Assembly (NCBI GenBank): GCA_964581795.1
Contig: CAZOPW010000001.1
Coordinates: 8,359-72,358 of the forward strand
Length of the DNA: 64,000 nucleotides
Direction: 5' to 3'
Source of the DNA: an uncultured Thermoplasmatales archaeon
GTDB lineage: Archaea; Thermoplasmatota; E2; DHVEG-1
In this document: in pieces, positions 1 through 64,000 of the stretch
How positions within the stretch are numbered: the first letter of the stretch is position 1
How the letters are laid out: the number at the start of each line of letters is the position of its first letter
Translations under genes and position numbers: made by a program
The notes under the pieces: generated by a model
Database searches by the model: none
Seen by the model: only the letters and a program-made list of their open reading frames with translations
Told to the model about the DNA's origin: nothing

Positions 1-1
1 T

Positions 2-1243
2 CTTACTGATGAATCGGATGTTACTATCCAAATTAAAACAAGTAATTCTACAAATCTATCTGTAAGTAAATACTCTGAAAGACCTTCAACAGTAGAACGA
101 AACATTTCAGAATATATAAATCTAGAAAAATATTTTGAAATTACATTAGAAAATCAGTCATTACTGGAATGGATCAATGTTTCATTGTTTTATGATCAAA
201 ATGATTTAAATGATGATATCGATGAAAGTTCGTTAAAAATTTTTTACTGGAACGAAACCACTAAAGAATGGATTAAAGTTTTAAATTGTTCAAACAATGT
301 TTCGAATACAAATGGATACAGTGGATTTGTAAATGCGAATTTATCCCATTTGACTCTTTTTACATTAGGTGGAACCCTTATCCAAGACGAAACAACTCCT
401 CCAACATTACCAACTCTTATTAATTCTTCAAATAACTCCATGTTTTCAATAGCTAATCCAACTCTTAACATTTCATATAATCAAATCGTACCCTGCTTTA
501 CTGCATCATTAAATGGTACAACTTTACCAGTAGAAACAAGTGATAACAAAACATTTTCAGTTTTCGTTAATACTGACCTGAAAAATGGGAATTATAGTTT
601 ACAACTCACTTTAGTAAATGCAACATTAATTAGAACAGACACAATCTACTTTACAATATTTGTGCCTGTAGAAACAAGTCATTCTTCTAGAAGCGTTGAA
701 ATACCTTTATGGGCATGGTATTCTTTTATCCTCTTTTCTGGCAGCTTATTCCTTTGGTATATTGAAATGAAGTTCCATTTTCTTAAAAGAATTATTATTC
801 ATAAAAAACCACTTACTGCCGAAGGAATAAAATCAGCATCTAGACCATCACAAGGATTTGTTAAAGACACGCTACTAACACTTCAGCAATCTATTGAATC
901 AATTGATAAAACTCTTTTCGGAGACTATGACCCATGGGTACAAACAAAGGCAGATATCAATCAAACTATGTATAATATCGATCTATTCACTGAAAAACCG
1001 GACGCATATGTTGGCATTCAACAAAAACTTTTAACAGATGATCAAAATTGTAAAAGAATAGTAAAATTGTTAGAGAAAAATGATTATACTGTGGAACTAA
1101 TCAAGAAAAAGACAAAATTAACAAGTGACGACCTGAGTAATGAATTAACCACACTATTAAAATATGGTCTAATTAAAGAAAAAGAAAAAGATAAGTTTCA
1201 GTTGACAGTACAAGCTCAAAAAATAATGAAAGAAAAAAAATAA
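2..1243 (+). CDS. 5'-truncated surface/membrane protein: sequon-rich extracellular region, single TM helix, cytoplasmic C-terminal winged-helix-like domain
   Basis: Frame 2 is open from window position 2 through the listed ORF, so the CDS continues upstream of the window. Many N-x-S/T sequons. Hydrophobic segment WAWYSFILFSGSLFLWYI followed by a basic stretch. C-terminal region (KRIVKLLEKNDYTVELIKK...LLKYGLIKEK) resembles a wHTH. Confidence 0.45.
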   Translation, partial: LTDESDVTIQIKTSNSTNLSVSKYSERPSTVERNISEYINLEKYFEITLENQSLLEWINVSLFYDQNDLNDDIDESSLKIFYWNETTKEWIKVLNCSNNVSNTNGYSGFVNANLSHLTLFTLGGTLIQDETTPPTLPTLINSSNNSMFSIANPTLNISYNQIVPCFTASLNGTTLPVETSDNKTFSVFVNTDLKNGNYSLQLTLVNATLIRTDTIYFTIFVPVETSHSSRSVEIPLWAWYSFILFSGSLFLWYIEMKFHFLKRIIIHKKPLTAEGIKSASRPSQGFVKDTLLTLQQSIESIDKTLFGDYDPWVQTKADINQTMYNIDLFTEKPDAYVGIQQKLLTDDQNCKRIVKLLEKNDYTVELIKKKTKLTSDDLSNELTTLLKYGLIKEKEKDKFQLTVQAQKIMKEKK

Positions 1244-1260
1244 GTTGATTAGTAATCAAC

Positions 1261-2784
1261 TTAAACTGTTTCTGTTCTTAAGTGATAGTATACATGTGTG
1301 GAATATTTTCCGGCCCATTGACCAAGAGGTATATCACAAGTAAACTCGATGTAATGGCTTTGATCATTTTGACCATTGAATGCTTTTAAAGAATTTGCAG
1401 CATCATCTGTTTCATTATAAAAATTTGGATATAAAGGATCTAAACCATCATCGCCTGCTTCACCAGCATACTTACAAGTACCATTTACTTCATGTGTTTC
1501 ATTTGTCAATGAATTCCCAGTGGTTCCATTACATGTTCCATATAATCCAATCCAGTAGGTTCCAGTTCCTGTATCGCTAAAATTCACCCTACTAGTTCGA
1601 GTTCCACCACGCACCCAAATCGTATTATTATCTAGTATTAGATGAGATGGAGCAGTGTCTAGTGTATAGCTTAGATCTTCAGCTGCTGTGTGTAATAAAT
1701 CATCAATATGCATTACTAAACTGTAATTTCCATTGGATCGAGTGCGAATTGACACATTCTGAGATGTACCACCATTGAATGAATTTGAACTATTTGTTGA
1801 ATATTTCCCACCTGGAGCTCCCTGAATCTCTGCATCACCTGCACTAACGATTTCAGTGTATGAATAAATACCAAATTCATCATTGACCCATGATTTGAAC
1901 GGACCATCAGCATATGTTGATCCATCACCACATTCACCGAAATTTTGAACAGTTACATTTAAATTCCAAGACCATGAGTTATTAAATGCTTCCCAACAAG
2001 TTGTTTCATAATCAAGAATACCCGGTCCATCTGTACTTGGATAACCTCCATCATTTTCAACCGAATAATTAGTCCAGGTATTCCCTGTTCCATCTGGTCC
2101 AGGTGCATATCTGAACTGATAACCTGGTTTAAACTGAAATGTTAAATTATGGGTTTCAGTTGATGAAAGGCCTAGAGTATCACTTACAACTCGTTCAGTA
2201 AAATTACCTTTTGTTAATTCAGTTTGGTTTGTTGGCCACGAAATATTATAATACGGAGTAGTGTTTGATGTGTTATCATAATATAGGAAGAAATTACGAT
2301 TTGATCCATGATTGCCCGAGGTATTATAACCAGTTCCATCGTCATTATCAGTTCCATTGTCATGCCAACCTGTTATATTGATATATTCAATATTATCCCA
2401 GCCTTGATCACTACTAATATTTATGACAAATCGGAGCCAGGTTGCATTATCCACTTCAGTCATATTATTTCTGATTGATACCCAATTATTATCATCATTA
2501 TCTGGAAATGAGGTGTCGTTTTCTGTTTTGACTCCTGTATATCTTTGGATATCATACCATAAAATTCGAGGATATTTACTCTCCACAGTTACATTTAAAT
2601 ACGTGTCATTATGCCAAGCTGAAGCGTTCGTTGAACAATCCTCCCAATTATTCCCTGCTTGCACAATAAACGGTCTTTTCAAAGGCGTGTTTCCAGTAAA
2701 GCTAACAAATGTTGCTGCTATAAGTATAAGGAGAACGAGCGTTGTTATAATCTTTTTTTCCATTATTTTCTTCATATTTTCCAC
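1261..2784 (-). CDS. Secreted, heavily N-glycosylation-sequon-rich cell-surface protein; paralogous to a domain of the 900-aa neighbour
   Basis: N-terminal signal/TM (ITTLVLLILIAATFVSF). More than 30 NxS/T sequons. Shared domain WDNIEYINITGWHDNG... similar to GWSDIDYINIASWYDQG in the 2938..5640 ORF. Hexamer-repeat motif plus TATA upstream. Confidence 0.6.
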   Translation of the reverse strand: MENMKKIMEKKIITTLVLLILIAATFVSFTGNTPLKRPFIVQAGNNWEDCSTNASAWHNDTYLNVTVESKYPRILWYDIQRYTGVKTENDTSFPDNDDNNWVSIRNNMTEVDNATWLRFVINISSDQGWDNIEYINITGWHDNGTDNDDGTGYNTSGNHGSNRNFFLYYDNTSNTTPYYNISWPTNQTELTKGNFTERVVSDTLGLSSTETHNLTFQFKPGYQFRYAPGPDGTGNTWTNYSVENDGGYPSTDGPGILDYETTCWEAFNNSWSWNLNVTVQNFGECGDGSTYADGPFKSWVNDEFGIYSYTEIVSAGDAEIQGAPGGKYSTNSSNSFNGGTSQNVSIRTRSNGNYSLVMHIDDLLHTAAEDLSYTLDTAPSHLILDNNTIWVRGGTRTSRVNFSDTGTGTYWIGLYGTCNGTTGNSLTNETHEVNGTCKYAGEAGDDGLDPLYPNFYNETDDAANSLKAFNGQNDQSHYIEFTCDIPLGQWAGKYSTHVYYHLRTETV

Positions 2785-2873
2785 ATCCCATCCGCGAGTG
2801 ATATATTATTTTCATCCCAATTACTACTTTATACGAAAAAGCAAACGCTATCATTTCTTTTATACCTTTTTTG

Positions 2874-2903
2874 TAGGTGCATATCCTTATACATGTGCAG
2901 GTA
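2874..2903. promoter_or_regulatory. Hexamer array (TAGGTG CATATC CTTATA CATGTG CAGGTA) abutting TATA (AAAGGTATAAAAG on gene strand) of the 507-aa surface-protein gene
   Basis: Same repeat family; located ~90-120 nt upstream of the 2784 start codon on the opposite strand. Confidence 0.45.
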
Positions 2904-2937
2904 ATAATACAAAAAAAGTAGAAAAATATATAATTTT

Positions 2938-5640
2938 TTAGATACGTTCAATTTTTTTAATAATTCTTGATGAATATGTCCCCCATGTGCCATAAGGTAT
3001 TGAAATCTGAAATTGTACACTTACTGAATCACTCGTTCCCTGACTTGAGGCACTTCTATTCTGTAAAAGAACAATGGCATGTTGTTCTCCACAACCAGCA
3101 AATGTTGTGTTGACAAGAAGATCATCATCAACATCTGCTTCTTTCAAAAGACTAAGATTTCCACCAATCCCTATCTCGTCTGGTCCATTATTTTGAGTGA
3201 GATTATCCACAAAATATATCTTTAATCTAAAATCTGCGTTACTAATAAAATCAATCGTAAATATGTTTGATACTTCATTCATCCCTGGTGCTCCAGTTAT
3301 TTCTATTAATTCTGGTGCTTTTAGAGCTGAGTAATAATTTATACCATATTCATCCAGATAATAATTATAATTTGAAAGGTTATCATAAATTGTACAATTC
3401 AAATTCCATGAATAAGGATCATTATAACTATTTTCAGTATTATTCCATGATTCATTACTTGTTGCACAATGTGTTTGATTTCCAGGTATGAATGAAATAT
3501 TGATAATCCGAGTAGTTTGATTAATGATTTTTTCGGAGCAATTAGTTAGTTGTAGGGTTGATTCATCATCAGGCCATATCATAGTAAACTGACCTGTACC
3601 AGTCGTATTTTTGTATTGGAGGAACATATTATAATTTTCACCTGTAGTTTGGTTATATTCTGAAGTATCATCACCTTGATCGTACCAACTGGCGATATTT
3701 ATATAATCAATATCCGACCACCCATTTCGATCAGTAACATTAATTAAAAAAATATACTCCTTTCCTACATCAAGACAGCCTGTTTGATTATTCAATTTAC
3801 TCCCAGAATTATTCTGTAAATCAAATGAATTAATAACCGGATCAAACTGATGAATAGCAAATGAGAAAGTTTCATTAGTCCAATGCGTTCCATCTGTTAC
3901 ATTTATACTCCACCAATACTTGTGATCAAAAAGAGTTGCCCAAGAAGTATTTGTTACCTGATAAGTTCCATCATTAACTCCGTTTCCAGTTCCATTCGTC
4001 ACATTGAATGTTTCCCAGGTTCCTGATTGATTAGTTCTCCAAGTAATATTCATCAACTCAGGATTTGGATCAAAGATTGTTATCTCAAAGTAAGCTGGTT
4101 TTTTTGGAGTGAAAAAATCTTCATCTGATGGTGATGGATTACTAACTGTTGGAGCTGCACTTTCTTCTTTTTCAAGTTTAATAAAATTGCTTTGGTTAAA
4201 TATTGTGTTATATGAAGTTTTTATCCATGATTGATTTCTTTTCAATGTTGAAAGTCTTAACTCATCAAGTCTTCCCTCAAAAAAATTATCAGGGCTTTCA
4301 CCCTCTTCACCAATTGTAAGGTTATCATTTCCAATGATCGAAATATTACCATATGAAGGCGTTGTTTTGAAGGATTGCTCACCATTGATGTATACACTAA
4401 GATTTGTTCCATTCCCAACTCCAGCTACATGAATCCATGTATCCTGTATAATGGTATTATTAAAAGACTCTGCTATCTTAAATTCTCCATCATGAACAGC
4501 AAACTTGATATTATTCGTAGAAGATTCAAATTTGAGAACATACTGATGCTTTCCGGTTCCTTGCCATCGCCCTATAATGCCTCCATCATGAGTTAAATCC
4601 TGTACATTAATCCATGCAGATAATGTCAATTCATTACCTGTGCCACTGAAATTCAAAGTTGAATCGTATGGAATCAAGATTGAGTCATTATTGCCATCAA
4701 AATCAAATCCACCATTTACAACTGCATCAATATCATCATTTATATCCATACCAGAAGTGGTTCCATTGTTTTTATTTTTTGTACTATCACTAATATCTCC
4801 AACTCCTCCATCAATATCTTCTTCCTCCAAATGATGAATCATTACAAAATTATCATCCCATACCATAGATGGATTTTCTTGAATGCTACTATCGCTATTA
4901 TTATAATACATCCATATACTCGTATTTTCAATTGAACTTAATCTTGGAATTTTTACCCAAGCCGTAAGATTTCCTTCCGAATAGGTTTCGATTTCATGAG
5001 AATATTTTGTTGTATTGTCACTATATGAGACAAACGCTATATCATGACCGTCATTTTCTGCTTTTTGATTTAAATCAGAATCAGATATGTTTATTAAAAC
5101 AGGAAAATCTATGAGGGTACTTTGAACTTGGCTTTTATTTATCTCTATTTTTTTTCTAAAACCCCAATTATTATTCCACCAGTTAGTTGCATCATTATAG
5201 GCATATACCGTTTTGTTTCCAAAAGTAAATTCGAGAACATGTTTTCCAAGAGTATTTACCTTTGATATCTCATATACATCCATTGAAGAACTAAAATTTT
5301 TAATGATGACACAATCATCTTTCCAAAGAGTATCAAAAGTTTCTTTTTCATTTCTTATTGAATTAAAAAGGAGATCACAGGTAGAACATTTATGTTTACT
5401 CCAAGTAGTGCCTTCCACAGCTCGAATTGAAAGATCCGCGGTTCCTTCGACCGTAAATGTAACTGTCCAATAGCCACCTTTTTTTGGATAACTTTGAATA
5501 TTTATTATTCGAATTGAAGGTTTTATTTCCTCAGCCTGGGTTGAAAAAAATGATGGAGAAACATAAAAATGAATTGAAAGACTAAGCAAACTGAAAAATG
5601 CTAGTACACAAACGATTTTGTTAACCCATCGTTTTTCCAT
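2938..5640 (-). CDS. Large secreted surface protein with concanavalin-A/LamG-like lectin domain and sequon-rich repeats
   Basis: Signal peptide (IVCVLAFFSLLSLSIHF). LamG-like signature region DGNNDSILIPYDSTLNFSGTGNELTLSAWINVQDLTHDGGIIGRW. Many NxS/T sequons. C-terminal part paralogous to the 507-aa neighbour. Confidence 0.6.
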   Translation of the reverse strand: MEKRWVNKIVCVLAFFSLLSLSIHFYVSPSFFSTQAEEIKPSIRIINIQSYPKKGGYWTVTFTVEGTADLSIRAVEGTTWSKHKCSTCDLLFNSIRNEKETFDTLWKDDCVIIKNFSSSMDVYEISKVNTLGKHVLEFTFGNKTVYAYNDATNWWNNNWGFRKKIEINKSQVQSTLIDFPVLINISDSDLNQKAENDGHDIAFVSYSDNTTKYSHEIETYSEGNLTAWVKIPRLSSIENTSIWMYYNNSDSSIQENPSMVWDDNFVMIHHLEEEDIDGGVGDISDSTKNKNNGTTSGMDINDDIDAVVNGGFDFDGNNDSILIPYDSTLNFSGTGNELTLSAWINVQDLTHDGGIIGRWQGTGKHQYVLKFESSTNNIKFAVHDGEFKIAESFNNTIIQDTWIHVAGVGNGTNLSVYINGEQSFKTTPSYGNISIIGNDNLTIGEEGESPDNFFEGRLDELRLSTLKRNQSWIKTSYNTIFNQSNFIKLEKEESAAPTVSNPSPSDEDFFTPKKPAYFEITIFDPNPELMNITWRTNQSGTWETFNVTNGTGNGVNDGTYQVTNTSWATLFDHKYWWSINVTDGTHWTNETFSFAIHQFDPVINSFDLQNNSGSKLNNQTGCLDVGKEYIFLINVTDRNGWSDIDYINIASWYDQGDDTSEYNQTTGENYNMFLQYKNTTGTGQFTMIWPDDESTLQLTNCSEKIINQTTRIINISFIPGNQTHCATSNESWNNTENSYNDPYSWNLNCTIYDNLSNYNYYLDEYGINYYSALKAPELIEITGAPGMNEVSNIFTIDFISNADFRLKIYFVDNLTQNNGPDEIGIGGNLSLLKEADVDDDLLVNTTFAGCGEQHAIVLLQNRSASSQGTSDSVSVQFQISIPYGTWGTYSSRIIKKIERI

Positions 5641-5859
5641 CTTAATCCACCAATGATATTCATTTTTGCGAGGAGGATTATGTAAAAATCAATAATGACC
5701 AGTACAATAGGGTCGTCAATAAAATCTTCCAGTTAACACTGTTTACATTGAGTAACAATTACTAATTGGTTGTACCCATCTAAACCCATCCTCGTTAAGA
5801 ACTCAATTGGTGCTAGATTATTTAAACCTTACGTCAAAATATATTGTAAATAAAAAAAA

Positions 5860-7641
5860 TTAAACTTCATTAAATGTTGCAATTTCAGCTCTTTCACCCT
5901 GAAAATCACCTGTTTTTACATTTACTTTAACTGGTATCTCATTTTCTTCCTTTGAAAGAAAAACGGTATGATATGAAGCGTCATCAACACCTTTTAACCG
6001 ATTCATATAATGTTGTTCTACACCTGGTAAGCCAGAGGGCCCAACAAAATCAACCAAGTGTTTCCCAACTAGTTCATCTTCAGAATAGCCCAGCATTTGG
6101 GCAAATCGTTTATTAGCCTTTTTAATGCGCCCACGTTGGAGAACTGCAGCTTCTACAGTTAAAGAATTAAACAAATCATCTTTTTCTAAAATGCCTTCAT
6201 CTTTTTCAGATTCGGGGTTTTCTTGTTCAGGTTGATGTGTGTAGGAGGCGGGTTGTTCTAATTCATGTGTTAAAACTTTGTCATATTGTTCATTGAGAAA
6301 TGCTTCCTGTTCTGAAAGAAATTGCCTTCTTTTTTCAATTTCTTCCTCAAGTTTTTCTAGTTTTTCTCGCCAGGTGATAAATTCCTCAATTTTATGTTTA
6401 AATTCCTTTTTTTCTAGAATCATATCCGCTTCAAGTTGTTCGAGTTTGTGTTTTCTATCTGATAATTGCTGCATCATTTGTTGAAATTCTTCTCGCTTTT
6501 TTTTAATCGCTACACTGTCTCTAATAAATCTGAATTTGGAATTGAAAAAGGTTTTAATTTCATTTCTTTTAAATTGAGCGTAACTTAGTTTTTTCTCAAG
6601 TTTATCATTTTCTTTTTTTAATTTTTTATTTTCTTTTTTAAGTTTCTTTATTGTATCTTTTAAAGAATTTGAAGTTTCTTTTTTCTTTTTATCTTTCTTT
6701 AATCCTTTTTTACCATCTGATAAATTTTCTTTTTTTACTAAACGGGGGAGAAGAAATCGGTTCTTTGATTTTTCTTTATTTTTTGGTAAAAGAGTTGAAA
6801 ATCGATTTTTAATATCTAGGTTTGTTTTCTTCGTTGATTCTTCAGATATTTCATTATTAGATTGATCTAATTCCTCTTTAGTTGATTCTGTTGATTTATC
6901 ACTTGATTTTTCTTTGTTTGTTTTTGATTTTTTTGTTCTTTTTTTAATTTTAATTTTTTTCTTTGTTTTTTTTGCTGAATGGTTGTTGGATGTTTCTTTT
7001 TTCTTCCTGTTTGATGATTTTGAAGTTTTTTTAGGTTTCTCTTTGCTTTCTGTTTTTTCCTTTTTAGATGATTTTATCTTATCGCTTTTTTGGTTTGATG
7101 AATTTTCGATATCCTTTTTGGGATGATCATTTGTGCTTTTTTCTTCTTTTTGCTCCTTTTGAGATGTTTTCTGTTTTCTATCTTTATTTGTTGAAGAGGG
7201 GTTTTTTTTAGATAAAGTCGATTTTTTTTTCGGATTTGATTTCTTTTCTTCAGCTGTATTAACATCATTCAATGGAGTACCAACAAGATTCAATTGAGAT
7301 ACTCTACCATCCTCTTCGTTTTTTATTGGAAAGCCGGTCCAAGAAACCACCATTTTTTCTCCATGTGCAGTTTGAAAAGAAGTATCTATATCTACAGAAT
7401 CAGGACTGAATCGAGCTTGGTTAACAAGTTTTTGAAGTTCTTCTGCTGGTATTTGCTTAGAAAAATAAGTTGAAAATGGAACGTCAAGGACCTCTTTTTT
7501 TGATGACCCTGTGAGTTGCTCTAATGTGTCATTAAATCGTGTGATATTCCCTTTTTTATCGATTCCTACAACTAAAGTTGATCCCTGATGTAATGGATCA
7601 GTGTCACGTATGTAAATAGGCCTCTCCATCTTTCTGTTCAT
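5860..7641 (-). CDS. Dual PAS-domain protein with ~230-aa lysine/serine/glutamate-rich low-complexity linker and coiled-coil segment
   Basis: N-terminal PAS-like region (LVVGIDKKGNITRFNDTLEQLTGSSKKEVLD...). Central KKxK-rich disordered region. Heptad-like LKKENKKLKKENDKLEKKL. C-terminal PAS-like region (GRIKKANKRFAQMLGYSEDELVGKHLVDFV). Divergent from the flaC operon. Confidence 0.6.
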   Translation of the reverse strand: MNRKMERPIYIRDTDPLHQGSTLVVGIDKKGNITRFNDTLEQLTGSSKKEVLDVPFSTYFSKQIPAEELQKLVNQARFSPDSVDIDTSFQTAHGEKMVVSWTGFPIKNEEDGRVSQLNLVGTPLNDVNTAEEKKSNPKKKSTLSKKNPSSTNKDRKQKTSQKEQKEEKSTNDHPKKDIENSSNQKSDKIKSSKKEKTESKEKPKKTSKSSNRKKKETSNNHSAKKTKKKIKIKKRTKKSKTNKEKSSDKSTESTKEELDQSNNEISEESTKKTNLDIKNRFSTLLPKNKEKSKNRFLLPRLVKKENLSDGKKGLKKDKKKKETSNSLKDTIKKLKKENKKLKKENDKLEKKLSYAQFKRNEIKTFFNSKFRFIRDSVAIKKKREEFQQMMQQLSDRKHKLEQLEADMILEKKEFKHKIEEFITWREKLEKLEEEIEKRRQFLSEQEAFLNEQYDKVLTHELEQPASYTHQPEQENPESEKDEGILEKDDLFNSLTVEAAVLQRGRIKKANKRFAQMLGYSEDELVGKHLVDFVGPSGLPGVEQHYMNRLKGVDDASYHTVFLSKEENEIPVKVNVKTGDFQGERAEIATFNEV

Positions 7642-7767
7642 ACTCGTTTTCGTTAAAATTTCCCTATCCGTTTTCAGGTATACTCAATTTAATACTTATT
7701 TTAATACTTTTTGTTATTATGTGAGTCAAAGTTCCAATTTCATTTACTTAATAATGTTTTTATAGGG

Positions 7768-7791
7768 GATATGTATTAGTTTATGCAGGTG
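7768..7791. promoter_or_regulatory. Tandem hexamer array (GATATG TATTAG TTTATG CAGGTG) upstream of flaC operon; followed by conserved AGGAGGGGTA leader/SD element
   Basis: Same 6-bp periodic NANNTG/CANNTG repeat family found at six other promoters in the window. Confidence 0.5.
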
Positions 7792-7824
7792 GATCGCTAG
7801 GAGGGGTATCCGATTAAGCTAAAG

Positions 7825-8574
7825 ATGGGAAAATCTGATAGTGCATCAGCTGACACTTCTGACAAGGAGAAAGAAGCACCAACTGAAGATGCTTCAAAGG
7901 CTGATAAGAATGCTGAACAACCTGAAGAGGATGTTGAAAATCTTCGTAAAGTGATAAAGCTTAATGATAATGCTAACGAAGATAAGAAATCTGATGAATC
8001 AAAAAAAGACAACGAGCAAGACGAAGATGATGTAGATGGAATTGATGATTTAGTTGAAGAAGCTGAGGAAGAAGGAACTGCAGCTCCTGCATCAACACGA
8101 GAGGAACTTGAACAAAAAAGAGCGATTTTACAACGTATTAAGGATTTTGATTTTCAAATTAAAAAGAACCAACAAGATATTAATGCTGTAGGTGAAAAAA
8201 TAGCAGCATTATCAAAGGATTTGGATGATCTTGTCAGTTTATATGAAATTGTTTCTGAACAAATGAATCCTTTTGTCGGTCTATCTAAGGTTACGAAAAA
8301 AAGATTGGAATCATTGGAGAATATTACAAATGAAGTTGATACGTTAAAAGAAAAACTATCAACAATCGAGGCAGGTGGTTCTATTCAAACTTTAAAACAA
8401 GAACAACCTTCGACCATCGAACCAAGCTTTGAAATGGATTTATCCGATCAGGAGATGGAAAGAATTATTGAACTGTCATTTTCAGAACTAAATCCTGAAT
8501 TAAAGGTTGAAACCACAATTGATGATGCAATTGATGTTTTTATCGAAAATTTAAAAGCCGGGAAGGTAAATTAG
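7825..8574 (+). CDS. flaC: Archaellum accessory protein FlaC-like (acidic coiled-coil)
   Basis: First gene of the flaCDEFGHIJ-type operon. Very acidic N-terminus and coiled-coil region. Synteny with flaD/E, flaF, flaG, flaH, flaI, flaJ. Confidence 0.6.
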   Translation: MGKSDSASADTSDKEKEAPTEDASKADKNAEQPEEDVENLRKVIKLNDNANEDKKSDESKKDNEQDEDDVDGIDDLVEEAEEEGTAAPASTREELEQKRAILQRIKDFDFQIKKNQQDINAVGEKIAALSKDLDDLVSLYEIVSEQMNPFVGLSKVTKKRLESLENITNEVDTLKEKLSTIEAGGSIQTLKQEQPSTIEPSFEMDLSDQEMERIIELSFSELNPELKVETTIDDAIDVFIENLKAGKVN

Positions 8575-8584
8575 GTATTGGATT

Positions 8585-9475
8585 ATGAGTGAGGATAAAA
8601 AGGAAGGTGGACAGCCTGATGCTACTGATTTTGATTTACAATTAGAATTATCTTCTTTAGTAGCAGACCAAGTTATTCCACAGTCTATTGCTGAGAAGCT
8701 TGAAAAAAAACTTGTTGAAAAACAAGTTGATATTACAAAAGATCAATTATATGCACTTGCTGAGAAAATCCATAATTTAATTCAAACGTATAAAGAAAAA
8801 GGTTCTTTACCTGAACCAACTAGTTCTACAGATTCTGTTAAACCTAATAAACAACAAGATAATGATTCAAATGATGAATCAAAAGATTCATCTTCATCTC
8901 GCTTTGAGGGGGAGATAGATGATGAAACTATTGAAGGATTTATGAGCAAGATTGGACAATTACAACAAAAAATCGATGAATTAGAACAACAAGGTATACA
9001 AGGTGAAGTAACTGATAAAAATCAGCCTTCATCATATAATGATATTAATCTACCGTATAATGAGCCTATTTCGACAAGTCATTTAATTACGGATCCATTG
9101 CAAAATATTCCATCTAATCCAGAGAGTATTATCGTATTAATGAACTGGCTTCAATATCTGGTGAATAGATGTGGTCATGATAATTTAGCTAATGTTTTAG
9201 ATTATTATGTTGAAGTTGATTGGATAACAGACGATGTTAAAATTAGTTTACTCGAATATGCTACAGGTATTACAGAGGGGAATAATTTAAAATCCGATAC
9301 TTCAAATAAAGGTGATGGGAAAAGTTCTAATCTTCATTCTAAAGATCATATTCAATCATATTTATACATTCAACGTCTAAAAGGAAAGAAATTTGAAAAA
9401 CATTTTGTAGAGAGAATTAATGGGGAACTTGCTCGTATTGAAAAAAAGGTTGACACCTATCATCATACACAATAA
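8585..9475 (+). CDS. flaD: Archaellum accessory protein FlaD/FlaE family
   Basis: C-terminal conserved FlaD/E-type domain (IIVLMNWLQYLVNRCGHDNLANVLDYYVEVDWITDDVKISLLEYATGI). Position between flaC and flaF. Confidence 0.65.
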   Translation: MSEDKKEGGQPDATDFDLQLELSSLVADQVIPQSIAEKLEKKLVEKQVDITKDQLYALAEKIHNLIQTYKEKGSLPEPTSSTDSVKPNKQQDNDSNDESKDSSSSRFEGEIDDETIEGFMSKIGQLQQKIDELEQQGIQGEVTDKNQPSSYNDINLPYNEPISTSHLITDPLQNIPSNPESIIVLMNWLQYLVNRCGHDNLANVLDYYVEVDWITDDVKISLLEYATGITEGNNLKSDTSNKGDGKSSNLHSKDHIQSYLYIQRLKGKKFEKHFVERINGELARIEKKVDTYHHTQ

Positions 9476-9566
9476 AAAAAATTTACTAATAATCTAGAAT
9501 TCTCTTCCTATATTGGCGTTGATTTCCTTTAAGGCTAGACTAATAATCAAAAGGATTGGTGAGCAC

Positions 9567-9992
9567 ATGGGGTTTTCAATTTCAGCAACAGCTGCAATTA
9601 TTGGAGTATCATTTCTTATGATACTTGAGATTTCAATGGGAACCCTCTTTCCAGTGATCACTAATATTGATGAAAGTTATGATAACATGAGAGAACGTGC
9701 GATTAATGAACTACAAACAGACATAGAAATACATAATATAAGTGTCCAGGCCAATAGTTCTCTTCATGATCTTTCAATTCAGGTTAAAAATACTGGTTCA
9801 ACAACAATAAAAGTATCGAATGTTGACTTATTGATCAATGGGACGTTATCTTCATTTACCTGTTCTAATCAATATTGGTTTCCTGAAAATACGTACGAAT
9901 TATCAGTTTATGGTTTATCTGGTTCGGGTTTAAAAAAAGTTAAAATAATTACATATAATGGAATTAGTGACTATGATACATATTCAACATAA
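9567..9992 (+). CDS. flaF: Archaellum protein FlaF (N-terminal TM helix + beta-rich domain); ORF track start 9513 likely too far upstream
   Basis: Internal Met at 9567 gives an N-terminus MGFSISATAAIIGV that parallels the MGFSVTGSHVV start of the next gene. Single N-terminal hydrophobic helix. Operon position (F before G in euryarchaeal fla operons). Confidence 0.6.
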   Translation: MGFSISATAAIIGVSFLMILEISMGTLFPVITNIDESYDNMRERAINELQTDIEIHNISVQANSSLHDLSIQVKNTGSTTIKVSNVDLLINGTLSSFTCSNQYWFPENTYELSVYGLSGSGLKKVKIITYNGISDYDTYST

Positions 9993-10049
9993 ACCATTAA
10001 CATGCACTTAAAAAAGAATGAAAAATAAATCTGATGGGATGATTAATTT

Positions 10050-10496
10050 ATGGGATTTAGCGTAACCGGTTCACACGTAGTATTCTTCATTGCTTCAGTT
10101 ATTGCAGCTGGTGCGGTATCTGGAGTTTTTCTTGCAGTGACATTTAATTTGAATACGAGTTTTTCCGAACGCGGAGATCGAGTCCAGGAAGTATTAGATA
10201 CAGAATTTGCCATAATTAACGATCCAGACCATATTCCTACTTCAGGTACCGACTATTTATTTTATATAAAGAATCTTGGGGCAAAACAGTTAGTAACTAC
10301 GGACGAAATTTTTACCATTTTTGTTGATGGAGAAGTTGTTACATCAGATAGTTATAATTTTTCAGTTGAAAAAATCAAACCTGGCGAGATTTCAACGATG
10401 TACATTGATTCAGCAATGATTGGAACAGGTTCACAAACGATTCGTGTTGTTGGACCCCAATCTGTTGTAGATGAATTTATATTCACTACTCCCTAA
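10050..10496 (+). CDS. flaG: Archaellum protein FlaG
   Basis: N-terminal hydrophobic helix (VVFFIASVIAAGAVSGVFLAV), ~150 aa, located between flaF and flaH. Confidence 0.6.
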   Translation: MGFSVTGSHVVFFIASVIAAGAVSGVFLAVTFNLNTSFSERGDRVQEVLDTEFAIINDPDHIPTSGTDYLFYIKNLGAKQLVTTDEIFTIFVDGEVVTSDSYNFSVEKIKPGEISTMYIDSAMIGTGSQTIRVVGPQSVVDEFIFTTP

Positions 10497-10525
10497 TTTA
10501 ATAAATTTATTGGAGATCTATTGGG

Positions 10526-11248
10526 ATGTCTGACTTAAGTAAAACAAAATCATTAGTCCTTGAGCGGAATGGGGAGAAAGATGGTTTTGCTGAACGATTT
10601 GGTCAAGAAATACCTGATGGATCATTCATTTTTCTAGAGGGAAAAGAGGGTGCTGGAAAAAGTATTTTTTGTCAACGGTTTGGTTATAGTTTTCTAAAGC
10701 AGGGGCATACATGTACATATATTTCAACACAGTATAGTGTGAAAAGTTTTTTGAGGCAAACAGCTTCAGTTGGTTATGATACAAGAAAATTTCTTATGAG
10801 TGGAAAGTTATTTTTTATATCTACTGAAGTTACACTCGCTGAACCAAAACCAAAGCATACATTTTTAGATGCTTTAACCACAACTAAAAAAATTTTTGAT
10901 CCAGAAATCATTTTTATTGATTCCCTTTCAACACTTTTAAATGAAAGTTTGAATAGAAAGAATCTCGTCGATTTAACAAGTTTCTTTAACAGATTGAAAG
11001 GGTCGGGTAAAATTATCATGGTGACAGCTAATCCCAATGATTGGGATAAAGAGATCCACAGTACGTTTCAGATGAACTGTGATATTCATTATCGAGTGGC
11101 TCAAGAAAACATGCCAGGTATTGGATTAGTCTATAAATTTTACATTGAAAAATTCAATGGTGCACGTAATAGATATGAACCTGCAACTACATTTAAAGTT
11201 CAACCGGGAGCGGGACTAACCATTGAAACAAGTGGTGTCGCATTCTAA
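10526..11248 (+). CDS. flaH: Archaellum protein FlaH (RecA/KaiC-like ATP-binding)
   Basis: Walker A GKEGAGKS; ~240 aa; immediately upstream of flaI. Confidence 0.8.
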   Translation: MSDLSKTKSLVLERNGEKDGFAERFGQEIPDGSFIFLEGKEGAGKSIFCQRFGYSFLKQGHTCTYISTQYSVKSFLRQTASVGYDTRKFLMSGKLFFISTEVTLAEPKPKHTFLDALTTTKKIFDPEIIFIDSLSTLLNESLNRKNLVDLTSFFNRLKGSGKIIMVTANPNDWDKEIHSTFQMNCDIHYRVAQENMPGIGLVYKFYIEKFNGARNRYEPATTFKVQPGAGLTIETSGVAF

Positions 11249-11260
11249 GGAGATTAGATT

Positions 11261-12892
11261 ATGACTAAGATGGATTCAGATGAGGAAAAACAATTAATTG
11301 AAAATAATCCGCATTTGAAAAAATATATTGATAACATCTCCTTGAAAATGAGTAAACCAACGTTTTATGTAAAAATTCCAAAAGAGGAAAAAGAAAATAA
11401 ATTCCCTAATCTTATTTATCCTACAAAAGGAATAGTATTTATCCATATGTATAGGACTCCAGAAATGGAGCAAATTGAATATCATGCAGTTGAACCAAAA
11501 TTAACTAATGATCAAATAAAAAAGCGTAATGCAGTTCTTGAACGAATGTATGAAAAAGCTCATTTTTATGCAAATATCAAAAGTCCTGACGATTTAAGAA
11601 AAGCTATCAGTACACTACTTGATAATATAACAGTAGTTGATGAATCAGCAACTTCACTTGATGAAGAAAAAAAAAGAGGGAAAATTAGGTTAACAAGTGA
11701 AGATAAAATCGCGATTAAATATGATATAACAAAAGAAATCATTGGTGGAGGACCACTTGAACCATTAATGCGTGATCCCAATATCGAAGATATACATATT
11801 TTAACAGGCGAAGATGTTCATTTAATCCATAAAGTGTTTGATTTAGTCCGAACTAATATTTACATTGATCCGAATTGGGCAAATTCTTTTTCCCAAGATT
11901 TCAGTGAAAAAATTGGAAGTCCCGTTAGTGACGGTGTACCAATCGCTGATGGCACACTTCCAGATGGAAGTCGTGTCAATATTATCCATCCAAATGATGT
12001 TAGTTTAAAAGGACCAAGTATGACGGTTCGAAAATTTAGTGAAACACCGATAAGTATCACGCAAATCATTAATTGGGGGACGATGAGTAGCTACATTGCT
12101 GCATATATTTGGATTGCTGTTCAATATGGAAGAAGTTTTTTTGTGTGTGGTGAAACAGCATCCGGAAAAACAACGACAACAAATGCAGTTATTCCCTTTA
12201 TTCCCCCAGATAGAAAAATTTACTCAGCGGAAAACACTCCTGAAGTTCAAGTGCCTCATCCTGTTTGGCAGCAATTACTTACAAGGACAACTGGGCCAAA
12301 AGAAAGCCATGTTGATTTAAACGATTTATTAAAAGCAGCATTACGATCTCGTCCAAATTATATTATACCTGGTGAAACCAGAGGCATCGAAGGACGAGTA
12401 GTGTTTCAAGCGATGCAAACTGGCCACCCTTGTATCACTACATTTCACGCTGGATCAGTAACAAAAGTTATCCAACGATTTACTGGTGATCCAATTCGTA
12501 TCCCTAAACCTTTCATGGACAATCTTGATTTTGTTATCATTCAGTTAGCAGTTGACAGAAAAGGAAAACGATTACGGCGAGTGATTTCTGTTGATGAAAT
12601 AGAAGGATATAATTCAGCTGTGGATGGTGTGATTACACGGAAAGCGTTCGAATGGAATTCCGCTTCAGATCAACATATGTTTAAGGCAAATCGAAATAGT
12701 TACATTTTAGAAGATCGTATTGCAAAGACTGCAGGATATGAAAATCCAACTGAAATTTATGATGAGCTTGATTTGCGGAAGCGGATTTTAGATCGAATGA
12801 TTGAAGAAAAAATCTTTGATTATTATGAAGTCGTTCAATTTATTTGGACGTATTTTAGAGAAGGCGTTGATGGTCTTCCAATAACCATATAA
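11261..12892 (+). CDS. flaI: Archaellum assembly/motor ATPase FlaI (type II/IV secretion ATPase superfamily), paralog 1
   Basis: Walker A GETASGKTTTTNA; conserved SFFVCGETASGKTT and RSRPNYIIPGETRG regions; 543 aa. Confidence 0.85.
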   Translation: MTKMDSDEEKQLIENNPHLKKYIDNISLKMSKPTFYVKIPKEEKENKFPNLIYPTKGIVFIHMYRTPEMEQIEYHAVEPKLTNDQIKKRNAVLERMYEKAHFYANIKSPDDLRKAISTLLDNITVVDESATSLDEEKKRGKIRLTSEDKIAIKYDITKEIIGGGPLEPLMRDPNIEDIHILTGEDVHLIHKVFDLVRTNIYIDPNWANSFSQDFSEKIGSPVSDGVPIADGTLPDGSRVNIIHPNDVSLKGPSMTVRKFSETPISITQIINWGTMSSYIAAYIWIAVQYGRSFFVCGETASGKTTTTNAVIPFIPPDRKIYSAENTPEVQVPHPVWQQLLTRTTGPKESHVDLNDLLKAALRSRPNYIIPGETRGIEGRVVFQAMQTGHPCITTFHAGSVTKVIQRFTGDPIRIPKPFMDNLDFVIIQLAVDRKGKRLRRVISVDEIEGYNSAVDGVITRKAFEWNSASDQHMFKANRNSYILEDRIAKTAGYENPTEIYDELDLRKRILDRMIEEKIFDYYEVVQFIWTYFREGVDGLPITI

Positions 12893-12921
12893 ATAAAGAA
12901 ATATTACAAATATGCGATGGG

Positions 12922-14598
12922 GTGGACTTGTTGGCTGATGACGACAAAATGACTGAGGAAGAAATTCAAGAATTGATTGATAAACATCCTCATCTTCAAA
13001 CATATTTAAAAAATATTGAAGTAAAGATGAAACGGCCTGAGTTTTTCAAAAAAATTCCGAAATCCAAAGAAAGTGAAGAATTTCCAAATCTAATTTACCC
13101 AACAAAAGGATCAGTTTTTATTCACATATACCGGCTTCCTGAAATGGATGAACGTATTTATCAGTCTATTGAACCTGAACTTGATGATGAAGCGGAAAAA
13201 AAATTCAAAGATATGTTGAAGATAATTGTAAAAAAAGCACCAGAGAAAAAAAGTGCTGTTTCTGACGATGAATTAAAAGAAATTTTTATTGAACTTATGA
13301 ATGAAATCATCGAGATTGATGAAAACGCATACTCTTATGAACCATTAGAAAAGAAAGGGTTGTTTAACAAACAGAAAATGGCAACAAAGATTAAAGCTAC
13401 TTCACCGCAAAAAGAAGCAATGAAATATTCTCTTATTAAGGAACAAATTGGTGGGGGACCACTAGAACCCTTTATGCGAGATATCTACTTGGAAGATATT
13501 CATATTATTGCTGGCGAAAATGTGCACGCAATTCATAAAGTATTTGATATGATTAAAACAAATATTTTGATTCCAAAAGAAGAATCATTTGTTTTTGCTC
13601 GGAAATTAAGTGAAAAGATGGGTGCTGCAGTAAGTGAAGCTCAACCAATTGTAGATGCTACGATGCCAGATGGCAGTCGAGGAAATTTAATTTATCCTGA
13701 ATCAGTAAGTATTAAAGGACCAAGTATTACTATTCGTAAATTTGCCGAAACCCCGATAAGTATCACGCAAATCATAAATTGGGGAACATTAAGTAGTGGA
13801 ATTGGAGCATATCTTTGGCTTGCATTACAATACGGGAGAAGTTTTTTTGTTTGTGGGGAAACCGCATCGGGAAAAACAACGACAACTAATGCAGTCATCC
13901 CATTCATACCTCCAGATAAAAAAGTTTACACTGCAGAAAATACTCCAGAACTTCATGTTCCTCATACTGTATGGCAGCAGTTATTAACTCGAACCGCAGA
14001 TACAGAAGAGGGGAGTGTTGACTTATTCGATTTATTAAAAGCAGCATTACGATCTCGTCCCGACTATATTATCCCCGGTGAAACTCGTGGTGCTGAGGGA
14101 AGTGTTGTTTTTCAAGCGATGCAAACTGGCCACCCTTGTATCACTACATTTCACGCTGGATCAGTAACAAAAGTTATCCAACGATTTACCGGCGATCCAA
14201 TCAATGTTCCAAAATCATTTATGGACAACCTTGATTTTGTGTTAATTCAAATGGCTGTGGAACGGAAAGGTCAACGTCTTCGTCGAGTACTTTCAGTTGA
14301 TGAAATCGAGGGATATAACAAAGCAGTCGATGGAGTAATGTCTCGGACTGCATTTGAATGGAAATCTGCTGAAGATCAACACCTGTTTCGAGCGAATAGA
14401 AATAGTTACATGCTTGAAGAACGCATTGCAAAGACTGCCGGTTATGAGGATCCCGCTGAAATTTATGAGGAATATGAATTACGCAAACACATCCTTGATA
14501 GAATGGTGGAAGAACAAATTTTTGATTACTACGAGGTATGTCAATTCATTTGGACTTTTTATCGAGAAGGGATTGAAGCTTTACCCATTTCGATTTAA
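12922..14598 (+). CDS. flaI: Second tandem FlaI-family ATPase paralog (558 aa)
   Basis: Same architecture and Walker A (GETASGKTTTTNA). About 60% identity to paralog 1 with a divergent N-terminal third. Contains an 80-bp stretch 100% identical to paralog 1 (14110..14189 vs 12404..12483). Confidence 0.8.
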   Translation: MDLLADDDKMTEEEIQELIDKHPHLQTYLKNIEVKMKRPEFFKKIPKSKESEEFPNLIYPTKGSVFIHIYRLPEMDERIYQSIEPELDDEAEKKFKDMLKIIVKKAPEKKSAVSDDELKEIFIELMNEIIEIDENAYSYEPLEKKGLFNKQKMATKIKATSPQKEAMKYSLIKEQIGGGPLEPFMRDIYLEDIHIIAGENVHAIHKVFDMIKTNILIPKEESFVFARKLSEKMGAAVSEAQPIVDATMPDGSRGNLIYPESVSIKGPSITIRKFAETPISITQIINWGTLSSGIGAYLWLALQYGRSFFVCGETASGKTTTTNAVIPFIPPDKKVYTAENTPELHVPHTVWQQLLTRTADTEEGSVDLFDLLKAALRSRPDYIIPGETRGAEGSVVFQAMQTGHPCITTFHAGSVTKVIQRFTGDPINVPKSFMDNLDFVLIQMAVERKGQRLRRVLSVDEIEGYNKAVDGVMSRTAFEWKSAEDQHLFRANRNSYMLEERIAKTAGYEDPAEIYEEYELRKHILDRMVEEQIFDYYEVCQFIWTFYREGIEALPISI

Positions 14599-14617
14599 TA
14601 CTTTTGGTTGAGCTAAA

Positions 14618-16372
14618 ATGGCGAAAAAAAAGGAAAAAAGAAACAAAAAAAAACATGAGTTTCTTGATGAACTCAAGGTTTCTTACCGTTTAATAGAAAA
14701 TAAAAAAAAGTTTTATACGACAGTATTACTTCCTTTCATATTCCTTGGAATATTAGTTTTTACTCTTCCTTTTTTGCTCCCTGTTTTTCTTCCAGTACCC
14801 GTTTCTTTTCATCCTGCTACATTTATTATTGGCGGTATTGTCCCTATTATTCTTGGTATTTTCTATCCTTATATTACATTTAAAAATAAAGAAACAGAAA
14901 TTGATAGTAACATGCATTTTTTTATCACACACCTCCGAGTTCTAGCAATTTCAGATCTTTCTTTAAAAGATATTCTAAACGTACTTGGTGGAAAAAAGGT
15001 ATATCAAAGCTTAGGTGAAGAAATCAAAAAAGTATCAATCCTCTCTACTCAATGGCGTTATCCAATGGCTAGTACACTTCATTTCGTTGCACTTAGGACA
15101 CCAAGTAAAATTCTAAAGGATTTTTTAGATCGATTCTCACAGAGTTTAGATAGTGGAGTTGAACATCGAGAATTCGTTGAAACTGAACAAGAAGCAGTTA
15201 TGCAAGATTATAAAACAATGTATGAAACAAGCAATGAAAACATCGTTATTTTAAACGAAGTGTATGTTAGTATGCTCATTGCGATTATTTTTGTAATGAG
15301 TTTTGGTATTGTATTACCAATAATTATGGGCGCTGAAAGTATGACAACGTATACGTATCTTTCTTCGTTCATGCTAATTGTTGCTGAGGGATTATTATTA
15401 TATTTATTAAAATCAATCATTCCTGAAGATTATATCTGGCATCAATCTGGTGAAAAAAGTGAATTGCAAAAAAAGATGACTAAATGGTTTACAAATTCAA
15501 TATTGCTTTCAATCATAATAGGTTCAGCTTTATTATACGCTAATTTTTCATTAAATCTGCCTGTGATTGCAGATCTCCCATTGGAAATACTTATTGCATT
15601 TGCGTTTTCTCCCTTGTTATTAGTAGGAGTGAAAACTATAATTGAGGAGGAAAATATATCAAGGAAAGAAAAAAATTTTCTTGGATTTTTAACAGGACTC
15701 GGATCTATTGCAACCATGAAAGGAGGGAAAGTGACCGAATCGGTTTACTATTTAAGTAGAAAGGATTACGGCATATTATCTAAATATATTCGCAGTTTAT
15801 ATAGACGTTTACGAACTCGAATTGATGATAATGCAGCATGGCAATGGTTTGGAGTTGATACAAATAGTAATTTCATTCAACGATCGAGTGAAATGTTTCG
15901 TGAAGCAACTTATGCAGCCGCAAATCCAACCAAGGTTACAAAAATGATCGCTGAAAACATGAGGAAAATCCTTGATCTTCGTAAAAAAAAGTTTTCCATT
16001 GTAAACACATCTATTGCATTATTCGGCGGTATCACTTTTGGTATTTCTTTTTCAATTTACGTTTCACTTGTCATTAGCAGACATTTAAATGATATCGTTT
16101 TAGAAACAGGAGACCCTTTTAGTCAACTAGACGGTATTAACATTGGAACACTCCTCTATACTGTTCCTCCTGAAACATATAATTTTATAGTATTAATCAT
16201 TTTTTTAGTGTTAATTATTCACTCTTTTATACTTGCTTACACCATAAAAGTAATCCGAGGAAGTCATACATATCTCACTTTTTTGTATTTTGTTCCATTC
16301 GTATGGATTATTTCTTTAACAAGTTGGGTTGTAGATATCTTTATTAGAGGAATGCTTACAGGCACACCTTAA
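14618..16372 (+). CDS. flaJ: Archaellum polytopic membrane platform protein FlaJ (TadC/GspF-like)
   Basis: 584 aa, multiple TM helices with large cytoplasmic loops; last gene of the operon after flaI. Confidence 0.8.
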   Translation: MAKKKEKRNKKKHEFLDELKVSYRLIENKKKFYTTVLLPFIFLGILVFTLPFLLPVFLPVPVSFHPATFIIGGIVPIILGIFYPYITFKNKETEIDSNMHFFITHLRVLAISDLSLKDILNVLGGKKVYQSLGEEIKKVSILSTQWRYPMASTLHFVALRTPSKILKDFLDRFSQSLDSGVEHREFVETEQEAVMQDYKTMYETSNENIVILNEVYVSMLIAIIFVMSFGIVLPIIMGAESMTTYTYLSSFMLIVAEGLLLYLLKSIIPEDYIWHQSGEKSELQKKMTKWFTNSILLSIIIGSALLYANFSLNLPVIADLPLEILIAFAFSPLLLVGVKTIIEEENISRKEKNFLGFLTGLGSIATMKGGKVTESVYYLSRKDYGILSKYIRSLYRRLRTRIDDNAAWQWFGVDTNSNFIQRSSEMFREATYAAANPTKVTKMIAENMRKILDLRKKKFSIVNTSIALFGGITFGISFSIYVSLVISRHLNDIVLETGDPFSQLDGINIGTLLYTVPPETYNFIVLIIFLVLIIHSFILAYTIKVIRGSHTYLTFLYFVPFVWIISLTSWVVDIFIRGMLTGTP

Positions 16373-16424
16373 CAATTAAGGAATTTTAATTTATATTTTT
16401 TCAAAAAAATAATGTATCTTATTA

Positions 16425-17081
16425 CTATAAATCAATAATTGTTTCTGTATAAGTTGAAGGGGTTGTGAAATCAAAAATTGCTGATATTCCTTGTTCAGGA
16501 ACGATTTTTCCCGAAACTGAGGATCTTGGTGCTATCCCTTCAAAACAAGCAGTTGTATTAACCAAAATACCAATCAGATCATTTCGATTTATGGAAGGAG
16601 TATCAACAGTGCAACTATTATCATTATCTCGAATTACTAAAACACCAAACTCCGTATTGCTTAAATTGCTCGTATTCAATGTTTGAAACAATCCATTTGT
16701 CACAGTTGTAGAAAAACTCTCATTATCAAATAAAAGAATTGGCATTTTTTGAGAATCAGATATTTGAAGACGTGCTTCACTTAAATCAATTGCTTCAGAT
16801 CCTGCAGTTGTTTTAACAAAAAAACAAAGCTGGGCGATCGATTCATTTGAAACATAACCACTCACATGAGTTAATCTCAGACCAGATGAAATATCTTTTA
16901 TTGTTTCCTGGCTTGTCTGCAATGCTTGTTGTTGCATAGAGTCCATTGTTTGAAATACAACAGATGCAGCAACTCCCGCGGAAATAATCATAGCAATAAA
17001 AATAATTAATGATCCAATTCCAATTGAAGCATGATCTTCAGTAGAGAACACACCCCCAGAGTATACTATTACCTTTCTCAC
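16425..17081 (-). CDS. flaB: Archaellin (FlaB family), 218 aa, divergent paralog
   Basis: Class III signal peptide / archaellin N-terminus HASIGIGSLIIFIAMIISAGVAASVVF. Confidence 0.85.
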   Translation of the reverse strand: MRKVIVYSGGVFSTEDHASIGIGSLIIFIAMIISAGVAASVVFQTMDSMQQQALQTSQETIKDISSGLRLTHVSGYVSNESIAQLCFFVKTTAGSEAIDLSEARLQISDSQKMPILLFDNESFSTTVTNGLFQTLNTSNLSNTEFGVLVIRDNDNSCTVDTPSINRNDLIGILVNTTACFEGIAPRSSVSGKIVPEQGISAIFDFTTPSTYTETIIDL

Positions 17082-17273
17082 CTCCTAGCAATGATGTGAG
17101 TGGTTCAATTAACTTATTTTAAGAACCCATCCAATGAGAAGGTAATACAGTAAGCAGGTTATAAATCTATGGTTAAAACAAAAAATAGAACAATAAAAAA
17201 AAATGAAAAAAATCAAAAGGAGGGATGTTTTTTCCAATCTCTTAAAAAGAGAGTGGAAGAAATGACATCTCTC

Positions 17274-18018
17274 TATTATTGTAGTTTATAGATTTGATCA
17301 ACGTATGTCATTGGTGTAGTAAACGAAATCACACCAGGTGACCCAATCTCAGGAATCACACGACCAAACACATCTGTTCGTGGTGGAAGTTGTGCATCAA
17401 ACAAATATGAAGTATTTGTACAAATATACAAAATCGCTTTATCCCCACGATTCAACACGGGATTACTCGCAGTAATCGAACTATCTTCATCCTGCAACAC
17501 ACCAATCGCAAACGTTTCAGCACCAGTCGTATTCCAATGATCTTCACCAATATCAAACATATCACCAGTCACATCACCAACAAAGGAAATATTGCCATCA
17601 CCAGTATCTGTCGCATTAGTATAGTTATAACGTACCAATGATTTTGTAGCACCGTTACTAATCAAGATATAAGTATTATTCAGATCGATATCATCCGAAC
17701 CTGGTCGAACCTTCACCACAACAGCAAGCCGAGACAAATTCTCAAGCTCAGTACTATTGGATTCATTTCGAACCCATCCAGAAACCTCAAAAACAGAAAT
17801 ACCACTACTCACCTCTTTCCGAGTTTTCTGGCCAGTACTCAACGCCTGAATCTGCACGGTATTGCTTGTAGAAACCAAAACCGATGCAGCAATACCTGCA
17901 ACCAAAACCATTGCAATAAACACAATCATTGCACCAATACCAATAGCAGCTTCATGATCTCGAATAAAATTCTTAACAAACATTCTCATTTCTATTCACC
18001 TCCTTATTGCAACTCCAT
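17274..18018. repeat. 745-bp perfect direct repeat, copy 1 (covers flaB-237 gene plus junction to the upstream archaellin gene)
   Basis: Nucleotide-identical to 19933..20677 by direct comparison of both ends and of the encoded proteins. Confidence 0.85.
17276..17989 (-). CDS. flaB: Archaellin (FlaB family), 237 aa, copy 1 of an identical pair
   Basis: AAIGIGAMIVFIAMVLVAGIAASVLV N-terminus. Protein 100% identical to the 19935..20648 ORF. Confidence 0.9.
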   Translation of the reverse strand: MRMFVKNFIRDHEAAIGIGAMIVFIAMVLVAGIAASVLVSTSNTVQIQALSTGQKTRKEVSSGISVFEVSGWVRNESNSTELENLSRLAVVVKVRPGSDDIDLNNTYILISNGATKSLVRYNYTNATDTGDGNISFVGDVTGDMFDIGEDHWNTTGAETFAIGVLQDEDSSITASNPVLNRGDKAILYICTNTSYLFDAQLPPRTDVFGRVIPEIGSPGVISFTTPMTYVDQIYKLQ

Positions 18019-18699
18019 TACATCATCAATATAAGAAGCGGGGGTTGTAAAACCAACAATTCCTGGTGAACCTTCCTCACAGACGACAATACCAGATACA
18101 TCAGTTCTTGGAAGTAATCCACCAAATACTTCGTCTGTATTTATTCCTAAAATCACGTGATCTCCAAAATTAATAATTGGATTGTCTCTTGTGCATGAAT
18201 CATCAGCATCATTTAAAACAATTACACTGAATGAATTTGCACTACCATATGTGCCACTGCCAAATACATCTCCGTTTACATTCGAAGAGTTAGTGTATGT
18301 ATCATCTGATCTCTCGTATGCTAATATATATTTCTCTGATGAATCTGATATTTCAATTATTGTTTCATGTAAATCAATATCTGGAGATCCTGCTTTTGAA
18401 GTTATCTCTATAGCCATTTTATCAATTGAACCAGAAGTATTATGACCTTCAATAGCTTCAACTTTCAATCCACTTGCTACTTCTGCGATAGTCTCCTGAC
18501 CAGTTTTTAACGCCTGCATTTCCAACCGCGTACTTGTTTGGATAAGTACAGATGCGGCAATACCTGCCACAAGAACCATGGCAATAAAAATAATCATTGC
18601 ACCTATCCCAATTGCTGCGGTATCTATCTTTAAATTCTTTCCTAATTTTCTACATCCCATCATCGGAACATCCCTCCTAAAAGTTACGTCTTGTAACAA
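18004..18699 (-). CDS. flaB: Archaellin (FlaB family), 231 aa
   Basis: AAIGIGAMIIFIAMVLVAGIAASVLI N-terminus; close paralog of 20663..21319. Confidence 0.9.
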   Translation of the reverse strand: MLQDVTFRRDVPMMGCRKLGKNLKIDTAAIGIGAMIIFIAMVLVAGIAASVLIQTSTRLEMQALKTGQETIAEVASGLKVEAIEGHNTSGSIDKMAIEITSKAGSPDIDLHETIIEISDSSEKYILAYERSDDTYTNSSNVNGDVFGSGTYGSANSFSVIVLNDADDSCTRDNPIINFGDHVILGINTDEVFGGLLPRTDVSGIVVCEEGSPGIVGFTTPASYIDDVMELQ

Positions 18700-18775
18700 T
18701 TAGGTTGTTTCTATCAACAATAAAACAAACGGTCTTATTATACCTTTTTTTTAGATAGCAATACAAGTGTTAAGG

Positions 18776-18799
18776 CAAATGCATATGCATATGAATATG
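18776..18799. promoter_or_regulatory. Tandem hexamer array (CAAATG CATATG CATATG AATATG) abutting TATA box of the 18699 archaellin promoter
   Basis: Same 6-bp periodic CANNTG-type repeat family. TATA-like GGTATAATAAG immediately downstream (gene strand). AGGAGGG SD before the ATG. Confidence 0.5.
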
Positions 18800-18858
18800 T
18801 TAAAAATCAAGAAATGAATTTTGTCTTGTTATAAAAAGGGTAAATATAGAGTCAATTG

Positions 18859-19843
18859 TGTAGTACGAATATTATTTCGTTTTTTCTTTTTCATATTTTC
18901 AACTCCATAAAATATCCTAAAAGACAACTTGGATCTAATTTTCTCATCAATGCCTCTGCAGGGTTCTCTCCGATCTCTAACCAGAGAGATCCATGTAACC
19001 GATGGTTATACCATTGAAGGAATTCTTCAATGGTGTCAAAACGCCATCGGTGCTTATCATATTCAAACCAGAATCGTTCCACTTTCCCATTGGTTTGAGG
19101 ATTATTCCTGCGAGAGGGAACAAAGTTGATATCATTTTGTTCCAGGAATTCCTGAAATTGTGATTTGCTCTTCGGATGATTTGAGTAAAACTGGGTACCT
19201 CGATCCGTGTTCACATCCTTGATGAATGCATGAAACAGATGACTGTGATCAATCACCTTTTGAAAAGTATCAATACTATGCCTTGCAGTTGCTTCAGGAT
19301 ACTCTGCTCCATGAAAGATGTATCGTGATGCATCATCCATCCAGACAATGGCATGTGGATGATCCACTGAGGTACGATGCCAGTCACCATGGATCAATGA
19401 AAAACTATGATCACGTTCATACCGGCGACGTTTCCGTTTCTTCTGTTTATTCGGATTTGGAATCGTTCTTTTCTTCTTCAGGAAATACTTATGGATCTTA
19501 TGATGTGGAATATGATGCCCTCTTCGTTTCAATTCATGAAAAAGAAGACGAGCTCCGAACCGTGTTTCCTACCAACTTGATCAATGATCTCCTTTTCCGT
19601 TGGAGTAAGTGGTTTTCCTCTTGGTCGTCTCCTCGGGTTCAAACAGGGAGGTTTTCCTGTTTTGCTTATATTCCTTTACTAATTGCTGAATCCTCCGGAT
19701 GCTTACTTCATAATGTCGAGCTAATCGTTCTGTGGTCCAATCTTTATCTTCCACTGCATGTTTGCAGATGTTCCTTATTTTCTTGTCTGTAAGCTTTGTC
19801 ACATCAGCATGTAATCTAAAGCGAAATAATTTTCATACTCTAC
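18859..19843 (-). mobile_element. IS481-like insertion sequence (~985 bp) inserted between the duplicated archaellin units
   Basis: rve/DDE-type transposase ORFs. Imperfect terminal inverted repeats: TGTAGTACGAATATTATTTCG at 18859..18879 versus the reverse complement of GCGAAATAATTTTCATACTCTACA at 19821..19843. Confidence 0.6.
18891..19802 (-). pseudogene. IS481/IS3-like DDE (rve) transposase with N-terminal HTH, interrupted by two in-frame stops
   Basis: HTH segment (TTERLARHYEVSIRRIQQLVKEY). rve motifs TDRGTQF and NPQTNGKVERF. The two ORF pieces are in the same frame, separated by TGA (19581..19583) and TAG (19569..19571). Confidence 0.6.
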
Positions 19844-19932
19844 AAAATATAGAATCAATAAAAAAAGATTTAAAGAAATAAAAAAGTGAAGGGTTCCAAA
19901 AGGATTGGTTTCGGAGTGCCCTTTTTTCAATT

Positions 19933-20677
19933 TATTATTGTAGTTTATAGATTTGATCAACGTATGTCATTGGTGTAGTAAACGAAATCACACCAGGTGA
20001 CCCAATCTCAGGAATCACACGACCAAACACATCTGTTCGTGGTGGAAGTTGTGCATCAAACAAATATGAAGTATTTGTACAAATATACAAAATCGCTTTA
20101 TCCCCACGATTCAACACGGGATTACTCGCAGTAATCGAACTATCTTCATCCTGCAACACACCAATCGCAAACGTTTCAGCACCAGTCGTATTCCAATGAT
20201 CTTCACCAATATCAAACATATCACCAGTCACATCACCAACAAAGGAAATATTGCCATCACCAGTATCTGTCGCATTAGTATAGTTATAACGTACCAATGA
20301 TTTTGTAGCACCGTTACTAATCAAGATATAAGTATTATTCAGATCGATATCATCCGAACCTGGTCGAACCTTCACCACAACAGCAAGCCGAGACAAATTC
20401 TCAAGCTCAGTACTATTGGATTCATTTCGAACCCATCCAGAAACCTCAAAAACAGAAATACCACTACTCACCTCTTTCCGAGTTTTCTGGCCAGTACTCA
20501 ACGCCTGAATCTGCACGGTATTGCTTGTAGAAACCAAAACCGATGCAGCAATACCTGCAACCAAAACCATTGCAATAAACACAATCATTGCACCAATACC
20601 AATAGCAGCTTCATGATCTCGAATAAAATTCTTAACAAACATTCTCATTTCTATTCACCTCCTTATTGCAACTCCAT
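19933..20677. repeat. 745-bp perfect direct repeat, copy 2
   Basis: Identical to 17274..18018; offset 2659 bp. Confidence 0.85.
19935..20648 (-). CDS. flaB: Archaellin (FlaB family), 237 aa, copy 2 of the identical pair
   Basis: Protein identical to the 17276..17989 ORF. Confidence 0.9.
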   Translation of the reverse strand: MRMFVKNFIRDHEAAIGIGAMIVFIAMVLVAGIAASVLVSTSNTVQIQALSTGQKTRKEVSSGISVFEVSGWVRNESNSTELENLSRLAVVVKVRPGSDDIDLNNTYILISNGATKSLVRYNYTNATDTGDGNISFVGDVTGDMFDIGEDHWNTTGAETFAIGVLQDEDSSITASNPVLNRGDKAILYICTNTSYLFDAQLPPRTDVFGRVIPEIGSPGVISFTTPMTYVDQIYKLQ

Positions 20678-21319
20678 CCAAGCATCAATGTATGATGCAG
20701 GAGTAGTAAAACCGACAATTCCTGCTGCACCTTCTTCACATATAACTAATCCAGATACATCAGTTCTTGGTAATAAACCACTGTTTACTGTAAAGACTGA
20801 ACTTGTATCAATGCCTAAAATAACGTGGTCTCCATCATTTATTACAGGTGTTGTACTTGTGCATGATTCATCAGCATCTTGCAAAACTGTAATTCCAAAC
20901 GCAGTTGAGGATCCCCAAGCTCCATTAGTAGATAGGTCTCCATCAATCGATGTTGAGTTTTTATAATCAGATCCATAACCGAGTACATATTTGTTTGTTG
21001 AATCGGATATTTCAATTATTGCCTGTTCTAAATCTATATCTGGAGCGCCTGCTTTTGGTCTAATTTCAATTGCCATTTTGGTAATTTTACCTGAAGCATT
21101 GTATCCTTCAACACCTTCAACAGTAATACCTGAGGATACTTCAGCGATTGTTTCTTGACCCGTTTTTAATGCTTGCATCTCTAAACGTGTACTTGTTTGC
21201 ACCAGCACCGATGCAGCAATTCCAGCAACAAGAACCATGGCGATAAAAATTATCATGGCTCCGATACCAATTGCTGCCATATTTTTTCTATTTGTAAGGT
21301 ATTTAGTCTTTCGTCCCAT
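20663..21319 (-). CDS. flaB: Archaellin (FlaB family), 218 aa, first gene of the array
   Basis: AAIGIGAMIIFIAMVLVAGIAASVLV N-terminus. Strong AGGAGGGGTAAT SD 12 nt upstream. TATA and hexamer array further upstream. Confidence 0.9.
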   Translation of the reverse strand: MGRKTKYLTNRKNMAAIGIGAMIIFIAMVLVAGIAASVLVQTSTRLEMQALKTGQETIAEVSSGITVEGVEGYNASGKITKMAIEIRPKAGAPDIDLEQAIIEISDSTNKYVLGYGSDYKNSTSIDGDLSTNGAWGSSTAFGITVLQDADESCTSTTPVINDGDHVILGIDTSSVFTVNSGLLPRTDVSGLVICEEGAAGIVGFTTPASYIDAWMELQ

Positions 21320-21408
21320 CCTTCTATTACCCCTCCTGACAGTTACACAATTGCAACCTTTCAGAGTGCTACCCCAATATTCCTCTCTGTTTTTATATAC
21401 TTTATTTG

Positions 21409-21438
21409 CATGTGAATATGCAGGTGAATGTGTAGGTG
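21409..21438. promoter_or_regulatory. Tandem hexamer array (CATGTG AATATG CAGGTG AATGTG TAGGTG) immediately upstream of TATA box of the archaellin array promoter
   Basis: Five consecutive 6-bp NANNTG units. TATA (TATATAAA on the gene strand, ~21393..21402) directly adjacent. Confidence 0.55.
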
Positions 21439-21583
21439 CCTATTCGATTGAGTGGCATGGTAATAATGAGGGCGCATACACAAAGTAATATTCAGTTCAA
21501 TAAATGAGAAAGTATGTTTTTCTTAAAGAAAATATTTTAATTTCAAATGAAATATTATTCAAATTGAATGAAATTCACTATTT

Positions 21584-22108
21584 TTATTTGAATATGTCCT
21601 TTTCCATTTTAGAAATCTGTTGTTCTAAATGCATAAGCTCTAAATCAACACCCATCTCTTTTAAAACATTTATAGATTCATCATCTAATTTTTGTGATAA
21701 CTCTTTTAAAAAAAAATGTCCTGCTTCATCGCCCAGGGAATTATTCAAATGAGTGATAATATCTTTTACCGCTGGACCCATTTTATTTATTTTCAATTCA
21801 TTTATATTACCCATGATGGTTATTGGTTCAGAATCTTCTAAATAAGTTGTGTCTTTCACTGTTATATTATCTAAAAATGAGTGTTGTTTTTTTAAATTAT
21901 TTAGTGTTGATCCCAATAAATAGACTGCATGGCTCTGTGTGGTCTTCCTTCCAGATATTAATAAAATCGTGTTTAAAACATCCTTAATAACTTTTATATT
22001 TTCCACCATATTTAGTCCCATTTCTTGATAATTATTTCTAATTGAATATCTGTAGAAATAAATATTGTTTTTCTTAAGAATAGAAATTGATTTTTTATAT
22101 TTTATCAT
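21584..22108 (-). CDS. Hypothetical cytoplasmic protein (174 aa) immediately upstream of the archaellin array
   Basis: Intact ORF; no recognisable motif. Confidence 0.35.
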   Translation of the reverse strand: MIKYKKSISILKKNNIYFYRYSIRNNYQEMGLNMVENIKVIKDVLNTILLISGRKTTQSHAVYLLGSTLNNLKKQHSFLDNITVKDTTYLEDSEPITIMGNINELKINKMGPAVKDIITHLNNSLGDEAGHFFLKELSQKLDDESINVLKEMGVDLELMHLEQQISKMEKDIFK

Positions 22109-22212
22109 TTTTCAATAATAAGGAATTTGGTTAGTATTTTATCAATTTCTTTTTTGTGTTTATTATAAATTATTAAATAATGGTAATACTATTTAGTCTT
22201 GGATGAGGTATT

Positions 22213-22656
22213 ATGGATGCAAAAAAGTATATCTTTGGAATAATGCTTATTATACTCTTCATTGCTTTCTCGGGTTGTGAGGAACAAGGAGTAACAACAC
22301 AACAATCATTTGATCATGTTCAATTCAACTCAGAAGTAGTGGATTTGGCATATGCTAACGTTACGTTTTTTGAAGAAAAGGAGTTTAATGACGAGATGGA
22401 GCCAATAATGGTAACAAAGGAAGTTGAGGTGAAATATCTTTTCCATAATAAATTGGATCGAACTATTAATGTAAGTGTCACAATTGAATTTTACTCTGAT
22501 CAAGACGAATTAATTTACCGAGTCGGGCCTCGAATAATTCATGGATTGTTAAAAGATTATACAGAAAAGCAATTCACAGATGTCAATATCGCCCGATGCA
22601 TTGGTGATAACGCAAATAATGTTTCATATGTTAAGATAATTGCATATGAAGTCTAA
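22213..22656 (+). CDS. Putative lipoprotein / secreted small protein
   Basis: Signal peptide followed by Cys (FIAFSGCEE), lipobox-like. Confidence 0.4.
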   Translation: MDAKKYIFGIMLIILFIAFSGCEEQGVTTQQSFDHVQFNSEVVDLAYANVTFFEEKEFNDEMEPIMVTKEVEVKYLFHNKLDRTINVSVTIEFYSDQDELIYRVGPRIIHGLLKDYTEKQFTDVNIARCIGDNANNVSYVKIIAYEV

Positions 22657-23180
22657 TCTCTATTTTTATTTTTTATGAAAATACCAATGATTAGCAAGAT
22701 CGACAATAGGTAAAATGGTTGAACGAACGGCGTATCATTAGATGAAGTATCTTCATATTCAATCGTTATTGTTTCTGTTCCAGAATTTGCATTTGTTTTT
22801 TGTATGCTAGTGTTGGTAGGACCGTAAGTTATAGTTAATATATGATTTCCTGTCCCAGAAAGAGGATATTCTTCGAATATAAATGTTTTTGTCTCCAAGG
22901 CATCGAATATATATTCCTCGGTTACGGAAAAATCTTCGTCATCAGTTAATTTTAGAGTTATTTGATCTGATGAAATATTTCCACGATTTGCCAAAGTAAC
23001 CATAATATCATATTTTACAACCAATTCTTGTCCAATAGTTTCTTCTTTAATTTTTGAATAATCAGTATTTACCAAGGTTAACTCATAATCCTGTGCCGAT
23101 ACTTGAAGGATCGTTATAAATAAAAGTAAACCAAGTGTTGATAAAATTAGACGTTTTAATATCTTATTTCTACCCCTCAT
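22653..23180 (-). CDS. Secreted protein with C-terminal TM anchor and basic tail
   Basis: N-terminal signal (LILSTLGLLLFITILQVSA); C-terminal hydrophobic helix + KNKNRD. Confidence 0.4.
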   Translation of the reverse strand: MRGRNKILKRLILSTLGLLLFITILQVSAQDYELTLVNTDYSKIKEETIGQELVVKYDIMVTLANRGNISSDQITLKLTDDEDFSVTEEYIFDALETKTFIFEEYPLSGTGNHILTITYGPTNTSIQKTNANSGTETITIEYEDTSSNDTPFVQPFYLLSILLIIGIFIKNKNRD

Positions 23181-23276
23181 CTCTATTCACCATTATTCTT
23201 TTGTTAGTGAACACTTAGAATGGAGGAGCATGTATTTAAGTAAGAGTATTTATTCATTTTATTGAGGTGAAATGAG

Positions 23277-23489
23277 ATGTTGAAATCACGCGGAATAAAA
23301 CGTGGTATAGAAGTATTTGTGAAAGATCCAGTTAATCCCAATGATCCTTTGAGAAAGGCCAGAGTGGTTAACACGTATCCTCATCCAAGTAGCTGGTTAG
23401 TTGTCCAATTTGAAAATGGTGAGATGAAAGAAGTTGACGAAAGTATGGTTACTACTATGTTTGAACGCAATCGAAAGTCCTATTTTTAA
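23277..23489 (+). CDS. Small hypothetical protein (70 aa)
   Basis: ATG ORF preceded by GAGGTGA SD-like sequence. Confidence 0.35.
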   Translation: MLKSRGIKRGIEVFVKDPVNPNDPLRKARVVNTYPHPSSWLVVQFENGEMKEVDESMVTTMFERNRKSYF

Positions 23490-23546
23490 TCGTGATATAT
23501 AAAATATTAAGTTATTTCATTGAATTATCAATCGCATAATTTTCCG

Positions 23547-23576
23547 TATATGCATGTGCATTTGTTGATGGATATG
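23547..23576. promoter_or_regulatory. Tandem hexamer array (TATATG CATGTG CATTTG TTGATG GATATG) followed by TATA-like TTATATATC
   Basis: Same repeat family; upstream of the 23763 ORF. Confidence 0.45.
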
Positions 23577-23762
23577 CAAGTTATATATCTGGTAATTATT
23601 TTTTGTGGGTTTATGTGTAATTATTGTGTAATACATTACACATCACTAATTTTTCAATTCTATAATTAGAGATAATAGTTTTATTTAGGCTTATGTTCCT
23701 TTCATAATAGTGGTATTTTTTCATTATGATCATTTTTTCAACAAGAATTAAAAAGAAGTAAT

Positions 23763-24251
23763 GTGGCAAACAATATCACGATGGAAGGAAAGAAGGATAT
23801 AACTAAGGCAATTACTAAGATACGAAGTCATCCTCATTTCCTTGTTTTTATGAGTATTTTAGTAATTAGTGTCTTAAGTAATAGTATTATGATATCATAT
23901 ATGGGAGTTTCCTCATTTATTGATTCATTATCTAATCCAGAAGAATATAAAATCATCAGTCACAAATATATATTAAACAAACAGCATGAAGCCGATAGAT
24001 TTTGTATTATCGCTCAAAAACAATCACAGACACTATCATCAATTAATACTTCAGACCAACTCTATATTCATTATAGCAATGATTGTTCTTCTTACTATTT
24101 ATTATCAAATCAATCAGAAAAACCAGATCAATCGCTCCAGATTGCGGGCAAAGTGGTTTCCATTATTGAATCTGATCCGCTATCTACTTTATCTTTTATA
24201 TGGTGGCAAAAAAGTATTCAGTTTATTGAAATTTTGAAAAGTAAAAAATAA
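23763..24251 (+). CDS. Small membrane protein (single TM), hypothetical
   Basis: GTG start in ORF track; alternative ATG at 23781. Hydrophobic helix FLVFMSILVISVLSNSIMI. Confidence 0.35.
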   Translation: MANNITMEGKKDITKAITKIRSHPHFLVFMSILVISVLSNSIMISYMGVSSFIDSLSNPEEYKIISHKYILNKQHEADRFCIIAQKQSQTLSSINTSDQLYIHYSNDCSSYYLLSNQSEKPDQSLQIAGKVVSIIESDPLSTLSFIWWQKSIQFIEILKSKK

Positions 24252-24283
24252 TTATATCAACATGTAAAAAATGAAGGAATAAA

Positions 24284-24994
24284 ATGAACCAAGCAACGAT
24301 GTTTATGTATCTCATTGCAATTATTTTTTTGCCCGTTGTTATTCTATTTTCATTATATTTGGTTTATATGTTAATTTTTAATTCGTTGACTTTTTCTTCC
24401 AAAACTTCAATGATGTTAACCATATTTATCATGTTGACCTCTTTTTCTCCATCCTTGCTTTTTCAACACGCTGATGGCATATTCTTGTTTTCAATTTCTT
24501 CATGGAATTTTTATATTCACCCAATTGGATTTCTATTGCCGGTTCTAATTTCTTGTTTATTAATTATGAAAACGAAAGTAAGTTGGCCGTTTTTATTGAG
24601 TAGCCTTATCCCTGTATCACTTACTGCTTATCTCATGACTACTCCAATTATTGAAAAAGGAATTGTATCCCCATTTCCCCTTTGGTTATTTCCACCCTTG
24701 GTTGCTGCTATAATATCGGTTTTAAATAAAGAAGTGCTCCAAAATAAACTATTTTTATATGCTTTTTCTCTTGGTGTTTTTGGCGTGATTATTGGAGCAG
24801 ATCTTGCACATTTACCGACCTTAATACAGCTCTCAACCTCATCATCGATGCATGCAACAATAGGAGGAGCGGGCAGTCTTGATCTCATTTTCTTAAGCGG
24901 TATTTTTTCCGTATTATTTTCAAAATTATTTTTACTTGGAAGAAAACTACTTCATTTTGAACAAATGAATAAAACAGAATATCTGCATATGTAA
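24284..24994 (+). CDS. Polytopic integral membrane protein (6-7 TM), function unknown
   Basis: Highly hydrophobic throughout. Contains GADL and GGAGSLD motifs, but these do not convincingly match prepilin-peptidase GxGD motifs. Confidence 0.4.
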   Translation: MNQATMFMYLIAIIFLPVVILFSLYLVYMLIFNSLTFSSKTSMMLTIFIMLTSFSPSLLFQHADGIFLFSISSWNFYIHPIGFLLPVLISCLLIMKTKVSWPFLLSSLIPVSLTAYLMTTPIIEKGIVSPFPLWLFPPLVAAIISVLNKEVLQNKLFLYAFSLGVFGVIIGADLAHLPTLIQLSTSSSMHATIGGAGSLDLIFLSGIFSVLFSKLFLLGRKLLHFEQMNKTEYLHM

Positions 24995-25034
24995 TTATTA
25001 ATGCGAGCAATAATGCAAATAATACTGTATATTG

Positions 25035-25076
25035 CAGGTGCATATGCAGGTGTATATGTTGATGCTTATTCAAGTG
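25035..25076. promoter_or_regulatory. Tandem hexamer array (CAGGTG CATATG CAGGTG TATATG TTGATG CTTATT CAAGTG) abutting TATA (AGTATAAATAA) of the wHTH regulator gene
   Basis: Best-conserved copy of the repeat family; ~45 nt upstream of the 25134 start. Confidence 0.55.
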
Positions 25077-25133
25077 GGGATTTAGTATAAATAATAGTAG
25101 TTTCATACATTACTAAAGCGGTGAGGGTTTGGG

Positions 25134-25478
25134 ATGCACGAGCCGGATAATGAAAATATTTCAGCAGAGGTAAAGCGCCCTTTGGTAGTTCGGGCGTTAC
25201 GCAGAAGTAACGTACGAAAAAAGATAGCAGAATATCTTTTTGATATTAGTCCAAGTTATAGTTATACTTCTGAAATAGCCTATCATGTAAAAACGACTCC
25301 AACTAATGTGATAGGAGCTATTAGAGGGATGAAATCACGATATCGAGAGGATGAGTCATTAATAGGACTTGATCTTATCGAAGAAAGGAAGGGCGGATCA
25401 AACATTAAACTCTATGGTCTTACTCCTTTTGGAAAAGAGATTCTAGAGTCAATGTTAAAGGAGAAAAATAATCGTTAA
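25134..25478 (+). CDS. Small winged-helix transcription regulator (114 aa)
   Basis: wHTH-like core (IAEYLFDISPSYSYTSEIAYHVKTTPTNVIGAIRGMKSRY). Positioned between the archaellin and che clusters, with the hexamer array in its own promoter. Confidence 0.55.
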   Translation: MHEPDNENISAEVKRPLVVRALRRSNVRKKIAEYLFDISPSYSYTSEIAYHVKTTPTNVIGAIRGMKSRYREDESLIGLDLIEERKGGSNIKLYGLTPFGKEILESMLKEKNNR

Positions 25479-25635
25479 AGATGGCTATTTTATACTGCCA
25501 TCGCTTTATTTTTAAAATAGAAATCCTCACTGCATTTTAAAATCAATGATTAAAAAAAGAAATATAAAAAAAGATGGTATGATACTTCTTGAGTAAGTCG
25601 TGTTGCATTATCCAAAAGAAGAGAAATATTTTTAT

Positions 25636-26481
25636 CTAGGGTTTTTGAAATACTCGTTCCCTAGAATTGTACGGTTGAAATTTCATTCTTGCCTCGCCGA
25701 CAAGCGTTTCGGTTTTCCCCATCACAAAGAAGCCTCCAGAGTTAAGTGCATTATAAAAATCCATATACAATATTTCTTGTAGAGACCGACTGAAATAAAT
25801 GACAACGTTTCTACAAAAGATAATATCGAAATTTTGTTTTTTCGGACCAGAAATTAGATCATGATATTGAAAAGAAACCAAATCTTTGACAACTGGTTTT
25901 ATTTGATAGTTATCTTGATTTATATCGAAAAAATTTTCTGGATTCTTTAAAAAAGAAAGTTGTTTTGACACATCAGTCTGACTAATTCCTTTTCGTGAAA
26001 AATAAGCTCCAGTTTTTGCTCGCTGCAGACAAGCCTGATCAATATCAGTAGCAACAATACTCACTTTTGACTTTGCTTTTCGTTCACCTAACAATTCAAT
26101 AAAAAGCATCGCAATACTGTATGCTTCCTTCCCATCTGATGAACCTGCACTCCATACTCGAACACGGTTTTTATGTTCAGAAATAGAGGGAATTATATCC
26201 TGCTGGATAAACTGGTAAACGCTTTGATCTCGAAAAAATTCAGTGACATTTATTGTTAAATCATTAAGTAACCGTTCTTGTTCCTTTGTATTCGTTTTTA
26301 ATAATTTCCAATACTCATGATAACTTTCTAAATTATAAGCTCTTAATCTTGCATTAAACCTTCTCCCTAAATAGGTATTCTTATATTGATCAGTATTAAA
26401 TCCAAGTAGGCTTTTTACGCCTTTTTTGAGTTCCTCAAAATCGGGAGGATACGTTCTTGTTTGTACCACGTTCTTATTCAC
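25636..26481 (-). CDS. cheR: Chemotaxis protein methyltransferase CheR
   Basis: SAM-MTase motif VWSAGSSDGKEAYSIAMLF; last gene of the che operon. Confidence 0.85.
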   Translation of the reverse strand: MNKNVVQTRTYPPDFEELKKGVKSLLGFNTDQYKNTYLGRRFNARLRAYNLESYHEYWKLLKTNTKEQERLLNDLTINVTEFFRDQSVYQFIQQDIIPSISEHKNRVRVWSAGSSDGKEAYSIAMLFIELLGERKAKSKVSIVATDIDQACLQRAKTGAYFSRKGISQTDVSKQLSFLKNPENFFDINQDNYQIKPVVKDLVSFQYHDLISGPKKQNFDIIFCRNVVIYFSRSLQEILYMDFYNALNSGGFFVMGKTETLVGEARMKFQPYNSRERVFQKP

Positions 26482-26499
26482 CTTTTCATTCTTTTAAAG

Positions 26500-27015
26500 T
26501 TAAATGACTTTAATATTCGGTCCTTCTCCACCTTTTTTCACCATGCGAATGTGTAATTCTTCATTATTTGGATAAAATGTTATTGTTCGACCTCGATCTC
26601 CGCCTACATCCTTTCCAACAATTCGGATATGATGTTGTTTAAGAATCTGTTGAACCGCTTCAGCATTTCTTTTGCCAATCTGCAAGGAGTCATCTTTGAA
26701 AGTAAATAGACTCGCTCCACCAGCAATTTTTGCTTTACAATTGTGTGTATTACAACCTTTCTTTTTCATTTCATCAAGTAATGCTGGAATAGCTGTATCG
26801 GCATATTTGCCGATCCTGTCTTTTTTTGTTCCCATAGTGGGAAGCATTATGTGCGAAAGACCTGCAATTTTTTGTTTGGAATCATAAATGACAATACCTA
26901 TACAACTACCTAACCCTACTGTTGATAAGGGAGAACCATTATCAGATACCGCATAATCACCAATCCCAATGATAACATTTTCCTGCATACTTACTATCCT
27001 TCCAAGATGGTACAA
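26500..27015 (-). CDS. cheD: Chemoreceptor glutamine deamidase CheD
   Basis: GLGSCIGIVIYD motif typical of CheD. Confidence 0.85.
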   Translation of the reverse strand: MYHLGRIVSMQENVIIGIGDYAVSDNGSPLSTVGLGSCIGIVIYDSKQKIAGLSHIMLPTMGTKKDRIGKYADTAIPALLDEMKKKGCNTHNCKAKIAGGASLFTFKDDSLQIGKRNAEAVQQILKQHHIRIVGKDVGGDRGRTITFYPNNEELHIRMVKKGGEGPNIKVI

Positions 27016-27027
27016 TTTTCTTAATGT

Positions 27028-27705
27028 CTATTCAGATAATGAATTGACATATGCATCTACTTCCACATCATTTGTTTTTCCAAATGATGCAATCAATCGA
27101 TCATACAAAATATCCAATGATTGTGGTGACGGAAGTAAAATGAAATATGAAGTAAACTGATTTTTTTTCCCTCGAAACTGTGTATCAAAAATTAATGCGT
27201 GAGATGTTTCTTTTCCAATGATATTAGTGATTTGATCAATAAAGACATCAGGGACTTCTTCAGAATAATGAGGTGGTGACAGCATAATAGAAGTATCAAG
27301 GAAAGTACTCAGGGCATTTGTATAAGCTGAAACAACGACATTTCCCACTTCTGTTATCGCAGATTCGCTCATTTCATTTAATTCAGTTGAAGTACCTATC
27401 GGTTGAAACATAAGCAAATCTGAAAGAATTAACGCACTTTTATAAGGAAATAAAAACAAAATACTTCCAAGAAATTTATCTGTTAATTCCAAGTAAACAC
27501 CGACAAGTTTATTATCATCACCTGAGATTTTTCTAATGCTTTGTTTTAAATCTGGAATTTTTTGTACAAAAATTTGAGGGACATTAATTTCAACTTCTTG
27601 ATTAATCATTTGGGAGACCGCAGTTGCAGCATGAGAGCAGCCAATATTACCTGTTTCTTGTAATGCATCAAGTTGTGTTTCATTTAGTAAGTGGAGTTGT
27701 TTCAT
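27028..27705 (-). CDS. cheC: CheC-family CheY-P phosphatase (paralog 3)
   Basis: NIGCSHAATAVSQMI motif; ~210-225 aa; tandem with two further CheC genes. Confidence 0.8.
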   Translation of the reverse strand: MKQLHLLNETQLDALQETGNIGCSHAATAVSQMINQEVEINVPQIFVQKIPDLKQSIRKISGDDNKLVGVYLELTDKFLGSILFLFPYKSALILSDLLMFQPIGTSTELNEMSESAITEVGNVVVSAYTNALSTFLDTSIMLSPPHYSEEVPDVFIDQITNIIGKETSHALIFDTQFRGKKNQFTSYFILLPSPQSLDILYDRLIASFGKTNDVEVDAYVNSLSE

Positions 27706-27752
27706 TTATCTTACCATCCTATCCTAATTTAACTTATTACCATATATTATGT

Positions 27753-28367
27753 TCAATCCATGCCGAGCTTATGTAGCATAAGATCAATCGTTTTCGGTTC
27801 TGGAATAAGAAACATATTCACATCAAAAGTATTCTTACCTTCTTCAGATACCGCAGTTTCAAATAGCAAAACTGTATCAGCAACCGATCCAACTTTAATT
27901 AATGCATAATCAAGAATTGCTGCAGGCATATCAAAAGCAATTACAGGAGGACCTGGTACCATTGATACATTAATTAGTTCAGTTATACTATCAAAAAATG
28001 AACTCATCATCACATTACTGACCTCCATTAATGCTGACTCTTCCATCTCTGAAAAACTATCTCGCATTCCTTCAGGTTGATTAAGTAACAGATTAGAAAG
28101 ATAAAACGCACTCTTTTTAGAAAGAAGTACCATAACATACAACGGTGTTTCCTCTGCCATCTGTAAAAAAACACCAATAACGGGGTCTGTCTGAGGAACA
28201 GTTTCAACGCTTTTTTCAAGTGGAACAACATCAATACGTGGAATTCCCACTTGTATCGGCTTGCTTACCATTTTGGATAGAGCTGTCGCTGCGTGAGAAG
28301 CACCTATATTAGCTACTTCTTGCAAAGCATCCCGTTGCATTTCATTTAGAGTCAATGTTTCAATCAT
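27753..28367 (-). CDS. cheC: CheC-family phosphatase (paralog 2)
   Basis: ANIGASHAATALSKMV motif. Confidence 0.8.
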   Translation of the reverse strand: MIETLTLNEMQRDALQEVANIGASHAATALSKMVSKPIQVGIPRIDVVPLEKSVETVPQTDPVIGVFLQMAEETPLYVMVLLSKKSAFYLSNLLLNQPEGMRDSFSEMEESALMEVSNVMMSSFFDSITELINVSMVPGPPVIAFDMPAAILDYALIKVGSVADTVLLFETAVSEEGKNTFDVNMFLIPEPKTIDLMLHKLGMD

Positions 28368-28386
28368 CTTTTTCCCTTCAAATAAA

Positions 28387-29001
28387 TTATTTTAAACCCA
28401 TACGTTTAAGTAGTGTATTTACTGAATCTGGCTCAGGTAACAAAAACATGTGAATTTCGAAATTATGATCTTTTTCCTCTTTTAAATCAACATTAAACAA
28501 AAACACATCATTTGATACCTCTCCGATTTGAATAAGGACATAATCAAGAACAGCTTCAGGAATATCATACGCTAAATGAGGCGGACCAGGTACAACACTC
28601 ATGCCTAATAATGCAGATATACTATCAAAAAATGAACAGATCATCACATTTGCTACTTCAGATAATGCAGACATATCCATTTCAGAGAGCACCCGTTCAC
28701 CAGAATGTATCTGTTCTCCTAAAAGTAAATCAGCAAGTGCAAATGCGCTCTTTCTTGGAATTAACATCATCACATAGGATGGTATTTCATCAGATATTTT
28801 TAAAAAAATACCTACAACGATTTGTTCATTTTGAATATACGTTCCTGCTTCAGCTAACGGAATAACCTCTACATGAGGGATTCCCATTTTTACTTCACGA
28901 TTAATCATTTGAGACAATGCAGTAGACGCATGACCTGCGCCAATGTTTGCCAGCTCTTGCAATCCATCCTTTTGTGTTGTATCTAATGTAATTTTTTTCA
29001 T
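28387..29001 (-). CDS. cheC: CheC-family phosphatase (paralog 1)
   Basis: ANIGAGHASTALSQMI motif. Confidence 0.8.
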   Translation of the reverse strand: MKKITLDTTQKDGLQELANIGAGHASTALSQMINREVKMGIPHVEVIPLAEAGTYIQNEQIVVGIFLKISDEIPSYVMMLIPRKSAFALADLLLGEQIHSGERVLSEMDMSALSEVANVMICSFFDSISALLGMSVVPGPPHLAYDIPEAVLDYVLIQIGEVSNDVFLFNVDLKEEKDHNFEIHMFLLPEPDSVNTLLKRMGLK

Positions 29002-29026
29002 ACCTTGTTTCCTTCTAATACAATTT

Positions 29027-31096
29027 TTATTTTACAAGTGTATTCACATCAAGGACTAATATGACCCTTCCATCACCAGTTATAGTTACTCCCGCGATAC
29101 CTTTCGTTCTTTTCATACTGCCGCCAACATTCTTAATAGTTATTTCTTGTTCACCAATTAATTGATCAACGAGTAATCCAAATTTTTTATCTTCTCGTTG
29201 GATTATCACACCATAAACACTTTTTGTCAAATCTTTGCCATCTTTTTCATTCTTAACAAGATCTTTTAATCCTAAAACAGGTAACACTTCATTTCGAATC
29301 ACCGTAGTTTTTTTGCCATCTATGTAATTGATATCTTCTGGTTGAAGTTTGACCGTTTCAATAATATTACTAATAGGAATTGCATATGTCTCCTGATCGA
29401 CACCAATAAATAACGCTTTGAAAATTGCCATCGTTAACGGTAATTTTAAAGAAAATGTACTTCCTTTATCCGTAGAAGACTGAACATCCACGACACCATT
29501 GAGCTTTTCAATAGTGGATTTGACTACATCCATTCCTACCCCTCGACCAGAAATATTAGTAATTTTTTCTGCACTACTTAATCCAGGTAAGAAAATAAGT
29601 TGTAATGCCTGCTGATCGGTCATTGATTGGACCTCTTGTTGCATTTTTAAACCTTTTTTCACAGCAGTTTCTTTAATTTTATCTGGGTTAATGCCTTTTC
29701 CATCATCTGTTACCTTAATGAGAACGTGATTTCGTTTACGTTCTGCAATAAGTTGAACAGTTCCAGCTGATGGTTTACCCTTTTTTTCTCTTTCTTCAGG
29801 TGTTTCAATTCCATGGTCGACTGCATTTCTAAGTAAATGAACTAGAGGATCTCCAATTTCATCTAAAACGGTACGATCAAGTTCTATTCCTTCACCTTCC
29901 ATCTGGAAATCAATCTGTTTTTCATTTTGCTTTGACAGGTCACGAACCATTCTAGGAAATCTATTGAATATATGTTTCATCGGTATCATTCGAATGTTCA
30001 TAATTTTGTCCTGTAGTTGATTGGTTAATCGATCAAAAGTTGAAATGGTTTCTGAAAGATCCTCTAAATTATGATCTGCAGCAATTTGAGTTAATCGACC
30101 TTTACTAATAACAAGCTCTCCTATGAGATTCATGAATTCATCAAGTTGATCCATTCCGACACGAATGCTTTGTGACTGCCGTGCTAATTCTTTTTTTGAT
30201 TTGATCGGTTTTTTGTCACTAGCCTTTTTTGTTTTTCGTTGGTTGTCTGGTTTCTCACTTGGACTATGGTCAGTCACTTCACCTTTTTTTTGAATTTGTT
30301 GATATTCTTTAGGAATTGATATTTTATCATTTTCAATTGAGAGAGGAATAACTTGTTTTTCTTCTAATTCTGAAACGGAATCAACTATTTCATGAACTGA
30401 TTCTTCATTTGCACTCGTGGTATAAAAGAGATCAAATGATTCATCAAAATCTCCCTCCTCTATCATTTTTCTTTTAGGATTAGTGTATACTATTTCACCA
30501 TTATCGCTTAATTTTTTTAAAAGAAGATATGCCCTTATTGATTTCATCCTGCATTGTTCATTAACTGATATATGCAATGCGTACACGGATTGTTCTTGTT
30601 CCAATTTTTGTAGCAAAGTTTCATTTATATCTTTTGGGAAATCTAATGAAACTGTTGTTGAATCTGATGGTTTGTTCTTTGGTTTTTTTTGTCCCGATGA
30701 AGAATTTAAGTAGTTTTCTAATTGCTCAATTAACCCATTAATATTAAAATCAGTTACATCATTTACCGCAATATCCTCCACCATTTCCTCTATTCCATCA
30801 AAACAATTAAAAATTAAATCAACAACATTGCTATCAACTGTAATTTCATGTTGACGAATAAGATCAAGAGTATCTTCAGTTTTGTGAGATAAATGTTGAA
30901 TGGAATCGTAATTTAACGTAGCAGCCATTCCTTTGATTGTATGTGCCGCACGAAAAATTTTGTTTAATGCTTCTTCATCCTCTGGATTTTGTTCAAAATC
31001 TAATAATGATTGATTTAATGTTGTAAGATGTTCCCTTGCTTCCTCAATGAACATCTCTTTGTATTCGCTGTTCTCATCATTCATTATGCAATTCAC
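29027..31096 (-). CDS. cheA: Chemotaxis histidine kinase CheA
   Basis: Hpt motif AAHTIKGMAATL. HATPase region (GRGVGMDVV). C-terminal CheW-like domain. Confidence 0.9.
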   Translation of the reverse strand: MNCIMNDENSEYKEMFIEEAREHLTTLNQSLLDFEQNPEDEEALNKIFRAAHTIKGMAATLNYDSIQHLSHKTEDTLDLIRQHEITVDSNVVDLIFNCFDGIEEMVEDIAVNDVTDFNINGLIEQLENYLNSSSGQKKPKNKPSDSTTVSLDFPKDINETLLQKLEQEQSVYALHISVNEQCRMKSIRAYLLLKKLSDNGEIVYTNPKRKMIEEGDFDESFDLFYTTSANEESVHEIVDSVSELEEKQVIPLSIENDKISIPKEYQQIQKKGEVTDHSPSEKPDNQRKTKKASDKKPIKSKKELARQSQSIRVGMDQLDEFMNLIGELVISKGRLTQIAADHNLEDLSETISTFDRLTNQLQDKIMNIRMIPMKHIFNRFPRMVRDLSKQNEKQIDFQMEGEGIELDRTVLDEIGDPLVHLLRNAVDHGIETPEEREKKGKPSAGTVQLIAERKRNHVLIKVTDDGKGINPDKIKETAVKKGLKMQQEVQSMTDQQALQLIFLPGLSSAEKITNISGRGVGMDVVKSTIEKLNGVVDVQSSTDKGSTFSLKLPLTMAIFKALFIGVDQETYAIPISNIIETVKLQPEDINYIDGKKTTVIRNEVLPVLGLKDLVKNEKDGKDLTKSVYGVIIQREDKKFGLLVDQLIGEQEITIKNVGGSMKRTKGIAGVTITGDGRVILVLDVNTLVK

Positions 31097-31097
31097 C

Positions 31098-32576
31098 TTA
31101 TTTTTTCTGCTTAAGCCATAATGTGCTTTGGGGAGCTATTTGATGAAGTGGAAGCACTTTATCCACTACCCCTAATTCAATCGCAGCTTTAGGCATACCA
31201 AAGATTATTGAAGTTTTTTCATCCTGAGCTATAGTTCTTCCCCCCTTTGCCTTAATTGTTCCCATTGCTTGTGCACCATCTCTACCCATGCCAGTTAATA
31301 ACACTGCAACAAGATGTTGTTGAAAGACTTCTGCAGCTGTAGAAAACGTTACATCCACAGCAGGTCTCACACCATGAATTTTAGGTTTTTTATTCAATGA
31401 AACATATCGTTTTAGTTTTCCATTATCCATTTCTTCCTCAACAGTCATATGATAATCGCCAGGCGCAATAAGAGCAACACCATTTTTGATTTCATCACCC
31501 TCGCTAGCTTCTTTTACATTAATCTCAGATAAGGTGTTTAATCGTTCTGCAAGAGATTTTGTAAATACCGGGGGCATGTGTTGAACAATCAGAATACCAG
31601 CAGTTATATCTCTAGGAATTTGAGGGATAAGTTTAGTAAGAGTTTGAGGCCCACCAGTAGAGGAACCAATGATTAATACTTTTTTTACAGTAGTCAATGG
31701 TTGAAAATGAGTTTTTCTTACTTCTGCAAATTTTGTCTTCATTTGATGAGCAGTTCTAACTTTTTCAAGTAATAACTCACTCATTGTCTGAATACTCGTA
31801 TGTGGTGCCGGTTTTGGAATAAAATCTATTGCCCCAGCATCTAATGCGTCTTTAATAGCAGCCATATTATGCTCAGCTTCGCCACTTATTACTATGACTG
31901 GGAGTGTTCGCTCTTGCAATAATTTTTGTGTAGCTATTACACCATCAACATTTGGCATATTAATATCCATTAACACAACATCAGGATGAATTTCTTGTAA
32001 TTTTTGTAATGCTTCACCACCATCAAGAGCAGTTCCAATAATATTCATATCATGTTGTGAACTAATGATTTCTGAAATCTTTTTCAAAAAAAAGGGCGAA
32101 TCGTCGACCAAAAAAACGTTAATTAATGATTTTGTTGCACTTGCCATCTTCGTTCTTGAATATGTTTCAAAGTTAACATTTGCATGAGCAGATGTTTTTA
32201 CTTTTTCAATTAATTCAGAGCCTATTTCCTTCATATTTAACGATATTGAACCAGATGGTTTACAAATAAAATCAATTGCTCCAGCGTGTAACGATTCAAT
32301 TGTAATCCTTGCTCCTTGAGATGTCAATGCACTTACCATAACTATTGGTTTTGGATTATGTTTCATGATGTGCCTAACAGCATCAATACCATTCATTTCT
32401 GGCATTTCAACATCCATCGTAATGACATCTGGATTGAATTTTTCTGTTTTTTTGATAGCATCAACGCCGTTTTTTGCTGTGCCAATCACTGATATTTGAG
32501 GATCTTGTTTAAGAATATCACTAATCACTTTTCGCATAAATGCAGAATCATCGACAACAAGAACGTTTAGGCTCAC
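31098..32576 (-). CDS. cheB: Chemotaxis methylesterase CheB with two tandem N-terminal receiver domains (REC-REC-CheB_methylest, 492 aa)
   Basis: REC1 VLVVDDSAFMRK...ITMDVEMP...FICKP. REC2 VFLVDDSPFFLKK...VLMDINMP...FIPKP. Methylesterase domain with GSSTGGPQ and HMPPVFT. Confidence 0.85.
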   Translation of the reverse strand: MSLNVLVVDDSAFMRKVISDILKQDPQISVIGTAKNGVDAIKKTEKFNPDVITMDVEMPEMNGIDAVRHIMKHNPKPIVMVSALTSQGARITIESLHAGAIDFICKPSGSISLNMKEIGSELIEKVKTSAHANVNFETYSRTKMASATKSLINVFLVDDSPFFLKKISEIISSQHDMNIIGTALDGGEALQKLQEIHPDVVLMDINMPNVDGVIATQKLLQERTLPVIVISGEAEHNMAAIKDALDAGAIDFIPKPAPHTSIQTMSELLLEKVRTAHQMKTKFAEVRKTHFQPLTTVKKVLIIGSSTGGPQTLTKLIPQIPRDITAGILIVQHMPPVFTKSLAERLNTLSEINVKEASEGDEIKNGVALIAPGDYHMTVEEEMDNGKLKRYVSLNKKPKIHGVRPAVDVTFSTAAEVFQQHLVAVLLTGMGRDGAQAMGTIKAKGGRTIAQDEKTSIIFGMPKAAIELGVVDKVLPLHQIAPQSTLWLKQKK

Positions 32577-32603
32577 AACGTATCCCTCTAAGAACAGAGG
32601 AAG

Positions 32604-33014
32604 TTATCCCATTATTTTTCCAACTTCTTCCAAAACCTGGGGAGCCTGAAATGGTTTTACAATATATCCCTTGGCACCTGCTTCAATTGCTTCCTTAACT
32701 TTTGTCTCTTGTCCTACAGCAGTCACCATGATTATGTTTGCATTCCCATCTTCTGCAACTATATTTTTTACTGCTTCTATTCCTTCCATATTCGGCATTA
32801 CTATATCCATAGTGACAAGGTCTGGTTTATGTTTCTTGTATGCCTCAATTGCTTCCAGTCCATCGGATGCTTCAGCAACAATTTCAAATCCCTTAGGTTT
32901 AAGGATATTTGCTAGCATCATCCGCATGAATTTTGTATCATCTACTAACATCACTTTTTTTCCCATACGACCCTCCTCACCGCAAAAGGTGGTGTCGTTT
33001 ATCAATTTTTCCAT
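32604..33014 (-). CDS. cheY: Chemotaxis response regulator CheY
   Basis: VMLVDDTKFMR...VTMDIVMP...YIVKP. Real start possibly the internal Met (MGKKVML, ~32966). Confidence 0.9.
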   Translation of the reverse strand: MEKLINDTTFCGEEGRMGKKVMLVDDTKFMRMMLANILKPKGFEIVAEASDGLEAIEAYKKHKPDLVTMDIVMPNMEGIEAVKNIVAEDGNANIIMVTAVGQETKVKEAIEAGAKGYIVKPFQAPQVLEEVGKIMG

Positions 33015-33054
33015 ATTTTTTATTTTATTCTTTTGAATTTAGTTTTTTTATATT

Positions 33055-34005
33055 TTACTTAAGATTCTTTTTCATTTGTTCAACAATGTGTTTTGTTCCC
33101 TTTTCTGTTAGTTCATATTCCTGATCACCAGAAACACGAAGTACCTCTTTTGATAAGAGATCATCAACAATACTCTGTAATTCCTCCTCAGAAATCCCTA
33201 GCATCTCTGTTGCCATAGATGCATCAATATCACTAGTATACATCATTTGAACAAGCATGAACTGTTGTTCATTTAATTCAATCGTTTCTGATTCCTTTGC
33301 TTTACTTTCAGAGATGAGTTGAACGTATGAACCCATAAAGGAAATTAATGGACGTTTGCCAGTAATCAAAGTTGAAATAATCGTTCCTTCTTTTTGATAT
33401 TTAAGTGTTAAAGAGGAATCTTGTTTATCTTGTAAATTAATTTCAAAATCATCCAAATTTAGTAAATCGATTGTTTCTTTTTGTTTCTTGCCTAACCATT
33501 CTGCAGCAAGTATAACATTATTTTTTTTAATGAACACATTTCCTTCAACAGGTTTTTTATCTAAAAGGATTTTTCCACCTTTACTAAATGGACTTACGAA
33601 CTCTATTGTTTTTCCATTTGTTAAAAGAATGCATAAAAATTTTTTAATTTTCTTTGCATTCTCATGCGAGGTTGATAATAAACAGGCTTTTTCCTCATTA
33701 TCATCTGAGATATAATGGACTGGTATAATTGTCGTTGAACCTAGAGCTTTTCGCCAGAGTTCAACTTTCCTATCCACATCAGTAATTTTATCATATGGCA
33801 AAATCTTAATATTTTCTTCATCTGGTTTATTATCTTTCTCTGGAGCCAATAGTATTTTTTTCGTTGTTAATGTTAAAAAACCTGGAGTAAGCCTTTTCTC
33901 ATTATTTTTATCCTTTAAATTTGAGAGTTTGTAAATGAATTTTAAATATGAATTTTGGATCAATGCTTTTTCTTCAGCCATCCTACCGTAACCTTTCTTT
34001 TCCAA
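33055..34005 (-). CDS. Putative CheF-like archaeal chemotaxis adaptor (first gene of che operon)
   Basis: Position (cheF-cheY-cheB-cheA-cheC-cheD-cheR is the canonical archaeal order). ~316 aa. No bacterial-type che domain. C-terminal wHTH-like segment. Confidence 0.45.
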   Translation of the reverse strand: MEKKGYGRMAEEKALIQNSYLKFIYKLSNLKDKNNEKRLTPGFLTLTTKKILLAPEKDNKPDEENIKILPYDKITDVDRKVELWRKALGSTTIIPVHYISDDNEEKACLLSTSHENAKKIKKFLCILLTNGKTIEFVSPFSKGGKILLDKKPVEGNVFIKKNNVILAAEWLGKKQKETIDLLNLDDFEINLQDKQDSSLTLKYQKEGTIISTLITGKRPLISFMGSYVQLISESKAKESETIELNEQQFMLVQMMYTSDIDASMATEMLGISEEELQSIVDDLLSKEVLRVSGDQEYELTEKGTKHIVEQMKKNLK

Positions 34006-34252
34006 AGAATTTTCGATTGGAGTAAATCGCGGTGAAAGTAAATGGATTATTCATTTTTTAATTGATTTATCTCTTTATTGGAAATTCTTTTATCAATCCC
34101 ATCTCCACTTATCATTCATCCTCGCATATTCCATCCGTAACTGAAAATAGAAAACTCCTATTTAAAGTTACATCATAAATTATGTTTATTAAAAGAAAGA
34201 TTGTAGTAACTAATCATTTAATGAGATAAAAAGAAAAGGATAATTATCCTGA

Positions 34253-34744
34253 TTATTTATTTTCTCTTTGTTGCTGAATAACCCATAATCCAATTGGCCT
34301 AACATCAGGAGTTGATGCCATCTTTGATTTTGTCCAATCCATTAGCTCTTCTTTTGAAAGATGCTGACAGCAGTGTTCGCAAGCAAAAAATTCATCAGCA
34401 ACAACTAAACCAGACAAATTTTTCCCTAACACTATGTCTTTTTCACAAACATCACAGATTACTGTAGATTCATCTGTGAGTCCAATAACCTCAGAATTCA
34501 TAATCGAAACGGGTTCTGAATTTTCAATATGTGAAATTGTATCTTTTATATTTTGATTATCATTAATTTTTTTGGATTTATTATTATCTTGCTTTTTTGA
34601 GATTTTTTTAGTTTTTTTAGATCCAATCTCAGTACTTTCTTTCGTACTATCATTCATCGAATCATCAGAGGTAGTTTTATTAGAAGTAATTTTCTTAAGT
34701 TTTTGAATATGAGATATAATCTCATCAATATCTTTATTTTCCAT
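34253..34744 (-). CDS. Lysine-rich protein with C-terminal zinc-ribbon (CxxC...CxxC)
   Basis: CDVCEKD...CEHCCQH cysteine pairs; basic low-complexity N-terminus. Confidence 0.4.
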   Translation of the reverse strand: MENKDIDEIISHIQKLKKITSNKTTSDDSMNDSTKESTEIGSKKTKKISKKQDNNKSKKINDNQNIKDTISHIENSEPVSIMNSEVIGLTDESTVICDVCEKDIVLGKNLSGLVVADEFFACEHCCQHLSKEELMDWTKSKMASTPDVRPIGLWVIQQQRENK

Positions 34745-35013
34745 ATGTTCAATCCCCTGAAATTAATGAAAACACTATACCCTCTCACTTTTAAAGATTT
34801 TTCTTTTATAATAAAATTTACTGATTCCTACTAAATTTTAATTAGAATATTCTGATGAGGCAGAGTAATTCTTTATAATCCTTTACATAATAATTTATAT
34901 TAATTTCAAAATTATCATAATGATATATTAAAAATATTGAACAGATTTCATTATTTTTCGACAATTTTAAATAGCTTAATTTTAATTTGTCAAAAAGACC
35001 TAATGCTACTTTG

Positions 35014-35046
35014 GATGTGGATTTGGGATGAATCAATTGCAGGAGA
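35014..35046. promoter_or_regulatory. Degenerate hexamer array (GATGTG GATTTG GGATGA ... TGCAGG) followed by TATA-like AATTATATTTAAA upstream of the MCP gene
   Basis: Weaker member of the same repeat family. Confidence 0.35.
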
Positions 35047-35151
35047 TAAAAATTGTCAATTATATTTAAATTTGACTTAAAGTAATTGTTTTTATTTTCT
35101 CATTTTAGGATTATTCATCTCAATGAAGCTGGCTTTAGATAAATAACAAAG

Positions 35152-37641
35152 GTGAATTGGAAGATGGGATGGAAAGGAAAAAAATTCCAAGACATGAGTA
35201 TAAAATGGAAGCTGTTGATTATATGCGTACTTTTGGTAAGCGTACCCGTTGCTGCTGCTGGAACTATTAGTTACCAAACATCAGAACGAGAAACATTCCA
35301 ACAAATTGAGGATCAACTTACCGAACAAGCACTTGCATGGAAAACAATTGTCCAAGGGCAATCAGATGTTTTAGATAGGGAAGATGAACTCATAAGAGAT
35401 GAATGTATCGCAATTTCTCGTGATGTAAAAAAGATGATTGAACTCATTGTTCAGCAACATGGAACTTCACCAAGTGACTCTGTAGTGAACAATCTCTTTG
35501 ATAAAATAGCTGAAATTACTGTAGGGAAAACCGGTTATGTCTATCTAATTAGTTGTGTAGACGATAATCCACTTGAGACAATACTCAATGATGGAAATGA
35601 CTATAACAAAGGATATTACGTTGTATCTAAAGGACGCGCTCGAGATGGAGATAATATTTGGAGCGCGCAAGATAACGATGGTGTATATTTTATTCAAAAT
35701 ATGGTCAATCAAGCTTTAACTCTTACGGGTGATGAAGCTTTTACTATTGATTATCCCTGGCAGAATGAAGGTGAAACAGAAGCAAGGATGAAACTAGGTG
35801 GAATAACCTATTACGAACCATGGAATATTCTTATTGGTGCTAGTTCATATTATGATGATTTTAAAAGTTCTGACATTCAAGAAGATCTCAAAGATAATAT
35901 CGCAAGTCAAGTAATCGGAAAAACCGGATATATTTTTGTTCTCGACGGTAGTGGTGATGAGCAAGGTAATTATATTGTTTCAAAAAGTCGTGAAAGAGAT
36001 GGGGAAAATATTTGGGACGCAACAGATGCAGATGGCGAGTACTTTATTCAACAAATTGTTACAAATGCAAAGAAAGTGAGTGAAGGAGATGCTCATATAC
36101 AATACTATCCTTGGCAAAACGAGGGTGAATCCTCCTCGAGATTAAAACTAGCCGCATGTACCTATGTACCAGAATGGGATTGGGTAATTGGTGTGAGTGC
36201 ATATCAAGAAGATTTTTTGGATGGTTTAAAAACGATTCAAATGACAACAATAAGCATTGTAGTGATCTCAATAATTCTAGGTAGTATAGTTGCCTACTTC
36301 TTTGCGATGGCGTTAACTAAACCAATAAATAAAGTTGTTGGAGTCGTTAAATCAAATGATCTCTCCCAAAGATGCAATATTTCCTCCAAAGATGAAATTG
36401 GTACCATAGGTGGTGCCGTAGATGGGATGTTAAATAATCTAGCAGTACCCGTTAAAGAGATGGCAGATAAAGCCAATAAAATAGCAAAAGGAGATCTTAC
36501 TGTTGATTTAAATGTTAAAGCCGAAGGGGATGTTGGAAGACTCGTTGATGGTTTTAAGCAAATGATAACTAATTTACAGTCTGTCATTGGAGAAATAAAA
36601 AATACATCAACAACTACTGCATCTACTGCTGAAGAACTTAGTAGCAGTGCTGAAGAAGTAAATGCTAGTATGGAAGAAGTTTCAAGTACAATTCAACAAG
36701 TAGCTGAAGGGAGTCAAAACACGGCAAAAGATAGTGAAAACATGATTAATCAAGCAAAGCAAGCAAGTGAAAACAGTGAACAAGGTCAGGAAGCCGCCAA
36801 AGAAGTTTCTCAGAAAATGCAACTTATTAAAACAACAACGCAAGAAGGGGCAGAAAAAATCGGTTCACTTGGGGAGAAAAGCAAGGAAATCGGCAATATC
36901 GTTGATACGATTAATCAAATCAGTGAACAAACGAATTTACTTGCATTAAACGCTGCAATAGAAGCAGCTCGTGCTGGAGAAGCAGGAAGAGGTTTCGCTG
37001 TCGTTGCGGATGAAGTTCGAAAACTCGCAGAGGAAAGCGGTCAAGCAACTCAAAAAATTAGTTCTTTAATCAAAGGCATACAAACCGAGATTGACAGTGC
37101 TGTCTCTAGTATGAACGAGAATTCAAAGCAAGTCGAAGAAGGTGGTCGAGACGTTGAAAAAGCAATGCAGGCATTCCAAACATTGCCTGAAGTCATTAAA
37201 GCAGTTAATCAAAGTGCTGAAGAAGTGGGAAGTGTAGCCCAAGAGAATGCTAGTGGAGCAGAAGAGGTCAGTGCTAGTATTGAAGAAGTGACAAGCAGTA
37301 TGCAACAGGTAACAAGTTCAAGTCAACAAATGGCAGATATAGCAACACGACTTCAGGAAATTGTTAGTAGCTTCAAAATCGATGAATCAGCTTTAGGATC
37401 TAACCAGTTTGATCATTCGGAAGCAAACAATGATAAGTCAGCTGATTATGGTTCAAATAATCAATTTGAACCTTCATCTTTTTCCTCTCAAGAACCTGCC
37501 ACAACACAAAATAAACAGACGGATGTTAAAGAATTATCAATAGGCAATAAAGCAAAAAAATTCTTTTCCAAAACAAGAAGTAGAAACAATCAATCTCAAC
37601 AAAAAGAAATCTCAGAGGAAGATACAACTAATATCCAATAA
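35152..37641 (+). CDS. Methyl-accepting chemotaxis protein with large repeated extracellular sensor domain, HAMP and MCP signalling domain
   Basis: N-terminal TM. Internally repeated periplasmic module ([21 protein letters not shown] / [21 protein letters not shown]; YPWQNEG twice). Second TM. Signalling-domain core [34 protein letters not shown]. Confidence 0.9.
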
Positions 37642-37656
37642 AGGAGTTGAAATAAC

Positions 37657-38301
37657 ATGCCAGTAGGAACGGACCAAGATGGTTTTGGTAAGCATGGCGC
37701 TGATGACCGGCAACTTGTTATATTCAAAATCGCAGGTGAAGAATTTGGTGTTGACATCAATGAAGTCAAAGAAATCATTCGTTGGGAAGATGTAACTCGT
37801 ATTCCAAATACAGAAAGTTACATTAAAGGCGTTATCAACCTGCGTGGAAGTATTGTTGTAGTTAATGATCTTGCAATGAAACTCGGACTTCCATCAAAGG
37901 AAGTAGATGATGATACAAGAATCCTTGTTGTCGAAGTCGATGGAAATACCGTTGGGATGGTTGTTGATAGTGCTACTGAAGTTTTACGTCTCGAAGGGGA
38001 AAAAGTGCAAGATGCGCCTGATATGATAACAAGTGGTATCGATCAGAATTATATTGATGGTGTTGGCATATTAAATGAAAAACGGTTGCTTACATTATTA
38101 GATCTTACTAAAGTAATGGCTTCAAAAGATTATGAAAAAATATTACAAGTACAGCAGCAGGCAAATAACCAATTTGAACAGAAAAAACAAGGAAAAAATG
38201 CATCTGATTCTCCTAGAAATAAAACTCAAAATACTGATGAAAATGATGAAAATATGAAAGAATCTTCATCAAAAAAAAAGAAAGTTAAGAACAAAAAATG
38301 A
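37657..38301 (+). CDS. cheW: Chemotaxis coupling protein CheW with lysine-rich C-terminal tail
   Basis: CheW-like domain (FGVDINEVKEIIRWEDVTRIPNTESYIKGVINLRGSIVVV). Confidence 0.85.
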   Translation: MPVGTDQDGFGKHGADDRQLVIFKIAGEEFGVDINEVKEIIRWEDVTRIPNTESYIKGVINLRGSIVVVNDLAMKLGLPSKEVDDDTRILVVEVDGNTVGMVVDSATEVLRLEGEKVQDAPDMITSGIDQNYIDGVGILNEKRLLTLLDLTKVMASKDYEKILQVQQQANNQFEQKKQGKNASDSPRNKTQNTDENDENMKESSSKKKKVKNKK

Positions 38302-38433
38302 GAAAAAGAGGAGAAGAAAATCGAATTAAAAGAATGTAAATTTACTAATCAAAATATATGAGACAATTTTTGTCTCTTCTTTTTTTACCAGAAAACATTT
38401 CAACAACTTCTCTTATGTTCAATAAAACATTAT

Positions 38434-38808
38434 ATGGATCTGATCGGGATGGTAAGAAGATATAAAGCTCATTGTAACGCTTGTTCTCAGGAATTTACAG
38501 TTAAATATGGAAGTAAAAATAAAAGAAAAATAATTTATGAAACCTATTCATGTCCTCAGTGTAATAATCTTTTTTCAATTTCTAATACTGATCATCAATT
38601 TTGTTGTCCGGAGTGCGGGAATACTAATCTTATTCGGTATAATATGAACAAGGAAAAAAATATTGCATATTATAAAAGAATGTATGAAGAACATCTTCTT
38701 CCTGAAGACAAATTTAATGAAATCATAGGTTTTTGGGAGACAGTTAAGAGCGACGAATGCCCTAAGTGTGGAAAACATGAACTCACCTGGGCTCCAATAA
38801 ATCAATAA
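38434..38808 (+). CDS. Small multi-zinc-ribbon protein
   Basis: Four CxxC pairs (CNAC, CPQC, CPEC, CPKC). Confidence 0.4.
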   Translation: MDLIGMVRRYKAHCNACSQEFTVKYGSKNKRKIIYETYSCPQCNNLFSISNTDHQFCCPECGNTNLIRYNMNKEKNIAYYKRMYEEHLLPEDKFNEIIGFWETVKSDECPKCGKHELTWAPINQ

Positions 38809-38835
38809 AATGACTTCTATTAATCAAAATCTATC

Positions 38836-39690
38836 TTAATCATTATATGGAATATCTAATGAGAATATAGTTTGTCCTTCAGTACTTTCCACTGATAAAT
38901 TTGCATTATATTTTTCACTTATATCATGAATTATCTGTAATCCTTTTCCATGATGAGCCCCTTTAGTTGAAACTGTTTTCTTTGATTGAATTTTTTTAAG
39001 AATTGAGGAGGATATCTTTTTACCCGTGTTTACAATTTCAATATGAACAAACTCTTTCTTATAAATAAATAAAATGGAAATAATCCCATTTTTACTATCT
39101 AGTTCCTGAATAGCTTCAATTGCATTGGACAGTAAATTATAAAGTAATAATTGAATTTCATAACCACAAACTAATAATTTGCGGGAAGATCCCTTTTTAT
39201 CAAAATGAATGCGTATTGATTCACGTTGATTTTTTTCACCAATGAGGTCCCCATACAATGTTTGTGGATAGCGTTTCAATAATTCTGTAATTGTTGAATC
39301 CAAAACATCCTCTAAATAGAACTTTTCTTCGTATTGTGGGTCCGAAATGATATTTTCAATTCGATCAATATTTTCATAAATCCCGTTCAACATTTCTTGT
39401 AATTCTGCTTTTTTTTCTTCTTCTATTGGCATGTAATCTATATTTTTTTCGATTAGATTGACATCAACTTTAATATGTTTAATATTGTGTTTTGGGTCTT
39501 CTGATTGATCAAAACTTTCAAACTCCTGAATTGTTTTTTCAACAACATCAGCTAAATCTTTTTGTTGCTGATACATAAAATATGTCCACATTAAATTTAG
39601 GCCGCCAATAGAACTATGACCATGTGCACGAATATACCATTGGATTTTTTCCTGAATATTTCCGGTTAGAAGAGGATTATTCATTGTCAC
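38836..39690 (-). CDS. GHKL/HATPase_c-domain protein (soluble histidine-kinase-like), translationally coupled to the CheV-like gene
   Basis: C-terminal ATPase motifs (LLYNLLSNAIEA; GKGLQIIHDI). No TM segments. 4-bp overlap with upstream gene (39687..39690). Confidence 0.6.
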   Translation of the reverse strand: MTMNNPLLTGNIQEKIQWYIRAHGHSSIGGLNLMWTYFMYQQQKDLADVVEKTIQEFESFDQSEDPKHNIKHIKVDVNLIEKNIDYMPIEEEKKAELQEMLNGIYENIDRIENIISDPQYEEKFYLEDVLDSTITELLKRYPQTLYGDLIGEKNQRESIRIHFDKKGSSRKLLVCGYEIQLLLYNLLSNAIEAIQELDSKNGIISILFIYKKEFVHIEIVNTGKKISSSILKKIQSKKTVSTKGAHHGKGLQIIHDISEKYNANLSVESTEGQTIFSLDIPYND

Positions 39691-40685
39691 TCCACTTTTT
39701 TATGTTTTTCCAATACGTTTTCAACTATATTGAGTAGATTTCCAATTTCAGGTTTGCTAATCTGTGCATCTGCACCTAGTAAATCTCCTTTTCTACGTAT
39801 TTCTTCATAAATTAATGAAGAAAAAAGAATAACTGGTAACTGGTTCATAGTTGCATCTTCTTTTATCTTTCGAAGAAGTGAATGCCCATCCATTTGCGGC
39901 ATCTCGATATCGGTAACAACCAGTTGAATATATTCTGTTATTGGACAATTTGAATTAGAAGATTTTCGTTTCCAGTTCGCAATACATTCCCAAGCAAGTT
40001 TTCCGTTATCTACAGAGACCACATCAAATCCGCCATCTTCTAAAATCCCTTTAAGCAAATCTCTAACGATGCTCGAATCCTCTGCGAGTAATACTTTTGG
40101 TGGAGGATTACCTCCATCCAACTGATCAATTATGTGTTTATCAGATTTAATGCTTAAGCTAACTTCCGGATTGATATCAGCAACGATCTTTTCAAAATCG
40201 ACCATCAACATTAGTTTCTTCTCATCTTTCCCAAGGGCTACAATTCCAGTAATACAATTTTTTCTAATATCATGTTGAACTTGGGCAGGGGGAAGAACTT
40301 TTTCCCAACTCATTCGATGAATAGTTTCTATTCGATGAACCAAAAACCCAAAATTATCCTGATTGAATTCCGCAACGATAACATATGTGTTATTATACTC
40401 CTCTACTTCACTCTCGTTCAACCATCCACCTAAATCGATAAGAGGAATTATTTTATCTCGGAGTTTAAAAACCCCTAATACATTCTTATGAGATGTAGGA
40501 ATGCCCATGTATTCTGGAGTTTTAATAATCTCTCTAATTTTAGCAACGTTTATGCCAAAGGATTGATACCGTTCACAATTTTTTAAATAGATACCAAATT
40601 CCGCTATTTCTACTTCATTCGTACCAGTTTCAAGTAATATTTCTTGACGATCAGTTTTATTTTCCATCCCAACCATTTTAATCAT
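39687..40685 (-). CDS. cheV: CheV-like protein (CheW domain + C-terminal receiver domain)
   Basis: N-terminal CheW-like domain (EFGIYLKNCERYQSFGINVAKIREII...KLRDKIIPLIDLGGWL). C-terminal REC (VLLAEDSSIVRD...VVTDIEMPQMDG...QISKP). Confidence 0.7.
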   Translation of the reverse strand: MIKMVGMENKTDRQEILLETGTNEVEIAEFGIYLKNCERYQSFGINVAKIREIIKTPEYMGIPTSHKNVLGVFKLRDKIIPLIDLGGWLNESEVEEYNNTYVIVAEFNQDNFGFLVHRIETIHRMSWEKVLPPAQVQHDIRKNCITGIVALGKDEKKLMLMVDFEKIVADINPEVSLSIKSDKHIIDQLDGGNPPPKVLLAEDSSIVRDLLKGILEDGGFDVVSVDNGKLAWECIANWKRKSSNSNCPITEYIQLVVTDIEMPQMDGHSLLRKIKEDATMNQLPVILFSSLIYEEIRRKGDLLGADAQISKPEIGNLLNIVENVLEKHKKVE

Positions 40686-41057
40686 ATTATAAACCCTTAT
40701 AAATCATTTTCTAAATAATTTATTTTTAATTTTATAAACAATTATTTAATCTAAAAAACTGTGAATACTATCTTATAATAATTAGCACATTTTAAACAAA
40801 TGAAATATAAAAAATATAATCACTATAATTTAACGTAGTTTACCTATCATAATCTTCCAAAAATTTTGTTAAGAATATTCCAATTTTATAAAAATGAAGT
40901 TCGAAGAAATTTATTATCCAATTTTCAAGTTAAGTATTTTCCTGCCAATGAATCATCCATTTAACTTTAAAAATCATGATAACAAATAGAATCAAGGAGA
41001 TCAATCTTATATAGGTAACTAATCCCTTTTCATTTGATAATGTATATATGTTTTTCA

Positions 41058-41435
41058 TTAGAGAATTCTTCTTGCTTTCATTCGAACTATAGGGTCATCT
41101 GATATTTGAGCAACTGTCTCAGCTAACTTATTAAATCCATCAACTTGATTAATATTAAACTTTCCAACTGGTTTACCATTTGCCGTCATTAATTTTAATT
41201 CACCGGTAAATGGTATTTCAGATAACTCGTCCTTCATTCGTGAATTTAGTTCTGTTGTCCCATCCATAGCATCCATTAAAGATATGCCTGTTTTGAATTG
41301 ATCATTCAAAAGATGTGAGATGAATGTGGATCGGTCACCTGTGATATTTTGCTGATCTATTTTATCCACAATTTCTGCAGGCAATTCCAAAAGGATAGTT
41401 TTTTTATGCATGTACGTTGTTAATAAAAATTGCAT
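41058..41435 (-). CDS. Hypothetical protein with possible N-terminal ribbon-helix-helix-like segment
   Basis: Weak resemblance of LELPAEIVDKIDQ...DRSTFISHLL to RHH motifs. Confidence 0.3.
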   Translation of the reverse strand: MQFLLTTYMHKKTILLELPAEIVDKIDQQNITGDRSTFISHLLNDQFKTGISLMDAMDGTTELNSRMKDELSEIPFTGELKLMTANGKPVGKFNINQVDGFNKLAETVAQISDDPIVRMKARRIL

Positions 41436-41522
41436 ATATTAATGTTTATATATGTTCTAAATATGATTTGCAAAAAACAAAAAATACATTTTTGAAATGA
41501 GTTAAAGAAAATGAAAAATATC

Positions 41523-41783
41523 TTATGAAATCATTGGATCGAAATCTGGTTTCCTCTTATGAGTAAATTGCTTTTTTGTTGTTACTATATTTAAAAAATG
41601 TTGTTCAATAATTTTAACCTGTTGAGGTGTTAAATTCTTTTTTTCTAAAACGATTTCGCCTTTATTATTATACACCTTGATTGTTCCTTTTTTAGTATTT
41701 GAAATAACTTTTAATTTTGATCCATCAGCTTGTTTCCAATTCCACGTTCGTTCATTAGACGTTTTCATTGACATCAACACCAA
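41523..41783 (-). CDS. Small hypothetical protein (86 aa)
   Basis: ORF only. Confidence 0.3.
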   Translation of the reverse strand: MVLMSMKTSNERTWNWKQADGSKLKVISNTKKGTIKVYNNKGEIVLEKKNLTPQQVKIIEQHFLNIVTTKKQFTHKRKPDFDPMIS

Positions 41784-42301
41784 TTTTATTAATTTGGTGA
41801 TATATTTTTTCTTTCTAGTGTTATTTAAGAGTTATTGAACAATTATGTGCAATTAAATTGAATTTGTTGATGTGAAAAAAATTTATGTTCTTTTTTTTGT
41901 ATTTTAAGTTCCTTCCTATCTTCATCACCATATATTATTTTATTATCCTAATCCCAAATTTGAACAAATATATTCGTATAACTTACTAATTATTTTTTAA
42001 ATTACTGTGGAAATATTTGAATTAAAAATTTTTTAAATGATCTATTTATAGAAGAATTTTTTGAATTAAGTATGGGTTAACCTAGCCATTTATTCAAAAA
42101 TATATTCTTATATGCCTCAGCTACGTTTCTGTTTCACAAATATTATTTATATTTATGTCAAATATAAATAAAAAACTTTTTTTGTTGCTAGCAATGCTAT
42201 TAATCTTTCTAACAACTTTCTTCTTAAAATTGAAATGAAATGCCAATAAACTATAAATTATAGAACTACTGATACAAGAAATGAATTATTAAAGTTAGAC
42301 A

Positions 42302-43282
42302 TTGAAAAAAGAAGAAGTGAAGAGTTTTATGAAAATTGAAGGACAAGATAAAACAGCGCTTTGGTTTGAAGACAATGCATTATATCTAATAGACCAACGG
42401 AAACTTCCCTTTAAAATCAAAATCGTAGAAGCCAAAACTGTTAAGGAAATAGCAAATGTAATTAAAACAATGGTTGTTCGAGGTGCACCGGCGATAGGAG
42501 CAACAGCGGCATATGGGATGGTTATAGGACAAAAAAATCCAAAAGAAACTGCAAAACTATTAAAAAAAACTCGACCAACTGCGTATGATCTCTTTTACGC
42601 CATTGATTATATGCTTAACGAGTTAACACAAAATAAAAATGCGCTAGATGCGGCAAATCATTATGCAGATACAATCGTAAATAATTGTAGATCTATTGGT
42701 ATACACGGTAACAGGTTAATAAAACAGGATATGAACATTCTTACTCATTGTAATGCTGGAGCTCTTGCAACAATAGATTGGGGGACAGCACTTTCTCCTT
42801 TGCGAATTGCTCATCAGGAGAAAAAAAATATATTTGTTTTTGCTGATGAAACTCGGCCGCGCTTACAAGGATTGTTAACTGCATGGGAATTAGCTCAAGA
42901 AAAGATTGCACATGCTGTTATCGCAGATAATGCAGCAGGATACTATATGAAAAATGGCGATATTGATATGGTGATAACTGGAGCAGACCGAATTGCAAAA
43001 AATGGAGATGTAGCAAATAAAATAGGAACATATGAAAAGGCAGTATTGGCAAAAGAAAACGATATTCCATTTTATGTAGCTGCTCCAAGAAGTACGTTTG
43101 ATAATTGCATTTCTTCAGGCGATGAAATCATAATCGAACAACGAGACAGCGAAGAACTTTTAACAGCAAATTCTCATCAAATTATGCCTATGAATACCAA
43201 TGTAAAAAATCCTGCATTTGATGTCACTCCCTATAAGTATATAACAGGATTCATCACAGAAGAGGGTATTAAAAAAATATAG
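42302..43282 (+). CDS. eIF-2B alpha/beta/delta-like family isomerase (methylthioribose-1-phosphate isomerase / ribose-1,5-bisphosphate isomerase family)
   Basis: Family signature region (VVRGAPAIGATAAYGMVIG) and overall length; real start possibly at Met 42329. Confidence 0.75.
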   Translation: MKKEEVKSFMKIEGQDKTALWFEDNALYLIDQRKLPFKIKIVEAKTVKEIANVIKTMVVRGAPAIGATAAYGMVIGQKNPKETAKLLKKTRPTAYDLFYAIDYMLNELTQNKNALDAANHYADTIVNNCRSIGIHGNRLIKQDMNILTHCNAGALATIDWGTALSPLRIAHQEKKNIFVFADETRPRLQGLLTAWELAQEKIAHAVIADNAAGYYMKNGDIDMVITGADRIAKNGDVANKIGTYEKAVLAKENDIPFYVAAPRSTFDNCISSGDEIIIEQRDSEELLTANSHQIMPMNTNVKNPAFDVTPYKYITGFITEEGIKKI

Positions 43283-43288
43283 TATATT

Positions 43289-45322
43289 TTATTCCTTTGT
43301 TTCCCGTTTGTTATCATCTTTTGTCGGACATTCTGTATCTAAACAGAACTCCCATGGTTTTTTCCCACGTGTTTTTACTTGAATAACTGGAGTGTTGCAA
43401 GCATCGCAAACTTTATCTGTTTTTTTAATCGATCCTCTTTGGGGTAATGGATAGGTATTTTTACAGGTTGGATATCCCGTACAACCTACAAACCGTTTTC
43501 CTCGACGAGACATTCTAATGACAAGGGCTTTACCACATTTTGGACATGTTCCAAGCGTGTTCTGTTTTAATGACGCTTCCTTGATATTGGTTTTAATTTT
43601 TTGTTTATCCTTTTCAAGTTCCTGCATGACTTTTGTGAGCATTTCTCTTGATTCTTCAATAGTTTCTTGGAGGGTTTTTTTACCTTCCGCGATAAGGTCC
43701 ATGTCTTTTTCAAGTTCAGCAGTCATTTTTGGTTTAACTACGTCACAATCGCTCATCGCATCTATAACAGCAACAGCAATCGGAGTTGGAGCGAAGGGTG
43801 AAAATGTAATGTATTTTCGTTGGTATAATTTATTTATTATATCGTGTCGAGTGGATTTTGTTCCAAGTGAAAGTTGCTCCATTTTTCCAATGAGAGTACC
43901 CTGTGAATATCTATTTGGTGGTTTGGTTTCATCTTCTTTCATTGATATTTTTTGAATATCTATATGTTCGCCTTTAATTAACTCTGGAAGCGGTTTCTCC
44001 TTGCTTTTAATATATGTGTAAATAGTTTTCCATCGTGGTTCAATTAATCTATATCCTTTGGCAGTAAAGGATTCGTTTTTAATTTTAAACTGTGCATTTA
44101 TTGTTTCTGATACTGCATCTTCAGAGAGTGTAGCTAAAAATCTTCGTACAATGAGTTCATACACTTTCTTACTTCTTCCCTTAAGTGGCATTTTTGGTGC
44201 ATCTACAGGGTGTATAGGAGGATGATCAGTGGTTTTTTTCTTTCCACGCATTGGTTGACGGCGACGATGGTTACGTACTTGCTTTACTTCATCGGAAAAA
44301 TCAGATTGAGACAACTTATCCAAAATACCACTAACATCAAGTGATTTTGGATAAACAGTATTATCTGTTCGAGGATAAGAAATAAGCCCGTTCATATATA
44401 ATTCTTCAGCTGTTTTCATCGCTTGAGCTGCTGAAACACGGATATACGAAGCTGCTTGGATGAAAGAAGTAGTGTTAAATGGATGGGGTGGACGTTCCTT
44501 ACGAGTATTTTTTTTAACAGAGATAACCGTTGCTTGTTTAGCATCCTTAATTTTATCATATATACTTGATACTTTTTCTTTATCCCAAAACCGTCCGTCC
44601 TGATGATCTGCTTCAAAAATCTCTTGTTTTTTTAATTCTGCAATTATTTTCCAATATGGTGTTGGAGTGAACGCTTTAATTTCTTTTTCTTTTTCTACAA
44701 GTAACGCGAGCGTTGGTGATTGTACTCGACCAATAGATAGAAATTCCTTCCCCGTTTTATTTGAGGTTAAAGAAATAAATCGCGTAAGAACCGCTCCCCA
44801 GATAAGATCAATAATTTGTCGGGATTCTCCTGCTGCTGAAAGATTATAGTCAACTTCGGTTAATTCATCAAACGCATTTTTTATCTCGAAGGGAGTAATT
44901 GCACTAAAATGGGCTCGCTTAATGTTACTGAGATTTTTATTATATTTTTTCACTAAATCAATTGCTTCAACACCAATTAACTCACCTTCACGATCAAAAT
45001 CCGTAGCTACGATGATATGTATAGAATCATTTAACAATTTTTTTAGTGCTGAGGCAATCCCTTTCTGAGTGACTTTTTTCTCAGGATCTACATTAATCAG
45101 GTTTCTAGGTGCAATTCGCCACCAAATTTTATATTTTGAAGGAAAATCTAAATTGATTATGTGCCCCCGTAAACCAATAATCTTCCATTCTACATCTTCA
45201 GACTTAAATTCATATATAGGGACAGAACCAATCTTTGTTTGTTTAGAAGATCCGCTAGAAAGAATTGACGCGATACGTTTTGCTGCAATATTTTTTTCAC
45301 AAATTATTAAATTCATCATCAT
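43289..45322 (-). CDS. topA: DNA topoisomerase I (type IA) with C-terminal zinc ribbons
   Basis: Toprim motif IVATDFDREGELIG; C-terminal CxxC...CxxC zinc fingers. Confidence 0.85.
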   Translation of the reverse strand: MMMNLIICEKNIAAKRIASILSSGSSKQTKIGSVPIYEFKSEDVEWKIIGLRGHIINLDFPSKYKIWWRIAPRNLINVDPEKKVTQKGIASALKKLLNDSIHIIVATDFDREGELIGVEAIDLVKKYNKNLSNIKRAHFSAITPFEIKNAFDELTEVDYNLSAAGESRQIIDLIWGAVLTRFISLTSNKTGKEFLSIGRVQSPTLALLVEKEKEIKAFTPTPYWKIIAELKKQEIFEADHQDGRFWDKEKVSSIYDKIKDAKQATVISVKKNTRKERPPHPFNTTSFIQAASYIRVSAAQAMKTAEELYMNGLISYPRTDNTVYPKSLDVSGILDKLSQSDFSDEVKQVRNHRRRQPMRGKKKTTDHPPIHPVDAPKMPLKGRSKKVYELIVRRFLATLSEDAVSETINAQFKIKNESFTAKGYRLIEPRWKTIYTYIKSKEKPLPELIKGEHIDIQKISMKEDETKPPNRYSQGTLIGKMEQLSLGTKSTRHDIINKLYQRKYITFSPFAPTPIAVAVIDAMSDCDVVKPKMTAELEKDMDLIAEGKKTLQETIEESREMLTKVMQELEKDKQKIKTNIKEASLKQNTLGTCPKCGKALVIRMSRRGKRFVGCTGYPTCKNTYPLPQRGSIKKTDKVCDACNTPVIQVKTRGKKPWEFCLDTECPTKDDNKRETKE

Positions 45323-45429
45323 CCAAACAAGCTCGTGTTTTGTCCTGGAAATAAGAGACTCCTATATAATTGGTTTGTTTTTGAAACGACTAATAACGTC
45401 GAAACTATTAATTAATTAATATCTATACC

Positions 45430-45894
45430 GTGTCGAGGAATACTATGAAAATACAAATAGTATTAGGTTCAACTTCAGACATGCCTATTGCAGAAAAAGC
45501 AAAAAAAATATTAGATCAATTCACTGTGGAGTATGATATTAAAGTGGCATCGGCACATCGAACGCCTGATGTTGTAGAAGATCTGGTAAAAAAGAATAAT
45601 GCAGATGTTTTCATTGGTGTAGCCGGACTCGCTGCAGCACTTCCAGGTACTATGGCAGCACATACCATCAAACCAGTTATCGGCGTTCCAGTCAGTGGAA
45701 AAGTTAATTTTGATTCCATTCTTTCCATTATACAAATGCCTCCAGGTATCCCAACTGCGGCAGTAGGCTTAGATCGAGGGGACAACGCTGCGTTACTTGC
45801 ATTAGAAATCATTGGACTACAGGATAAGATAATTGCAGAAGAATTAAAACAGTATAGAAAAAAAATGAGAGAAAAAGTATTGAATTCAAAATGA
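45430..45894 (+). CDS. purE: N5-carboxyaminoimidazole ribonucleotide mutase PurE
   Basis: KIQIVLGSTSDMP...ASAHRTPD...GVAGLAAALPG motifs. Confidence 0.85.
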   Translation: MSRNTMKIQIVLGSTSDMPIAEKAKKILDQFTVEYDIKVASAHRTPDVVEDLVKKNNADVFIGVAGLAAALPGTMAAHTIKPVIGVPVSGKVNFDSILSIIQMPPGIPTAAVGLDRGDNAALLALEIIGLQDKIIAEELKQYRKKMREKVLNSK

Positions 45895-45900
45895 AGTCAT

Positions 45901-46848
45901 ATGTTTAAAGCAAGTCAGTTTATCCAAGAAGCAACAAAGCAAATCCAAAAAACAGTAAATGGAAAAGCACTTATAGCCTTTTCTGGAGGAGTGGATAGTA
46001 CCGTATGTGCTGCTCTTGTAAATAAAGCAATAGGTAATCAATTAATCGCGGTTCACGTTGATACTGGATTCATGCGAAAAAATGAATCTGAATATACAAA
46101 GAAACTAATGGAAGAAATGAACCTTAATTACCGTTTCATCAATGCACGAGAACAATTCTTTTATTCATTAACAAATGTCACGGATCCAGAGGAAAAAAGA
46201 AAAGTTATTGGGGAAAAGTTTATTGAAATTTTTGATCAAGTAGCCAATAAAGAAAATATTAAATATTTAGTTCAAGGAACAATAGCTCCAGACTGGATCG
46301 AATCGGGGGGAGAGCTGAGGGACACGATTAAATCACATCATAATGTTGGCGGTCTACCTAAAAAAATGAATTTAAAACTTGTTGAACCATTACGAGATTT
46401 ATATAAGGATGAAGTTAGAGAACTTGCTCGTGCACTCAACATATCAGTTTCAGAAAAACAACCTTTCCCCGGTCCAGGCCTTGCAATTCGTATTTTAGGA
46501 GAGGTCACACCAGAAAGAACTGAAATCGTTCGGGAAGCTTGTGCAATTGTTGAAGAAGAAATTGAAAAAGCAGCTGCTGAAAAGAAAATGGCATTACCAT
46601 GGCAATATTTCGCTGTATTACTGCCAATTAAATCAGTTGGTGTACATGGAGATAAAAGAGCGTATGGTCATGTCATTGCAATAAGAGCTGTTGAAAGTAT
46701 GGATGCGATGAGTTGTTCATTTAGCATGATACCACATGATATTCTTGATACTATTTCAAATCGAATTACTAACACATTAGGTAACGATATAAACCGAGTT
46801 GTGTATGATGTAACAAATAAACCACCTGGAACTATTGAATGGGAATAA
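45901..46848 (+). CDS. guaAB: GMP synthase subunit B (ATP pyrophosphatase subunit)
   Basis: PP-loop SGGVDSTV; archaeal two-subunit arrangement with adjacent GATase subunit. Confidence 0.85.
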   Translation: MFKASQFIQEATKQIQKTVNGKALIAFSGGVDSTVCAALVNKAIGNQLIAVHVDTGFMRKNESEYTKKLMEEMNLNYRFINAREQFFYSLTNVTDPEEKRKVIGEKFIEIFDQVANKENIKYLVQGTIAPDWIESGGELRDTIKSHHNVGGLPKKMNLKLVEPLRDLYKDEVRELARALNISVSEKQPFPGPGLAIRILGEVTPERTEIVREACAIVEEEIEKAAAEKKMALPWQYFAVLLPIKSVGVHGDKRAYGHVIAIRAVESMDAMSCSFSMIPHDILDTISNRITNTLGNDINRVVYDVTNKPPGTIEWE

Positions 46849-46881
46849 TAAACCGTGAAAAGATGGAATTTGGAGTAGAAT

Positions 46882-47460
46882 ATGGTTTCAATTTATGTTG
46901 TTGATAATGGGGGACAGTGGACACATAGAGAATGGAGAATGCTAAAATATCTTGATGTAACCACAAAAATCGTCCCAAACACTACGTCCTGGAAAAGTCT
47001 GGTTGAGGAGGGGGTTGATGGACTAATTCTATCGGGAGGAGCTCCTAGAATAGGCCTTGAAAATAAGTTGGGTAACTGTGATGAATATTTGAAAAACGCG
47101 ACTATTCCAATTCTTGGAATTTGTGCAGGGCATCAGTTCATGGCTCGTTTTTTTGGCGGTGATGCAAAACCATCAATAATTCCAGAATTTGGAAAAATAA
47201 CCTTAACTCTTTTAGAAGAAAACAATCCGTTGTTTTTTACGGTTCCTAAACAGTCTATCGTCTGGGAATCTCATAATGATGAAATAACAAAGCTCCCTGA
47301 TTCAATGATAAATGTTGCAAAAAGTGAAAATTGTAAATATCAAGCAATCATGCATAAGAAAAAACCATTTTTTGGTTTGCAATTTCATCCAGAGGTAAAT
47401 AATACTGAATATGGCGAACAAATATTTAAAAATTTCATTAATATTTGTAAAACAAATTAA
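46882..47460 (+). CDS. guaAA: GMP synthase subunit A (class I glutamine amidotransferase)
   Basis: GICAGHQ catalytic Cys motif; HPE near C-terminus. Confidence 0.8.
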   Translation: MVSIYVVDNGGQWTHREWRMLKYLDVTTKIVPNTTSWKSLVEEGVDGLILSGGAPRIGLENKLGNCDEYLKNATIPILGICAGHQFMARFFGGDAKPSIIPEFGKITLTLLEENNPLFFTVPKQSIVWESHNDEITKLPDSMINVAKSENCKYQAIMHKKKPFFGLQFHPEVNNTEYGEQIFKNFINICKTN

Positions 47461-47474
47461 AAAATCAGCCAACT

Positions 47475-48029
47475 TTATTCCCATCTTTTGAATAAGTTAT
47501 GAGAAATTGAAAGTTGATCAAGAATTTTTCCAACAATAAAATCAACAAGATCAGAAAGCGTTTCTGGCTCATGATAAAAACCCGGTGCTGCAGGCAAGAC
47601 AATACCGCCAGCATGATATACCTGAGTCATATTATGAAGGCCTGCCAAATCAAATGGCGTTTCTCGCGGAACGACAATTAGTGTTTTTTTTTCTTTCAAA
47701 ATACAACTAGCACTTCGAGAGATCAGTCGATTCGCATATCCATTTGAAATAGCTGCCAGTGTTTTCATACTACAGGGAACAATGACCATTGCATCTATTG
47801 GAAATGATCCGCTAGCAGGACCAGCAAATAAATCATTATTTTCATAAACGTGATCTGCTAAACTCTCAACCTTTTCAACGGTCGTATTAGTTTCATAGGC
47901 TATAATTTGTTTTGCAGTTGATGATAAAATTAGATGAGAGGTGAAATCATGCTTTTTTAATTCTTGTAGCAAACGAATTCCATAAATGCTTCCAGATGCC
48001 CCGGTTATTCCTACAAGAATGTCTTTCAT
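47475..48029 (-). CDS. ubiX: UbiX-family flavin prenyltransferase
   Basis: ILVGITGASGSIYGIRLL flavoprotein motif; ~185 aa. Confidence 0.75.
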   Translation of the reverse strand: MKDILVGITGASGSIYGIRLLQELKKHDFTSHLILSSTAKQIIAYETNTTVEKVESLADHVYENNDLFAGPASGSFPIDAMVIVPCSMKTLAAISNGYANRLISRSASCILKEKKTLIVVPRETPFDLAGLHNMTQVYHAGGIVLPAAPGFYHEPETLSDLVDFIVGKILDQLSISHNLFKRWE

Positions 48030-48045
48030 AGTTTGATCAAATCCT

Positions 48046-48792
48046 TTATTTTAAGCTATGAATCATAGCTCCAATTTTTTCTTTTACATCTCGTTCTTTT
48101 TCCAAGGCAGTACCTGTTACTATGATATCTGCTCCAGCTATGACTTTTTGTTTCACCGTCTTTACAGAGCGTATACCTCCTCCAACACACAAGGGGATAG
48201 TTATATTTTTCTTTACTGCAGCTATCATCTCATCACTAACTGCTTGAGGAGCACCAGATCCTGCTTCTAAATAGAAAAAATCCATGCCTAAATATTCTGC
48301 AGAAAGCGCATAACCAACAGCTGTTTCAATATCGTTTCTTTTTACAAGGTCTACTTCACCTTTTTTCCCAGCAGTCATTCCCGGTTCAACAATAAGATAC
48401 CCCATTGATATGGGTTCAATACCTGTATGTTTTATGAATGGTGCACCTTTAACATGTTCGCGGATAACATAGCCTAAATTTCTAGAATTAAGCAAACTCA
48501 TGAAAAAAACCGCATCAGCATATTGACTCAAGAATTTCGCTGCTGATGGAAAAAGGATAACGGGTAATGATGATCTTTTTTTAATCATTTTAACGGTGTC
48601 ATCTACTTGTTTTTGGGAGATCAGTGTTGATCCTCCTACCATAATTGCAGTACTTCCTGCTTCTTCAGCTTCAGCGGCAAGCATTCCTGCTTCAGAAGGA
48701 GATTGTTTATCTGGATCAATAAGTGAGAAATGTAAAGGGCCCTCTTGAACTTGAGTTCTAATTTTTTCTGAAAGCTTCATACCAGTAGACAA
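48046..48792 (-). CDS. Geranylgeranylglyceryl phosphate synthase (GGGP synthase, PcrB family)
   Basis: ~248 aa TIM-barrel family with GGGIRS-type motif (CVGGGIRS); archaeal lipid context with GG reductase nearby. Confidence 0.75.
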   Translation of the reverse strand: MSTGMKLSEKIRTQVQEGPLHFSLIDPDKQSPSEAGMLAAEAEEAGSTAIMVGGSTLISQKQVDDTVKMIKKRSSLPVILFPSAAKFLSQYADAVFFMSLLNSRNLGYVIREHVKGAPFIKHTGIEPISMGYLIVEPGMTAGKKGEVDLVKRNDIETAVGYALSAEYLGMDFFYLEAGSGAPQAVSDEMIAAVKKNITIPLCVGGGIRSVKTVKQKVIAGADIIVTGTALEKERDVKEKIGAMIHSLK

Positions 48793-49033
48793 TACAGACT
48801 AACTTTATAATCTTTTTTTTATCTGAGGAAGGCATATGCGAATAATTATATTTTTAACTTAAAATAGCTTTATAAATTTTTGATTCTACTTCTTTAGAAG
48901 CGTATTTAAAAACAACCAATTTATTAATTTTGAAATAATTAATAATTCTTTATTAAAAATTTTTATTTTGCACAAATATTTTAACAAAAGTTATTTATAA
49001 TAAATAATAATTTTTTATTAATGGGAGTCAACT

Positions 49034-49444
49034 ATGAAAAAAATTGTTATCATTTTAATTGCCTTTGTAATAGCTCTGATGGTAACGCCATCATTAACAG
49101 CAGAGTTGCCAATAGAGACAGGACCTAGATTAGAAACGTCAATTCTAACTGGTTTTAATATGTTTATTTTTCAGATTTTTGTCGAAAATACGGGTGATGA
49201 AATAGCAAATAATGTTACATTAACCGATGTAACTGTAGAAGGGAATATACTTTTCAATTTTCAGGAAGCAAACCCTTGGAGCGAAAATATTGCACCGGGA
49301 GAAAAAACCATTCTTGATCCAAACAGTGTAGCTATTGGCTTTGGTAAATTTTCAGTTTCTATGACTGTATCTTGTGATGAAGCAGTAACTTCAACATCTA
49401 CTGTAGATGGTTTAATAGTTGGACCAGTTATATTCATACCATAA
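49034..49444 (+). CDS. Small secreted protein
   Basis: Signal peptide KKIVIILIAFVIALMVTPSLTA. Confidence 0.4.
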   Translation: MKKIVIILIAFVIALMVTPSLTAELPIETGPRLETSILTGFNMFIFQIFVENTGDEIANNVTLTDVTVEGNILFNFQEANPWSENIAPGEKTILDPNSVAIGFGKFSVSMTVSCDEAVTSTSTVDGLIVGPVIFIP

Positions 49445-49492
49445 AAAAATGTGCTTTTTTACAAGCTCTAATAAGTGTAATTAGATATTAGA

Positions 49493-50368
49493 TTATTTTC
49501 TATTTTTTATTAATTGATTAATCAATTCTAAGTTGCCAGTTGCAAGAAAACTGACTCGTTCATCCAACGTAAGTGTCATGTCTAAACTATCCCCATGGAG
49601 ATCAGTGACAAAACCCCCAGCTTCTCTAAGAAAGAGTGTTGAAGCAGCAATATCTGTTACTCTCATGTAATCACGACCAACAATATATGCATCCAATGCA
49701 CCCGTTCCCACAAGACACATTTCCAATGATGCAGCACCAAGTGATCGAACGATTGAATTTTTCACCATATTTATTGTTTTTTCATCACTTCGTTTTCCTA
49801 AATTAACTGAAAACAAAGGGTCACGAGCAGAAACATCTGGAACAAGAATATGATTTTTATTGCAATACGCTCCTCTTCCCGCTTCAGCCTCATAAATATC
49901 TGCTGTAGCTACATTTTTTACAATTCCATATTCAATATCTGAAAGACTATGTCGACCAACCGCCAGGGAAACAGAATAGAACGGGATTCCCCTATAAGCA
50001 TTTCTTGTTCCATCAACAGGATCCAAAATAAACGTATATTCTCCATTATTATCGATAAAACCAACTTCTTCACTCAGTAAATTAACATTTAAATCATTTT
50101 TTTTCAACATTTTAAGAGCGGTTTTTTCCGCTAGTTTATCAATTACTTTCGTTGGAGTGCCATCAGCACCAATGTCCGTCGTTCGACCCATTTTTACAAA
50201 ATTTGCTTTCAGTTCACGACGGATTTTACGATCGATTTTTTTTACCATTTGTTGAGCCAATACCTTCATTGATTCATCCATACAATAAATGGAACAGGTC
50301 TTAATTGAAAAATATTTTTCATAAAAAAAAATTAATTCATGGTATTCATACTTCTTTTTTTCTGCCAT
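49493..50368 (-). CDS. suhB: Inositol monophosphatase / fructose-1,6-bisphosphatase family (IMPase fold)
   Basis: ILDPVDGT and WDxAAG-like (GALDAYIV) motifs. True start probably the internal Met (~50281), which avoids overlap with the neighbouring gene. Confidence 0.75.
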   Translation of the reverse strand: MAEKKKYEYHELIFFYEKYFSIKTCSIYCMDESMKVLAQQMVKKIDRKIRRELKANFVKMGRTTDIGADGTPTKVIDKLAEKTALKMLKKNDLNVNLLSEEVGFIDNNGEYTFILDPVDGTRNAYRGIPFYSVSLAVGRHSLSDIEYGIVKNVATADIYEAEAGRGAYCNKNHILVPDVSARDPLFSVNLGKRSDEKTINMVKNSIVRSLGAASLEMCLVGTGALDAYIVGRDYMRVTDIAASTLFLREAGGFVTDLHGDSLDMTLTLDERVSFLATGNLELINQLIKNRK

Positions 50369-51273
50369 TCGTATAAACTAAAAAAGGTTACGATTAAAAC
50401 ACCTAGACATAATGATAAAATTGTAAAAACTGCATTATCTGGATTATTAATCATCTGTATACCTGGTTTTCTTAGTGCCCCGATCATCAATCCAGTGATG
50501 AATGCAATAGTAACAGATTCATATTTTGAAAATAAATAAGATAAAACCCGGGAAAAACCTAACAAACCAATGAGTCCACCTAATCCATATATTAAGACAT
50601 ATAGTATCATACCAAATTCAAAATGGGTAAGATCACGTAAAACAGATAATAGAAATTCGTATTGACCTAGAACTAGTAAAATAAAAGCCCCAGATAACCC
50701 AGGTAATATCATAGCACAAAATGAAACAATTCCTGAGCCAAAAATCATGACTAAGGAATGATCCAGTTGGATGCTTTCTAAACCAACAATCAAGAATCCA
50801 AAAAGAATGCCTAATGCAACAAAAACTACGGAAGATGAGTTAAATAATTGTTTATGTGTGTAATATACATGGTAAGCTGAAGCAAAAATCAATCCAAAAA
50901 AGAAAGCAAACGTTTGTGTTGGTACGGTTTCTAATAAATAGCCAATAACGTTGGCAAGGGTAAGAAAAGCAAAAAGTATACCTACCATCAGGGGAATTAA
51001 TAATCCAAAATCAATTGAAAAAAATGATTCCTTCGACTTTTTGAAATTGCGTTTATCTTTGAATCCTAAGAAAAAGAAAAGAATAAAATGAATATTTATT
51101 GATTTTAATGCGAATACAAATCGTTCGTAAATACCTGTTATTAACGCAATAGTTCCACCCGATACACCAGGGATAATATCTGCTGATCCCATTCCAAGTC
51201 CTTTCAAAAAAATAAGAAGAGTCTTGGAGATTGATTTCATATTCATTGTTTCATCCGAAGCAACTATCCTCAA
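50332..51273 (-). CDS. DUF368-family polytopic membrane protein
   Basis: IIPGVSGGTIALITG and later ILPGLSGAFILLVLG repeats typical of DUF368. Confidence 0.6.
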   Translation of the reverse strand: MRIVASDETMNMKSISKTLLIFLKGLGMGSADIIPGVSGGTIALITGIYERFVFALKSINIHFILFFFLGFKDKRNFKKSKESFFSIDFGLLIPLMVGILFAFLTLANVIGYLLETVPTQTFAFFFGLIFASAYHVYYTHKQLFNSSSVVFVALGILFGFLIVGLESIQLDHSLVMIFGSGIVSFCAMILPGLSGAFILLVLGQYEFLLSVLRDLTHFEFGMILYVLIYGLGGLIGLLGFSRVLSYLFSKYESVTIAFITGLMIGALRKPGIQMINNPDNAVFTILSLCLGVLIVTFFSLYEWQKKRSMNTMN

Positions 51274-51312
51274 TTAAAAATTCCGGCATTTTCAAAAAGT
51301 AAATAAAAAAAA

Positions 51313-52647
51313 TCATTCATTAGACAAAGGAACCATAGATCCATAACCAGCAGAGACTTGCTGTTCATAATCTTTTATAACTGTTGTACCTCGAATAAAA
51401 ACAGTTGAAGGAAACAATGCATGATATCCTTCATATGGTGACCACCCAGCTTTTGTGTGTAACGAGTCATTTTTTATGTTAATCAGTTTTTTTCTGTCAA
51501 TGACAATGATATCTGCATCATAGTTTGGGGTTATGATCCCTTTTGAAAGTTGAAAAAGATGAGCAGGTCTTTCTGAGAGTAATGATATAACCCGTTGATA
51601 CGTCATTTGTTGTTTTTCTGCTAATGCTAAAAACAGCGGATAGATTGTTTCTACACCAGGTACACCACATGGTGCTTCCTGAAAAGAAACCGCTTTTTCA
51701 TTGAGAGAATGTGGTGCATGATCCGATTCCAGTAAAAAGACATTACCGTTTTTTACGGTTTCAAATAATTGTTGTTGATCTGTTTTTGGTCGTAGCGGAG
51801 GATTCATTTTAAACCAAGATCGAGGTTTTTTATCCATAGCAATATGTAATAAACTATGATGAGGAGTAATGCCATATGTTAAATTAGGAATATTTTTTTG
51901 TAATAAGTTCACTGCTGATGATGATGATACGTGACAGATGTGTGTAGGGATTTTTACAGATTTTAAAGCGGAACAAAGGAGATTAATTGCTGTTGTTTCA
52001 CATTCTGGCGGGCGGGCGTTATGGTGGTCCAAGAGATTTTTTTCAATTATTTTGTGTTTTTGTAAACAATTATTATCTTCTGCATGCACAAAAACAGGTT
52101 TATTTACTGGTTTAATTTTCTCTAAAATTGGTTGGATTAATTCAGGGGGAATAGTAAGTGAATTTGTTGTTTCACCAAGGAATAATTTAAATCCATGACA
52201 GGTTCTCCCAAGTTGAAAGTTTAATTCGTCCTTAGTCAGAATATCTTTAGAAAGTCCAGCATATAATCCAAAATCTACGATGCTTTTTCGATTAGCCATT
52301 CGTTGTTTTTCAATTAATAACTCTGGATTAAGACTCGCTGGATTCGTATTAGGCATATCAAATACACACGAAATACCTCCAAAAGCAGCAGCCACAGATC
52401 CTGAATAAAATGTTTCTTTATGCATCATCCCAGGATCTCTAAAATGAACATGAACATCGATACCTGCTGGAAGGATAAGTTCACGGGTAAAACGAAAATG
52501 TTTATCCCCTGATAAAATTTTTTTAATTGTTGTGATTTTACCATCATCAATTCCAATGCAACATTCTTGAAATGAATGATTGATAAATGCCTTTCCTTCT
52601 ATAACAATGTCATGGCTCATCGAATGTTTTCTCCTTAACCTGACCAA
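51313..52647 (-). CDS. pyrC: Dihydroorotase-like cyclic amidohydrolase
   Basis: Metal-binding DVHVHFRDPG motif; ~440 aa amidohydrolase fold. Confidence 0.7.
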   Translation of the reverse strand: MVRLRRKHSMSHDIVIEGKAFINHSFQECCIGIDDGKITTIKKILSGDKHFRFTRELILPAGIDVHVHFRDPGMMHKETFYSGSVAAAFGGISCVFDMPNTNPASLNPELLIEKQRMANRKSIVDFGLYAGLSKDILTKDELNFQLGRTCHGFKLFLGETTNSLTIPPELIQPILEKIKPVNKPVFVHAEDNNCLQKHKIIEKNLLDHHNARPPECETTAINLLCSALKSVKIPTHICHVSSSSAVNLLQKNIPNLTYGITPHHSLLHIAMDKKPRSWFKMNPPLRPKTDQQQLFETVKNGNVFLLESDHAPHSLNEKAVSFQEAPCGVPGVETIYPLFLALAEKQQMTYQRVISLLSERPAHLFQLSKGIITPNYDADIIVIDRKKLINIKNDSLHTKAGWSPYEGYHALFPSTVFIRGTTVIKDYEQQVSAGYGSMVPLSNE

Positions 52648-53209
52648 ACGGTTGTTCCTCGCTAAAGATTTGACCAGTAAACTTTTTTATAATGGTCTCT
52701 TCCTTTAACCAAGCATCTGGCGGCAAGCCTGCTTTTAAACAAGTGTGTTCTACAAATGTTTTTGTATCCCAGTTTTGTTCAACAGGGACCTGTGGAAGTA
52801 ATAATCCTTTGAAAAATCCGTGTTCAATAATGAGTCCATCACGGCCAACTGATATTTCATCTAACACCTTTTCTTTCTTTTGTTTAATTGGTTCTGGTTT
52901 GCTAAGTATGGTGATCTCAACGATAATATGATCTAGTTCATTTTCCTGTAAAGGCGGAAATCGAGGGTCATGAGTCACTGATTGAGCAGATTCAATAAGA
53001 GCGTCTTTCAAAGTCATGACAGGTTCAGGAATTCCAATGCAACCTCGTAATTTCTGGGAAGGATATGTATGTAATGTTGTAAAAACGCCTTGATGTTCAT
53101 TAAATTCCTTGGGAAACGTTTCAATTGGAATCTTTTTGTTTTTTATGGTTCCTTTAAGAACTTTTCGAACATAATTAATTGCTTTTTTAGCTTGGTTTTG
53201 GTTAAGCAT
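52610..53209 (-). CDS. AMMECR1-domain protein
   Basis: Conserved LRGCIG motif. Confidence 0.75.
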   Translation of the reverse strand: MLNQNQAKKAINYVRKVLKGTIKNKKIPIETFPKEFNEHQGVFTTLHTYPSQKLRGCIGIPEPVMTLKDALIESAQSVTHDPRFPPLQENELDHIIVEITILSKPEPIKQKKEKVLDEISVGRDGLIIEHGFFKGLLLPQVPVEQNWDTKTFVEHTCLKAGLPPDAWLKEETIIKKFTGQIFSEEQPFGQVKEKTFDEP

Positions 53210-53279
53210 ATTATTTGATAAGAATGTAAAGCTTTAAAAAGATGAGGAAAAAAAATTAAAATTTGAGTAGAATAGAACT

Positions 53280-56200
53280 TTATTCCTCTCTACTCAAAGC
53301 GATATTGTAGACTTCTGGTGCTTGTCCAACCTCAATTACGAGCTCCTCTGAATACTCATACGTTACCATAGTTCCTGTTTCATTGACTTCTTGATCCACT
53401 TGTACAATGTAGCTTCCTGGCATAAGGTTGACTGAATACTCTCCATCTTGATTTGATTTTGTCTCTATTTTACTAGCCGTATTATTCTCCACATCCGCAT
53501 CCACAGCGAATCCAATCGTTATATTTGATATGGGTTCATTGTTATCAGCACGTAACGTAACACCACTCACCGATATTTTAGCGTAAGTCATACTAATGTT
53601 TGATGTTATTGTCTTATTCTCTTCAATGGTAATAGAAGAAGTTGTTTGATAATCTGGAAGTTTTGTAGCATTCAATTCATAATCTCCAGGTAAGAACGAT
53701 GATGTTTCATATCTGCCCTTTTCATCAGTTGTAATCGTTTCAACAATCTTATCTGTACCAGTAGTAGTATACACAACATCAATGGTTACATCAGACATTT
53801 CTTCACCTGTATCTATTTCATCATTACCGTTTTCATCAAAGTACACTGTTCCTTCTGCGTTTCCTTTTTGTGGTTTTGTAGTATTATGCCAGTTTTGGCC
53901 TCCAGTCAATGGTATTAACGTATTTTCAATTTGAAATCCATCTTTAGTTTGAACAATTATCTGATAATACCCTGGAAGAAGATCTGAAACGTTATAATAC
54001 CCATTTTCATCTGTGGTTAAATCCTTGAGGTAATCCCAATCATACGCTGTTGGTCTGCCTTGATTTGGATCAAGGGCATCCACACCATACACCAAAACTT
54101 CTGCACCTTCCAATGGTTCATCCACTGATGCATTATAGACTTTCTCAGAATCATCGTTATTATCATACACATAACCTTCTAAAGATGCCGGAGGGATCTC
54201 AATGTCAACTTGTTTTCTATAATTATCACTTGTCCGAGTTGCTTCATCTTCAGTAATCGCTGGATACATCCCATCATCACTAAATGTGACATTGGTCATT
54301 ACAAAGGCATTATCGCCCAGCTCGGGATATCGTTGTACTTGTAATAGAACATCACCAGCTGGAACGATAACTTCATAACTACCGTTTACACTAGTATTTG
54401 TATCATGATCAACAGGTATTTGCGTTTGATAATGAGAGATATTTTGTTTAATAACCACATTGAAATCTTTGTTTTCATCTAAAAATGAGATCGTTCCATT
54501 TACTATTGCACCTTCATAATATTTTGCTATGACAACTGCACTTTGCCCCTGATTATATGCATACTGAGGATATGGTGAGATATACTGAGCATAAAAATGC
54601 TTCATATCCTGACATGGGATCTGATATTGAGGAATTGATTTTTTTCCAGATTGATCTGTTTGAACCACTCCAATGTATGTTTTATAAAACATAGTTTCAA
54701 AATAATCATCCTTATAAACCGTTTTTGTATCAGCTATTGGATCTTGTTGATTTTGTACATCGGTTCGATTCATTACCTCTTCAAACGTTAGCTCCTGTCC
54801 ATTCTGGGTGACATAAATCACTCTAGTGAAATCATCTTCAGGACTGTATTCCCCCATACCTGCAACGAGCAGTAAACTTCTATCAGCAAGAAAAGCAAAG
54901 ATATTGAAAATTTGACGATCATAACCTTCAACACCATAATACCGAATGCTTCGCCCGGTTACATCCTGAATATCACGATATAATTGTGTTAATTGCTTAT
55001 CAGATAATCTACTTGTTAATAAATCCATACCATCTTGGTATAAAGCATTTGTCGGCCATTGTTGACCAATTGGATAATCTTCGCTAAATTCTTCCCCATA
55101 TTGAGGAGCAATTGGATCACCATATGATGGTGAGCTCCTTGGATTTTCAATCCAAGAAACGAAATCATCAGTGTCATTTTCATCTAAATAATTATTCAAC
55201 GTATTAATAAGCGAAGAACTAAGGGCTGCATTTTGGGCTTCACCTTCAAGTAATCGAATAATCCACACAGATACGGCCTCTTGTTCTGTTTTTGATGTGT
55301 GAAAGTTTGCTGCTGGAGGTATTCCGTCCTGAAAGTTATCTGCAACAACAGGATGGCCACCAACTGCAACACCATAAAAACCATAATCCCACCAAGATAT
55401 ATATGCAGGTCGATCTGCAGGATTTTCTATTTCAGTGTCTTGTTGAGCAAACCATTCATATGCATGAACCCAGTATTGCTCTTTTCCAAAACTTGATCCA
55501 AAAGCTCCATTTGGTAAATCGCCGAACACATCTTCTTTTTCAGTCGCTGGAACCGCTGCATCCAATGCAAGGTAAGCATTAGGAAGAATTAAAAGAAACG
55601 CGATAAATAATATACCAAAAACATGTAGAAACGAAATACCCTTTCTAACACCTTGTAATCCACCGACTCGTTTTATACTTTTGATCATTGATGTGTAATT
55701 AATTTTTTCAATTATTAGCCAAATAAACCAAGAACTTAATAGTACAATTGGAGGGATCAGGTCATTAATAAAACGACCTGCGACACCTATGAACCAAATT
55801 TGAATGATGAAGATGAGTAAAAGGAAAAAGTGATCACGACGATGATTCTTTGATAGATAGCGATATCCCAGCATAAAAAACCCAATCCAGGCAATCCAGA
55901 ATAATGCAGGGCCAAAAGACATTACTGTTCTACTGATATCATATGTTCCTGCCTCAGCAATAGTCATCGACACTTTGTTTCCATAAATTCCAGATCCAAA
56001 TAATATATTTGAAAATTTAGTTAACCCGCTAAAAGCAGGTACAATTTCAACAATAGCAGGAAGGAAAAAAAGGAATAATACGCCGCCTGCTCCTAGAATG
56101 AAAATAGTAGGTAAAGACAAGGTCCAAGGTATATTTTTCTTTGTGAATAAATAGTAAATTGCTCCAAAAGCTAACACAATGAGAGTTAAATACAGATTTA

Positions 56201-57134
56201 TTCCGGGTGAAAAACCTCCACGCGACGCTATGACAGGTAGTGAAACAAGATAGCCTGTAAGTAATGTAATGCTAGCTGTGCGAGGGACAGTAAAATCTTT
56301 CTTACCTAAAAACAAATCAATAATCATTTGCACAATTGCATATAATGCTATAATGGTAAAGAGATATTCAGCTTCCACCCATAACATAGTCAATGCAGCT
56401 ACCGGAAGTCCTGCAAGTAACGCATAAAGGCTTGATTTTTTCATATCTAGTGTTGTTATTCCTTTTAGTAGGAAGAAATATGATGTAATAATTAAAAACA
56501 TGTTCAATGAATCATGGTCAAATAATGCATATGCAGATCCATGTCCAGATCCTAAGTGAACCGGGATTAATGTAAGAAATAATGCTGCAAGAAGTCCAAC
56601 TTTGCGACTAAACAAGGTTTTTCCAATAAAATAAATAGGAAAAACAAGCAATGCACCAAATAATGCGGGTAAAAATTGCATTGCAAATCCCACCGCATCT
56701 ACTTCATCCATGAAAGGAGTCAGTAGTTGGCCGAATCCGATAGATAATATATTCATAAATGGACCTCGGCCTCCAGATTGTCCTAATGGATAATTTAATA
56801 GAGGATCATCTGCAGTATAATATGGATAATACCCAGGATTATCTCCATATAATGTATCCTCAACATGTCTCATATTATAATAAGGATCAGGGCCAGCTAA
56901 GTAGTATTTATCAAAACCAACGCCATCTTCATTGAATGGTGCACCACTTGATACATTGAAGTATGAGTTGAGCATGAGAACCATAAGGAAAATTGCAATT
57001 AAGGATCCAGCAACCCACCATTTCTTTTTGATTTTAAATGGCATATTTTTCTTCATTTTGAAATTAAGTGTCTTATCTACTTGTTTTTCAACAGTTTCAG
57101 CTGGTGTATTTTTTCTCTGGGCACGTTTTCGCAT
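53280..57134 (-). CDS. aglB: Oligosaccharyltransferase AglB/STT3 with ~650-aa C-terminal extension of Cna-B/CarboxypepD_reg-like repeats (1284 aa)
   Basis: 13-TM-type N-terminal half followed by the WWDYG motif (YISWWDYGFYG). C-terminal repeats of the pattern G.V.D....P.EGAEV.V......TDENGYY.....LPG.Y.I. Confidence 0.8.
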   Translation of the reverse strand: MRKRAQRKNTPAETVEKQVDKTLNFKMKKNMPFKIKKKWWVAGSLIAIFLMVLMLNSYFNVSSGAPFNEDGVGFDKYYLAGPDPYYNMRHVEDTLYGDNPGYYPYYTADDPLLNYPLGQSGGRGPFMNILSIGFGQLLTPFMDEVDAVGFAMQFLPALFGALLVFPIYFIGKTLFSRKVGLLAALFLTLIPVHLGSGHGSAYALFDHDSLNMFLIITSYFFLLKGITTLDMKKSSLYALLAGLPVAALTMLWVEAEYLFTIIALYAIVQMIIDLFLGKKDFTVPRTASITLLTGYLVSLPVIASRGGFSPGINLYLTLIVLAFGAIYYLFTKKNIPWTLSLPTIFILGAGGVLFLFFLPAIVEIVPAFSGLTKFSNILFGSGIYGNKVSMTIAEAGTYDISRTVMSFGPALFWIAWIGFFMLGYRYLSKNHRRDHFFLLLIFIIQIWFIGVAGRFINDLIPPIVLLSSWFIWLIIEKINYTSMIKSIKRVGGLQGVRKGISFLHVFGILFIAFLLILPNAYLALDAAVPATEKEDVFGDLPNGAFGSSFGKEQYWVHAYEWFAQQDTEIENPADRPAYISWWDYGFYGVAVGGHPVVADNFQDGIPPAANFHTSKTEQEAVSVWIIRLLEGEAQNAALSSSLINTLNNYLDENDTDDFVSWIENPRSSPSYGDPIAPQYGEEFSEDYPIGQQWPTNALYQDGMDLLTSRLSDKQLTQLYRDIQDVTGRSIRYYGVEGYDRQIFNIFAFLADRSLLLVAGMGEYSPEDDFTRVIYVTQNGQELTFEEVMNRTDVQNQQDPIADTKTVYKDDYFETMFYKTYIGVVQTDQSGKKSIPQYQIPCQDMKHFYAQYISPYPQYAYNQGQSAVVIAKYYEGAIVNGTISFLDENKDFNVVIKQNISHYQTQIPVDHDTNTSVNGSYEVIVPAGDVLLQVQRYPELGDNAFVMTNVTFSDDGMYPAITEDEATRTSDNYRKQVDIEIPPASLEGYVYDNNDDSEKVYNASVDEPLEGAEVLVYGVDALDPNQGRPTAYDWDYLKDLTTDENGYYNVSDLLPGYYQIIVQTKDGFQIENTLIPLTGGQNWHNTTKPQKGNAEGTVYFDENGNDEIDTGEEMSDVTIDVVYTTTGTDKIVETITTDEKGRYETSSFLPGDYELNATKLPDYQTTSSITIEENKTITSNISMTYAKISVSGVTLRADNNEPISNITIGFAVDADVENNTASKIETKSNQDGEYSVNLMPGSYIVQVDQEVNETGTMVTYEYSEELVIEVGQAPEVYNIALSREE

Positions 57135-57207
57135 TGTTGCTCACCTTGGGTAGTAACACTCGTAAAACTATAGCCTTATAAATACCTTACCGAAAACCTT
57201 GATAAAA

Positions 57208-58059
57208 CTAGATAAAGAAATCTTTTAAAACTGATGCAACTGATACTGTGCTAAACTGTGTTTCAATTGTATCTGTAGAAATTATTTCTTCACAGTCTGC
57301 TTGCTCTAGTTTTTTTATTGCAGATCCTGCAAATAATCCATGAGTGCAGCATACATAGACGGCATTTACATTTTGTTTATGTAATTGATGAATGGCTTCT
57401 GCCATTGTTCCTCCCGTTGAGATGATATCATCAATTATAGCAACTGTTTTTCCTTTAACCTCTAATTTTTTTGGAGTAATAGAAATTGTATTTCCATCAA
57501 TTCGTGTTTTTTCAAGATAATCAATATCGCACTCTAGTATTTTTGCAGCCTGATTAGCTCGGGCAAATGCTCCATAATCCGGCGCTAAGACTAAATCAAT
57601 TTCTCTACCCTTCAGGTAGTGAGCTATTGATGAAACCGCAGAAACACTTTTTGATGGGATAGTGAAAAAATCTAGAATATGTTCTTTATGTGGATCAATT
57701 GTTATTACAGTATCAGCCATTGTACTAATTAACTTGGCGAGAACAGCTGCGCTAATTGGTTCTCCTTCTTTAAATTGTTTATCTTGACGGGCATACCCAA
57801 AATAAGGTATGATACTTGTTATTGATTTTGCACCTGATCTTTGGACTGCATCGAGAAGAAGAAAAAGTTCGACAATATTTTCATCAGGGTATGTGGTTTG
57901 GATGATGGTTACATCTTCATCTTTTAATGGCTCAAGAATTCGTGTATACAACTCACCATCTGGAAATCGTTTTATTTTTGTCTTAACAAGCGATAGATTA
58001 TGCACTGTCGCAACCTTATTTGCAAGTTGTTTTGAAGCAGATCCTGCGATTAGTTTCAT
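57208..58059 (-). CDS. prs: Ribose-phosphate pyrophosphokinase (PRPP synthetase)
   Basis: MKLIAGSASKQLANKVA N-terminus; PRPP-binding DDIISTGGT motif. Confidence 0.85.
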   Translation of the reverse strand: MKLIAGSASKQLANKVATVHNLSLVKTKIKRFPDGELYTRILEPLKDEDVTIIQTTYPDENIVELFLLLDAVQRSGAKSITSIIPYFGYARQDKQFKEGEPISAAVLAKLISTMADTVITIDPHKEHILDFFTIPSKSVSAVSSIAHYLKGREIDLVLAPDYGAFARANQAAKILECDIDYLEKTRIDGNTISITPKKLEVKGKTVAIIDDIISTGGTMAEAIHQLHKQNVNAVYVCCTHGLFAGSAIKKLEQADCEEIISTDTIETQFSTVSVASVLKDFFI

Positions 58060-58156
58060 TGTAATAATGAAAAAAGCAATTCTTTTTAGTGTTTTCGGAC
58101 GAAAGATTTTAGAATATGAGCGTGATTAGTTTATCTCTAAGTTAGTTGAGGATGTT

Positions 58157-60334
58157 ATGAGGATGCTACGTAATATCACCAGTTTAATTCTTTTGTTTTT
58201 AGGTTTAATCATCATTTTAATTGGGTCAGTGAATGCATCTTCTGATTCCGCTGTAGATAGCGATATTAACATTGAAGTAAAAGAGGGAGCATCATTTTCA
58301 ATTGAATTCTTGGCTGATGTTCAGTATATTACGCTCCCAGCTAACGAAATCCGTTATTCCCAAAAGGACATTGAGCAAGCAAGCCCGGAGATGCTTGGCG
58401 CAATAAAATATGCATTAAAAAGTGATATCGTTTCACAAATCCGTTCATCTTTTCCAAATTGCATTATTGCTTCGATTAACGAATTACCAAAATATAATTC
58501 AGGAGTGTTTCTTGATGAATATACTGTAAGTTTAACTGCTGATTTTTTTTCAATTAATGAATCTTTTTTTTCATCTGATTTAATTAATGGTTTATTAGAT
58601 TCAGGTGTCTTTGTAAATTTATCCTTTTCCTGGACCTCATTACCTGGTTGGAATAACACATATTCCCTAATTCTATCAAATGATCTTGGATTTAAACGTA
58701 CAGATGGGACTGTGAAAAGTGGAAAAATAAGTTGGGATATATTCAATGTGGGAGATGAACAAGAGGTAGAAATAGGTACAATTACATTAAAAGATAATAA
58801 TCCCACAACAAGTGCAAACCAAAATGAAAGCTTATCTTTTCTTTTTTCTTTAGATTGCCGTCAAACTCATAAGGTGAATATGTCATTATATCTTAAAGCA
58901 GAAAGACTTAATATGAGAAAATATGAGTTTTTACCTTCAATTTTAACTTTGCCCTCCTCACTCCCTGCAGATGGTGTTCGATTGTGTGTCGAAAGAAATC
59001 TAACAACACTTGAGGAAATTAAAAAAGAATCATTTTCAAAATATATTGAAGAATTGAAAGATTCTCTAAAGACTTCTACGTTTAATCAATCATTTGATAC
59101 TAAGTTTTTATGGGATGAAAAAACAACCACAAATTGTTCTCAGCCTTATTTGATTGACAATATGGATGAGGCTCCTCCTATCACAGGGACAATTATTGAC
59201 CCTTCTGTTTATCTAAGTTTTCATAATATATCTGGAAAAGCATTTTTTGGGCTTATTAATGCTGGTGGAATTTCTGAAATATCTCATAAAGATGTTAATT
59301 TTGCAGATGTTTTTGATAATTTTCAACATCCTGCGTCATCCAAACTTTATCTACCCACTTCTGTTGTCTTAAATGAATCAGAGATTGTTGAATGGATTCA
59401 GTCAAGCGAATTTAAGGGAGTGTTTTCATCTCAACAACCTATGACCTATGACTCTCAGAAAATCACAAGATCGTATGATATTAATGTGAAAAGTACTGAT
59501 TTGAATTTATTAAGTTTTTTTACTGGAAAAACAGAAGTGAATTTAGGGATTGGGTTTGAAAAAACAAGAAATATTTTTGTGATGAAACGATCTTCAGCAT
59601 TGTCAATTCCTGAAGATATACAATTATCATATGTCAATGCTGATGCTTTTCGCGTATGTACAAAAGAAGAAGTATTTACAGAAGAGGAAATTAATAAGTA
59701 CGTTAATCTTCATGAAATTGAATTGGAAAATTTTTCAAGGCGATTATTTCCATCCATAAAGGGTTCTGCGGTTAATGATGAAACAACGTTAGAGGATTCA
59801 TTAGAATGGGATGGAAATATTACTAATATGAATGCGGACCAGCCGGTTATATTCGCTCAAATAATGGAAAGTACTGCTCCCCTTAGTTGTCAATTTTCGT
59901 TTTTCCCCCCTCATTTTTCATTTACTAATCAGAATCTAACCTTCGTTGGTATCCCCGAGGAAACGGTAACATATAATATGACTTTTCCAAAAGGAATAAG
60001 TGTTAATGTGCTTTCGTCATCTCAACCTGTGGTTGAACAGAGGGTTAATAATGGTCAATCATTGCTTAGTATTACCTTAAATGCTTCTAAAACTGGAAAA
60101 GTGGTCTATGTTGTTCTTTCCATGGAACCTACAATTGTTTACATCATTGGATTATTTGTTCCTTGTATCATTAGTGTTTTTATCACTATTCTTTTGTTTT
60201 TCGTTGTTTATATTATTCGAAAGAAAAGAAATAAATATCGGCAGCAAGGACAAAGACCCCCATCGTCTCACCAAGATGAAGGATATGAAAATGAGGAATA
60301 TTATGTTCCTCCTAAACCGCCCTCTTCGCGTTAA
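58157..60334 (+). CDS. Type-I membrane cell-surface protein, sequon-rich, C-terminal TM anchor and Tyr/Pro-rich cytoplasmic tail
   Basis: Signal peptide; many NxS/T; C-terminal TM (IVYIIGLFVPCIISVFITILLFFVVYII) + RKKRNKYRQQ. Confidence 0.55.
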   Translation: MRMLRNITSLILLFLGLIIILIGSVNASSDSAVDSDINIEVKEGASFSIEFLADVQYITLPANEIRYSQKDIEQASPEMLGAIKYALKSDIVSQIRSSFPNCIIASINELPKYNSGVFLDEYTVSLTADFFSINESFFSSDLINGLLDSGVFVNLSFSWTSLPGWNNTYSLILSNDLGFKRTDGTVKSGKISWDIFNVGDEQEVEIGTITLKDNNPTTSANQNESLSFLFSLDCRQTHKVNMSLYLKAERLNMRKYEFLPSILTLPSSLPADGVRLCVERNLTTLEEIKKESFSKYIEELKDSLKTSTFNQSFDTKFLWDEKTTTNCSQPYLIDNMDEAPPITGTIIDPSVYLSFHNISGKAFFGLINAGGISEISHKDVNFADVFDNFQHPASSKLYLPTSVVLNESEIVEWIQSSEFKGVFSSQQPMTYDSQKITRSYDINVKSTDLNLLSFFTGKTEVNLGIGFEKTRNIFVMKRSSALSIPEDIQLSYVNADAFRVCTKEEVFTEEEINKYVNLHEIELENFSRRLFPSIKGSAVNDETTLEDSLEWDGNITNMNADQPVIFAQIMESTAPLSCQFSFFPPHFSFTNQNLTFVGIPEETVTYNMTFPKGISVNVLSSSQPVVEQRVNNGQSLLSITLNASKTGKVVYVVLSMEPTIVYIIGLFVPCIISVFITILLFFVVYIIRKKRNKYRQQGQRPPSSHQDEGYENEEYYVPPKPPSSR

Positions 60335-60335
60335 A

Positions 60336-61535
60336 TTATTTTTTAAGATGAAGAAGACCAGGCAATAATTTAATTAAGGAAGGAGTATGTTTTACCATCG
60401 GTCTTATTAATTTTGAGGGGTAATCTATATCTCCATGTTCATTTATAGTATTGAGTAAATGGGTTTCATTAAACTTAGCAATATATTTTTCAAACTGTTG
60501 ATCTGAAAGCCCGGCAAATAGCCCATGAAGTTTCATACCGATACTCAATTCTCTTCCTATTGTTTTTTTCCATTGGGTATGATATTTTGAAAGAAGTTGT
60601 TTAGTATATGTTTGGGTTTGTACAGCAGTGTTTATCGTTTGTGCTGCAATTTGTGCGCTGGTAAGACCTGTGAATATGCCCCCTCCTGAGGTAGGTTTGA
60701 CTTGTGCTGCAGCATCTCCAACAAGTAGAACTCTATCATCAACAGTTCGTTTTAATGCGCCCAACGGAATAATTCCTGCCATATATTCTTCTATAGCTGC
60801 ATGATCAAGATATGGTTTGGTATGATCATGATGAAGAAATTTATCAAAATATTCTTTTGGTGATTTATCAAAGGGAACACATAAACCAGCGCGTGCAGTG
60901 GTTCCCTTTTTATTTGTTGGAATAATCCATGCAAAAAATTCAGGGGCAATAGAGTTGCCAACAAAGATTTCAACTGCAGATGGATTAAGATTTGTATCTT
61001 TTAAGGATGCTCCTATTCCCTTTAAAAACTTTTGGGGGGAAGGAAAACAAAAGATATCTCGAACCACCGACTGGGGGCCATCTGCTCCTATAAGCATCAT
61101 ACTATGAATGTTTCTTTTTTTATTGGTATACGTTTCAATGTATGAATCGACTTGTTGAATTGATTGAACTTTCTCATTAGTGATTATTTTAGCTCCATAC
61201 TGTTCTGCATTGTCAGCTAAGGTCTGATCAAATTCGGTTCGATCAATGCTATAAGCATGGATTTTATTTCCACCGATAGTTAAAATATTATTTTTTGGTG
61301 AGTGTATGTTAGCAGTGCTTATACTATTTTGAATTATTTTTTGTGATGAAATATTAAATCTTTCGAACACTCGCGGAGTGATTAACCCTGCACATTGAAT
61401 TGGTTTCCCAATTGTTTTATGTTGTTCGATTACAGTTACACTTATTTCCTTTTTTGCAAGCAATTCTGCTAAATATAATCCACTTGGGCCTCCGCCGACA
61501 ATGGTTACATTAGTTTTTTCACACATAGTTTGCAT
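60336..61535 (-). CDS. Geranylgeranyl reductase family FAD-dependent oxidoreductase (digeranylgeranylglycerophospholipid reductase-like)
   Basis: FAD-binding VTIVGGGPSGLYLAELLAKK N-terminus; ~400 aa. Confidence 0.8.
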   Translation of the reverse strand: MQTMCEKTNVTIVGGGPSGLYLAELLAKKEISVTVIEQHKTIGKPIQCAGLITPRVFERFNISSQKIIQNSISTANIHSPKNNILTIGGNKIHAYSIDRTEFDQTLADNAEQYGAKIITNEKVQSIQQVDSYIETYTNKKRNIHSMMLIGADGPQSVVRDIFCFPSPQKFLKGIGASLKDTNLNPSAVEIFVGNSIAPEFFAWIIPTNKKGTTARAGLCVPFDKSPKEYFDKFLHHDHTKPYLDHAAIEEYMAGIIPLGALKRTVDDRVLLVGDAAAQVKPTSGGGIFTGLTSAQIAAQTINTAVQTQTYTKQLLSKYHTQWKKTIGRELSIGMKLHGLFAGLSDQQFEKYIAKFNETHLLNTINEHGDIDYPSKLIRPMVKHTPSLIKLLPGLLHLKK

Positions 61536-61615
61536 GAAGTAATTAGTAGAGGATTTATAATTGAATCGATAAGAAGTTTTCTTTTTTTATATAGTATACG
61601 GCTTGGTGTTAACAG

Positions 61616-61957
61616 ATGGTTTCATATACTATGATTTATTTTTTGGTGTTGATGGTTTTTAATGGACATTACTCTAGGCAAGGAAAAAGAATCGATAATA
61701 ATAACAATAATAGTCTTATATGTAAATTTGTTTTTGATGGATTAGGTAAGCCTATAGGTGAAAGTATTTGTGTTGAACATGATTTAATAATCGTGAAAAC
61801 AGAAGATTCGTTTTTAGGTATTCCGTTAAAACATGTCGAATCCGATGGGAAAAAAGTTGTGGTTAAGGGATTGGTTGATAAAAAAAATGCAAAAAAACTT
61901 GGCGAACGATGGCGAAAGAAGGAGCTTAAAAAGGATGGTGTTATTTATCGAAAATAA
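61616..61957 (+). CDS. Small basic hypothetical protein
   Basis: ORF only. Confidence 0.3.
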   Translation: MVSYTMIYFLVLMVFNGHYSRQGKRIDNNNNNSLICKFVFDGLGKPIGESICVEHDLIIVKTEDSFLGIPLKHVESDGKKVVVKGLVDKKNAKKLGERWRKKELKKDGVIYRK

Positions 61958-61973
61958 TGCTTTTGAATATAAA

Positions 61974-62315
61974 ATGGTCATTGTTACAAGAAAAGATTTA
62001 AAACTTTCAAAAGGCAAGCTTGCTGCTCAGGTTGCTCATGCTGCAGTAACCTGTGCTCTTGAAACAAAAAAACACAACAACAAGTGGTTTCAAAAATGGA
62101 TGAGAGAAGGAGCAAAAAAAGCGATTGTTAAAACAGATCATGTTGATGATTTTAGTAAATTAAAACAGCTAGCAGATAACCTAAAAATCGAGTCTATCAT
62201 CATTAGTGATGCAGGACATACTGAAATCCCATCAGGAACAAAAACGGTACTTGGCCTTGGTCCTGCTCCAACTAACTTGATTGATCAAATAACCGGAGAT
62301 CTTTCACTTTTATAA
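61974..62315 (+). CDS. pth2: Peptidyl-tRNA hydrolase Pth2 (archaeal/eukaryotic type)
   Basis: MVIVTRKDLKLSKGKLAAQVAHAA and LGLGPAP C-terminus. ORF-track start 61833 is an upstream extension overlapping the preceding ORF. Confidence 0.8.
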   Translation: MVIVTRKDLKLSKGKLAAQVAHAAVTCALETKKHNNKWFQKWMREGAKKAIVKTDHVDDFSKLKQLADNLKIESIIISDAGHTEIPSGTKTVLGLGPAPTNLIDQITGDLSLL

Positions 62316-62339
62316 AAAAAATGAAAAAAAGAGATTTTT

Positions 62340-63089
62340 TTATTCCCTTTTTTTGTTAATAAAGATTATTGCGATAAATGCAATAAAGACCGCTAGGATT
62401 TCAAAACCAGGTGTTCCAGATGGGGGTGGAGTATTCTTACTTTGATCTTGATTGTTTTCATCTTCTTTATTTGTATCTTGATTGGTTTCTTCATCGTTTG
62501 TGTCGTCTCCATTCGTCTCACTTGTATCTTCTCCATCATACATAGCATAATTTTCTGGTGCCCAATCTCCCCACCATTCACTACTCATATCATTGTATGT
62601 AGTATATTCTGCTGCCCATCCCCAAACCTCAATACCTGTTTCAAAGGTTCCAATATTATCAAATGTACCAGTTATCGTATTTCCTGAAGCTGTAATATCT
62701 GGTTCAAAATCCATGTTGTATGATCCTTCTTCAGTGCTAACTGCCCAACCCGTTCCTTCTCCTTCATTCCAAGAGATGAAATAGTTGGAATCGCTGGTAT
62801 TTAAATATGCCCAATATGATATTAACCTGGAATTGGAGATTGTACCTACCACTTTGATTGTTAATGTAACTTGGTTAGCACCGGTTGAATATGAAATTTC
62901 GGTAATATCTATGTCTGGTTTGTTACTTACTGCTTCATCCCATCCATATGATCCTTGATTGAAATGCCAGTGATATACATCTGATGTTTGATCTGTTATC
63001 GCCTCACCTGAAATTGTTGGAAGCACGGATATAAATAATGCCAATCCAAATAGTGCTATCAATATTTTTTTCATACTAATTTTCTCCAT
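62340..63089 (-). CDS. Secreted acidic protein with PGF-CTERM archaeosortase sorting signal
   Basis: Signal peptide; C-terminus ...PPPSGTPGFEILAVFIAFIAIIFINKKRE (PGF motif + TM + basic tail); Asp/Glu/Thr-rich linker. Confidence 0.75.
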   Translation of the reverse strand: MEKISMKKILIALFGLALFISVLPTISGEAITDQTSDVYHWHFNQGSYGWDEAVSNKPDIDITEISYSTGANQVTLTIKVVGTISNSRLISYWAYLNTSDSNYFISWNEGEGTGWAVSTEEGSYNMDFEPDITASGNTITGTFDNIGTFETGIEVWGWAAEYTTYNDMSSEWWGDWAPENYAMYDGEDTSETNGDDTNDEETNQDTNKEDENNQDQSKNTPPPSGTPGFEILAVFIAFIAIIFINKKRE

Positions 63090-63235
63090 TCTTTTTATAA
63101 GAGTATATTTCTCTTTGATTTATATTTGTCGAAAAAAAACTCAGTTTTTTACTTGACATATTCGTTTAAAAAAACCAAAATATTTTTATTCATTCTGTGA
63201 TATTGACTTATGATTCTTACCGGAGGTCGGATGAG

Positions 63236-63619
63236 ATGAGTGATGTCGAAAAAACAATTGGAAATAACGCTGGTCGTATTTGGGATGTTTTAAATGAATA
63301 CGGTCCTCAAGTTCGATCAAAAATCATTGAAAAAACGAAGATGCCTGAAGAAGATTTTTTTGGGGCAATTGGATGGCTCGCTAGGGAAAATAAAATAAGA
63401 AAAGAAAAAAGAACATTTAAAGTTGGGGAAACAAATTTGACTGATAAAATTGGGTTAAATGCTGGAAAAGTATGGGAAGTATTACACAAAAGAAATGACT
63501 TAGATATTTCAGGAATCGCCCGGCTTTCCAAAGTGAAAAAAAGAGACTGTTATTCTGCTATTGGATGGCTTGCTCGTGAAGGTAAAGTCACCGCTAAAAT
63601 TGCTGTACGTAAAAAATAA
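63236..63619 (+). CDS. Tandem-duplicated winged-helix protein (two DUF2582-like repeats)
   Basis: Internal repeat IGNNAGRIWDVLNEYGPQ...FFGAIGWLARENKI / IGLNAGKVWEVLHKRNDL...CYSAIGWLAREGKV. ATG at 63236 preceded by GGAGGTCGG SD; ORF-track GTG start at 63197 less likely. Confidence 0.55.
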   Translation: MSDVEKTIGNNAGRIWDVLNEYGPQVRSKIIEKTKMPEEDFFGAIGWLARENKIRKEKRTFKVGETNLTDKIGLNAGKVWEVLHKRNDLDISGIARLSKVKKRDCYSAIGWLAREGKVTAKIAVRKK

Positions 63620-63732
63620 ATATTTAAATTTAAGTAATATTTTATACGTTAATTAAAACCATCATGGTTTTAACTTATTTTGTAAAGACAAAAACTTAAA
63701 TTAGTTTCTCTTCATTATTTGAATCGTCTCTA

Positions 63733-64000
63733 ATGAAATCTGAGATTAGGATCTTAGGTATTGATGATGCTCCATTTTCTTTTTCAGATAAAACTACTGA
63801 TATTATTGGGGTTGTTATGCGTGGTAATCACTACATAGAAGGGGTATTACATGATACCATAAATATAGATGGTAAGGATGCAACAACCGTCTGTGAATAC
63901 ATGATAACAAAGACACGGCATTACAAACAATTAAAAGCAGTGCTTCTTGATGGAGCAACATTCGGCGGATTTAATGTACTCGATATTGAAGCTATCTGGA
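63733..64000 (+). CDS. 3'-truncated DUF99/UPF0215-family protein
   Basis: N-terminal EIRILGIDDAPF motif; runs off the window end. Confidence 0.5.
   Translation, partial: MKSEIRILGIDDAPFSFSDKTTDIIGVVMRGNHYIEGVLHDTINIDGKDATTVCEYMITKTRHYKQLKAVLLDGATFGGFNVLDIEAIW

Follow-up and report, generated by a model that had tools for sequence, protein, structure and literature searches.

Probable concerted evolution of one archaellin gene in an old two-unit array of an uncultured Thermoplasmatota archaeon

Results

An exact 745-bp repeat covers one gene of each archaellin unit

An uncultured Thermoplasmatota archaeon carries an array of genes for archaellin, the subunit of its swimming filament, in which the two copies of one gene, B, are identical, while their partner genes, A1 and A2, are diverged. 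Taken as a whole, the sequence comparisons are best explained by gene conversion between two old units, a reading to which we give a probability of about 0.8. The array lies in a 64-kb stretch of DNA, the whole of which is referred to as the window. Its features are as follows.

20663..21319, minus strand: archaellin A1, first gene of unit 1; 218 aa; PF01917, E 1.7e-27
19935..20648, minus strand: archaellin B, copy 1; 237 aa; PF01917, E 5e-29; identical to copy 2
18004..18663, minus strand: archaellin A2; 219 aa from the ATG at 18663 (most likely start); PF01917, E 7.5e-28
17276..17989, minus strand: archaellin B, copy 2; 237 aa
16425..17081, minus strand: archaellin C; 218 aa as the longest ORF, start uncertain; PF01917, E 1.3e-28
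19933..20677: exact repeat, copy 1; 745 bp, comprising the last 15 nt of A1, the 14-nt spacer, the whole of B and 2 nt beyond the stop
17274..18018: exact repeat, copy 2; 745 bp

All five ORFs match the archaellin family PF01917 (E 1e-27 to 1e-29). They are minus-strand genes arranged as A1-B-[IS]-A2-B-C, that is, two tandem bicistronic units, A1-B and A2-B, separated by an insertion sequence (IS) and followed by the solitary archaellin C. The remaining archaellum genes (ArlC/D/E, F/G-like, H, two ArlI-like ATPases and ArlJ) adjoin the array convergently. The two repeat copies, offset by 2659 positions, show no mismatch, although the true identity of the B copies could be somewhat lower than 100% if the assembler walked a collapsed repeat node twice. 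An exact match of 745 bp is far above chance expectation, and the 64-kb window has no other long repeat except the ArlI gene pair, at 76% identity. A preliminary description of the window had reported this repeat, the minus-strand gene order, the tandem duplication of a two-gene unit beside a solitary divergent archaellin, and the IS between the units; all four stand, the order being confirmed by the ORF coordinates and the PF01917 matches.

A1 and A2 share 70% nucleotide and 68% protein identity, in agreement with the earlier view that the partner genes are diverged yet paralogous. The 231 aa then given for A2 correspond to the longest ORF, from a TTG at 18699. Two observations favour a start at the ATG at 18663: the orthologues begin with MMGCRK, and this ATG follows a GGAGGG ribosome-binding site. 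The protein is therefore most likely 219 aa long (18663..18004). The B protein exceeds the cut-off of 210 for NCBIfam NF006325, with 210.7 bits, and B1 starts 14 nt past A1 with its own GGAGGTG ribosome-binding site. Archaellin C is divergent, with 35–39% identity to A and B; it is separated from B2 by a 194-bp spacer. In related loci the A-then-B adjacency is invariable, with a gap of 11–20 nt, and most arrays end with a C-type gene.

A genes group by position and B genes group by genome

The principal comparison was with L001, an independent ENA metagenome assembly that carries the order A1-B-A2-B-C; two further relatives, L002 and L003, give single units only. In the protein tree, A1 of the window clusters with those of L001 and L002 (87–89% identity), and A2 with those of L001 and L003 (76–84%; 76% for the window's A2 against the other two), while A1 and A2 are 66–70% identical to each other. 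The C orthologues of all three relatives are 80–84% identical to that of the window. The B copies group by genome instead, with 100% identity within and 88% between genomes.

Synonymous divergence follows the same pattern. The dS between A1 and A2 is about 1.3. The B genes of the window and L001 differ at 15% of bases, with a dS of 0.62 (68 synonymous differences) and a dN of 0.07, whereas dS is 0 between the two window copies. Within L001, the B genes have a 712-bp exact run in common and one synonymous difference (dS 0.006); L001 and the MAGs surveyed below are short-read assemblies, in which copy identity carries the same collapsed-repeat caveat as in the window.

Our quartet analysis, a sharp test with L001 as the one comparison genome, revealed 100 sites supporting grouping by position and 12 supporting grouping by genome in the upstream region and A, as opposed to 0 by position and about 112 by genome in the spacer and B. 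The pattern switches between window positions 20679 and 20656, at the A/B junction, and grouping by position resumes at the B stop codon, from 19930 downward. Because A1 and A2 have separate sets of orthologues and differ by a dS of about 1.3, the unit duplication is, on these comparisons, older than the split of the window organism from L001, L002 and L003. The discordant grouping of A by position and B by genome points to gene conversion, that is, concerted evolution.

A survey of ten two-unit arrays in related Thermoplasmatota MAGs revealed exact tracts in half of them (745, 712, 854, 1357 and 1420 bp). All five tracts cover B and extend into A by differing lengths; the other five arrays are mosaic or diverged. 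The exact tracts abut sequence of 60–70% identity, which duplication alone cannot produce. In the other lineages, the A paralogues and the B paralogues mostly both cluster by genome. Concerted evolution would give such clustering, as would independent duplications that recurred, which leaves the age of the two-unit state unproven for the clade as a whole.

Each unit has its own putative promoter, and a defective IS lies between them

The regulatory features and the IS are as follows.

21390..21434, minus strand: unit 1 promoter region; five tandem TNCANN hexamers (21405..21434) with a TATA-like box (21390..21404) immediately downstream
18664..18801, minus strand: unit 2 promoter and leader; four TNCATA-like tandem hexamers (18778..18801), TATA-like box (18734..18752) and GGAGGG ribosome-binding site
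19860..19888, minus strand: terminator-like (archaeal) T-runs 3' of B1, upstream of the IS, as read from sequence
18857..19844, minus strand: IS481-like insertion sequence; 988 bp, ends set by full-length homology to the copy in L007
19845..19859, minus strand: target-site duplication, left copy, ATTGATTCTATATTT
18842..18856, minus strand: target-site duplication, right copy, ATTGACTCTATATTT

The unit 1 promoter region is almost unchanged in L001, L002 and the conspecific JGI contig L086. The promoter and leader of unit 2, a leader unlike that of unit 1, vary hardly at all in L001, and L003 and L087 conserve them too. From their resemblance to the TACATA consensus (PMC10665913, PMC5512572), the hexamers at both putative promoters may be EarA-type boxes. 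EarA-activated archaellum promoters are known in Methanococcus and Pyrococcus (PMC5512572, PMC10665913). [quoted passage not shown] The T-runs, which may act as a terminator of unit 1, belong to a part of the spacer that is homologous to the B1-A2 spacer of L001.

The IS was previously placed at 18859..19843; the element is indeed there, with limits at 18857..19844. It has imperfect terminal inverted repeats (19822..19844 and 18857..18879), and the two copies of its target duplication agree at 14 of 15 positions. The transposase pseudogene (about 19802..18891) shifts frame by +1 at 19656..19665; a second shift, of -1, lies at 19564..19579 together with a TAG nonsense codon. Intact relatives are single 303-aa ORFs. 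The element in L007, flanked by a perfect 15-bp target duplication, is 93.4% identical over exactly the entire length. The L007 contig is 99.0–99.5% identical to window 2810..7733, and its insertion site, TCAAAATATATTGTA, occurs once in the window, unoccupied, at 5834..5848. The IS carries an rve domain and its best NCBIfam match is IS481 (NF033577), at 151 bits for the repaired protein against a cut-off of 224; even the intact relatives fall below this cut-off, indicating a divergent archaeal subgroup. With IS481 elements it shares a length of about 1 kb, the single ~300-aa ORF type with an N-terminal HTH and an rve (DDE) core, terminal inverted repeats starting with TGT, a long (15-bp) target duplication, and presence/absence polymorphism among conspecific strains; the sub-threshold transposase and the pseudogene state of the window copy set it apart.

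The IS is absent from the orthologous B1-A2 spacer of L001, which aligns with the window spacer on either side of the element; in the window, the B1 T-runs and the conserved A2 promoter block are intact. This IS-free A1-B-A2-B-C array provides the comparison with relatives lacking the IS that had been suggested earlier. The hexamer array begins 55 bp downstream of the element (about 60 bp by the earlier estimate), and the TATA-like box follows at about 105 bp. The element had also been cast as an active partner in recombination, a role at odds with its two frameshifts and nonsense codon and with its being the only copy in the window, where it has no recombination partner.

Discussion

We propose that the two A genes have become distinct orthologous lineages, with a conserved promoter and leader particular to each, while non-reciprocal homologous recombination between the direct repeats, within one chromosome or between chromosome copies, would homogenise B together with the 14-nt spacer and the 15 nt at the end of A. 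The tract would end on the 3' side where the unit homology ends, 2 nt past the B stop codon, and on the 5' side where the identity of A1 and A2 drops (to about 80% and further to about 70%) below what heteroduplex extension tolerates; alternatively, selection may reject converted A genes. The outcome would be concerted evolution confined to B. The recombination mechanism, the frequency and direction of conversion and the cause of the tract boundaries are inferred. Insertion of the IS would be a later event, in the variable portion of the B1-A2 spacer that separates the B1 T-runs from the A2 activator-box/TATA region. The element would have made a 15-bp target duplication, and its transposase frame was lost afterwards; most likely it is now a near-neutral passenger, its neutrality being likewise inferred.

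Two origins had been put forward for the identity of the B genes, recent gene conversion and very recent duplication. The first agrees with our data. The second, by which an A-B unit or B alone was copied with too little time to diverge, would account for 745 identical base pairs, and could hold in L013 and L021, where the units are near-wholly identical (1357 and 1420 bp). For the window we regard it as very improbable: A1 and A2 are only 70% identical with a dS of about 1.3, each has a same-position orthologue in L001, both B positions are already filled in L001, L006 and eight further lineages, and the exact tract directly borders sequence of 70–80% identity. Copying of B alone into a site already occupied by B would itself be gene conversion. 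Strong purifying selection holding the B genes identical, as the conserved protein (dN 0.07) might suggest, is rejected as the sole cause and has practically no chance of being correct, since synonymous sites differ between genomes (dS 0.62) and not within them (0 and 0.006); the non-coding 14-nt spacer is identical within genomes as well.

An assembly artefact, in which there is no second unit or merely similar B copies were equalised by repeat collapse or polishing, seems unlikely. In its favour, a short-read assembler may go through a single collapsed node twice, the public gene index has no record of the exact B protein, and related contigs break at the repeat. These breaks are, however, what a real branch in the read graph predicts. 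The Logan contig L168 (SRR15425353) equals window 18891..17989 at 100% identity, covering A2 and spanning the IS/A2 junction, and ends exactly 30 nt inside repeat copy 2 (k-1 for an assumed k of 31); in copy 1, L086 breaks off after 99 nt. The A1 protein of L086 is identical to that of the window, so that all 14 base differences within the gene are synonymous. Two independent read-graph contigs that stop exactly k-1 or k bases into the repeat support a true two-copy repeat. Moreover, each copy is uniquely flanked (A1 as opposed to A2, the IS spacer as opposed to the C spacer), a graph loop B-spacer-IS-A2-B needs a tandem arrangement, and the five-gene order recurs in independent assemblies, among which the L006 copies are clearly different (B 94%, A 84%) and thus are not products of collapse. 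A few hidden differences between the B copies are possible. In a relative at 88% nucleotide identity, the Logan contig L167 runs from A2 through B2 into C, unbroken at the 3' repeat boundary, so that this organism possibly lacks an exact two-copy repeat of B.

Direct repeats of 745 bp are good substrates for RadA-type recombination, which could delete or re-amplify IS-A2-B and cause phase-like or copy-number variation of archaellin in the population. L002 (GCA_018335125.1), with the order A1-B-C, combines an A1-type gene with a B2-C-type downstream spacer, the predicted deletion product; as its A gene falls inside the A1 clade, A2 was lost or not assembled. Among the 120 A2 homologues listed, no A2-type protein comes from an NCBI MAG, and a similar recombination-deletion is described for a two-archaellin operon of Halorubrum lacusprofundi ACAM 34 (PMC7349177). 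The L002 arrangement could, however, equally come from an assembler collapsing the repeat, and a deletion is irreversible without a donor, which makes it a loss and not a switch. The only copy of the IS in the window is a defective one. Furthermore, the separately conserved promoters of A1 and A2, together with the strong purifying selection on A1, argue that both units are maintained. We therefore doubt that the array acts as a switch.

Duplicated filament-subunit genes are known from other systems. Meinersmann and Hiett reportedly described, in 2000, concerted evolution of the duplicated flagellin genes flaA and flaB of Campylobacter. There, as here, tandem filament-subunit paralogues are closer within a genome than between strains through intragenomic recombination or gene conversion, and each copy (in the window, each unit) has its own promoter. 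The window genes, by contrast, are archaellins, which are kin of type IV pilins and unrelated to flagellin; the repeat unit comprises two genes of which just one is homogenised, and the Thermoplasmatota pattern recurs over many species-level lineages. Multi-archaellin operons born of duplication are also found in haloarchaea (Halorubrum lacusprofundi flaB1/flaB2, Halobacterium arlA1A2/arlB1-3 and the Haloarcula marismortui ecoparalogues), where two divergent archaellins are co-transcribed and co-assembled, paralogues are differentially regulated, additional operons arose by duplication, and one strain lost an archaellin gene via recombination/deletion (PMC7349177, PMC7002104). Neither an exact-identity conversion tract nor a homogenised gene with a diverged partner is described for them (PMC7349177, PMC7002104), and our literature search found no paper tying archaellins to paralogue gene conversion or concerted evolution.

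The archaellum of Methanocaldococcus villosus is a two-component filament of alternating ArlB1 and ArlB2 (PMC8821640). By analogy, the products of the adjacent A and B genes could co-polymerise, and the constant A-then-B adjacency, with its 11–20 nt gap across the related loci, fits equimolar co-expression; in the window organism, an A/B heteropolymer is no more than a possibility. The array would be an instructive yet ordinary case of concerted evolution.

The archaellin array and its setting

Direct comparison at an offset of 2659 revealed an unbroken 745-bp identity between 17274..18018 and 19933..20677 in the assembled sequence. The preliminary description had reported a tandem duplication of a two-gene archaellin unit with perfectly identical repeats, and this is borne out. 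The five minus-strand ORFs of 16425..21319 all match PF01917 (archaellin), at E 1e-27 to 1e-29 and with 97-102 bits against a cut-off of 29.5. We refer to these genes as A1, B (copies B1 and B2), A2 and C, with A1-B1 as unit 1 and A2-B2 as unit 2.

Features of the archaellin region
21319..20663, minus strand: A1 archaellin (PF01917)
20648..19935, minus strand: B archaellin, copy 1 (PF01917)
18663..18004, minus strand: A2 archaellin (PF01917)
17989..17276, minus strand: B archaellin, copy 2 (PF01917)
17081..16425, minus strand: C archaellin (PF01917), with its own 194-bp upstream region
7825..16372: archaellum genes encoding FlaC/ArlC, FlaD/E (ArlD/E), two short archaellin-like proteins, a KaiC-like ATPase (ArlH), two T2SSE ATPases (ArlI-like) and a T2SSF protein (ArlJ)
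25134..25478: EarA regulator gene (PF07381, 90 bits), about 4 kb upstream of the array

The archaellin ORFs carry a class III signal peptide of the type IV pilin kind, and after it a hydrophobic N-terminal helix. The motif AIGIGAMI(V/I)FIAMVLVAG is kept in A1, A2 and B, and its counterpart in C is SIGIGSLIIFIAMIISAG. B passes NCBIfam NF006325 (210.7 bits, cut-off 210); for the archaellin/pilin N-terminal domain TIGR02537 (cut-off 20), B and C lie above the cut-off with 23 and 21.5 bits, and A1 slightly under it with 15.4. N-X-S/T sequons number nine in B, five in C and two each in A1 and A2. Among the archaellins of the array, B probably has the heaviest N-glycosylation and the greatest surface exposure.

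The archaellum assembly genes at 7825..16372 adjoin the array and are convergent with it. They include two tandem ArlI/FlaI-like T2SSE ATPase genes on the plus strand (11261..12892 and 12922..14598; 543 and 558 aa) that share 76% DNA identity over 1.1 kb. The pair is also found in two related loci, L001 and L006, so the archaellum motor ATPase was duplicated long ago and the duplication has been conserved.

In the databases, the archaellins have their best relatives in MAGs of uncultured Thermoplasmatota/Thermoplasmatales. An exact-sequence look-up returned no record for the B protein or the 219-aa A2, and a 218-aa form of A2 was recovered by homologue search. Among GTDB species representatives, a contig scan with the single B protein found no relative, and an alignment-based scan gave best relatives of at most 59% identity, none of them close to the window organism. 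When metagenome contigs were scanned with A2, none proved conspecific, the best match being 78%.

Homogenisation of B within an old two-unit array

The 745-bp run spans the last 15 nt of A, the 14 nt between A and B, where the ribosome-binding site GGAGGTG lies, the complete B gene and 2 nt past its stop codon. Beyond the run, identity is about 80% over about 110 nt at the 3' end of A and less in mid-A; downstream of B, no homology between the units was found past the run. The closest long relative is L001, a 33.5-kb contig (ENA ERZ10759792) with the order A1-B-A2-B-C, in which the spacer measures 265 bp and holds no IS. The B genes of L001 are 99.9% identical, with an exact run of 712 bp and one synonymous difference.

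In the protein tree, the A1 proteins of the window, L001 and L002 (a related MAG with a single-unit array) form one clade with 87-89% identity, and the A2 proteins of the window, L001 and L003 (another related contig) form a second one with 76-84%, the two clades being 66-70% identical to each other. The B copies cluster by genome instead, with 100% identity within genomes vs 88% between them; in nucleotides, B1 and B2 of the window are 100% identical, and B of the window and of L001 85%. We then aligned the four units of the window and L001 and counted the informative sites. The upstream region and the A gene gave 100 sites grouping by position vs 12 by genome. Between 20656 and the stop codon of B, no site grouped by position and about 112 did so by genome, and the by-position signal is back from 19930 downward. 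The switches fall at 20679-20656 and 19930-19935. Between the window and L001, A1 and A2 group by position, as do the promoter region and the downstream spacer of each unit. The dS values follow the same division: for B, 0.62 between the window and L001, 0 within the window and 0.006 within L001; for A1 vs A2, about 1.3.

The preliminary description had left the choice between recent gene conversion and very recent duplication. Only the former agrees with these data. A recent duplication cannot leave A genes and spacers that are positionally orthologous between the window and L001, and purifying selection cannot erase differences that are synonymous or intergenic. An old two-unit duplication, a homogenised B gene and sharp switches of signal constitute the classical signature of gene conversion, and from these alignments we infer that conversion is restricted to B, in an archaellin array whose two units are ancient. 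In the window and L001, the tract has its 5' end at the same place, within about 10 nt, just where the residues of A1 and A2 diverge (IDAW / IDTW in A1 vs IDDV / IDPV in A2), so that the barrier has been stable since before the lineage split. An extra TAA at the end of B2 in the window (CAATAATAGAGAG vs CAATAGAGAG in L001 and L002) was first taken to indicate conversion from B1 to B2, but this direction was dropped because the TAATAG recurs at B2 of L167, which is more distantly related.

The identity of the B copies could also be an artefact of assembly: an assembler walking a collapsed node twice would yield copies identical by construction. The A-B-A-B architecture itself is repeated in independent assemblies, some of them with differing copies that are therefore not collapse products. 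Contigs from other assemblies speak for this architecture as well. The Logan contig L168 (SRA SRR15425353) matches window 18891..17989 at 100% identity. From its start, 35 nt within the IS at the right end, it passes through the target duplication, the promoter of A2 and A2 itself, and stops exactly 30 nt into the repeat. If the Logan graph was built with k = 31, a unitig at a branch should stop just there. The conspecific JGI contig L086 (metagenome 3300022699), 97.4% identical to window 23532..20579, ends 99 nt into the other copy. Such ends, k-1 or k nt into the repeat, lend indirect support to the identity of the copies. A graph loop B-spacer-IS-A2-B indicates a tandem arrangement, and the two-unit architecture is well supported. 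A further Logan contig, L167 (SRR6201607, 88% nucleotide identity), shows no break at the 3' repeat boundary and continues from the 3' end of A2 across B2 and into C. Its organism may carry two non-identical B copies, or only one B.

The A genes evolve at different rates. The A1 protein is identical in the window and L086 (2216..2872) despite 14 base differences in the gene, all of them synonymous, so that A1 is under strong purifying selection. In the comparison of the window with L001, dN is 0.16 for A2 vs 0.065 for A1, the A2 orthologues thus evolving about twice as fast in protein.

Recurrence in related arrays

A profile scan of the GTDB species representatives yielded 78 loci. Counted over these and the contigs from the exact-protein look-up, ten loci are of the A-B-A-B(-C) type and about nine of the A-B-C type. 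When unit 1 was aligned with unit 2 inside each two-unit genome, the longest exact run was 745 bp in the window, 712 bp in L001, 854 bp in L023, 1357 bp in L013 and 1420 bp in L021. All five runs include B, and their reach into A varies. The units of L006, L008, L010, L011 and L015 are mosaic or diverged (in L006, 94% identity for B and 84% for A). Outside the clade of the window and L001, A as well as B paralogues cluster by genome, which is compatible with concerted evolution acting over the long term on a conserved array of two units; recurrent duplication in these lineages is a possible alternative.

Two further contigs deserve mention. L029 (CAYUZU010000074.1), a 3.4-kb contig with archaellins of the A, B, A and C types, belongs to a MAG labelled 'uncultured Planctomycetales bacterium'. 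In gene layout and in hit identities it is nearly a duplicate of the Thermoplasmatales locus L028, and a binning error is most likely. In L004 (JGI 3300034152, 92..1868), where B is 67% identical, a DDE_Tnp_1 transposase of 308 aa lies 146 bp downstream of B, followed by non-archaellum genes; its family is other than that of the window IS. In the AT-rich stretch that follows B, mobile elements may land, or breaks occur, repeatedly.

The preliminary description had also envisaged copy-number or phase-like variation of the array. The MAG L002 (GCA_018335125.1) has the order A1-B-C, with an A gene that falls within the A1 clade and a B-C spacer of the B2-C type. Such an array is the expected remnant of recombination between the B copies, and L002 is the only hint at loss of a unit. 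An assembler that skipped the loop could equally have made it. No A2-type protein in a list of 120 A2 homologues comes from an NCBI MAG, which slightly favours a true loss of A2. The contig L003 begins 128 bp upstream of A2 and is uninformative on this point. The recombination seen in the array homogenises copies and does not diversify them.

Putative promoters and third-position skew

The putative A1 promoter (21390..21434) carries the hexamers TACACA, TTCACC, TGCATA, TTCACA and TGCAAA directly upstream of a TATA-like box, and the putative A2 promoter (18734..18801) carries AACATA, TTCATA, TGCATA and TGCATT, likewise upstream of a TATA-like box. These tandem TNCATA-like hexamers are kept in the orthologues, although few equal TACATA exactly. 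TACATA boxes are bound by EarA in Methanococcus and have been searched for in Thermococcales (PMC5512572, PMC10665913). The hexamers resemble these boxes and are candidate EarA boxes; an EarA gene is present. The block of A2 promoter and leader is nearly invariant between the window and L001 and is conserved in L003 and L087. The 5' leaders of A1 and A2 are better conserved than the coding sequences; they are unlike each other, and each is almost invariant among its own orthologues, which suggests separate regulation of the two units. No Rfam family matched 16000..22500, the A1 and A2 leaders included, with E values of up to 1 allowed. With 14 nt between the genes, B is most likely co-transcribed with A.

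The third codon position of B (17276..17989 and 19935..20648) is composed of T3 0.54, G3 0.24, A3 0.17 and C3 0.05. The resulting (G3+T3)-(A3+C3) of +0.55 is extreme among the 51 window ORFs, the next value being +0.28 and most lying between -0.17 and +0.18; A1 and A2, presumably co-transcribed with B, show no such skew. It is present in the B orthologues of L001, L002, L003, L006 and L010 and absent from those of L008, L011, L014-L019, L021 and L023, a distribution that does not simply track homogenisation.

The IS481-like element

An IS had been placed between the units, about 60 bp upstream of the hexamers, and it is indeed there: the element is 988 bp long and the distance measures 55 bp. 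The segment holds an rve integrase core. Its best NCBIfam match by far is NF033577 (IS481 transposase), with 151 bits (E 4e-44) for a repaired 303-aa reading aligned to model positions 7-275 of 284, and 108 bits for the 213-aa fragment. The cut-off of 224 bits is reached neither by the window transposase nor by the intact relatives P0121 and P0123, and we therefore name the element 'IS481-like'.

A homologue search returned many 303-aa single-ORF relatives of the transposase, against which the window copy shows two frame changes and a stop codon replacing a conserved Glu. These lesions can be placed by comparison with L007 (JGI 3300022699), a contig 99.0-99.5% identical to window 2810..7733 and thus from the same species: an extra A at 19656..19665 (+1 frameshift), and a missing base at 19564..19579 (-1 frameshift) together with a GAG-to-TAG change. 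The transposase gene of the window copy is not intact, and the element does not qualify as autonomous. L007 carries an intact 988-bp IS481-like copy at 3040..4027, between a 900-aa DUF2341/Laminin_G_3 gene and a PAS-domain gene, flanked by a perfect 15-bp duplication, TCAAAATATATTGTA, which is single and unoccupied in the window at 5834..5848. Homology between the two copies is limited exactly by TGTAGAG... and ...CTACACA, which defines the window element as 19844..18857. Its terminal inverted repeats are imperfect and about 22 nt long (TGTAGAGTATGAAAATTATTTCG and TGTGTAGTACGAATATTATTTCG), and its target duplication, ATTGATTCTATATTT and ATTGACTCTATATTT, matches at 14 of 15 positions. The copies are 93.4% identical vs 99% for the chromosomal flanks, indicating different sublineages of the element. 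No second copy was found within the 64-kb window.

Comparison with an IS-free relative, which the preliminary description had proposed, was possible with L001. There the site is unoccupied, and the window spacer, minus the IS and one copy of the duplication, aligns with the L001 spacer on both sides. The insertion point lies past the T-runs downstream of B1 (19860..19888), upstream of the hexamers at 18778..18801 and about 105 bp upstream of the A2 TATA-like box (18734..18752). From these alignments we conclude that the IS is most likely a passenger, IS481-like and defective, in the only part of the spacer that can be spared. The target duplication has gained one mismatch and the transposase gene carries three lesions, vs none in the 745-bp B copies. 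This fits with conversion having continued after the insertion, but only weakly, because the lesions may predate transposition. The element is of local interest in that the IS481-like family is polymorphic among conspecific strains.

Implications for archaellin arrays

Concerted evolution of tandem filament genes has its classical example in flaA/flaB of Campylobacter. In our literature search, no report connected archaellins with concerted evolution or with gene conversion among paralogous copies. The present array is a clean sequence-level case in which a unit of two genes is duplicated and concerted evolution acts on just one of the two, and the homogenised-B pattern is widespread in this clade of uncultured Thermoplasmatota. 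Identical archaellin paralogues should hence not be counted as recent duplications. Moreover, short-read MAGs will contain such arrays in broken or collapsed form, which makes the archaellin copy numbers given there unreliable.

In haloarchaea, archaellin multiplicity by duplication, co-assembly of two divergent archaellins and ecoparalogues have been described, as has the loss of one archaellin gene through recombination and deletion (PMC7349177), and the filament of Methanocaldococcus villosus consists of two alternating archaellins (PMC8821640). A two-component filament may be imagined here too, in which B, with nine sequons vs two in each A gene, would be the common and heavily glycosylated subunit, A1 and A2 its alternative partners, and B-only conversion selectively favoured, a reading that we put forward as speculative and consider improbable, at roughly 0.15. 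If it were true, A1 and A2 would be ecoparalogue-like and made from two differently regulated promoters. Conversion of B would be more than a side effect of sequence similarity and would be favoured because both filament types need one identical scaffold subunit, and selection against conversion of A would set the stable tract boundary. The extreme G+T skew at third positions would single out B as the gene with the highest expression, or the greatest exposure to recombination, in the array. The arrangement itself offers a testable idea of why euryarchaeal-type arrays keep several archaellins, namely that a constant subunit may be combined with alternative, separately regulated partners.

Follow-up and report, generated by a model that had tools for sequence, protein, structure and literature searches.

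A small winged helix-turn-helix protein of the EarA family, encoded between the archaellin genes and the chemotaxis genes of an uncultured Thermoplasmatales archaeon, probably binds tandem 12-bp units in the promoters of archaellin genes, of a secreted glycoprotein gene, of an operon for a 162-aa protein and a DUF1614 protein, and of its own gene. It probably activates these promoters, in which case the feedback on its own promoter would be positive. We analysed a 64-kb stretch of DNA, hereafter the window, which is AT-rich (33.6% G+C), and compared it with 80 loci encoding relatives of the regulator with 61-96% identity, all from Thermoplasmatota MAGs. Related loci are designated by L numbers where they need to be told apart.

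The earA locus and its product

On the forward strand, the window holds an arl operon of the order arlC-D/E-F-G-H-I-I-J (7825-16372). A single arlI is the usual content of arl operons; two successive genes for T2SSE (ArlI-like) ATPases, of 543 and 558 aa, are present in this one (11261-14598, forward strand). Five archaellin genes follow on the reverse strand (16425-21319), with an IS481-family transposase gene inserted among them. Four small genes without an informative Pfam match and then a DUF1614 gene separate them from earA, the 114-aa ORF encoding the winged helix-turn-helix protein of the EarA family (25134-25478, forward strand). Beyond earA, a cheR-cheD-cheC(x3)-cheA-cheB-cheY-cheF cluster occupies the reverse strand (25636-34005), and an MCP gene and cheW come next. 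Within the 64 kb, earA is flanked by archaellin genes on one side and the che cluster on the other, a gene order that agrees with the placement given in an earlier note on this DNA, and the same synteny links earA to arl and che genes in L004, L006 and L007. The gene next to earA, convergent to it (25636-26481), codes for a CheR methyltransferase. The position of earA between arl and che clusters has already been described in a review, according to which a predicted methyltransferase gene always adjoins earA (PMC10117864); the CheR found here may or may not be of that family.

By its sequence, the product of the 114-aa ORF is an EarA-family winged helix-turn-helix regulator. It matches the Pfam EarA profile PF07381 with an E value of 8.1e-26 and 90.1 bits, for a cut-off of 22, and the match spans residues 18-105 on profile positions 1-88 of 90, i.e. 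the full length. We found 2165 homologues in a large protein database, the closest of which belong to uncultured Thermoplasmatota and Thermoplasmatales MAGs; several close homologues carry the NCBI name 'archaellum operon transcriptional activator EarA family protein'. The EarA affiliation suggested in the earlier note is thus supported both by the 90-bit match and by the names of the homologues. That note had also considered that a homology search might place the protein in an unrelated family such as PadR or ArsR. The outcome speaks against it, with a full-length PF07381 match instead and no match to HTH_5, HTH_20 or PadR in Pfam or NCBIfam at E values up to 0.1. The NCBIfam search gave no significant match for the 114-aa protein, including none to an EarA model, and a PDB sequence search detected no solved relative.

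As for the fold, AlphaFold2 models were built on 44 homologues; one of the five was confident (pLDDT 86.3, pTM 0.79) and the other four were poor. The best model has the topology a1-a2-a3-a4-b-b-a5, with helices at residues 11-24, 26-38, 45-52 and 56-64, a beta hairpin at 82-96 and a last helix at 98-113, and as modelled it is a winged helix-turn-helix of the ArsR/MarR type. Its top Foldseek matches are MepR, CzrA, SmtB and CadC, and the DNA-spreading protein AspA was also retrieved. These ArsR/SmtB and MarR-type dimeric winged-helix proteins have 13-22% identity with the EarA protein, which is a fold-level likeness only.

Tandem 12-bp units upstream of earA

The earlier note had described the repeats upstream of earA as a hexamer array. 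Its reading of the ORF, of the repeats and of the TATA box agrees with the letters, and the hexamers are present as written (CAGGTG CATATG CAGGTG TATATG TTGATG at 25035-25064, CAAGTG at 25071-25076), but the spacing in related loci makes 12 bp the better unit. A pure hexamer model of CANNTG repeats was dropped because 12 bp is the most frequent spacing in the 80 loci and the distance to the TATA box varies in 12-bp steps; we therefore adopted a unit in which a CATATG-like hexamer alternates with a CAGGTG-like hexamer. After iterative matrix refinement, its consensus is NATATG(C/T)A(G/n)(G/A)T(G/A), written NATATG(C/T)ANRTR. In the related loci, the distance between adjacent units peaks at 12 bp (50 cases) and at 6 bp (19 cases), and the units sit 60-110 nt ahead of the ATG. 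Upstream of earA homologues, 7-mers such as TATGCAG, ATATGCA and TGCAGGT are enriched 20-38 fold in a strand-specific manner, with 32 copies of TGCAGGT for 3 of its reverse complement.

In the window, runs of at least six hexamers ending in TG and kept in register occur three times, whereas 200 dinucleotide-preserving shuffles gave a mean of 0.01 and a maximum of 1. One of these runs (2331-2366, reverse strand) lies within a coding region and lacks the motif. Allowing up to two mismatches, CAGGTG-N6-CAGGTG has 7 matches for 1.34 expected, a number reached in 0 of 100 shuffles. Clear arrays, all of them intergenic, are located at 18776-18799, 21403-21438, 23547-23582 and 25029-25076, and to these can be added a weaker array at 2868-2903 and a two-unit site at 7768-7791. 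The seven equally good arrays of the earlier note were not found.

The array of earA consists of four tandem 12-bp EarA-box-like units, ATATTGCAGGTG, CATATGCAGGTG, TATATGTTGATG and CTTATTCAAGTG, delineated by sequence and PWM on the forward strand (25029-25076). They score 11.8, 19.0, 11.1 and 10.4 bits in that order; CATATGCAGGTG is the best-scoring unit of the whole window, and from there the units weaken step by step toward the promoter. The TATA box TATAAATA (25086-25093) starts 48 nt before the ATG. The stretch between the array and the TATA box is filled by GGGATTTAG, and the BRE position corresponds to the 9 nt ahead of the box (25077-25085). Judging from its distance to the TATA box, the conserved leader element TTTCATACA (25101-25109) is the likely transcription start region, and a Shine-Dalgarno sequence, GGTGAGGG (25120-25127), precedes the ATG at 25134. 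After the ORF, RNA folding predicts a hairpin, GAUGGC...GCCAUC, of -9.2 kcal/mol (z of -2.74 relative to shuffles), followed by the T-rich run CTTTATTTTT (25480-25513, forward strand). The earA transcript likely ends there, in which case the gene would be monocistronic. When the eight closest orthologous promoters are aligned, the unit cores, the nearly invariant TATA box, the TTTCATAC element and the Shine-Dalgarno region are kept, while the DNA farther upstream diverges.

Read on the opposite strand, the unit core ATATG(C/T)A becomes T(A/G)CATAT, a sequence that includes TACATA, the EarA box of M. maripaludis. In Thermococcales, Stöckl et al. described the motif A(C/G)(C/G)TACA(T/C), repeated up to three times upstream of the arlB0 BRE (PMC10665913). 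It is fitted by the units ACCTACAC and ACCTGCAT read in archaellin orientation (cACCTACACatt and cACCTGCATatt in a fuller reading). From these resemblances we infer that the 12-bp units are EarA binding sites, and we regard them as predicted EarA boxes.

Most of the 80 loci have two to four tandem units upstream of the earA homologue, and the position and register of the array are kept in L001-L007 and in most of the 80. On the coding strand, at least one unit is found upstream of 69 of the 80 earA homologues and at least two upstream of 48. By comparison, 19 of the 652 neighbouring ORFs within 5 kb have at least two units; 14 of these 19 are archaellin-family genes and one is the 162-aa/DUF1614 operon. 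If two or more units of 8 bits or higher, spaced at 12 bp, are counted as an array, the 1.09 Mb of DNA formed by the window and the related loci contains 69 arrays, for 0-1 in block shuffles. Measured in 68 loci, the distance between the last strong unit and the TATA box falls mostly into three classes: 19-22 nt (39 loci), 31-33 nt (16 loci) and 44-45 nt (7 loci). These classes are 12 nt apart, which places array and promoter in a common 12-bp register. The step closest to the promoter is taken up by a weak unit, ATTAT(C/T)CA, represented in the window by CTTATTCAAGTG; most loci have it 8-10 nt away from the TATA box. Of the 41 loci with an array, 27 have a co-directional ORF upstream, as does the window, and the array thus does not stem from a divergent promoter. 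All scored earA units are upstream of BRE/TATA. The presence of such a conserved, TATA-phased array in homologues with 61-96% identity suggests, on comparative grounds, that earA is autoregulated. The earlier note had proposed a positive autoregulation; the loop is strengthened by this comparison, but its sign stays conditional, as discussed below.

Archaellin and other candidate target promoters

The first archaellin operon (20663-21319 and 19935-20648) has its promoter at 21392-21438 on the reverse strand, which reads, in gene orientation, CACCTACACATT CACCTGCATATT CACATGCAAATA, AAG and TATATAAA (21392-21399). Three TACATA-type units abut the TATA box, directly upstream of the BRE/TATA of the first archaellin gene, and the layout ...cacCTGCAAATAAA-n-TATATAAA is kept in L001, L004, L006, L007, L013, L059, L066 and L079. 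The BRE region of the archaellin promoters is A-rich. The second archaellin pair (18004-18699 and 17276-17989) has an array at 18764-18799 on the reverse strand, which on the forward strand reads CAAATG CATATG CATATG AATATG, with CAAGTG ahead, and which is located about 30 nt upstream of the TATA-like GGTATAATAA. No array was found in the own promoter of the last archaellin gene (16425-17081).

Several other features of this region were observed. The IS481-family transposase gene (18891-19792, reverse strand), split into at least two ORFs, sits between the two archaellin pairs, just past the 18776 array. The flanking archaellin genes, at 17276-17989 and 19935-20648, encode identical proteins and have 300 nt of identical DNA, which suggests that they were recently duplicated or homogenised by gene conversion. 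A conserved 5' leader element, tAGCACTCTgAAAGGTTG, is present between the TATA box and the Shine-Dalgarno sequence of the first archaellin genes (21330-21375, reverse strand). It is also found in the archaellin leaders of L001, L004, L013, L059, L066 and L079 and ahead of a homologue of the 507-aa glycoprotein (L085). Lastly, a 174-aa protein without a Pfam match (21584-22108, reverse strand) adjoins archaellin clusters in 12 loci, among them loci with array-less EarA paralogues (cluster 5).

The promoters of earA and of the archaellin genes are not built identically. The core nearest to the TATA box is at about 4 nt at the archaellin genes, where it overlaps the BRE position, versus about 12 nt at earA, and in the window and most loci the unit flanks face opposite ways at the two kinds of promoters. 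A rule of fixed orientation, one way for earA and the other for archaellin genes, fails in L005-L007, whose earA promoters show the archaellin-type reading, ACCTGCATAT or TACATAT. The CATATG core is palindromic and constant, so unit orientation may not matter functionally.

Two sets of non-archaellin genes have similar promoters. The operon directly upstream of earA, composed of the 162-aa ORF (23763-24251) and the DUF1614 gene (24284-24994, forward strand), is preceded on the same strand by the array TATATGCATGTG CATTTGTTGATG GATATGCAAGTT, then TTATATAT (23547-23582). In L001, L004 and L007, an array occupies the equivalent place, some 1.6 kb ahead of earA. The products are a membrane-anchored protein and a polytopic membrane protein, respectively, and the unit that their genes form is syntenic in the same three loci; it may be linked to the archaellum. 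In the leader of the 162-aa ORF, 60-80 nt past the array, we also noted an inverted repeat, TGTGTAAT-N4-ATTACACA (23622-23645), which recurs at matching positions in these three loci and may represent a second operator or an RNA hairpin. The other gene, on the reverse strand (1261-2784), has an archaellin-type promoter (2857-2903) that reads TACCTGCACATGTATAAGGATATGCACCTACAAAAAAGG-TATAAAAG (GCACCTACAAAAAAGG-TATAAAAG) in gene orientation. Its product is a secreted protein of 507 aa that has no Pfam domain, is rich in N-X-S/T sequons and is hydrophobic in an N-terminal segment; it represents a conserved Thermoplasmatota family, and a glycoprotein 98% identical to it is encoded on a 395-kb ENA contig. 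The promoter is kept in L081, L083 and L085, whose proteins have 78%, 62% and 54% identity, respectively.

The arlC-J promoter (7759-7791, forward strand) has a different organization, with the TATA-like TTTTTATA (7759-7766) followed by GATATGTATTAG and TTTATGCAGGTG (7768-7791). The units thus follow the TATA box; they lie near the predicted start of transcription, before the ribosome-binding site. This layout, with one or two units, is kept in the lineage of the window (L087-L094), whereas in more distant arlC promoters the units are absent and a strong AAGTAAAAGTATAAATA element is present. As the units are restricted to this lineage and their position is not of the activator type, arlC-J is an uncertain candidate for an EarA-activated operon; units at the predicted arlC start suggest that EarA may also repress. 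Across Thermoplasmatota (7759-7824 in the window, L087-L166), arlC promoters combine AAGTAAAAGTATAAATA with an invariant initiation region, TAGGAGGGGTA-N5-AAAGTTAAAG-ATG, in which the Shine-Dalgarno sequence is unusually distant from the ATG, at about 20 nt. In the lineage of the window, the TATA region of arlC has been replaced and EarA-like units have been gained at the predicted transcription start.

The che and MCP promoters (34006-34252 and 34745-35151) contain no arrays, only isolated matches of 9-10 bits, and the che operon and MCP genes were accordingly rejected as regulon members. The 'master regulator of the motility regulon' envisaged in the earlier note is therefore reduced to a candidate regulator of the filament genes and a few additional ones, since the che and MCP genes lack arrays and the arlC-J layout is not that of an activator.

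Sign of the proposed feedback, paralogues and known systems

By analogy with EarA of M. maripaludis, EarA would bind the 12-bp units cooperatively and, once bound, would activate transcription by assisting the recruitment of TFB and TBP. The promoters activated would be those whose arrays end at the BRE. With the same upstream array in front of its own gene, EarA would exert a positive feedback, which would result in a switch-like commitment to archaellation. The family, the modelled fold, the motif with its specificity and the conserved phasing at earA and archaellin promoters are supported directly by the sequences, whereas we infer the binding of the units by EarA and not by another factor, the activating effect of this binding and the positive sign of the feedback. 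Among the observations that fit this explanation poorly are the opposed unit flanks at the earA and archaellin promoters and the different distances between core and TATA box at these promoters.

The main rival to positive feedback is a negative or dual autoregulation, which we consider unlikely. EarA would bind its own array and repress, or activate at low and repress at high concentration, yielding a homeostatic negative feedback. Occupancy would spread cooperatively from the strong distal units to the weak proximal ones and then to BRE/TATA. The drop in unit strength toward the TATA box (19.0, 11.1 and 10.4 bits) would be consistent with such a mechanism, as would the conservation of the weak ATTAT(C/T)CA unit at 8-10 nt from the box in most loci and the repressor-type position of the arlC units, downstream of their TATA box. 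Furthermore, the nearest structural relatives of the modelled protein are dimeric ArsR/MarR repressors and the spreading protein AspA. However, the location of all scored earA units upstream of BRE/TATA is the known layout of archaeal activators, including EarA at the fla promoter (PMC5512572), and in every case tested EarA has acted as an activator (PMC10665913; PMC13286277).

Many related MAGs have three or four EarA loci each; the 64-kb window has a single earA copy. Its product belongs to a clade linked to archaellin clusters, together with those of L001-L007 and L013. In another clade, earA and a lone archaellin-family gene accompanied by KaiC-like ATPases are arranged divergently, and the genes that follow earA putatively resemble pdxS and pdxT, from a reading of their sequences. 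Members of a third clade are located downstream of genes for an 852-aa T2SSE ATPase and a 676-aa polytopic membrane protein, and those of yet another are found beside Peptidase_C25 genes. One clade is devoid of self-arrays (L048, L054, L056, L057, L059, L066, L075 and L079), from which it follows that autoregulation is not universal; three of its members (L059, L066 and L079) are 2.4-3.5 kb upstream of box-bearing archaellin clusters. All paralogue clades have one and the same HTH and wing region, SYTSEIAY-VKTTPTNVIGAIRGM, and the paralogues should therefore share their DNA specificity. With several paralogues and identical recognition regions, self- and cross-regulation are inseparable in such genomes. 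The invariance of the HTH region also made covariation between recognition helix and box uninformative as a test of self-binding.

It is therefore conceivable that the arrays are bound by an EarA paralogue, or by an unrelated regulator, and that the earA gene of the window is a co-regulated target, in a cascade rather than a loop. The three or four paralogues of many related genomes, with their identical HTH/wing region, would be compatible with this, and so would L059, L066 and L079, whose paralogues have no self-array and whose archaellin promoters are nevertheless boxed. We nonetheless judge a cascade to be quite improbable: the motif matches the experimentally defined EarA box and is almost confined to earA and archaellin promoters, and the array-bearing earA is the archaellin-linked copy in the lineage of the window, with no second copy in 64 kb. 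Finally, in view of the AT-richness of the units in a window of 33.6% G+C and of the recent duplication of the archaellin pairs, the arrays might owe their presence to chance or to the base composition of AT-rich intergenic DNA, or might be left over from a promoter duplication and have no regulatory role, but this is barely credible given that shuffles yield essentially no arrays and that position, register and phasing are kept down to 61% protein identity while the flanking DNA diverges.

Building on the preferred reading, in which EarA activates its own promoter, a broader scenario can be put forward quite tentatively, and we lean toward doubting it. Self-arrays would be an ancestral and conserved feature of Thermoplasmatota EarA genes and would underlie a bistable, positive-feedback motility switch. 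The paralogues, with a single DNA specificity, would be placed beside different type-IV-filament loci (an archaellin-like gene with KaiC-like ATPases, or a T2SSE ATPase with a polytopic membrane protein) and would form a cross-wired network that also drives the secreted glycoprotein gene and the DUF1614 operon.

Among known systems, EarA of M. maripaludis (MMP1718) is also a small winged helix-turn-helix protein of PF07381 and has short boxes with a TACATA core, repeated directly upstream of the BRE/TATA of the first archaellin gene; the fla promoter of that species has an A-rich BRE region like the archaellin promoters described here. In contrast, the M. maripaludis earA gene is located away from the arl and che genes, and the predicted sites reported here are 12-bp repeats with an added GGTG flank, also found before earA and at least two non-archaellin units. 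The M. maripaludis earA deletion has already served for complementation with other homologues (Ding et al. 2017, Microbiology 163:804). The EarA system of Pyrococcus furiosus and other Thermococcales has an earA gene beside the arl cluster, as here, and A(C/G)(C/G)TACA(T/C) in one to three copies upstream of the BRE, from which their distance is fixed; ACCTACAC and ACCTGCAT match this motif. That motif was reported only upstream of arlB0 (PMC10665913), whereas in the window internal archaellin promoters, earA and other genes are also boxed, and related genomes have several EarA paralogues. Ptr2 of Methanocaldococcus jannaschii likewise recruits basal factors from multiple sites upstream of BRE/TATA (summarised in PMC5512572), but it belongs to an unrelated family (Lrp/AsnC) and has other targets and another site sequence. 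ArnR/ArnR1 of Sulfolobus and CsmR of Haloferax volcanii are dedicated regulators of archaellin genes encoded near the arl cluster, and have no sequence relationship to EarA according to the authors (PMC13286277). Further differences from EarA are the membrane-bound state of ArnR/ArnR1 and the additional role of CsmR in the control of cell shape.

The EarA family, its placement between arl and che genes and the box upstream of archaellin promoters are already published. In the literature searched, we found no mention of EarA autoregulation or of boxes in earA promoters, including that of M. maripaludis, and nothing on EarA in Thermoplasmatota beyond one review containing both terms. Our analysis of these sequences suggests three useful and testable additions, namely the conserved self-array, which is modestly new, candidate extra regulon members and the expansion of paralogues. 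The gain is incremental, as it refines a known system without adding a new one, and a specialist would not be surprised. To our knowledge, Euryarchaeota have no other known activator dedicated to the archaellum than EarA, and studies of it have dealt with two cultured lineages. The locus described here extends the pair formed by EarA and its box to uncultured Thermoplasmatota of sediments and brines. As the box is conserved across three orders, it is usable for regulon prediction from sequence alone, and the secreted glycoprotein family and the 162-aa/DUF1614 operon are candidate new members of the EarA regulon.

Follow-up and report, generated by a model that had tools for sequence, protein, structure and literature searches.

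A chemotaxis (che) operon lies on the minus strand of the window, the 64-kb stretch of DNA from a Thermoplasmatota archaeon that was analyzed here, with the gene order cheF-cheY-cheB-cheA-cheC x3-cheD-cheR. The genes that are expected around a CheB (cheA, cheR, cheW/cheY, and an MCP gene) are all found nearby, and archaellum genes are present in the same window. The features, identified with Pfam unless indicated otherwise, are as follows.

7825-21319: archaellum genes arlC/D/E, F, G, and H, two ArlI-like ATPases, ArlJ, and several archaellins
25636-26481, minus strand: cheR
26500-27015, minus strand: cheD
27028-27705, 27753-28367, and 28387-29001, minus strand: three cheC genes
29027..31096, minus strand: cheA (Hpt-P2-dimerisation-HATPase-CheW), directly downstream of cheB
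31098..32576, minus strand: cheB, 492 amino acids, REC1-linker1-REC2-linker2-methylesterase (ORF, Pfam, NCBIfam)
32604..33014, minus strand: cheY, 136 amino acids, directly upstream of cheB (Pfam Response_reg, 9.1e-32)
33055..34005, minus strand: cheF, the archaeal CheY-archaellum adaptor (Pfam CheF-arch)
35152-37641, plus strand: dCache-HAMP-MCP chemoreceptor
37657-38301, plus strand: cheW
38836-40685: GHKL ATPase beside CheW-REC

The 64-kb window contains a single methylesterase domain, and an Rfam scan of the window gave zero matches. The order from cheF to cheR is repeated at loci L001 and L085, and a 122-kb contig encoding a homologue with 58% identity (P0023) has exactly the operon order of the window. 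The gene is the resident cheB in an otherwise standard archaeal che/archaellum island. CheA, which contains a P2 response-regulator docking domain, is the presumed phosphodonor for CheB, and the dCache-HAMP-MCP chemoreceptor is its presumed substrate.

Domain organization of the 492-amino-acid CheB

The cheB ORF starts with GTG, 27 nucleotides past the cheY stop, and a GAGGG Shine-Dalgarno-like motif is located approximately 7 nucleotides 5' of the start codon. It runs uninterrupted for 492 codons, with no stop and no frameshift between the two receiver (REC) domains. In Pfam, two stretches of the protein match Response_reg (E = 3e-48) and residues 302 to 482 match CheB_methylest (E = 1.7e-65); against the NCBIfam CheB model PRK00742, the protein reaches 543 bits, and the best stretch of this match aligns contiguously to residues 152 to 483. 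The protein is divided as follows.

32223..32570, minus strand: REC1, residues 3-118, canonical CheB-type receiver by sequence, quintet D9 D10 D55 S82 K106
32412-32414, minus strand: codon of the REC1 phospho-acceptor position D55
32127..32222, minus strand: linker 1, residues 119-150, a linker helix of the CheB type (ELIEKVKTSAHA) and then a variable tether rich in K/S/T/P
31773..32126, minus strand: REC2, residues 151-268, diverged CheB-type receiver, quintet D158 D159 D204 S231 K255
31965-31967, minus strand: codon of the REC2 phospho-acceptor position D204
31683..31772, minus strand: linker 2, residues 269-298, second CheB linker helix (LLLEKVRTAHQ) and a flexible stretch
31122..31682, minus strand: CheB methylesterase/deamidase catalytic domain, residues 299-485, triad S306, H333, D433

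Canonical CheB proteins (Salmonella, 1A2O; P. atrosepticum, 6YMZ; Haloarcula marismortui, 7ESG; T. maritima, 3T8Y/3SFT) consist of one REC, a linker, and the methylesterase. Here, the unit of REC and linker is present twice, both phosphorylation sites are intact, and the protein has 492 rather than approximately 350 amino acids, so that the one-REC canonical layout is not matched. The defining parts of a CheB are nevertheless there: a CheB_methylest domain with a Ser-His-Asp triad, and a receiver with a phospho-acceptor Asp joined by a CheB linker to the esterase, the latter in duplicate (REC1 plus linker 1 and REC2 plus linker 2). Sequence, structure, and gene context agree that this protein is a CheB with an added receiver.

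The initial annotation had described a 492-amino-acid CheB in which two complete receivers precede the methylesterase within one gene, and it had proposed a domain search; the single ORF, the Pfam matches, and the intact quintets bear the description out, and all the motifs it quoted are present in both receivers and in the esterase. REC1 contains D9 and D10 in VVDDS, D55 in MDVEMP, S82, and K106 in ICKP; REC2 contains D158 and D159 in LVDDSP, D204 in MDINMP, S231, and K255 in IPKP; and the esterase contains S306 in GSSTGG, H333 in VQHMPP, and D433 in GMGRDG. Its statement that a standard CheB has one REC and about 350 amino acids agrees with the canonical homologues (Thermococcus, Pyrococcus, Methanocella, Methanocaldococcus, and others), which have 340 to 372 amino acids and cover approximately 67% of the query.

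Predicted models contain three folded domains, with pLDDT values of >90 over most of the REC cores and the esterase. The modeled esterase superposes on 3sft and 1chd at 1.0 Å, and one receiver superposes on 3t8y at 2.0 Å. Both linkers are modeled as a helix plus a low-confidence stretch (residues 136 to 147 and approximately 287 to 298): in linker 1, the helix comprises residues 115 to 130 and pLDDT falls below 50 at residues 136 to 147, and in the region of linker 2, a long helix spans residues 262 to 286. The tether of linker 1 varies in length and sequence across the family, being flexible, poorly conserved, and 20 to 35 residues long. The whole-protein models have pTM values of 0.64 and 0.45, so that the arrangement of the domains is of low confidence; with these low-pTM models, Foldseek aligns the REC2-esterase part with 1a2o and 6ymz at approximately 18 Å rmsd and returns PleD among the structural matches (172 residues aligned at 3.7 Å).

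Origin and distribution of the two-receiver architecture

REC1 and REC2 share 34% identity over 147 amino acids, and the BLASTP alignment runs on through the linkers, where the segment following each receiver is the CheB linker helix (ELIEKVKTSAHA in linker 1 and LLLEKVRTAHQ in linker 2). A profile made from the first 160 residues (REC plus linker) of 61 canonical CheBs fits both modules over approximately 145 profile positions each, extending to residue 149 in module 1 and residue 292 in module 2; REC1 of the window protein matches it end to end (224 bits). Among PDB sequences, the top four matches of both modules are the CheB receivers 3t8y, 7esg, 1a2o, and 6ymz, with the CheYs all lower; for REC1, the best CheB scores are 147.6, 114.5, 110.2, and 109.4 bits, and CheYs reach at most 92.6 bits. 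The repeated unit is thus the whole CheB regulatory module, and the presence of two CheB-type N-terminal modules (REC plus linker helix) argues for an internal tandem duplication. We conclude from these sequence comparisons that a tandem duplication within the gene, in the ancestor of the clade, very probably gave rise to this two-receiver CheB, as it did in at least seven other lineages in which the two RECs are closest to each other.

A read-through fusion of cheY with a normal cheB, in which REC1 would be the former CheY, is plausible in principle, because in archaeal operons cheY is the gene directly upstream of cheB; the adjacent CheY shares 38.5% identity with REC1 (and 33% with REC2), and tblastn links neighboring cheY and cheB genes of Halobacterium loci into a pseudo-full-length match. 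However, a separate cheY is still found upstream of cheB, in the window as well as in relatives, and the N-terminal REC is not the CheY-like domain without a CheB linker helix that such a fusion predicts: it carries that helix, matches the canonical profile along its full length, scores higher against CheB receivers than against CheYs of the PDB, and is placed inside the canonical CheB receivers in a tree, at a distance of 0.70 from the window CheY. The linker helix, the profile, the PDB scores, and the tree placement all but rule out this origin, which we regard as extremely improbable.

Unusual architectures in metagenome-assembled genomes (MAGs) can be artifacts of sequencing, assembly, or frameshifts, here by the joining of a stand-alone REC gene to a normal cheB, and residue 144 is an in-frame ATG. 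The initial annotation had named a frameshift separating two genes as an outcome that would speak against it. The ORF is continuous, however, and the identical 492-amino-acid protein, with the same neighbors, occurs on contigs of at least four independent assemblies and is thus not a frameshift artifact; in addition, approximately 50 diverged clusters (52 to 85% identity) have equal length and architecture, and the probability of an artifact is practically nil. A conserved internal start at Met144, which would give a short canonical isoform, was also considered and rejected, since Met144 lacks conservation and no clear ribosome-binding site precedes it.

A search of 5.8 billion protein clusters retrieved approximately 55 clusters of 477 to 532 amino acids that cover the full 492-amino-acid query. 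Fifty-two of them, from Thermoplasmatota-type metagenomes and with about 52 to 85% identity, form the close family. Its named members are MAG proteins of "Candidatus Thermoplasmatota archaeon," and all the family proteins in databases are annotated simply as CheB. The sole close match among GTDB species representatives is an "uncultured Thermoplasmatales archaeon" (L005, 73% identity), which is also the only truly dual-REC locus among 80 genome loci; apparent full-length matches in genomes of cultured Halobacterium, Natronorubrum, and Paenibacillus proved to be adjacent cheY and cheB genes or single-REC CheBs with a linker insert of approximately 130 amino acids.

The family profile was also run against 1.84 billion cluster representatives, giving 15,618 matches at E ≤ 1e-30. 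Eleven of the best 150 of these matches are long two-REC proteins, including the representative of the family itself; the other ten (P0056, P0058, P0121, P0122, P0141, P0144, P0155, P0171, P0182, and P0245) all contain two Response_reg domains and a CheB_methylest domain according to Pfam, and P0057 is a Poribacteria REC-REC-CheB alongside P0058. The two RECs of one protein are closest to each other in P0056, P0122, P0141, P0144, P0155, and P0182 and almost so in P0121, which indicates that the module has been duplicated independently many times. These proteins have the same three-domain layout as the Thermoplasmatota family, mostly through internal duplication of REC plus linker, but their origins, gene contexts, and fates differ: the Poribacteria proteins have Asn at the acceptor position of REC1, and P0144 has lost the conserved Lys from both RECs (Lys to Leu). 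None of those found is a large, diversified family like that of Thermoplasmatota. The architecture thus appears to be rare but recurrent, with at least ten other lineages, most of them by independent duplication.

The 2018 archaeal two-component census (Galperin et al. 2018, PMC5847659) gives only "CheB, REC-CheB" as architectures of archaeal CheB and describes REC-REC-BcsA response regulators of Methanobacteriaceae. These lineage-restricted proteins, in which an enzyme is fused to one or two RECs, are a precedent in layout, with an unrelated output domain and pathway. A search of the literature, to the incomplete extent that it is searchable, yielded no description of REC-REC-CheB or of tandem RECs in CheB; domain-architecture databases almost certainly list the combination.

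Conservation and divergence of the two receivers

The 55 long homologues were aligned to score the conservation of the catalytic residues. In the acidic pair of REC1, D9 and D10 are each present in 53 of 55 sequences, the exceptions being two N-terminally truncated sequences; in REC2, D158 is present in all 55 and D159 in 52. The phospho-acceptor is conserved in 53 sequences for REC1 (D55; both exceptions are Poribacteria proteins) and in 54 for REC2 (D204). The Ser/Thr position (S82 and S231) and the Lys position (K106 and K255) are kept in 55/55 for both receivers. The aromatic switch residue is likewise retained in both (F/Y103 in REC1; F/Y252 in REC2, 49/49), and the esterase triad S306/H333/D433 is invariant across the family.

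Mean column conservation is 0.63 for REC2, 0.75 for REC1, and 0.77 for the esterase, so that REC2 is the least conserved of the folded domains. That its quintet is kept nonetheless indicates that the REC2 active site is under purifying selection, and REC1 and REC2 are both apparently phosphorylatable receivers.

The two receivers have diverged from canonical CheB to very different degrees. In the canonical profile score, REC1 exceeds REC2 in 55 of 55 proteins (means of 205 and 132 bits), and the scores of the window protein to the T. maritima CheB receiver 3t8y (147.6 bits for REC1 and 88.5 for REC2) and to 1a2o (110 and 73 bits) are ordered in the same way. Considering the 51 positions that are ≥80% conserved in canonical CheB REC plus linker, REC1 keeps 50 and REC2 keeps 36. 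In a neighbor-joining tree, the 52 family REC1 modules nest among canonical archaeal CheB receivers and the 52 REC2 modules fall into a deep clade of their own, with mean distances of 0.41 between REC1 and canonical receivers, 0.61 between REC2 and canonical receivers, 0.31 within REC1, and 0.46 within REC2. The evolutionary rate of REC2 is approximately 1.5 times that of REC1. The distal REC1 is thus the canonical-looking copy and the esterase-proximal REC2 the diverged one. This reverses the view implicit in the initial annotation, in which REC1 was the extra domain; the degenerate or non-REC first receiver that it had named as an adverse outcome is not what was found, given a REC1 quintet conserved in 53 to 55 of 55 sequences and 50 of 51 canonical positions.

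The losses of REC2 gather at alpha1, D+2, T+1/T+2, alpha4, and the PSGSIS loop, as listed here (counts out of 49 sequences).

alpha1 N-terminus: S-A-[L/F]-M-R-K in REC1; S-[P in 28 of 49, otherwise variable]-F-F-x-K in REC2
D+2: Glu in 47 in REC1; D in 21, E in 15, and N in 12 in REC2
T+1 and T+2: Ala in 48 and Leu in 46 in REC1; Gly in 34 or Ser in 11, and charged residues, in REC2
alpha4 and the loop following the conserved Lys: REC1 retains the T..GA..T motif and the PSGSIS loop; REC2 has lost both

The residues D+2, T+1, and T+2 tune the rates of receiver phosphorylation and dephosphorylation, as is known from work of the Bourret laboratory. At the first alpha1 specificity position, REC1 has Ala in 48 of 49 sequences and REC2 has Pro in 28 of 49. 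In the CheA3-P1/CheY6 complex, alpha1 residues 11 to 17 account for approximately 67% of the interface; residues equivalent to DD+2 and DD+3 switch the specificity of phosphotransfer from P1 to REC, and Pro at the position equivalent to DD+2 is found in noncognate CheYs (PMC2817712). In comparison with canonical CheB, it is the esterase-proximal copy that has diverged, at specificity and kinetic-tuning positions.

Possible roles of the two receivers

Chemotactic adaptation has its feedback arm in the phosphorylation of CheB, the exact role of which is still under debate even in E. coli. For the Thermoplasmatota protein, we infer control of the esterase by phosphorylation at two sites. REC1 would most likely remain the CheA-facing receiver, docking on P2 and taking phosphate from the P1 His with canonical CheB kinetics, and REC2, joined directly to the catalytic domain via linker 2, would most likely gate the active site; presumably catalytically competent and retuned at its specificity and kinetic positions, it would be phosphorylated with kinetics or a partner preference of its own. 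Full activation of the methylesterase would then depend on two phosphorylation events, which would make the adaptation feedback steeper, thresholded, or delayed in comparison to that of a single-REC CheB. That both sites are in use is rather probable; the statement as a whole, with a CheA-facing REC1, a differently behaving second phosphosite in REC2, and esterase activation requiring two phosphorylations, is evenly balanced in our judgment, and the specific activation logic is tentative and more doubtful than that.

Several other arrangements deserve to be weighed. In PleD (REC-REC'-GGDEF), tandem receivers that arose by duplication likewise precede an output domain with enzymatic activity, and the second of them lacks the phospho-acceptor and acts as an adaptor. 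By analogy, only REC1 of the Thermoplasmatota CheB might be phosphorylated, with REC2 serving as a structural adaptor or pseudo-receiver that relays the signal or dimerizes. The divergence of REC2, with its loss of the canonical alpha1 and alpha4 features, would fit such a role, as would the appearance of PleD among the structural matches and the degeneration of one REC in other dual-REC CheBs (the Asn of Poribacteria REC1 and the Lys-to-Leu exchange of P0144). Pseudo-receivers, however, normally lose catalytic residues, and neither receiver here lacks the phospho-acceptor or other catalytic residues; both quintets are kept across the family, unlike in PleD, from which the output domain and the pathway differ as well. 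The full conservation of the REC2 quintet (together with F/Y252) in a domain with such low overall conservation weakens the adaptor reading, which we consider unlikely. Alternatively, REC2 plus esterase could be an ordinary CheB, to whose residues the NCBIfam CheB model aligns contiguously, and REC1 could be an appended phosphate sink, an idea already put forward in the initial annotation, or a decoy for CheA docking, which would compete with CheY for the phosphate of CheA and tune the termination of the signal but exert no control over the esterase; REC1 looks like a fully competent CheA substrate and sits on the flexible, poorly conserved tether. Against this, the operon already encodes three CheC-type phosphatases and CheD, so that a sink is not obviously needed, and REC1 is nearly as conserved as the esterase and keeps CheB-specific features, including the linker helix, which would be unexpected if it were only a sink. 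The three CheC phosphatases, the separate CheY, and the CheB-specific conservation of REC1 weaken the sink reading, to which we also give a low probability.

The two receivers could also integrate two donors, as the initial annotation had likewise suggested, with CheA feeding REC1 and another histidine kinase or a small-molecule donor feeding REC2. At the alpha1 positions that determine P1-REC specificity, REC2 differs from REC1 and from CheY; it varies at D+2 and T+2; and further kinases occur near che genes, namely the GHKL ATPase of the window (38836-40685) and PAS-HisKA kinases on the flanks of the L085 operon. This support is positional and circumstantial, however: a search of the flanks of relatives for a co-conserved second kinase found none that was specific, and the GHKL ATPase beside CheW-REC has no homologue in the examined che-locus flanks. 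We regard the two-donor arrangement as very improbable. Two-site control could go further and constitute a two-input or two-step switch, in which REC1 reports CheA and REC2 responds to another donor (a kinase or acetyl phosphate) or much more slowly, so that demethylation would be AND-gated or ultrasensitive. To our knowledge, such an adaptation feedback has not been described for any chemotaxis system. This switch is speculative and improbable at present; if it were true, the duplications in at least eight lineages would reflect selection for that design.

The REC-REC-CheB described here elaborates on a protein that is thoroughly understood and does not reveal a new kind of system, and its sequences are already public. 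It extends the catalogue of archaeal response-regulator architectures and is an example of response-regulator evolution through duplication of a receiver within a gene and subsequent asymmetric divergence. It is the sole CheB seen in an otherwise standard archaeal che operon, it has been kept throughout the clade, and its architecture has been reinvented in unrelated lineages. A natural CheB with two phosphosites would offer a ready comparison for what additional nonlinearity or input in the feedback of chemotactic adaptation may achieve.

Long CheB variants in other lineages

Long CheB proteins were found in loci of several Paenibacillus spp. (L006, L008, L010-L013, L015, L016, L018, and L038), in which the ORFs of ∼450 to 510 amino acids encode a single receiver domain (REC) and carry an insert of ∼130 amino acids between the REC/linker and the methylesterase domain. 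This linker insert is an alternative route to a longer CheB, unlike the dual REC arrangement. A REC-REC-CheB is encoded in Candidatus Poribacteria:

L086, 8001-9569: REC-REC-CheB (P0058)

In this protein and in its Poribacteria counterpart P0057, asparagine replaces the phospho-acceptor of REC1, which indicates that this domain is a pseudo-receiver. The gene comes after cheR, and the che cluster adjoins T2SSE/secretin (pilus-like) genes.

Archaellum and glycosylation genes in the window

Two stretches of archaellum-related genes and one large glycosylation gene were annotated:

11261-14598 (+): two tandem ArlI/FlaI-like T2SSE ATPases (543 and 558 amino acids)
16425-21319 (-): run of ORFs adjoining the archaellum operon
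53280-57134 (-): AglB/STT3 oligosaccharyltransferase (1,284 amino acids)

One ArlI ATPase is the norm in archaellum operons; here, the paired ATPases sit between arlH (10526-11248) and arlJ (14618-16372). Both ORFs scanned within the adjoining run (16425-17081 and 17276-17989) encode archaellins. The AglB/STT3 protein bears CarboxypepD_reg/SdrD_B-like repeats at its C terminus. The window has a GC content of 33.6%, and an Rfam scan over its full 64 kb (1-64000) yielded no family at the gathering score; hence, no tRNA or rRNA was found in it.

Genes accompanying the che operon

Four further features lie within or close to the che operon:

27028-29001 (-): three tandem CheC paralogues, between cheA and cheD
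34253-34744 (-): 163-amino-acid ORF with a Cys-rich C terminus (CxxC...CxxC), separating cheF from the MCP gene, which is transcribed divergently
38836-39690 (-): GHKL ATPase (284 amino acids; Pfam HATPase_c_5)
39687-40685 (-): CheW-REC fusion of CheV-like architecture (332 amino acids)

All three CheC paralogues are also present in L085, the relative whose CheB is 58% identical. The Cys-rich ORF has no match in Pfam, and a gene call for it is likewise present in L001, a relative with the same che gene order, and in L003, another of the compared loci. The CheW-REC and GHKL ATPase genes overlap by 4 nt, and the catalytic residues of the CheW-REC receiver appear to be intact. The GHKL ATPase contains no recognizable HisKA or Hpt domain, and no homologue of it was found in the flanking sequences available for relatives. 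Together, the two proteins may constitute an additional kinase/adaptor pair adjoining archaeal che genes.

Follow-up and report, generated by a model that had tools for sequence, protein, structure and literature searches.

To our knowledge, AglB is the one enzyme that every archaeal N-glycosylation pathway requires. It transfers a dolichol-phosphate-linked glycan to the asparagine of N-x-S/T sequons, and its usual active site is formed by two DXD motifs, the TIXE motif on loop EL5 and the WWDYG pocket for the +2 Ser/Thr. The AglB proteins of A. fulgidus and P. furiosus are 868 and 967 aa long, respectively. A. fulgidus AglB-L (PDB 3WAJ, 3WAK, 5GMY, 7E9S) has one β-rich peripheral unit (P1) past its core and stops there. 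In P. furiosus AglB-L (PDB 2ZAG/2ZAI), P1 and P2, also a β-rich peripheral unit, are arranged around the CC core; molecular dynamics of P1/IS deletions in A. fulgidus AglB led to the proposal of a stabilising role, and P. furiosus AglB without the IS unit retained wild-type activity (bioRxiv 10.1101/2020.08.18.256065). The AglB of Haloferax volcanii, also a long archaeal AglB although from another lineage, is itself N-glycosylated (PMC8241124). Tandem β-sandwich rods are found in the B-repeat and CnaB stalks of Gram-positive pilins and sortase-anchored adhesins (SdrD B domains, B. anthracis TIE, PitA, BcpA, SpaA). In the literature library that we searched, we found no description of an AglB with such tandem β-sandwich arrays.

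Results

The window, by which we mean the whole 64,000-nucleotide stretch of DNA that was analysed, contains a complete and uninterrupted ORF of 1284 aa plus stop with an ATG start (53280..57134, minus strand, as are all parts of the gene given below). An identical protein is present in public data (P0001, 100% identity). Pfam STT3 (PF02516, GT-C) covers aa 78-479 and scores 58.8 bits (cutoff 24.5), and the family profile aligns aa 74-619 to A. fulgidus AglB-L (3waj) with E=3e-26. An AglB_core-like Pfam match is weak (aa 550-621, 23.2 bits, under the 27-bit cutoff). The score for TIGR04154, the archaeosortase A-associated archaeo_STT3 family, was 187.6 bits and thus below the curated NCBIfam cutoff of 450, so that we regard the protein as related to this family but not as a member. 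By its sequence, the protein is AglB/STT3, as a first-pass annotation of the locus had recognised from WWDYG and the membrane segments. We assign it as the single-subunit N-oligosaccharyltransferase of an uncultured archaeon within the Thermoplasmatota, a relative of MBG-D/Thermoprofundales.

The basic N terminus (aa 1-39, 57018..57134) starts with MRKRAQRK, a stretch almost invariant among homologues (alignment A1), and is probably cytoplasmic according to the positive-inside rule. It is followed by an STT3-type membrane domain (aa 40-539, 55518..57017), supported by the Pfam match, the 3waj alignment and hydropathy, with about 13 hydrophobic segments between aa 41 and 517; hydropathy gave no C-terminal membrane anchor. 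The 13-TM STT3 fold, both DXD motifs, TIXE, WWDYG and the LLO-binding Arg are shared with A. fulgidus AglB-L; the identity between the two proteins is just 13-20%. The first DXD is represented by D83 in GPDPYY, which aligns with the Asp of GGNDPWYY in the A. fulgidus enzyme, and the second by D206-H207-D208, aligned with its D-H-H. TIXE (T391-I392-A393-E394) aligns with TIAE, and R454 with the LLO-binding Arg. All of these residues are invariant in alignment A1, and at the level of sequence the DXD, TIXE and WWDYG motifs are intact.

The extracellular α/β globular core (CC and IS units, aa 540-846, 54597..55517) contains the WWDYG motif at aa 581-585 (55380..55394), which is invariant among homologues, and classes as a CC unit by its fold. 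Two positions differ from A. fulgidus AglB-L. Where that enzyme has DGGK, the window AglB has D603-G604-I605-P606, with D, G and I invariant, P nearly so and Lys absent. At the DK position it has an invariant D739-x-x-I742-x-x-x-F746 on a conserved helix of the core, a DK/MI hybrid pattern; this is the candidate Ser/Thr-pocket helix.

The first-pass annotation had put about 650 aa beyond the catalytic region. In fact 699 aa follow WWDYG. Some 260 of them make up the globular core that AglB proteins normally have and about 130 a P1-like unit, which leaves about 300 extra. It had also described at least two CarboxypepD_reg/Cna-B-like repeats in the same ORF, and these were recovered within what we call D2 (aa ~1009-1065) and D3 (aa ~1110-1157). 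Pfam CarboxypepD_reg (PF13620) matches three stretches (68.3 bits, cutoff 32.3), in agreement with the fold, and SdrD_B (53.6 bits) and SpaA (34.3 bits) also exceed their cutoffs. Structure prediction of the C terminus, which that annotation had recommended, resulted in four β-sandwich domains instead of two (AlphaFold2, tail modelled without the TM domain, pLDDT 91.5). The pTM of 0.76 suggests a defined domain arrangement.

D1 (aa 847-980, 54195..54596) is the best conserved tail domain, with a pairwise identity of 0.53-0.54, and N879 within it belongs to a conserved sequon. To 3waj, 267 residues align, and there is a weak alignment between the beginning of D1 and the A. fulgidus P1 (GAVVTGKV...NGTYTV). 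We conclude that D1 is probably the equivalent of the known archaeal P1 unit, and therefore the truly added part would comprise only the ~300 aa of D2-D4, arranged in tandem along the chain and not around the core as P1 and P2 are in P. furiosus. D2 (aa 981-1088, 53871..54194) is a transthyretin/CarboxypepD_reg-like β-sandwich with a pairwise identity of 0.41-0.43. D3 (aa 1089-1186, 53577..53870) is SdrD_B-like (Pfam SdrD_B 1096-1195, CarboxypepD_reg 1109-1183). The terminal β-sandwich, D4 (aa 1187-1284, 53283..53576), has a conserved VENNTA sequon, and repeats of its type occur 1 to about 4 times across homologues.

D3 contains an EF-hand-like 12-residue loop, DENGNDEIDTGE (aa 1100-1111, 53802..53837), as a predicted Ca2+ site. 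Its pattern, D1100-x-N-x-N-x-x-(Y/I)-D-x-x-E1111, matches in sequence the EF-hand-like Ca2+-binding loops of SdrD B repeats, and of 63 homologues between 57 and 63 retain each of positions 1, 3, 5, 9 and 12. The acidic loop resembles the Ca2+ sites of the SdrD B domains, and we infer that it binds Ca2+. Foldseek placed the tail closest to stalk domains of Gram-positive pilins and adhesins (E 1e-16 to 1e-9), with which it shares the tandem β-sandwich rod. In contrast to those stalks, the array sits on an enzyme in an archaeal host, its sequence is loaded with sequons, and the invariant Lys/Asn/Glu isopeptide triad is missing. Because aa 981-1284 hold no invariant Lys among 17 homologues, we rejected CnaB-type isopeptide domains (Lys / Asn-or-Asp / Glu-or-Asp triad).

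Pairwise identity falls along the protein from 0.61 in the TM domain and 0.60 in the core to 0.53 in D1 and 0.41-0.46 in D2-D4, with the lowest value (0.41) in D4 at the tip. The invariant residues of D2-D4 are mostly Gly, Pro and Tyr together with the EF-hand-like loop, one sequon and few others. Beyond the fold signature of the repeats (G..G.Y..P.G.Y), no invariant aromatic or charged cluster was present in D2-D4 among homologues.

Among protein clusters of the same architecture drawn from NCBI, ENA, JGI and Logan, all 120 listed keep the full length at ~100% coverage with 48-78% identity. The fusion of AglB and tail was also present in 80/80 retrieved species genomes, all from uncultured Thermoplasmatota and including SM1-50, a published MBG-D/Thermoprofundales MAG. 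No member that we saw lacked D2-D4, even at 39% identity. The tail extension is thus the norm in these uncultured sediment archaea, and the description of this AglB as unusually long, made in the first-pass annotation, does not hold for its own lineage; that annotation had itself set the presence of the repeats in every AglB of the lineage as a refutation. With 1284 aa it is long compared only with characterised AglBs (868 aa in A. fulgidus, 967 aa in P. furiosus); of the 111 representative homologues with a complete N terminus, 54 extend for over 1200 residues past WWDYG, against 699 here. The tails of relatives range from those with no detected CarboxypepD_reg repeats up to ~2000 aa. Far longer tails, with total lengths reaching 2000-2767 aa, occur in about half of the representative homologues nearest to the window AglB, and on a tree of 62 homologues the number of terminal repeats was altered at least 7 times. 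Giant homologues from uncultured Thermoplasmata and "Euryarchaeota" MAGs (P0162, P0173 and P0187, 2165-2702 aa, 29-34% identity to the window protein) share the STT3 domain and AglB core followed by CarboxypepD_reg/SdrD_B arrays. Their arrays are however 4-6 times longer (~1500-2000 aa), with a CARDB domain at the end. In some lineages at least, this domain suggests that the tip may serve in binding. The genomic context of the one giant locus examined (L081) differs from that of the window AglB.

The AglB gene is located in a conserved housekeeping/lipid block. It is flanked by genes for PRPP synthase, AMMECR1, dihydroorotase, an IMPase-family protein, GGGP synthase and geranylgeranyl reductase, which are syntenic across the clade, and we therefore rejected its placement within a glycosylation or surface-protein island. 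A tail-less AglB relative of 1026 aa does sit in a glycosylation island. The sequon-loaded surface proteins among which the gene was said to be embedded are only partly nearby: one of 725 aa is adjacent, whereas those of 507 and 900 aa are found some 50 kb from the gene, near the opposite end of the window. The 725-aa protein (58157..60334, plus strand), given here for context only, is a conserved type-I membrane protein with a signal peptide, a large ectodomain, one C-terminal TM segment and a Pro-rich tail. Since the entire 12-kb block is equally syntenic, we do not accept a functional link between this protein and AglB on the basis of synteny. Its predicted ectodomain weakly resembles Ost1/ribophorin I; we rejected homology to ribophorin I/Ost1 (RPN1), as neither a Pfam Ribophorin_I signature nor a clear fold identity emerged: sequence tests were negative and the structural signal was weak.

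Sequon counts were compared with composition-preserving shuffles of each protein. The richness in sequons claimed earlier for the secreted proteins and some archaellins was borne out (z 3.3-6.8): 28 against 10.5 expected in the 507-aa protein (z 6.4), 42 against 16.9 in the 900-aa protein (z 6.8), 17 against 8.8 in the 725-aa protein (z 3.3) and 9 against 2.5 in each of two identical archaellins (z ~4.8). A set of predicted glycoproteins shares the window with AglB, and the enrichment in its secreted proteins lends indirect support to the predicted transfer of a lipid-linked glycan to N-x-S/T Asn. AglB itself has 18 sequons where 8.0 are expected (z 3.7), 14 of them at aa 879 or beyond. Sequon Asn residues are more conserved than other Asn residues (0.73 vs 0.37, p=6e-4), and 62/62 homologues show an excess (20 observed, 7.6 expected). 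The conserved sequons match the glycosylated state of H. volcanii AglB, and the window AglB is probably among its own substrates.

Discussion

We propose, with a probability of roughly 55%, that the tail of the window AglB is an extracellular, N-glycosylated and probably Ca2+-stiffened spacer rather than catalytic machinery. Together, the 13-TM domain and its extracellular partner, the CC core, would form the usual AglB active site. Past the core, the chain would run outside the cell, with the P1-like D1 followed by a transthyretin/CnaB-like rod of D2-D4. Estimated from typical domain length, this modular rod would reach about 10 nm beyond the catalytic head into the envelope of the cell, and may stabilise or position AglB there while taking no part in the chemistry. 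We favour a generic spacer because of the conservation pattern of the tail and the lability of its repeat number. The retention of D2-D4 in every member seen nevertheless speaks for selection on a function that goes beyond a dispensable spacer.

Such a function could be that of a tether, as the first-pass annotation had suggested for the S-layer, with the tip of the stalk binding a specific outer-envelope component and holding AglB beneath a putative surface layer, where proteins would be glycosylated during assembly. The CARDB adhesion-type domain at the end of the giant relatives and the maintenance of the tail throughout the clade are in line with this, but no conserved surface patch is evident among the few invariants of D2-D4, and the tip is both the least conserved domain and labile in copy number. 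We consider a tether unlikely. The same holds for a substrate-handling module that binds unfolded acceptors or glycan in a lectin- or chaperone-like manner and would be a functional counterpart of the non-catalytic subunits on the lumenal side of eukaryotic OST; substrate binding, too, had been raised in that annotation. Although the profile matches weakly to the β-sandwich arrays of NOMO, D2-D4 are poorly conserved and lack an invariant aromatic or charged cluster outside the fold signature, their number varies freely, and the characterised AglBs function without such arrays.

Considerably less probable still is an adhesin or fibril for which the OST membrane domain would only provide the anchor, as could be imagined for the relatives of 2000-2767 aa. 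The nearest folds are indeed stalks of Gram-positive pilins and adhesins, and the giant homologues have both ~1500-2000-aa arrays and the terminal CARDB domain. The window tail, however, measures just ~300-430 aa, has no distinct tip domain and is devoid of an isopeptide-type invariant Lys. The catalytic motifs are moreover fully conserved, and OST function is therefore primary. We attach a similarly small probability to two linked readings, according to which the array is a length-tunable envelope strut and AglB works together with its 725-aa neighbour. If the first were true, the OST itself would glycosylate its own chain and be part of the structure of the cell surface, carrying an array that has expanded repeatedly in Thermoplasmatota, up to ~2000 aa; if the second were true, the pair would represent a multi-subunit OST, in rudimentary form, from archaea other than the Asgard group. 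Finally, a frameshift or assembly error that fused AglB with an independent surface-protein gene downstream of it is refuted by the continuous ORF, by the same architecture at ~100% coverage in the 120 independent clusters listed and in 80 species genomes, and by the high AlphaFold2 confidence across the junctions.

The window locus is of modest practical value: its AglB is annotated with confidence, and its domains are cleanly mapped. For the family, the tail shows how the single P1 unit known so far has grown into a conserved tandem array in a sediment lineage that is both large and abundant, and related uncultured archaea carry arrays of up to ~2000 aa. If these arrays position or anchor AglB in the envelope, they would inform us about where and how uncultured archaea glycosylate their surface proteins.

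Architecture of the window AglB

The oligosaccharyltransferase AglB/STT3 is encoded by a single ORF with an ATG start (53280-57134, minus strand; 1,284 aa). The first-pass annotation had described the protein as an AglB fused to beta-sandwich repeats, and this description stands: its coordinates are correct, both peptide strings quoted from the protein are present, and the Pfam domains agree. Pfam assigned STT3 to aa 78-479 (58.8 bits, cutoff 24.5), CarboxypepD_reg to three stretches (best aa 1109-1183, 68.3 bits, cutoff 32.3), SdrD_B to aa 1096-1195 (53.6 bits, cutoff 29.7), and SpaA/prealbumin-like domains (best aa 1108-1179, 34.3 bits, cutoff 23.1). An AglB_core-like match at aa 550-621 remained below the cutoff (23.2 bits, cutoff 27). 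By hydropathy, aa 41-517 contain about 13 membrane segments, and the C terminus lacks a membrane anchor. The predicted cytoplasmic N terminus starts with MRKRAQRK (aa 1-8; 57111-57134, minus strand), a stretch that stays nearly invariant in AglB homologs with identities as low as about 50%; the 30 or so residues after it vary freely.

Catalytic residues were located by alignment to AglB-L of Archaeoglobus fulgidus (AfAglB-L, 3waj) and with a published motif catalogue (PMC8342417). The alignment placed the first DXD motif at D83, the second at D206-H-D208, TIXE at T391-I-A-E394 and the LLO phosphate-binding Arg at R454. Together with WWDYG (aa 581-585), all of these are invariant across the AglB family and, with STT3 scoring above cutoff, they uphold the identity of the enzyme. 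The position of the DGGK motif reads DGIP, and the position of DK/MI is tentatively placed at D739-x-x-I742-x-x-x-F746, an invariant hybrid pattern. Membership of the NCBIfam archaeosortase-associated STT3 subfamily was ruled out (187.6 bits, cutoff 450).

Structure prediction of the C-terminal part, the check originally suggested, gave a confident AlphaFold2 model (aa 540-1284, 63 sequences; pLDDT 91.5, pTM 0.76) in which an alpha/beta core (aa 540-846) is followed by the four tail domains D1 (aa 847-980), D2 (aa 981-1088), D3 (aa 1089-1186) and D4 (aa 1187-1284). In Foldseek comparisons (E-values down to 1e-16), the tail fold was matched by CnaB domains, SdrD, pilin stalks and the carboxypeptidase D transthyretin-like domain; the SlaB stalk is a further match. 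The other tail domains share only 18-23% identity with D1, and a signature G...G.Y...P.G.Y is common to all four.

The globular domain of archaeal AglB is described as composed of the units CC and IS together with peripheral units rich in beta structure, P1 (and P2); P1 and IS have been suggested to stabilize the enzyme (bioRxiv 10.1101/2020.08.18.256065). In the family profile, the P1 segment of AfAglB-L aligned weakly to the start of D1, and from this alignment we infer that D1 is probably the P1 equivalent. The C-terminal extension is real, but of the roughly 650 additional residues first claimed for it, only D2-D4 (about 300 aa) would be genuinely additional.

Distribution and length of the tail among AglB relatives

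Searching 5.8 billion protein clusters at E ≤ 1e-5 recovered 568 relatives. The best 120 of these are 48-100% identical to the window AglB and, a few truncated fragments excepted, match it over about 100% of its length, at sizes of 1,256-1,600 aa; every full-length member among them carries STT3 and CarboxypepD_reg, and the named sources are “Thermoplasmatota archaeon” MAGs. When one genome of each GTDB species was scanned, 175 genomes contained a relative. The whole 1,284-aa architecture was present in nearly all of the 80 loci retrieved from them (identity 39-78%), a few being cut by contig ends. All 80 loci belong to uncultured Thermoplasmatota, some filed under older Euryarchaeota or Methanobacteriota labels, and originate from sediments and from sites such as Guaymas, Zodletone and Great Salt Lake. 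The retrieved genomes include SM1-50, a published Thermoprofundales/MBG-D MAG (PMC6461988). Since the architecture recurs across clusters and species genomes, a frameshift that would make the tail a separate ORF, named beforehand as a possible refutation, is excluded. The same recurrence bears out the other refutation named beforehand: the tail is shared by the AglB proteins throughout this lineage and is not special to this one.

The protein had also been called unusually long, which does not hold within the wider family. HMMER, run exhaustively against 1.84 billion representatives, yielded 111 N-terminally complete homologs with WWDYG. The residues following this motif number under 350 in 15 homologs, 350-500 in 14, 500-850 in 20 (the range of the window protein, with 699), 850-1,200 in eight and over 1,200 in 54. 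The longest homologs reach 2,000-2,767 aa in total, and these giants (P0162, P0173, P0187 and others; for example, at positions 2642-9139 of the related locus L081) contain long CarboxypepD_reg/SdrD_B arrays. Three giants that were scanned showed STT3 and many such repeats, with a terminal CARDB domain in two of the three. In a nearer sister group of about 1,010-1,110 aa, the match to the query ends at about aa 995, i.e., through D1; Pfam detected no CarboxypepD_reg repeats in two members scanned, and a third member, P0143, has one precomputed CarboxypepD_reg hit. We conclude that the window AglB is typical of its lineage, with a P1-type periphery lengthened into a short tandem rod.

Genomic neighborhood

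The block around AglB comprises, in order, a geranylgeranyl-reductase family gene (60336-61535, minus strand), a gene for a 725-aa membrane protein (58157-60334, plus strand), PRPP synthase, AglB, AMMECR1, dihydroorotase, a DUF368 polyprenyl-phosphate-transporter-like gene (50332-51273, minus strand), an IMPase family gene, and PcrB/GGGP synthase followed by a UbiX-like flavoprotein (47475-48792 region). Among related loci with enough flanking sequence, dihydroorotase was present in 68 of 68, AMMECR1 in 73 of 74, PRPP synthase and the IMPase family gene each in 64 of 65, the 725-aa protein in 54 of 57, geranylgeranyl reductase in 50 of 53, and DUF368 in 23 of 66. As the entire block is syntenic, adjacency ties no single neighbor specifically to AglB. 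On this gene content, we reject an island of glycosylation or surface-protein genes as the setting of AglB. Its housekeeping context differs from that of a 1,026-aa sister AglB (locus L082, 7001-10081), which lacks the long tail, has a single CarboxypepD_reg-like unit and lies in a classical agl island with GT2 genes, an epimerase, NeuB, CTP_transf_3 (CMP-sugar synthetase) and an aminotransferase.

The isoprenoid-lipid genes that flank the AglB block (PcrB/GGGP synthase, the UbiX-like flavoprotein and the geranylgeranyl-reductase family gene) are syntenic across the clade. The DUF368/VCA0040-like homolog is encoded on the strand of AglB, 2 kb downstream of it. It matches its Pfam model with E = 1.5e-65, scores 211 bits in NCBIfam, which is short of the equivalog cutoff, and could plausibly recycle the dolichol phosphate that AglB releases.

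The 725-aa protein has a signal peptide, an ectodomain of about 630 aa, a single TM helix near the C terminus and a cytoplasmic tail rich in Pro. Its family (104 clusters) is confined to this clade and enriched in sequons (15.8 observed, 8.5 expected); no Pfam domain was found in the family and no PDB sequence match for the protein. The AlphaFold2 model is good (pLDDT 86.8) and scored about 6.4 against M1-aminopeptidase N-domains and 5.5 against PIG-T. Pfam Ribophorin_I was matched by 0 of 51 family members, and the possible resemblance of the model to Ost1 is a lead, not a finding.

AglB had further been described as embedded among sequon-loaded surface proteins, a claim that is not supported. 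The 507- and 900-aa secreted proteins (within 185-5640) are indeed sequon-rich, but they lie about 50 kb away. Relative to a composition-shuffle expectation, they and a secreted 352-aa ORF (185-1243) are all well above expectation, with 28 (z = 6.4), 42 (z = 6.8) and 12 sequons (z = 3.7), respectively. The 900-aa protein contains Laminin_G_3 and DUF2341; no Pfam family was found for the 352- and 507-aa proteins and no NCBIfam family for the 507- and 900-aa proteins.

The sequons reported for archaellins were also recovered. Five Arch_flagellin ORFs form a cluster (16425-21319, minus strand), in which the gene for a 237-aa archaellin with nine sequons occurs as two 100% identical copies of about 750 bp (17270-18020 and 19930-20680) with an integrase-core (rve) ORF between them (18891-19532). 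The copies could stem from gene conversion, from a recent duplication associated with an IS, or from faulty assembly. ORF sizes and N termini indicate an apparent archaellum accessory/motor operon (7825-16372, plus strand) and a likely chemotaxis cluster (25636-34005, minus strand), and Pfam confirmed a dCache-HAMP methyl-accepting chemotaxis protein (35152-37641) and a CheW-receiver fusion (39687-40685). With these genes, the source organism looks motile and chemotactic.

The tail as a probable spacer

Mean pairwise identity drops along the AglB chain, from 0.61 in the TM domain and 0.60 in the core to 0.53 in D1, 0.41-0.43 in D2, 0.46 in D3 and 0.41 in D4. Within D2-D4, invariance is largely limited to structural Gly, Pro and Tyr; the exceptions are sequons and, in D3, an EF-hand-like loop (DENGNDEIDTGE, aa 1100-1111) whose ligand positions 1, 3, 5, 9 and 12 are retained in 57-63 of 63 sequences. 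Similar loops are present in SdrD B repeats. CnaB-type isopeptide bonds are unlikely, because D2-D4 contain no invariant Lys.

Of the 18 AglB sequons, 14 are located from aa 879 onward, and ectodomain Asn residues are more conserved within sequons than elsewhere (0.73 vs. 0.37, Mann-Whitney P = 6e-4). All 62 homologs show a sequon excess (mean 20 observed, 7.6 expected), and N879, N1179 and N1217 remain sequons in 55-60 of 63 sequences. Since AglB of H. volcanii is itself N-glycosylated (PMC8241124), self-glycosylation of the window AglB can reasonably be inferred.

Repeat number is labile: the D4-type repeat is added once in homologs of about 1,390 aa and three times in a 1,600-aa homolog, and the extra-repeat state changed at least seven times on a neighbor-joining tree of 62 sequences (TM, core and D1 region). 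Spacer or stalk modules of surface proteins are typically little constrained in sequence, variable in copy number, stiffened by metal sites and densely glycosylated. With low constraint, labile copy number, a predicted metal site and a high sequon density in the tail, we prefer to explain it as a spacer or stalk module with putative glycosylation.

In the literature searched, we found no description of the window architecture or of the larger arrays in related MAGs. The interest of this single gene is modest, and that of the arrays across the family a little greater.
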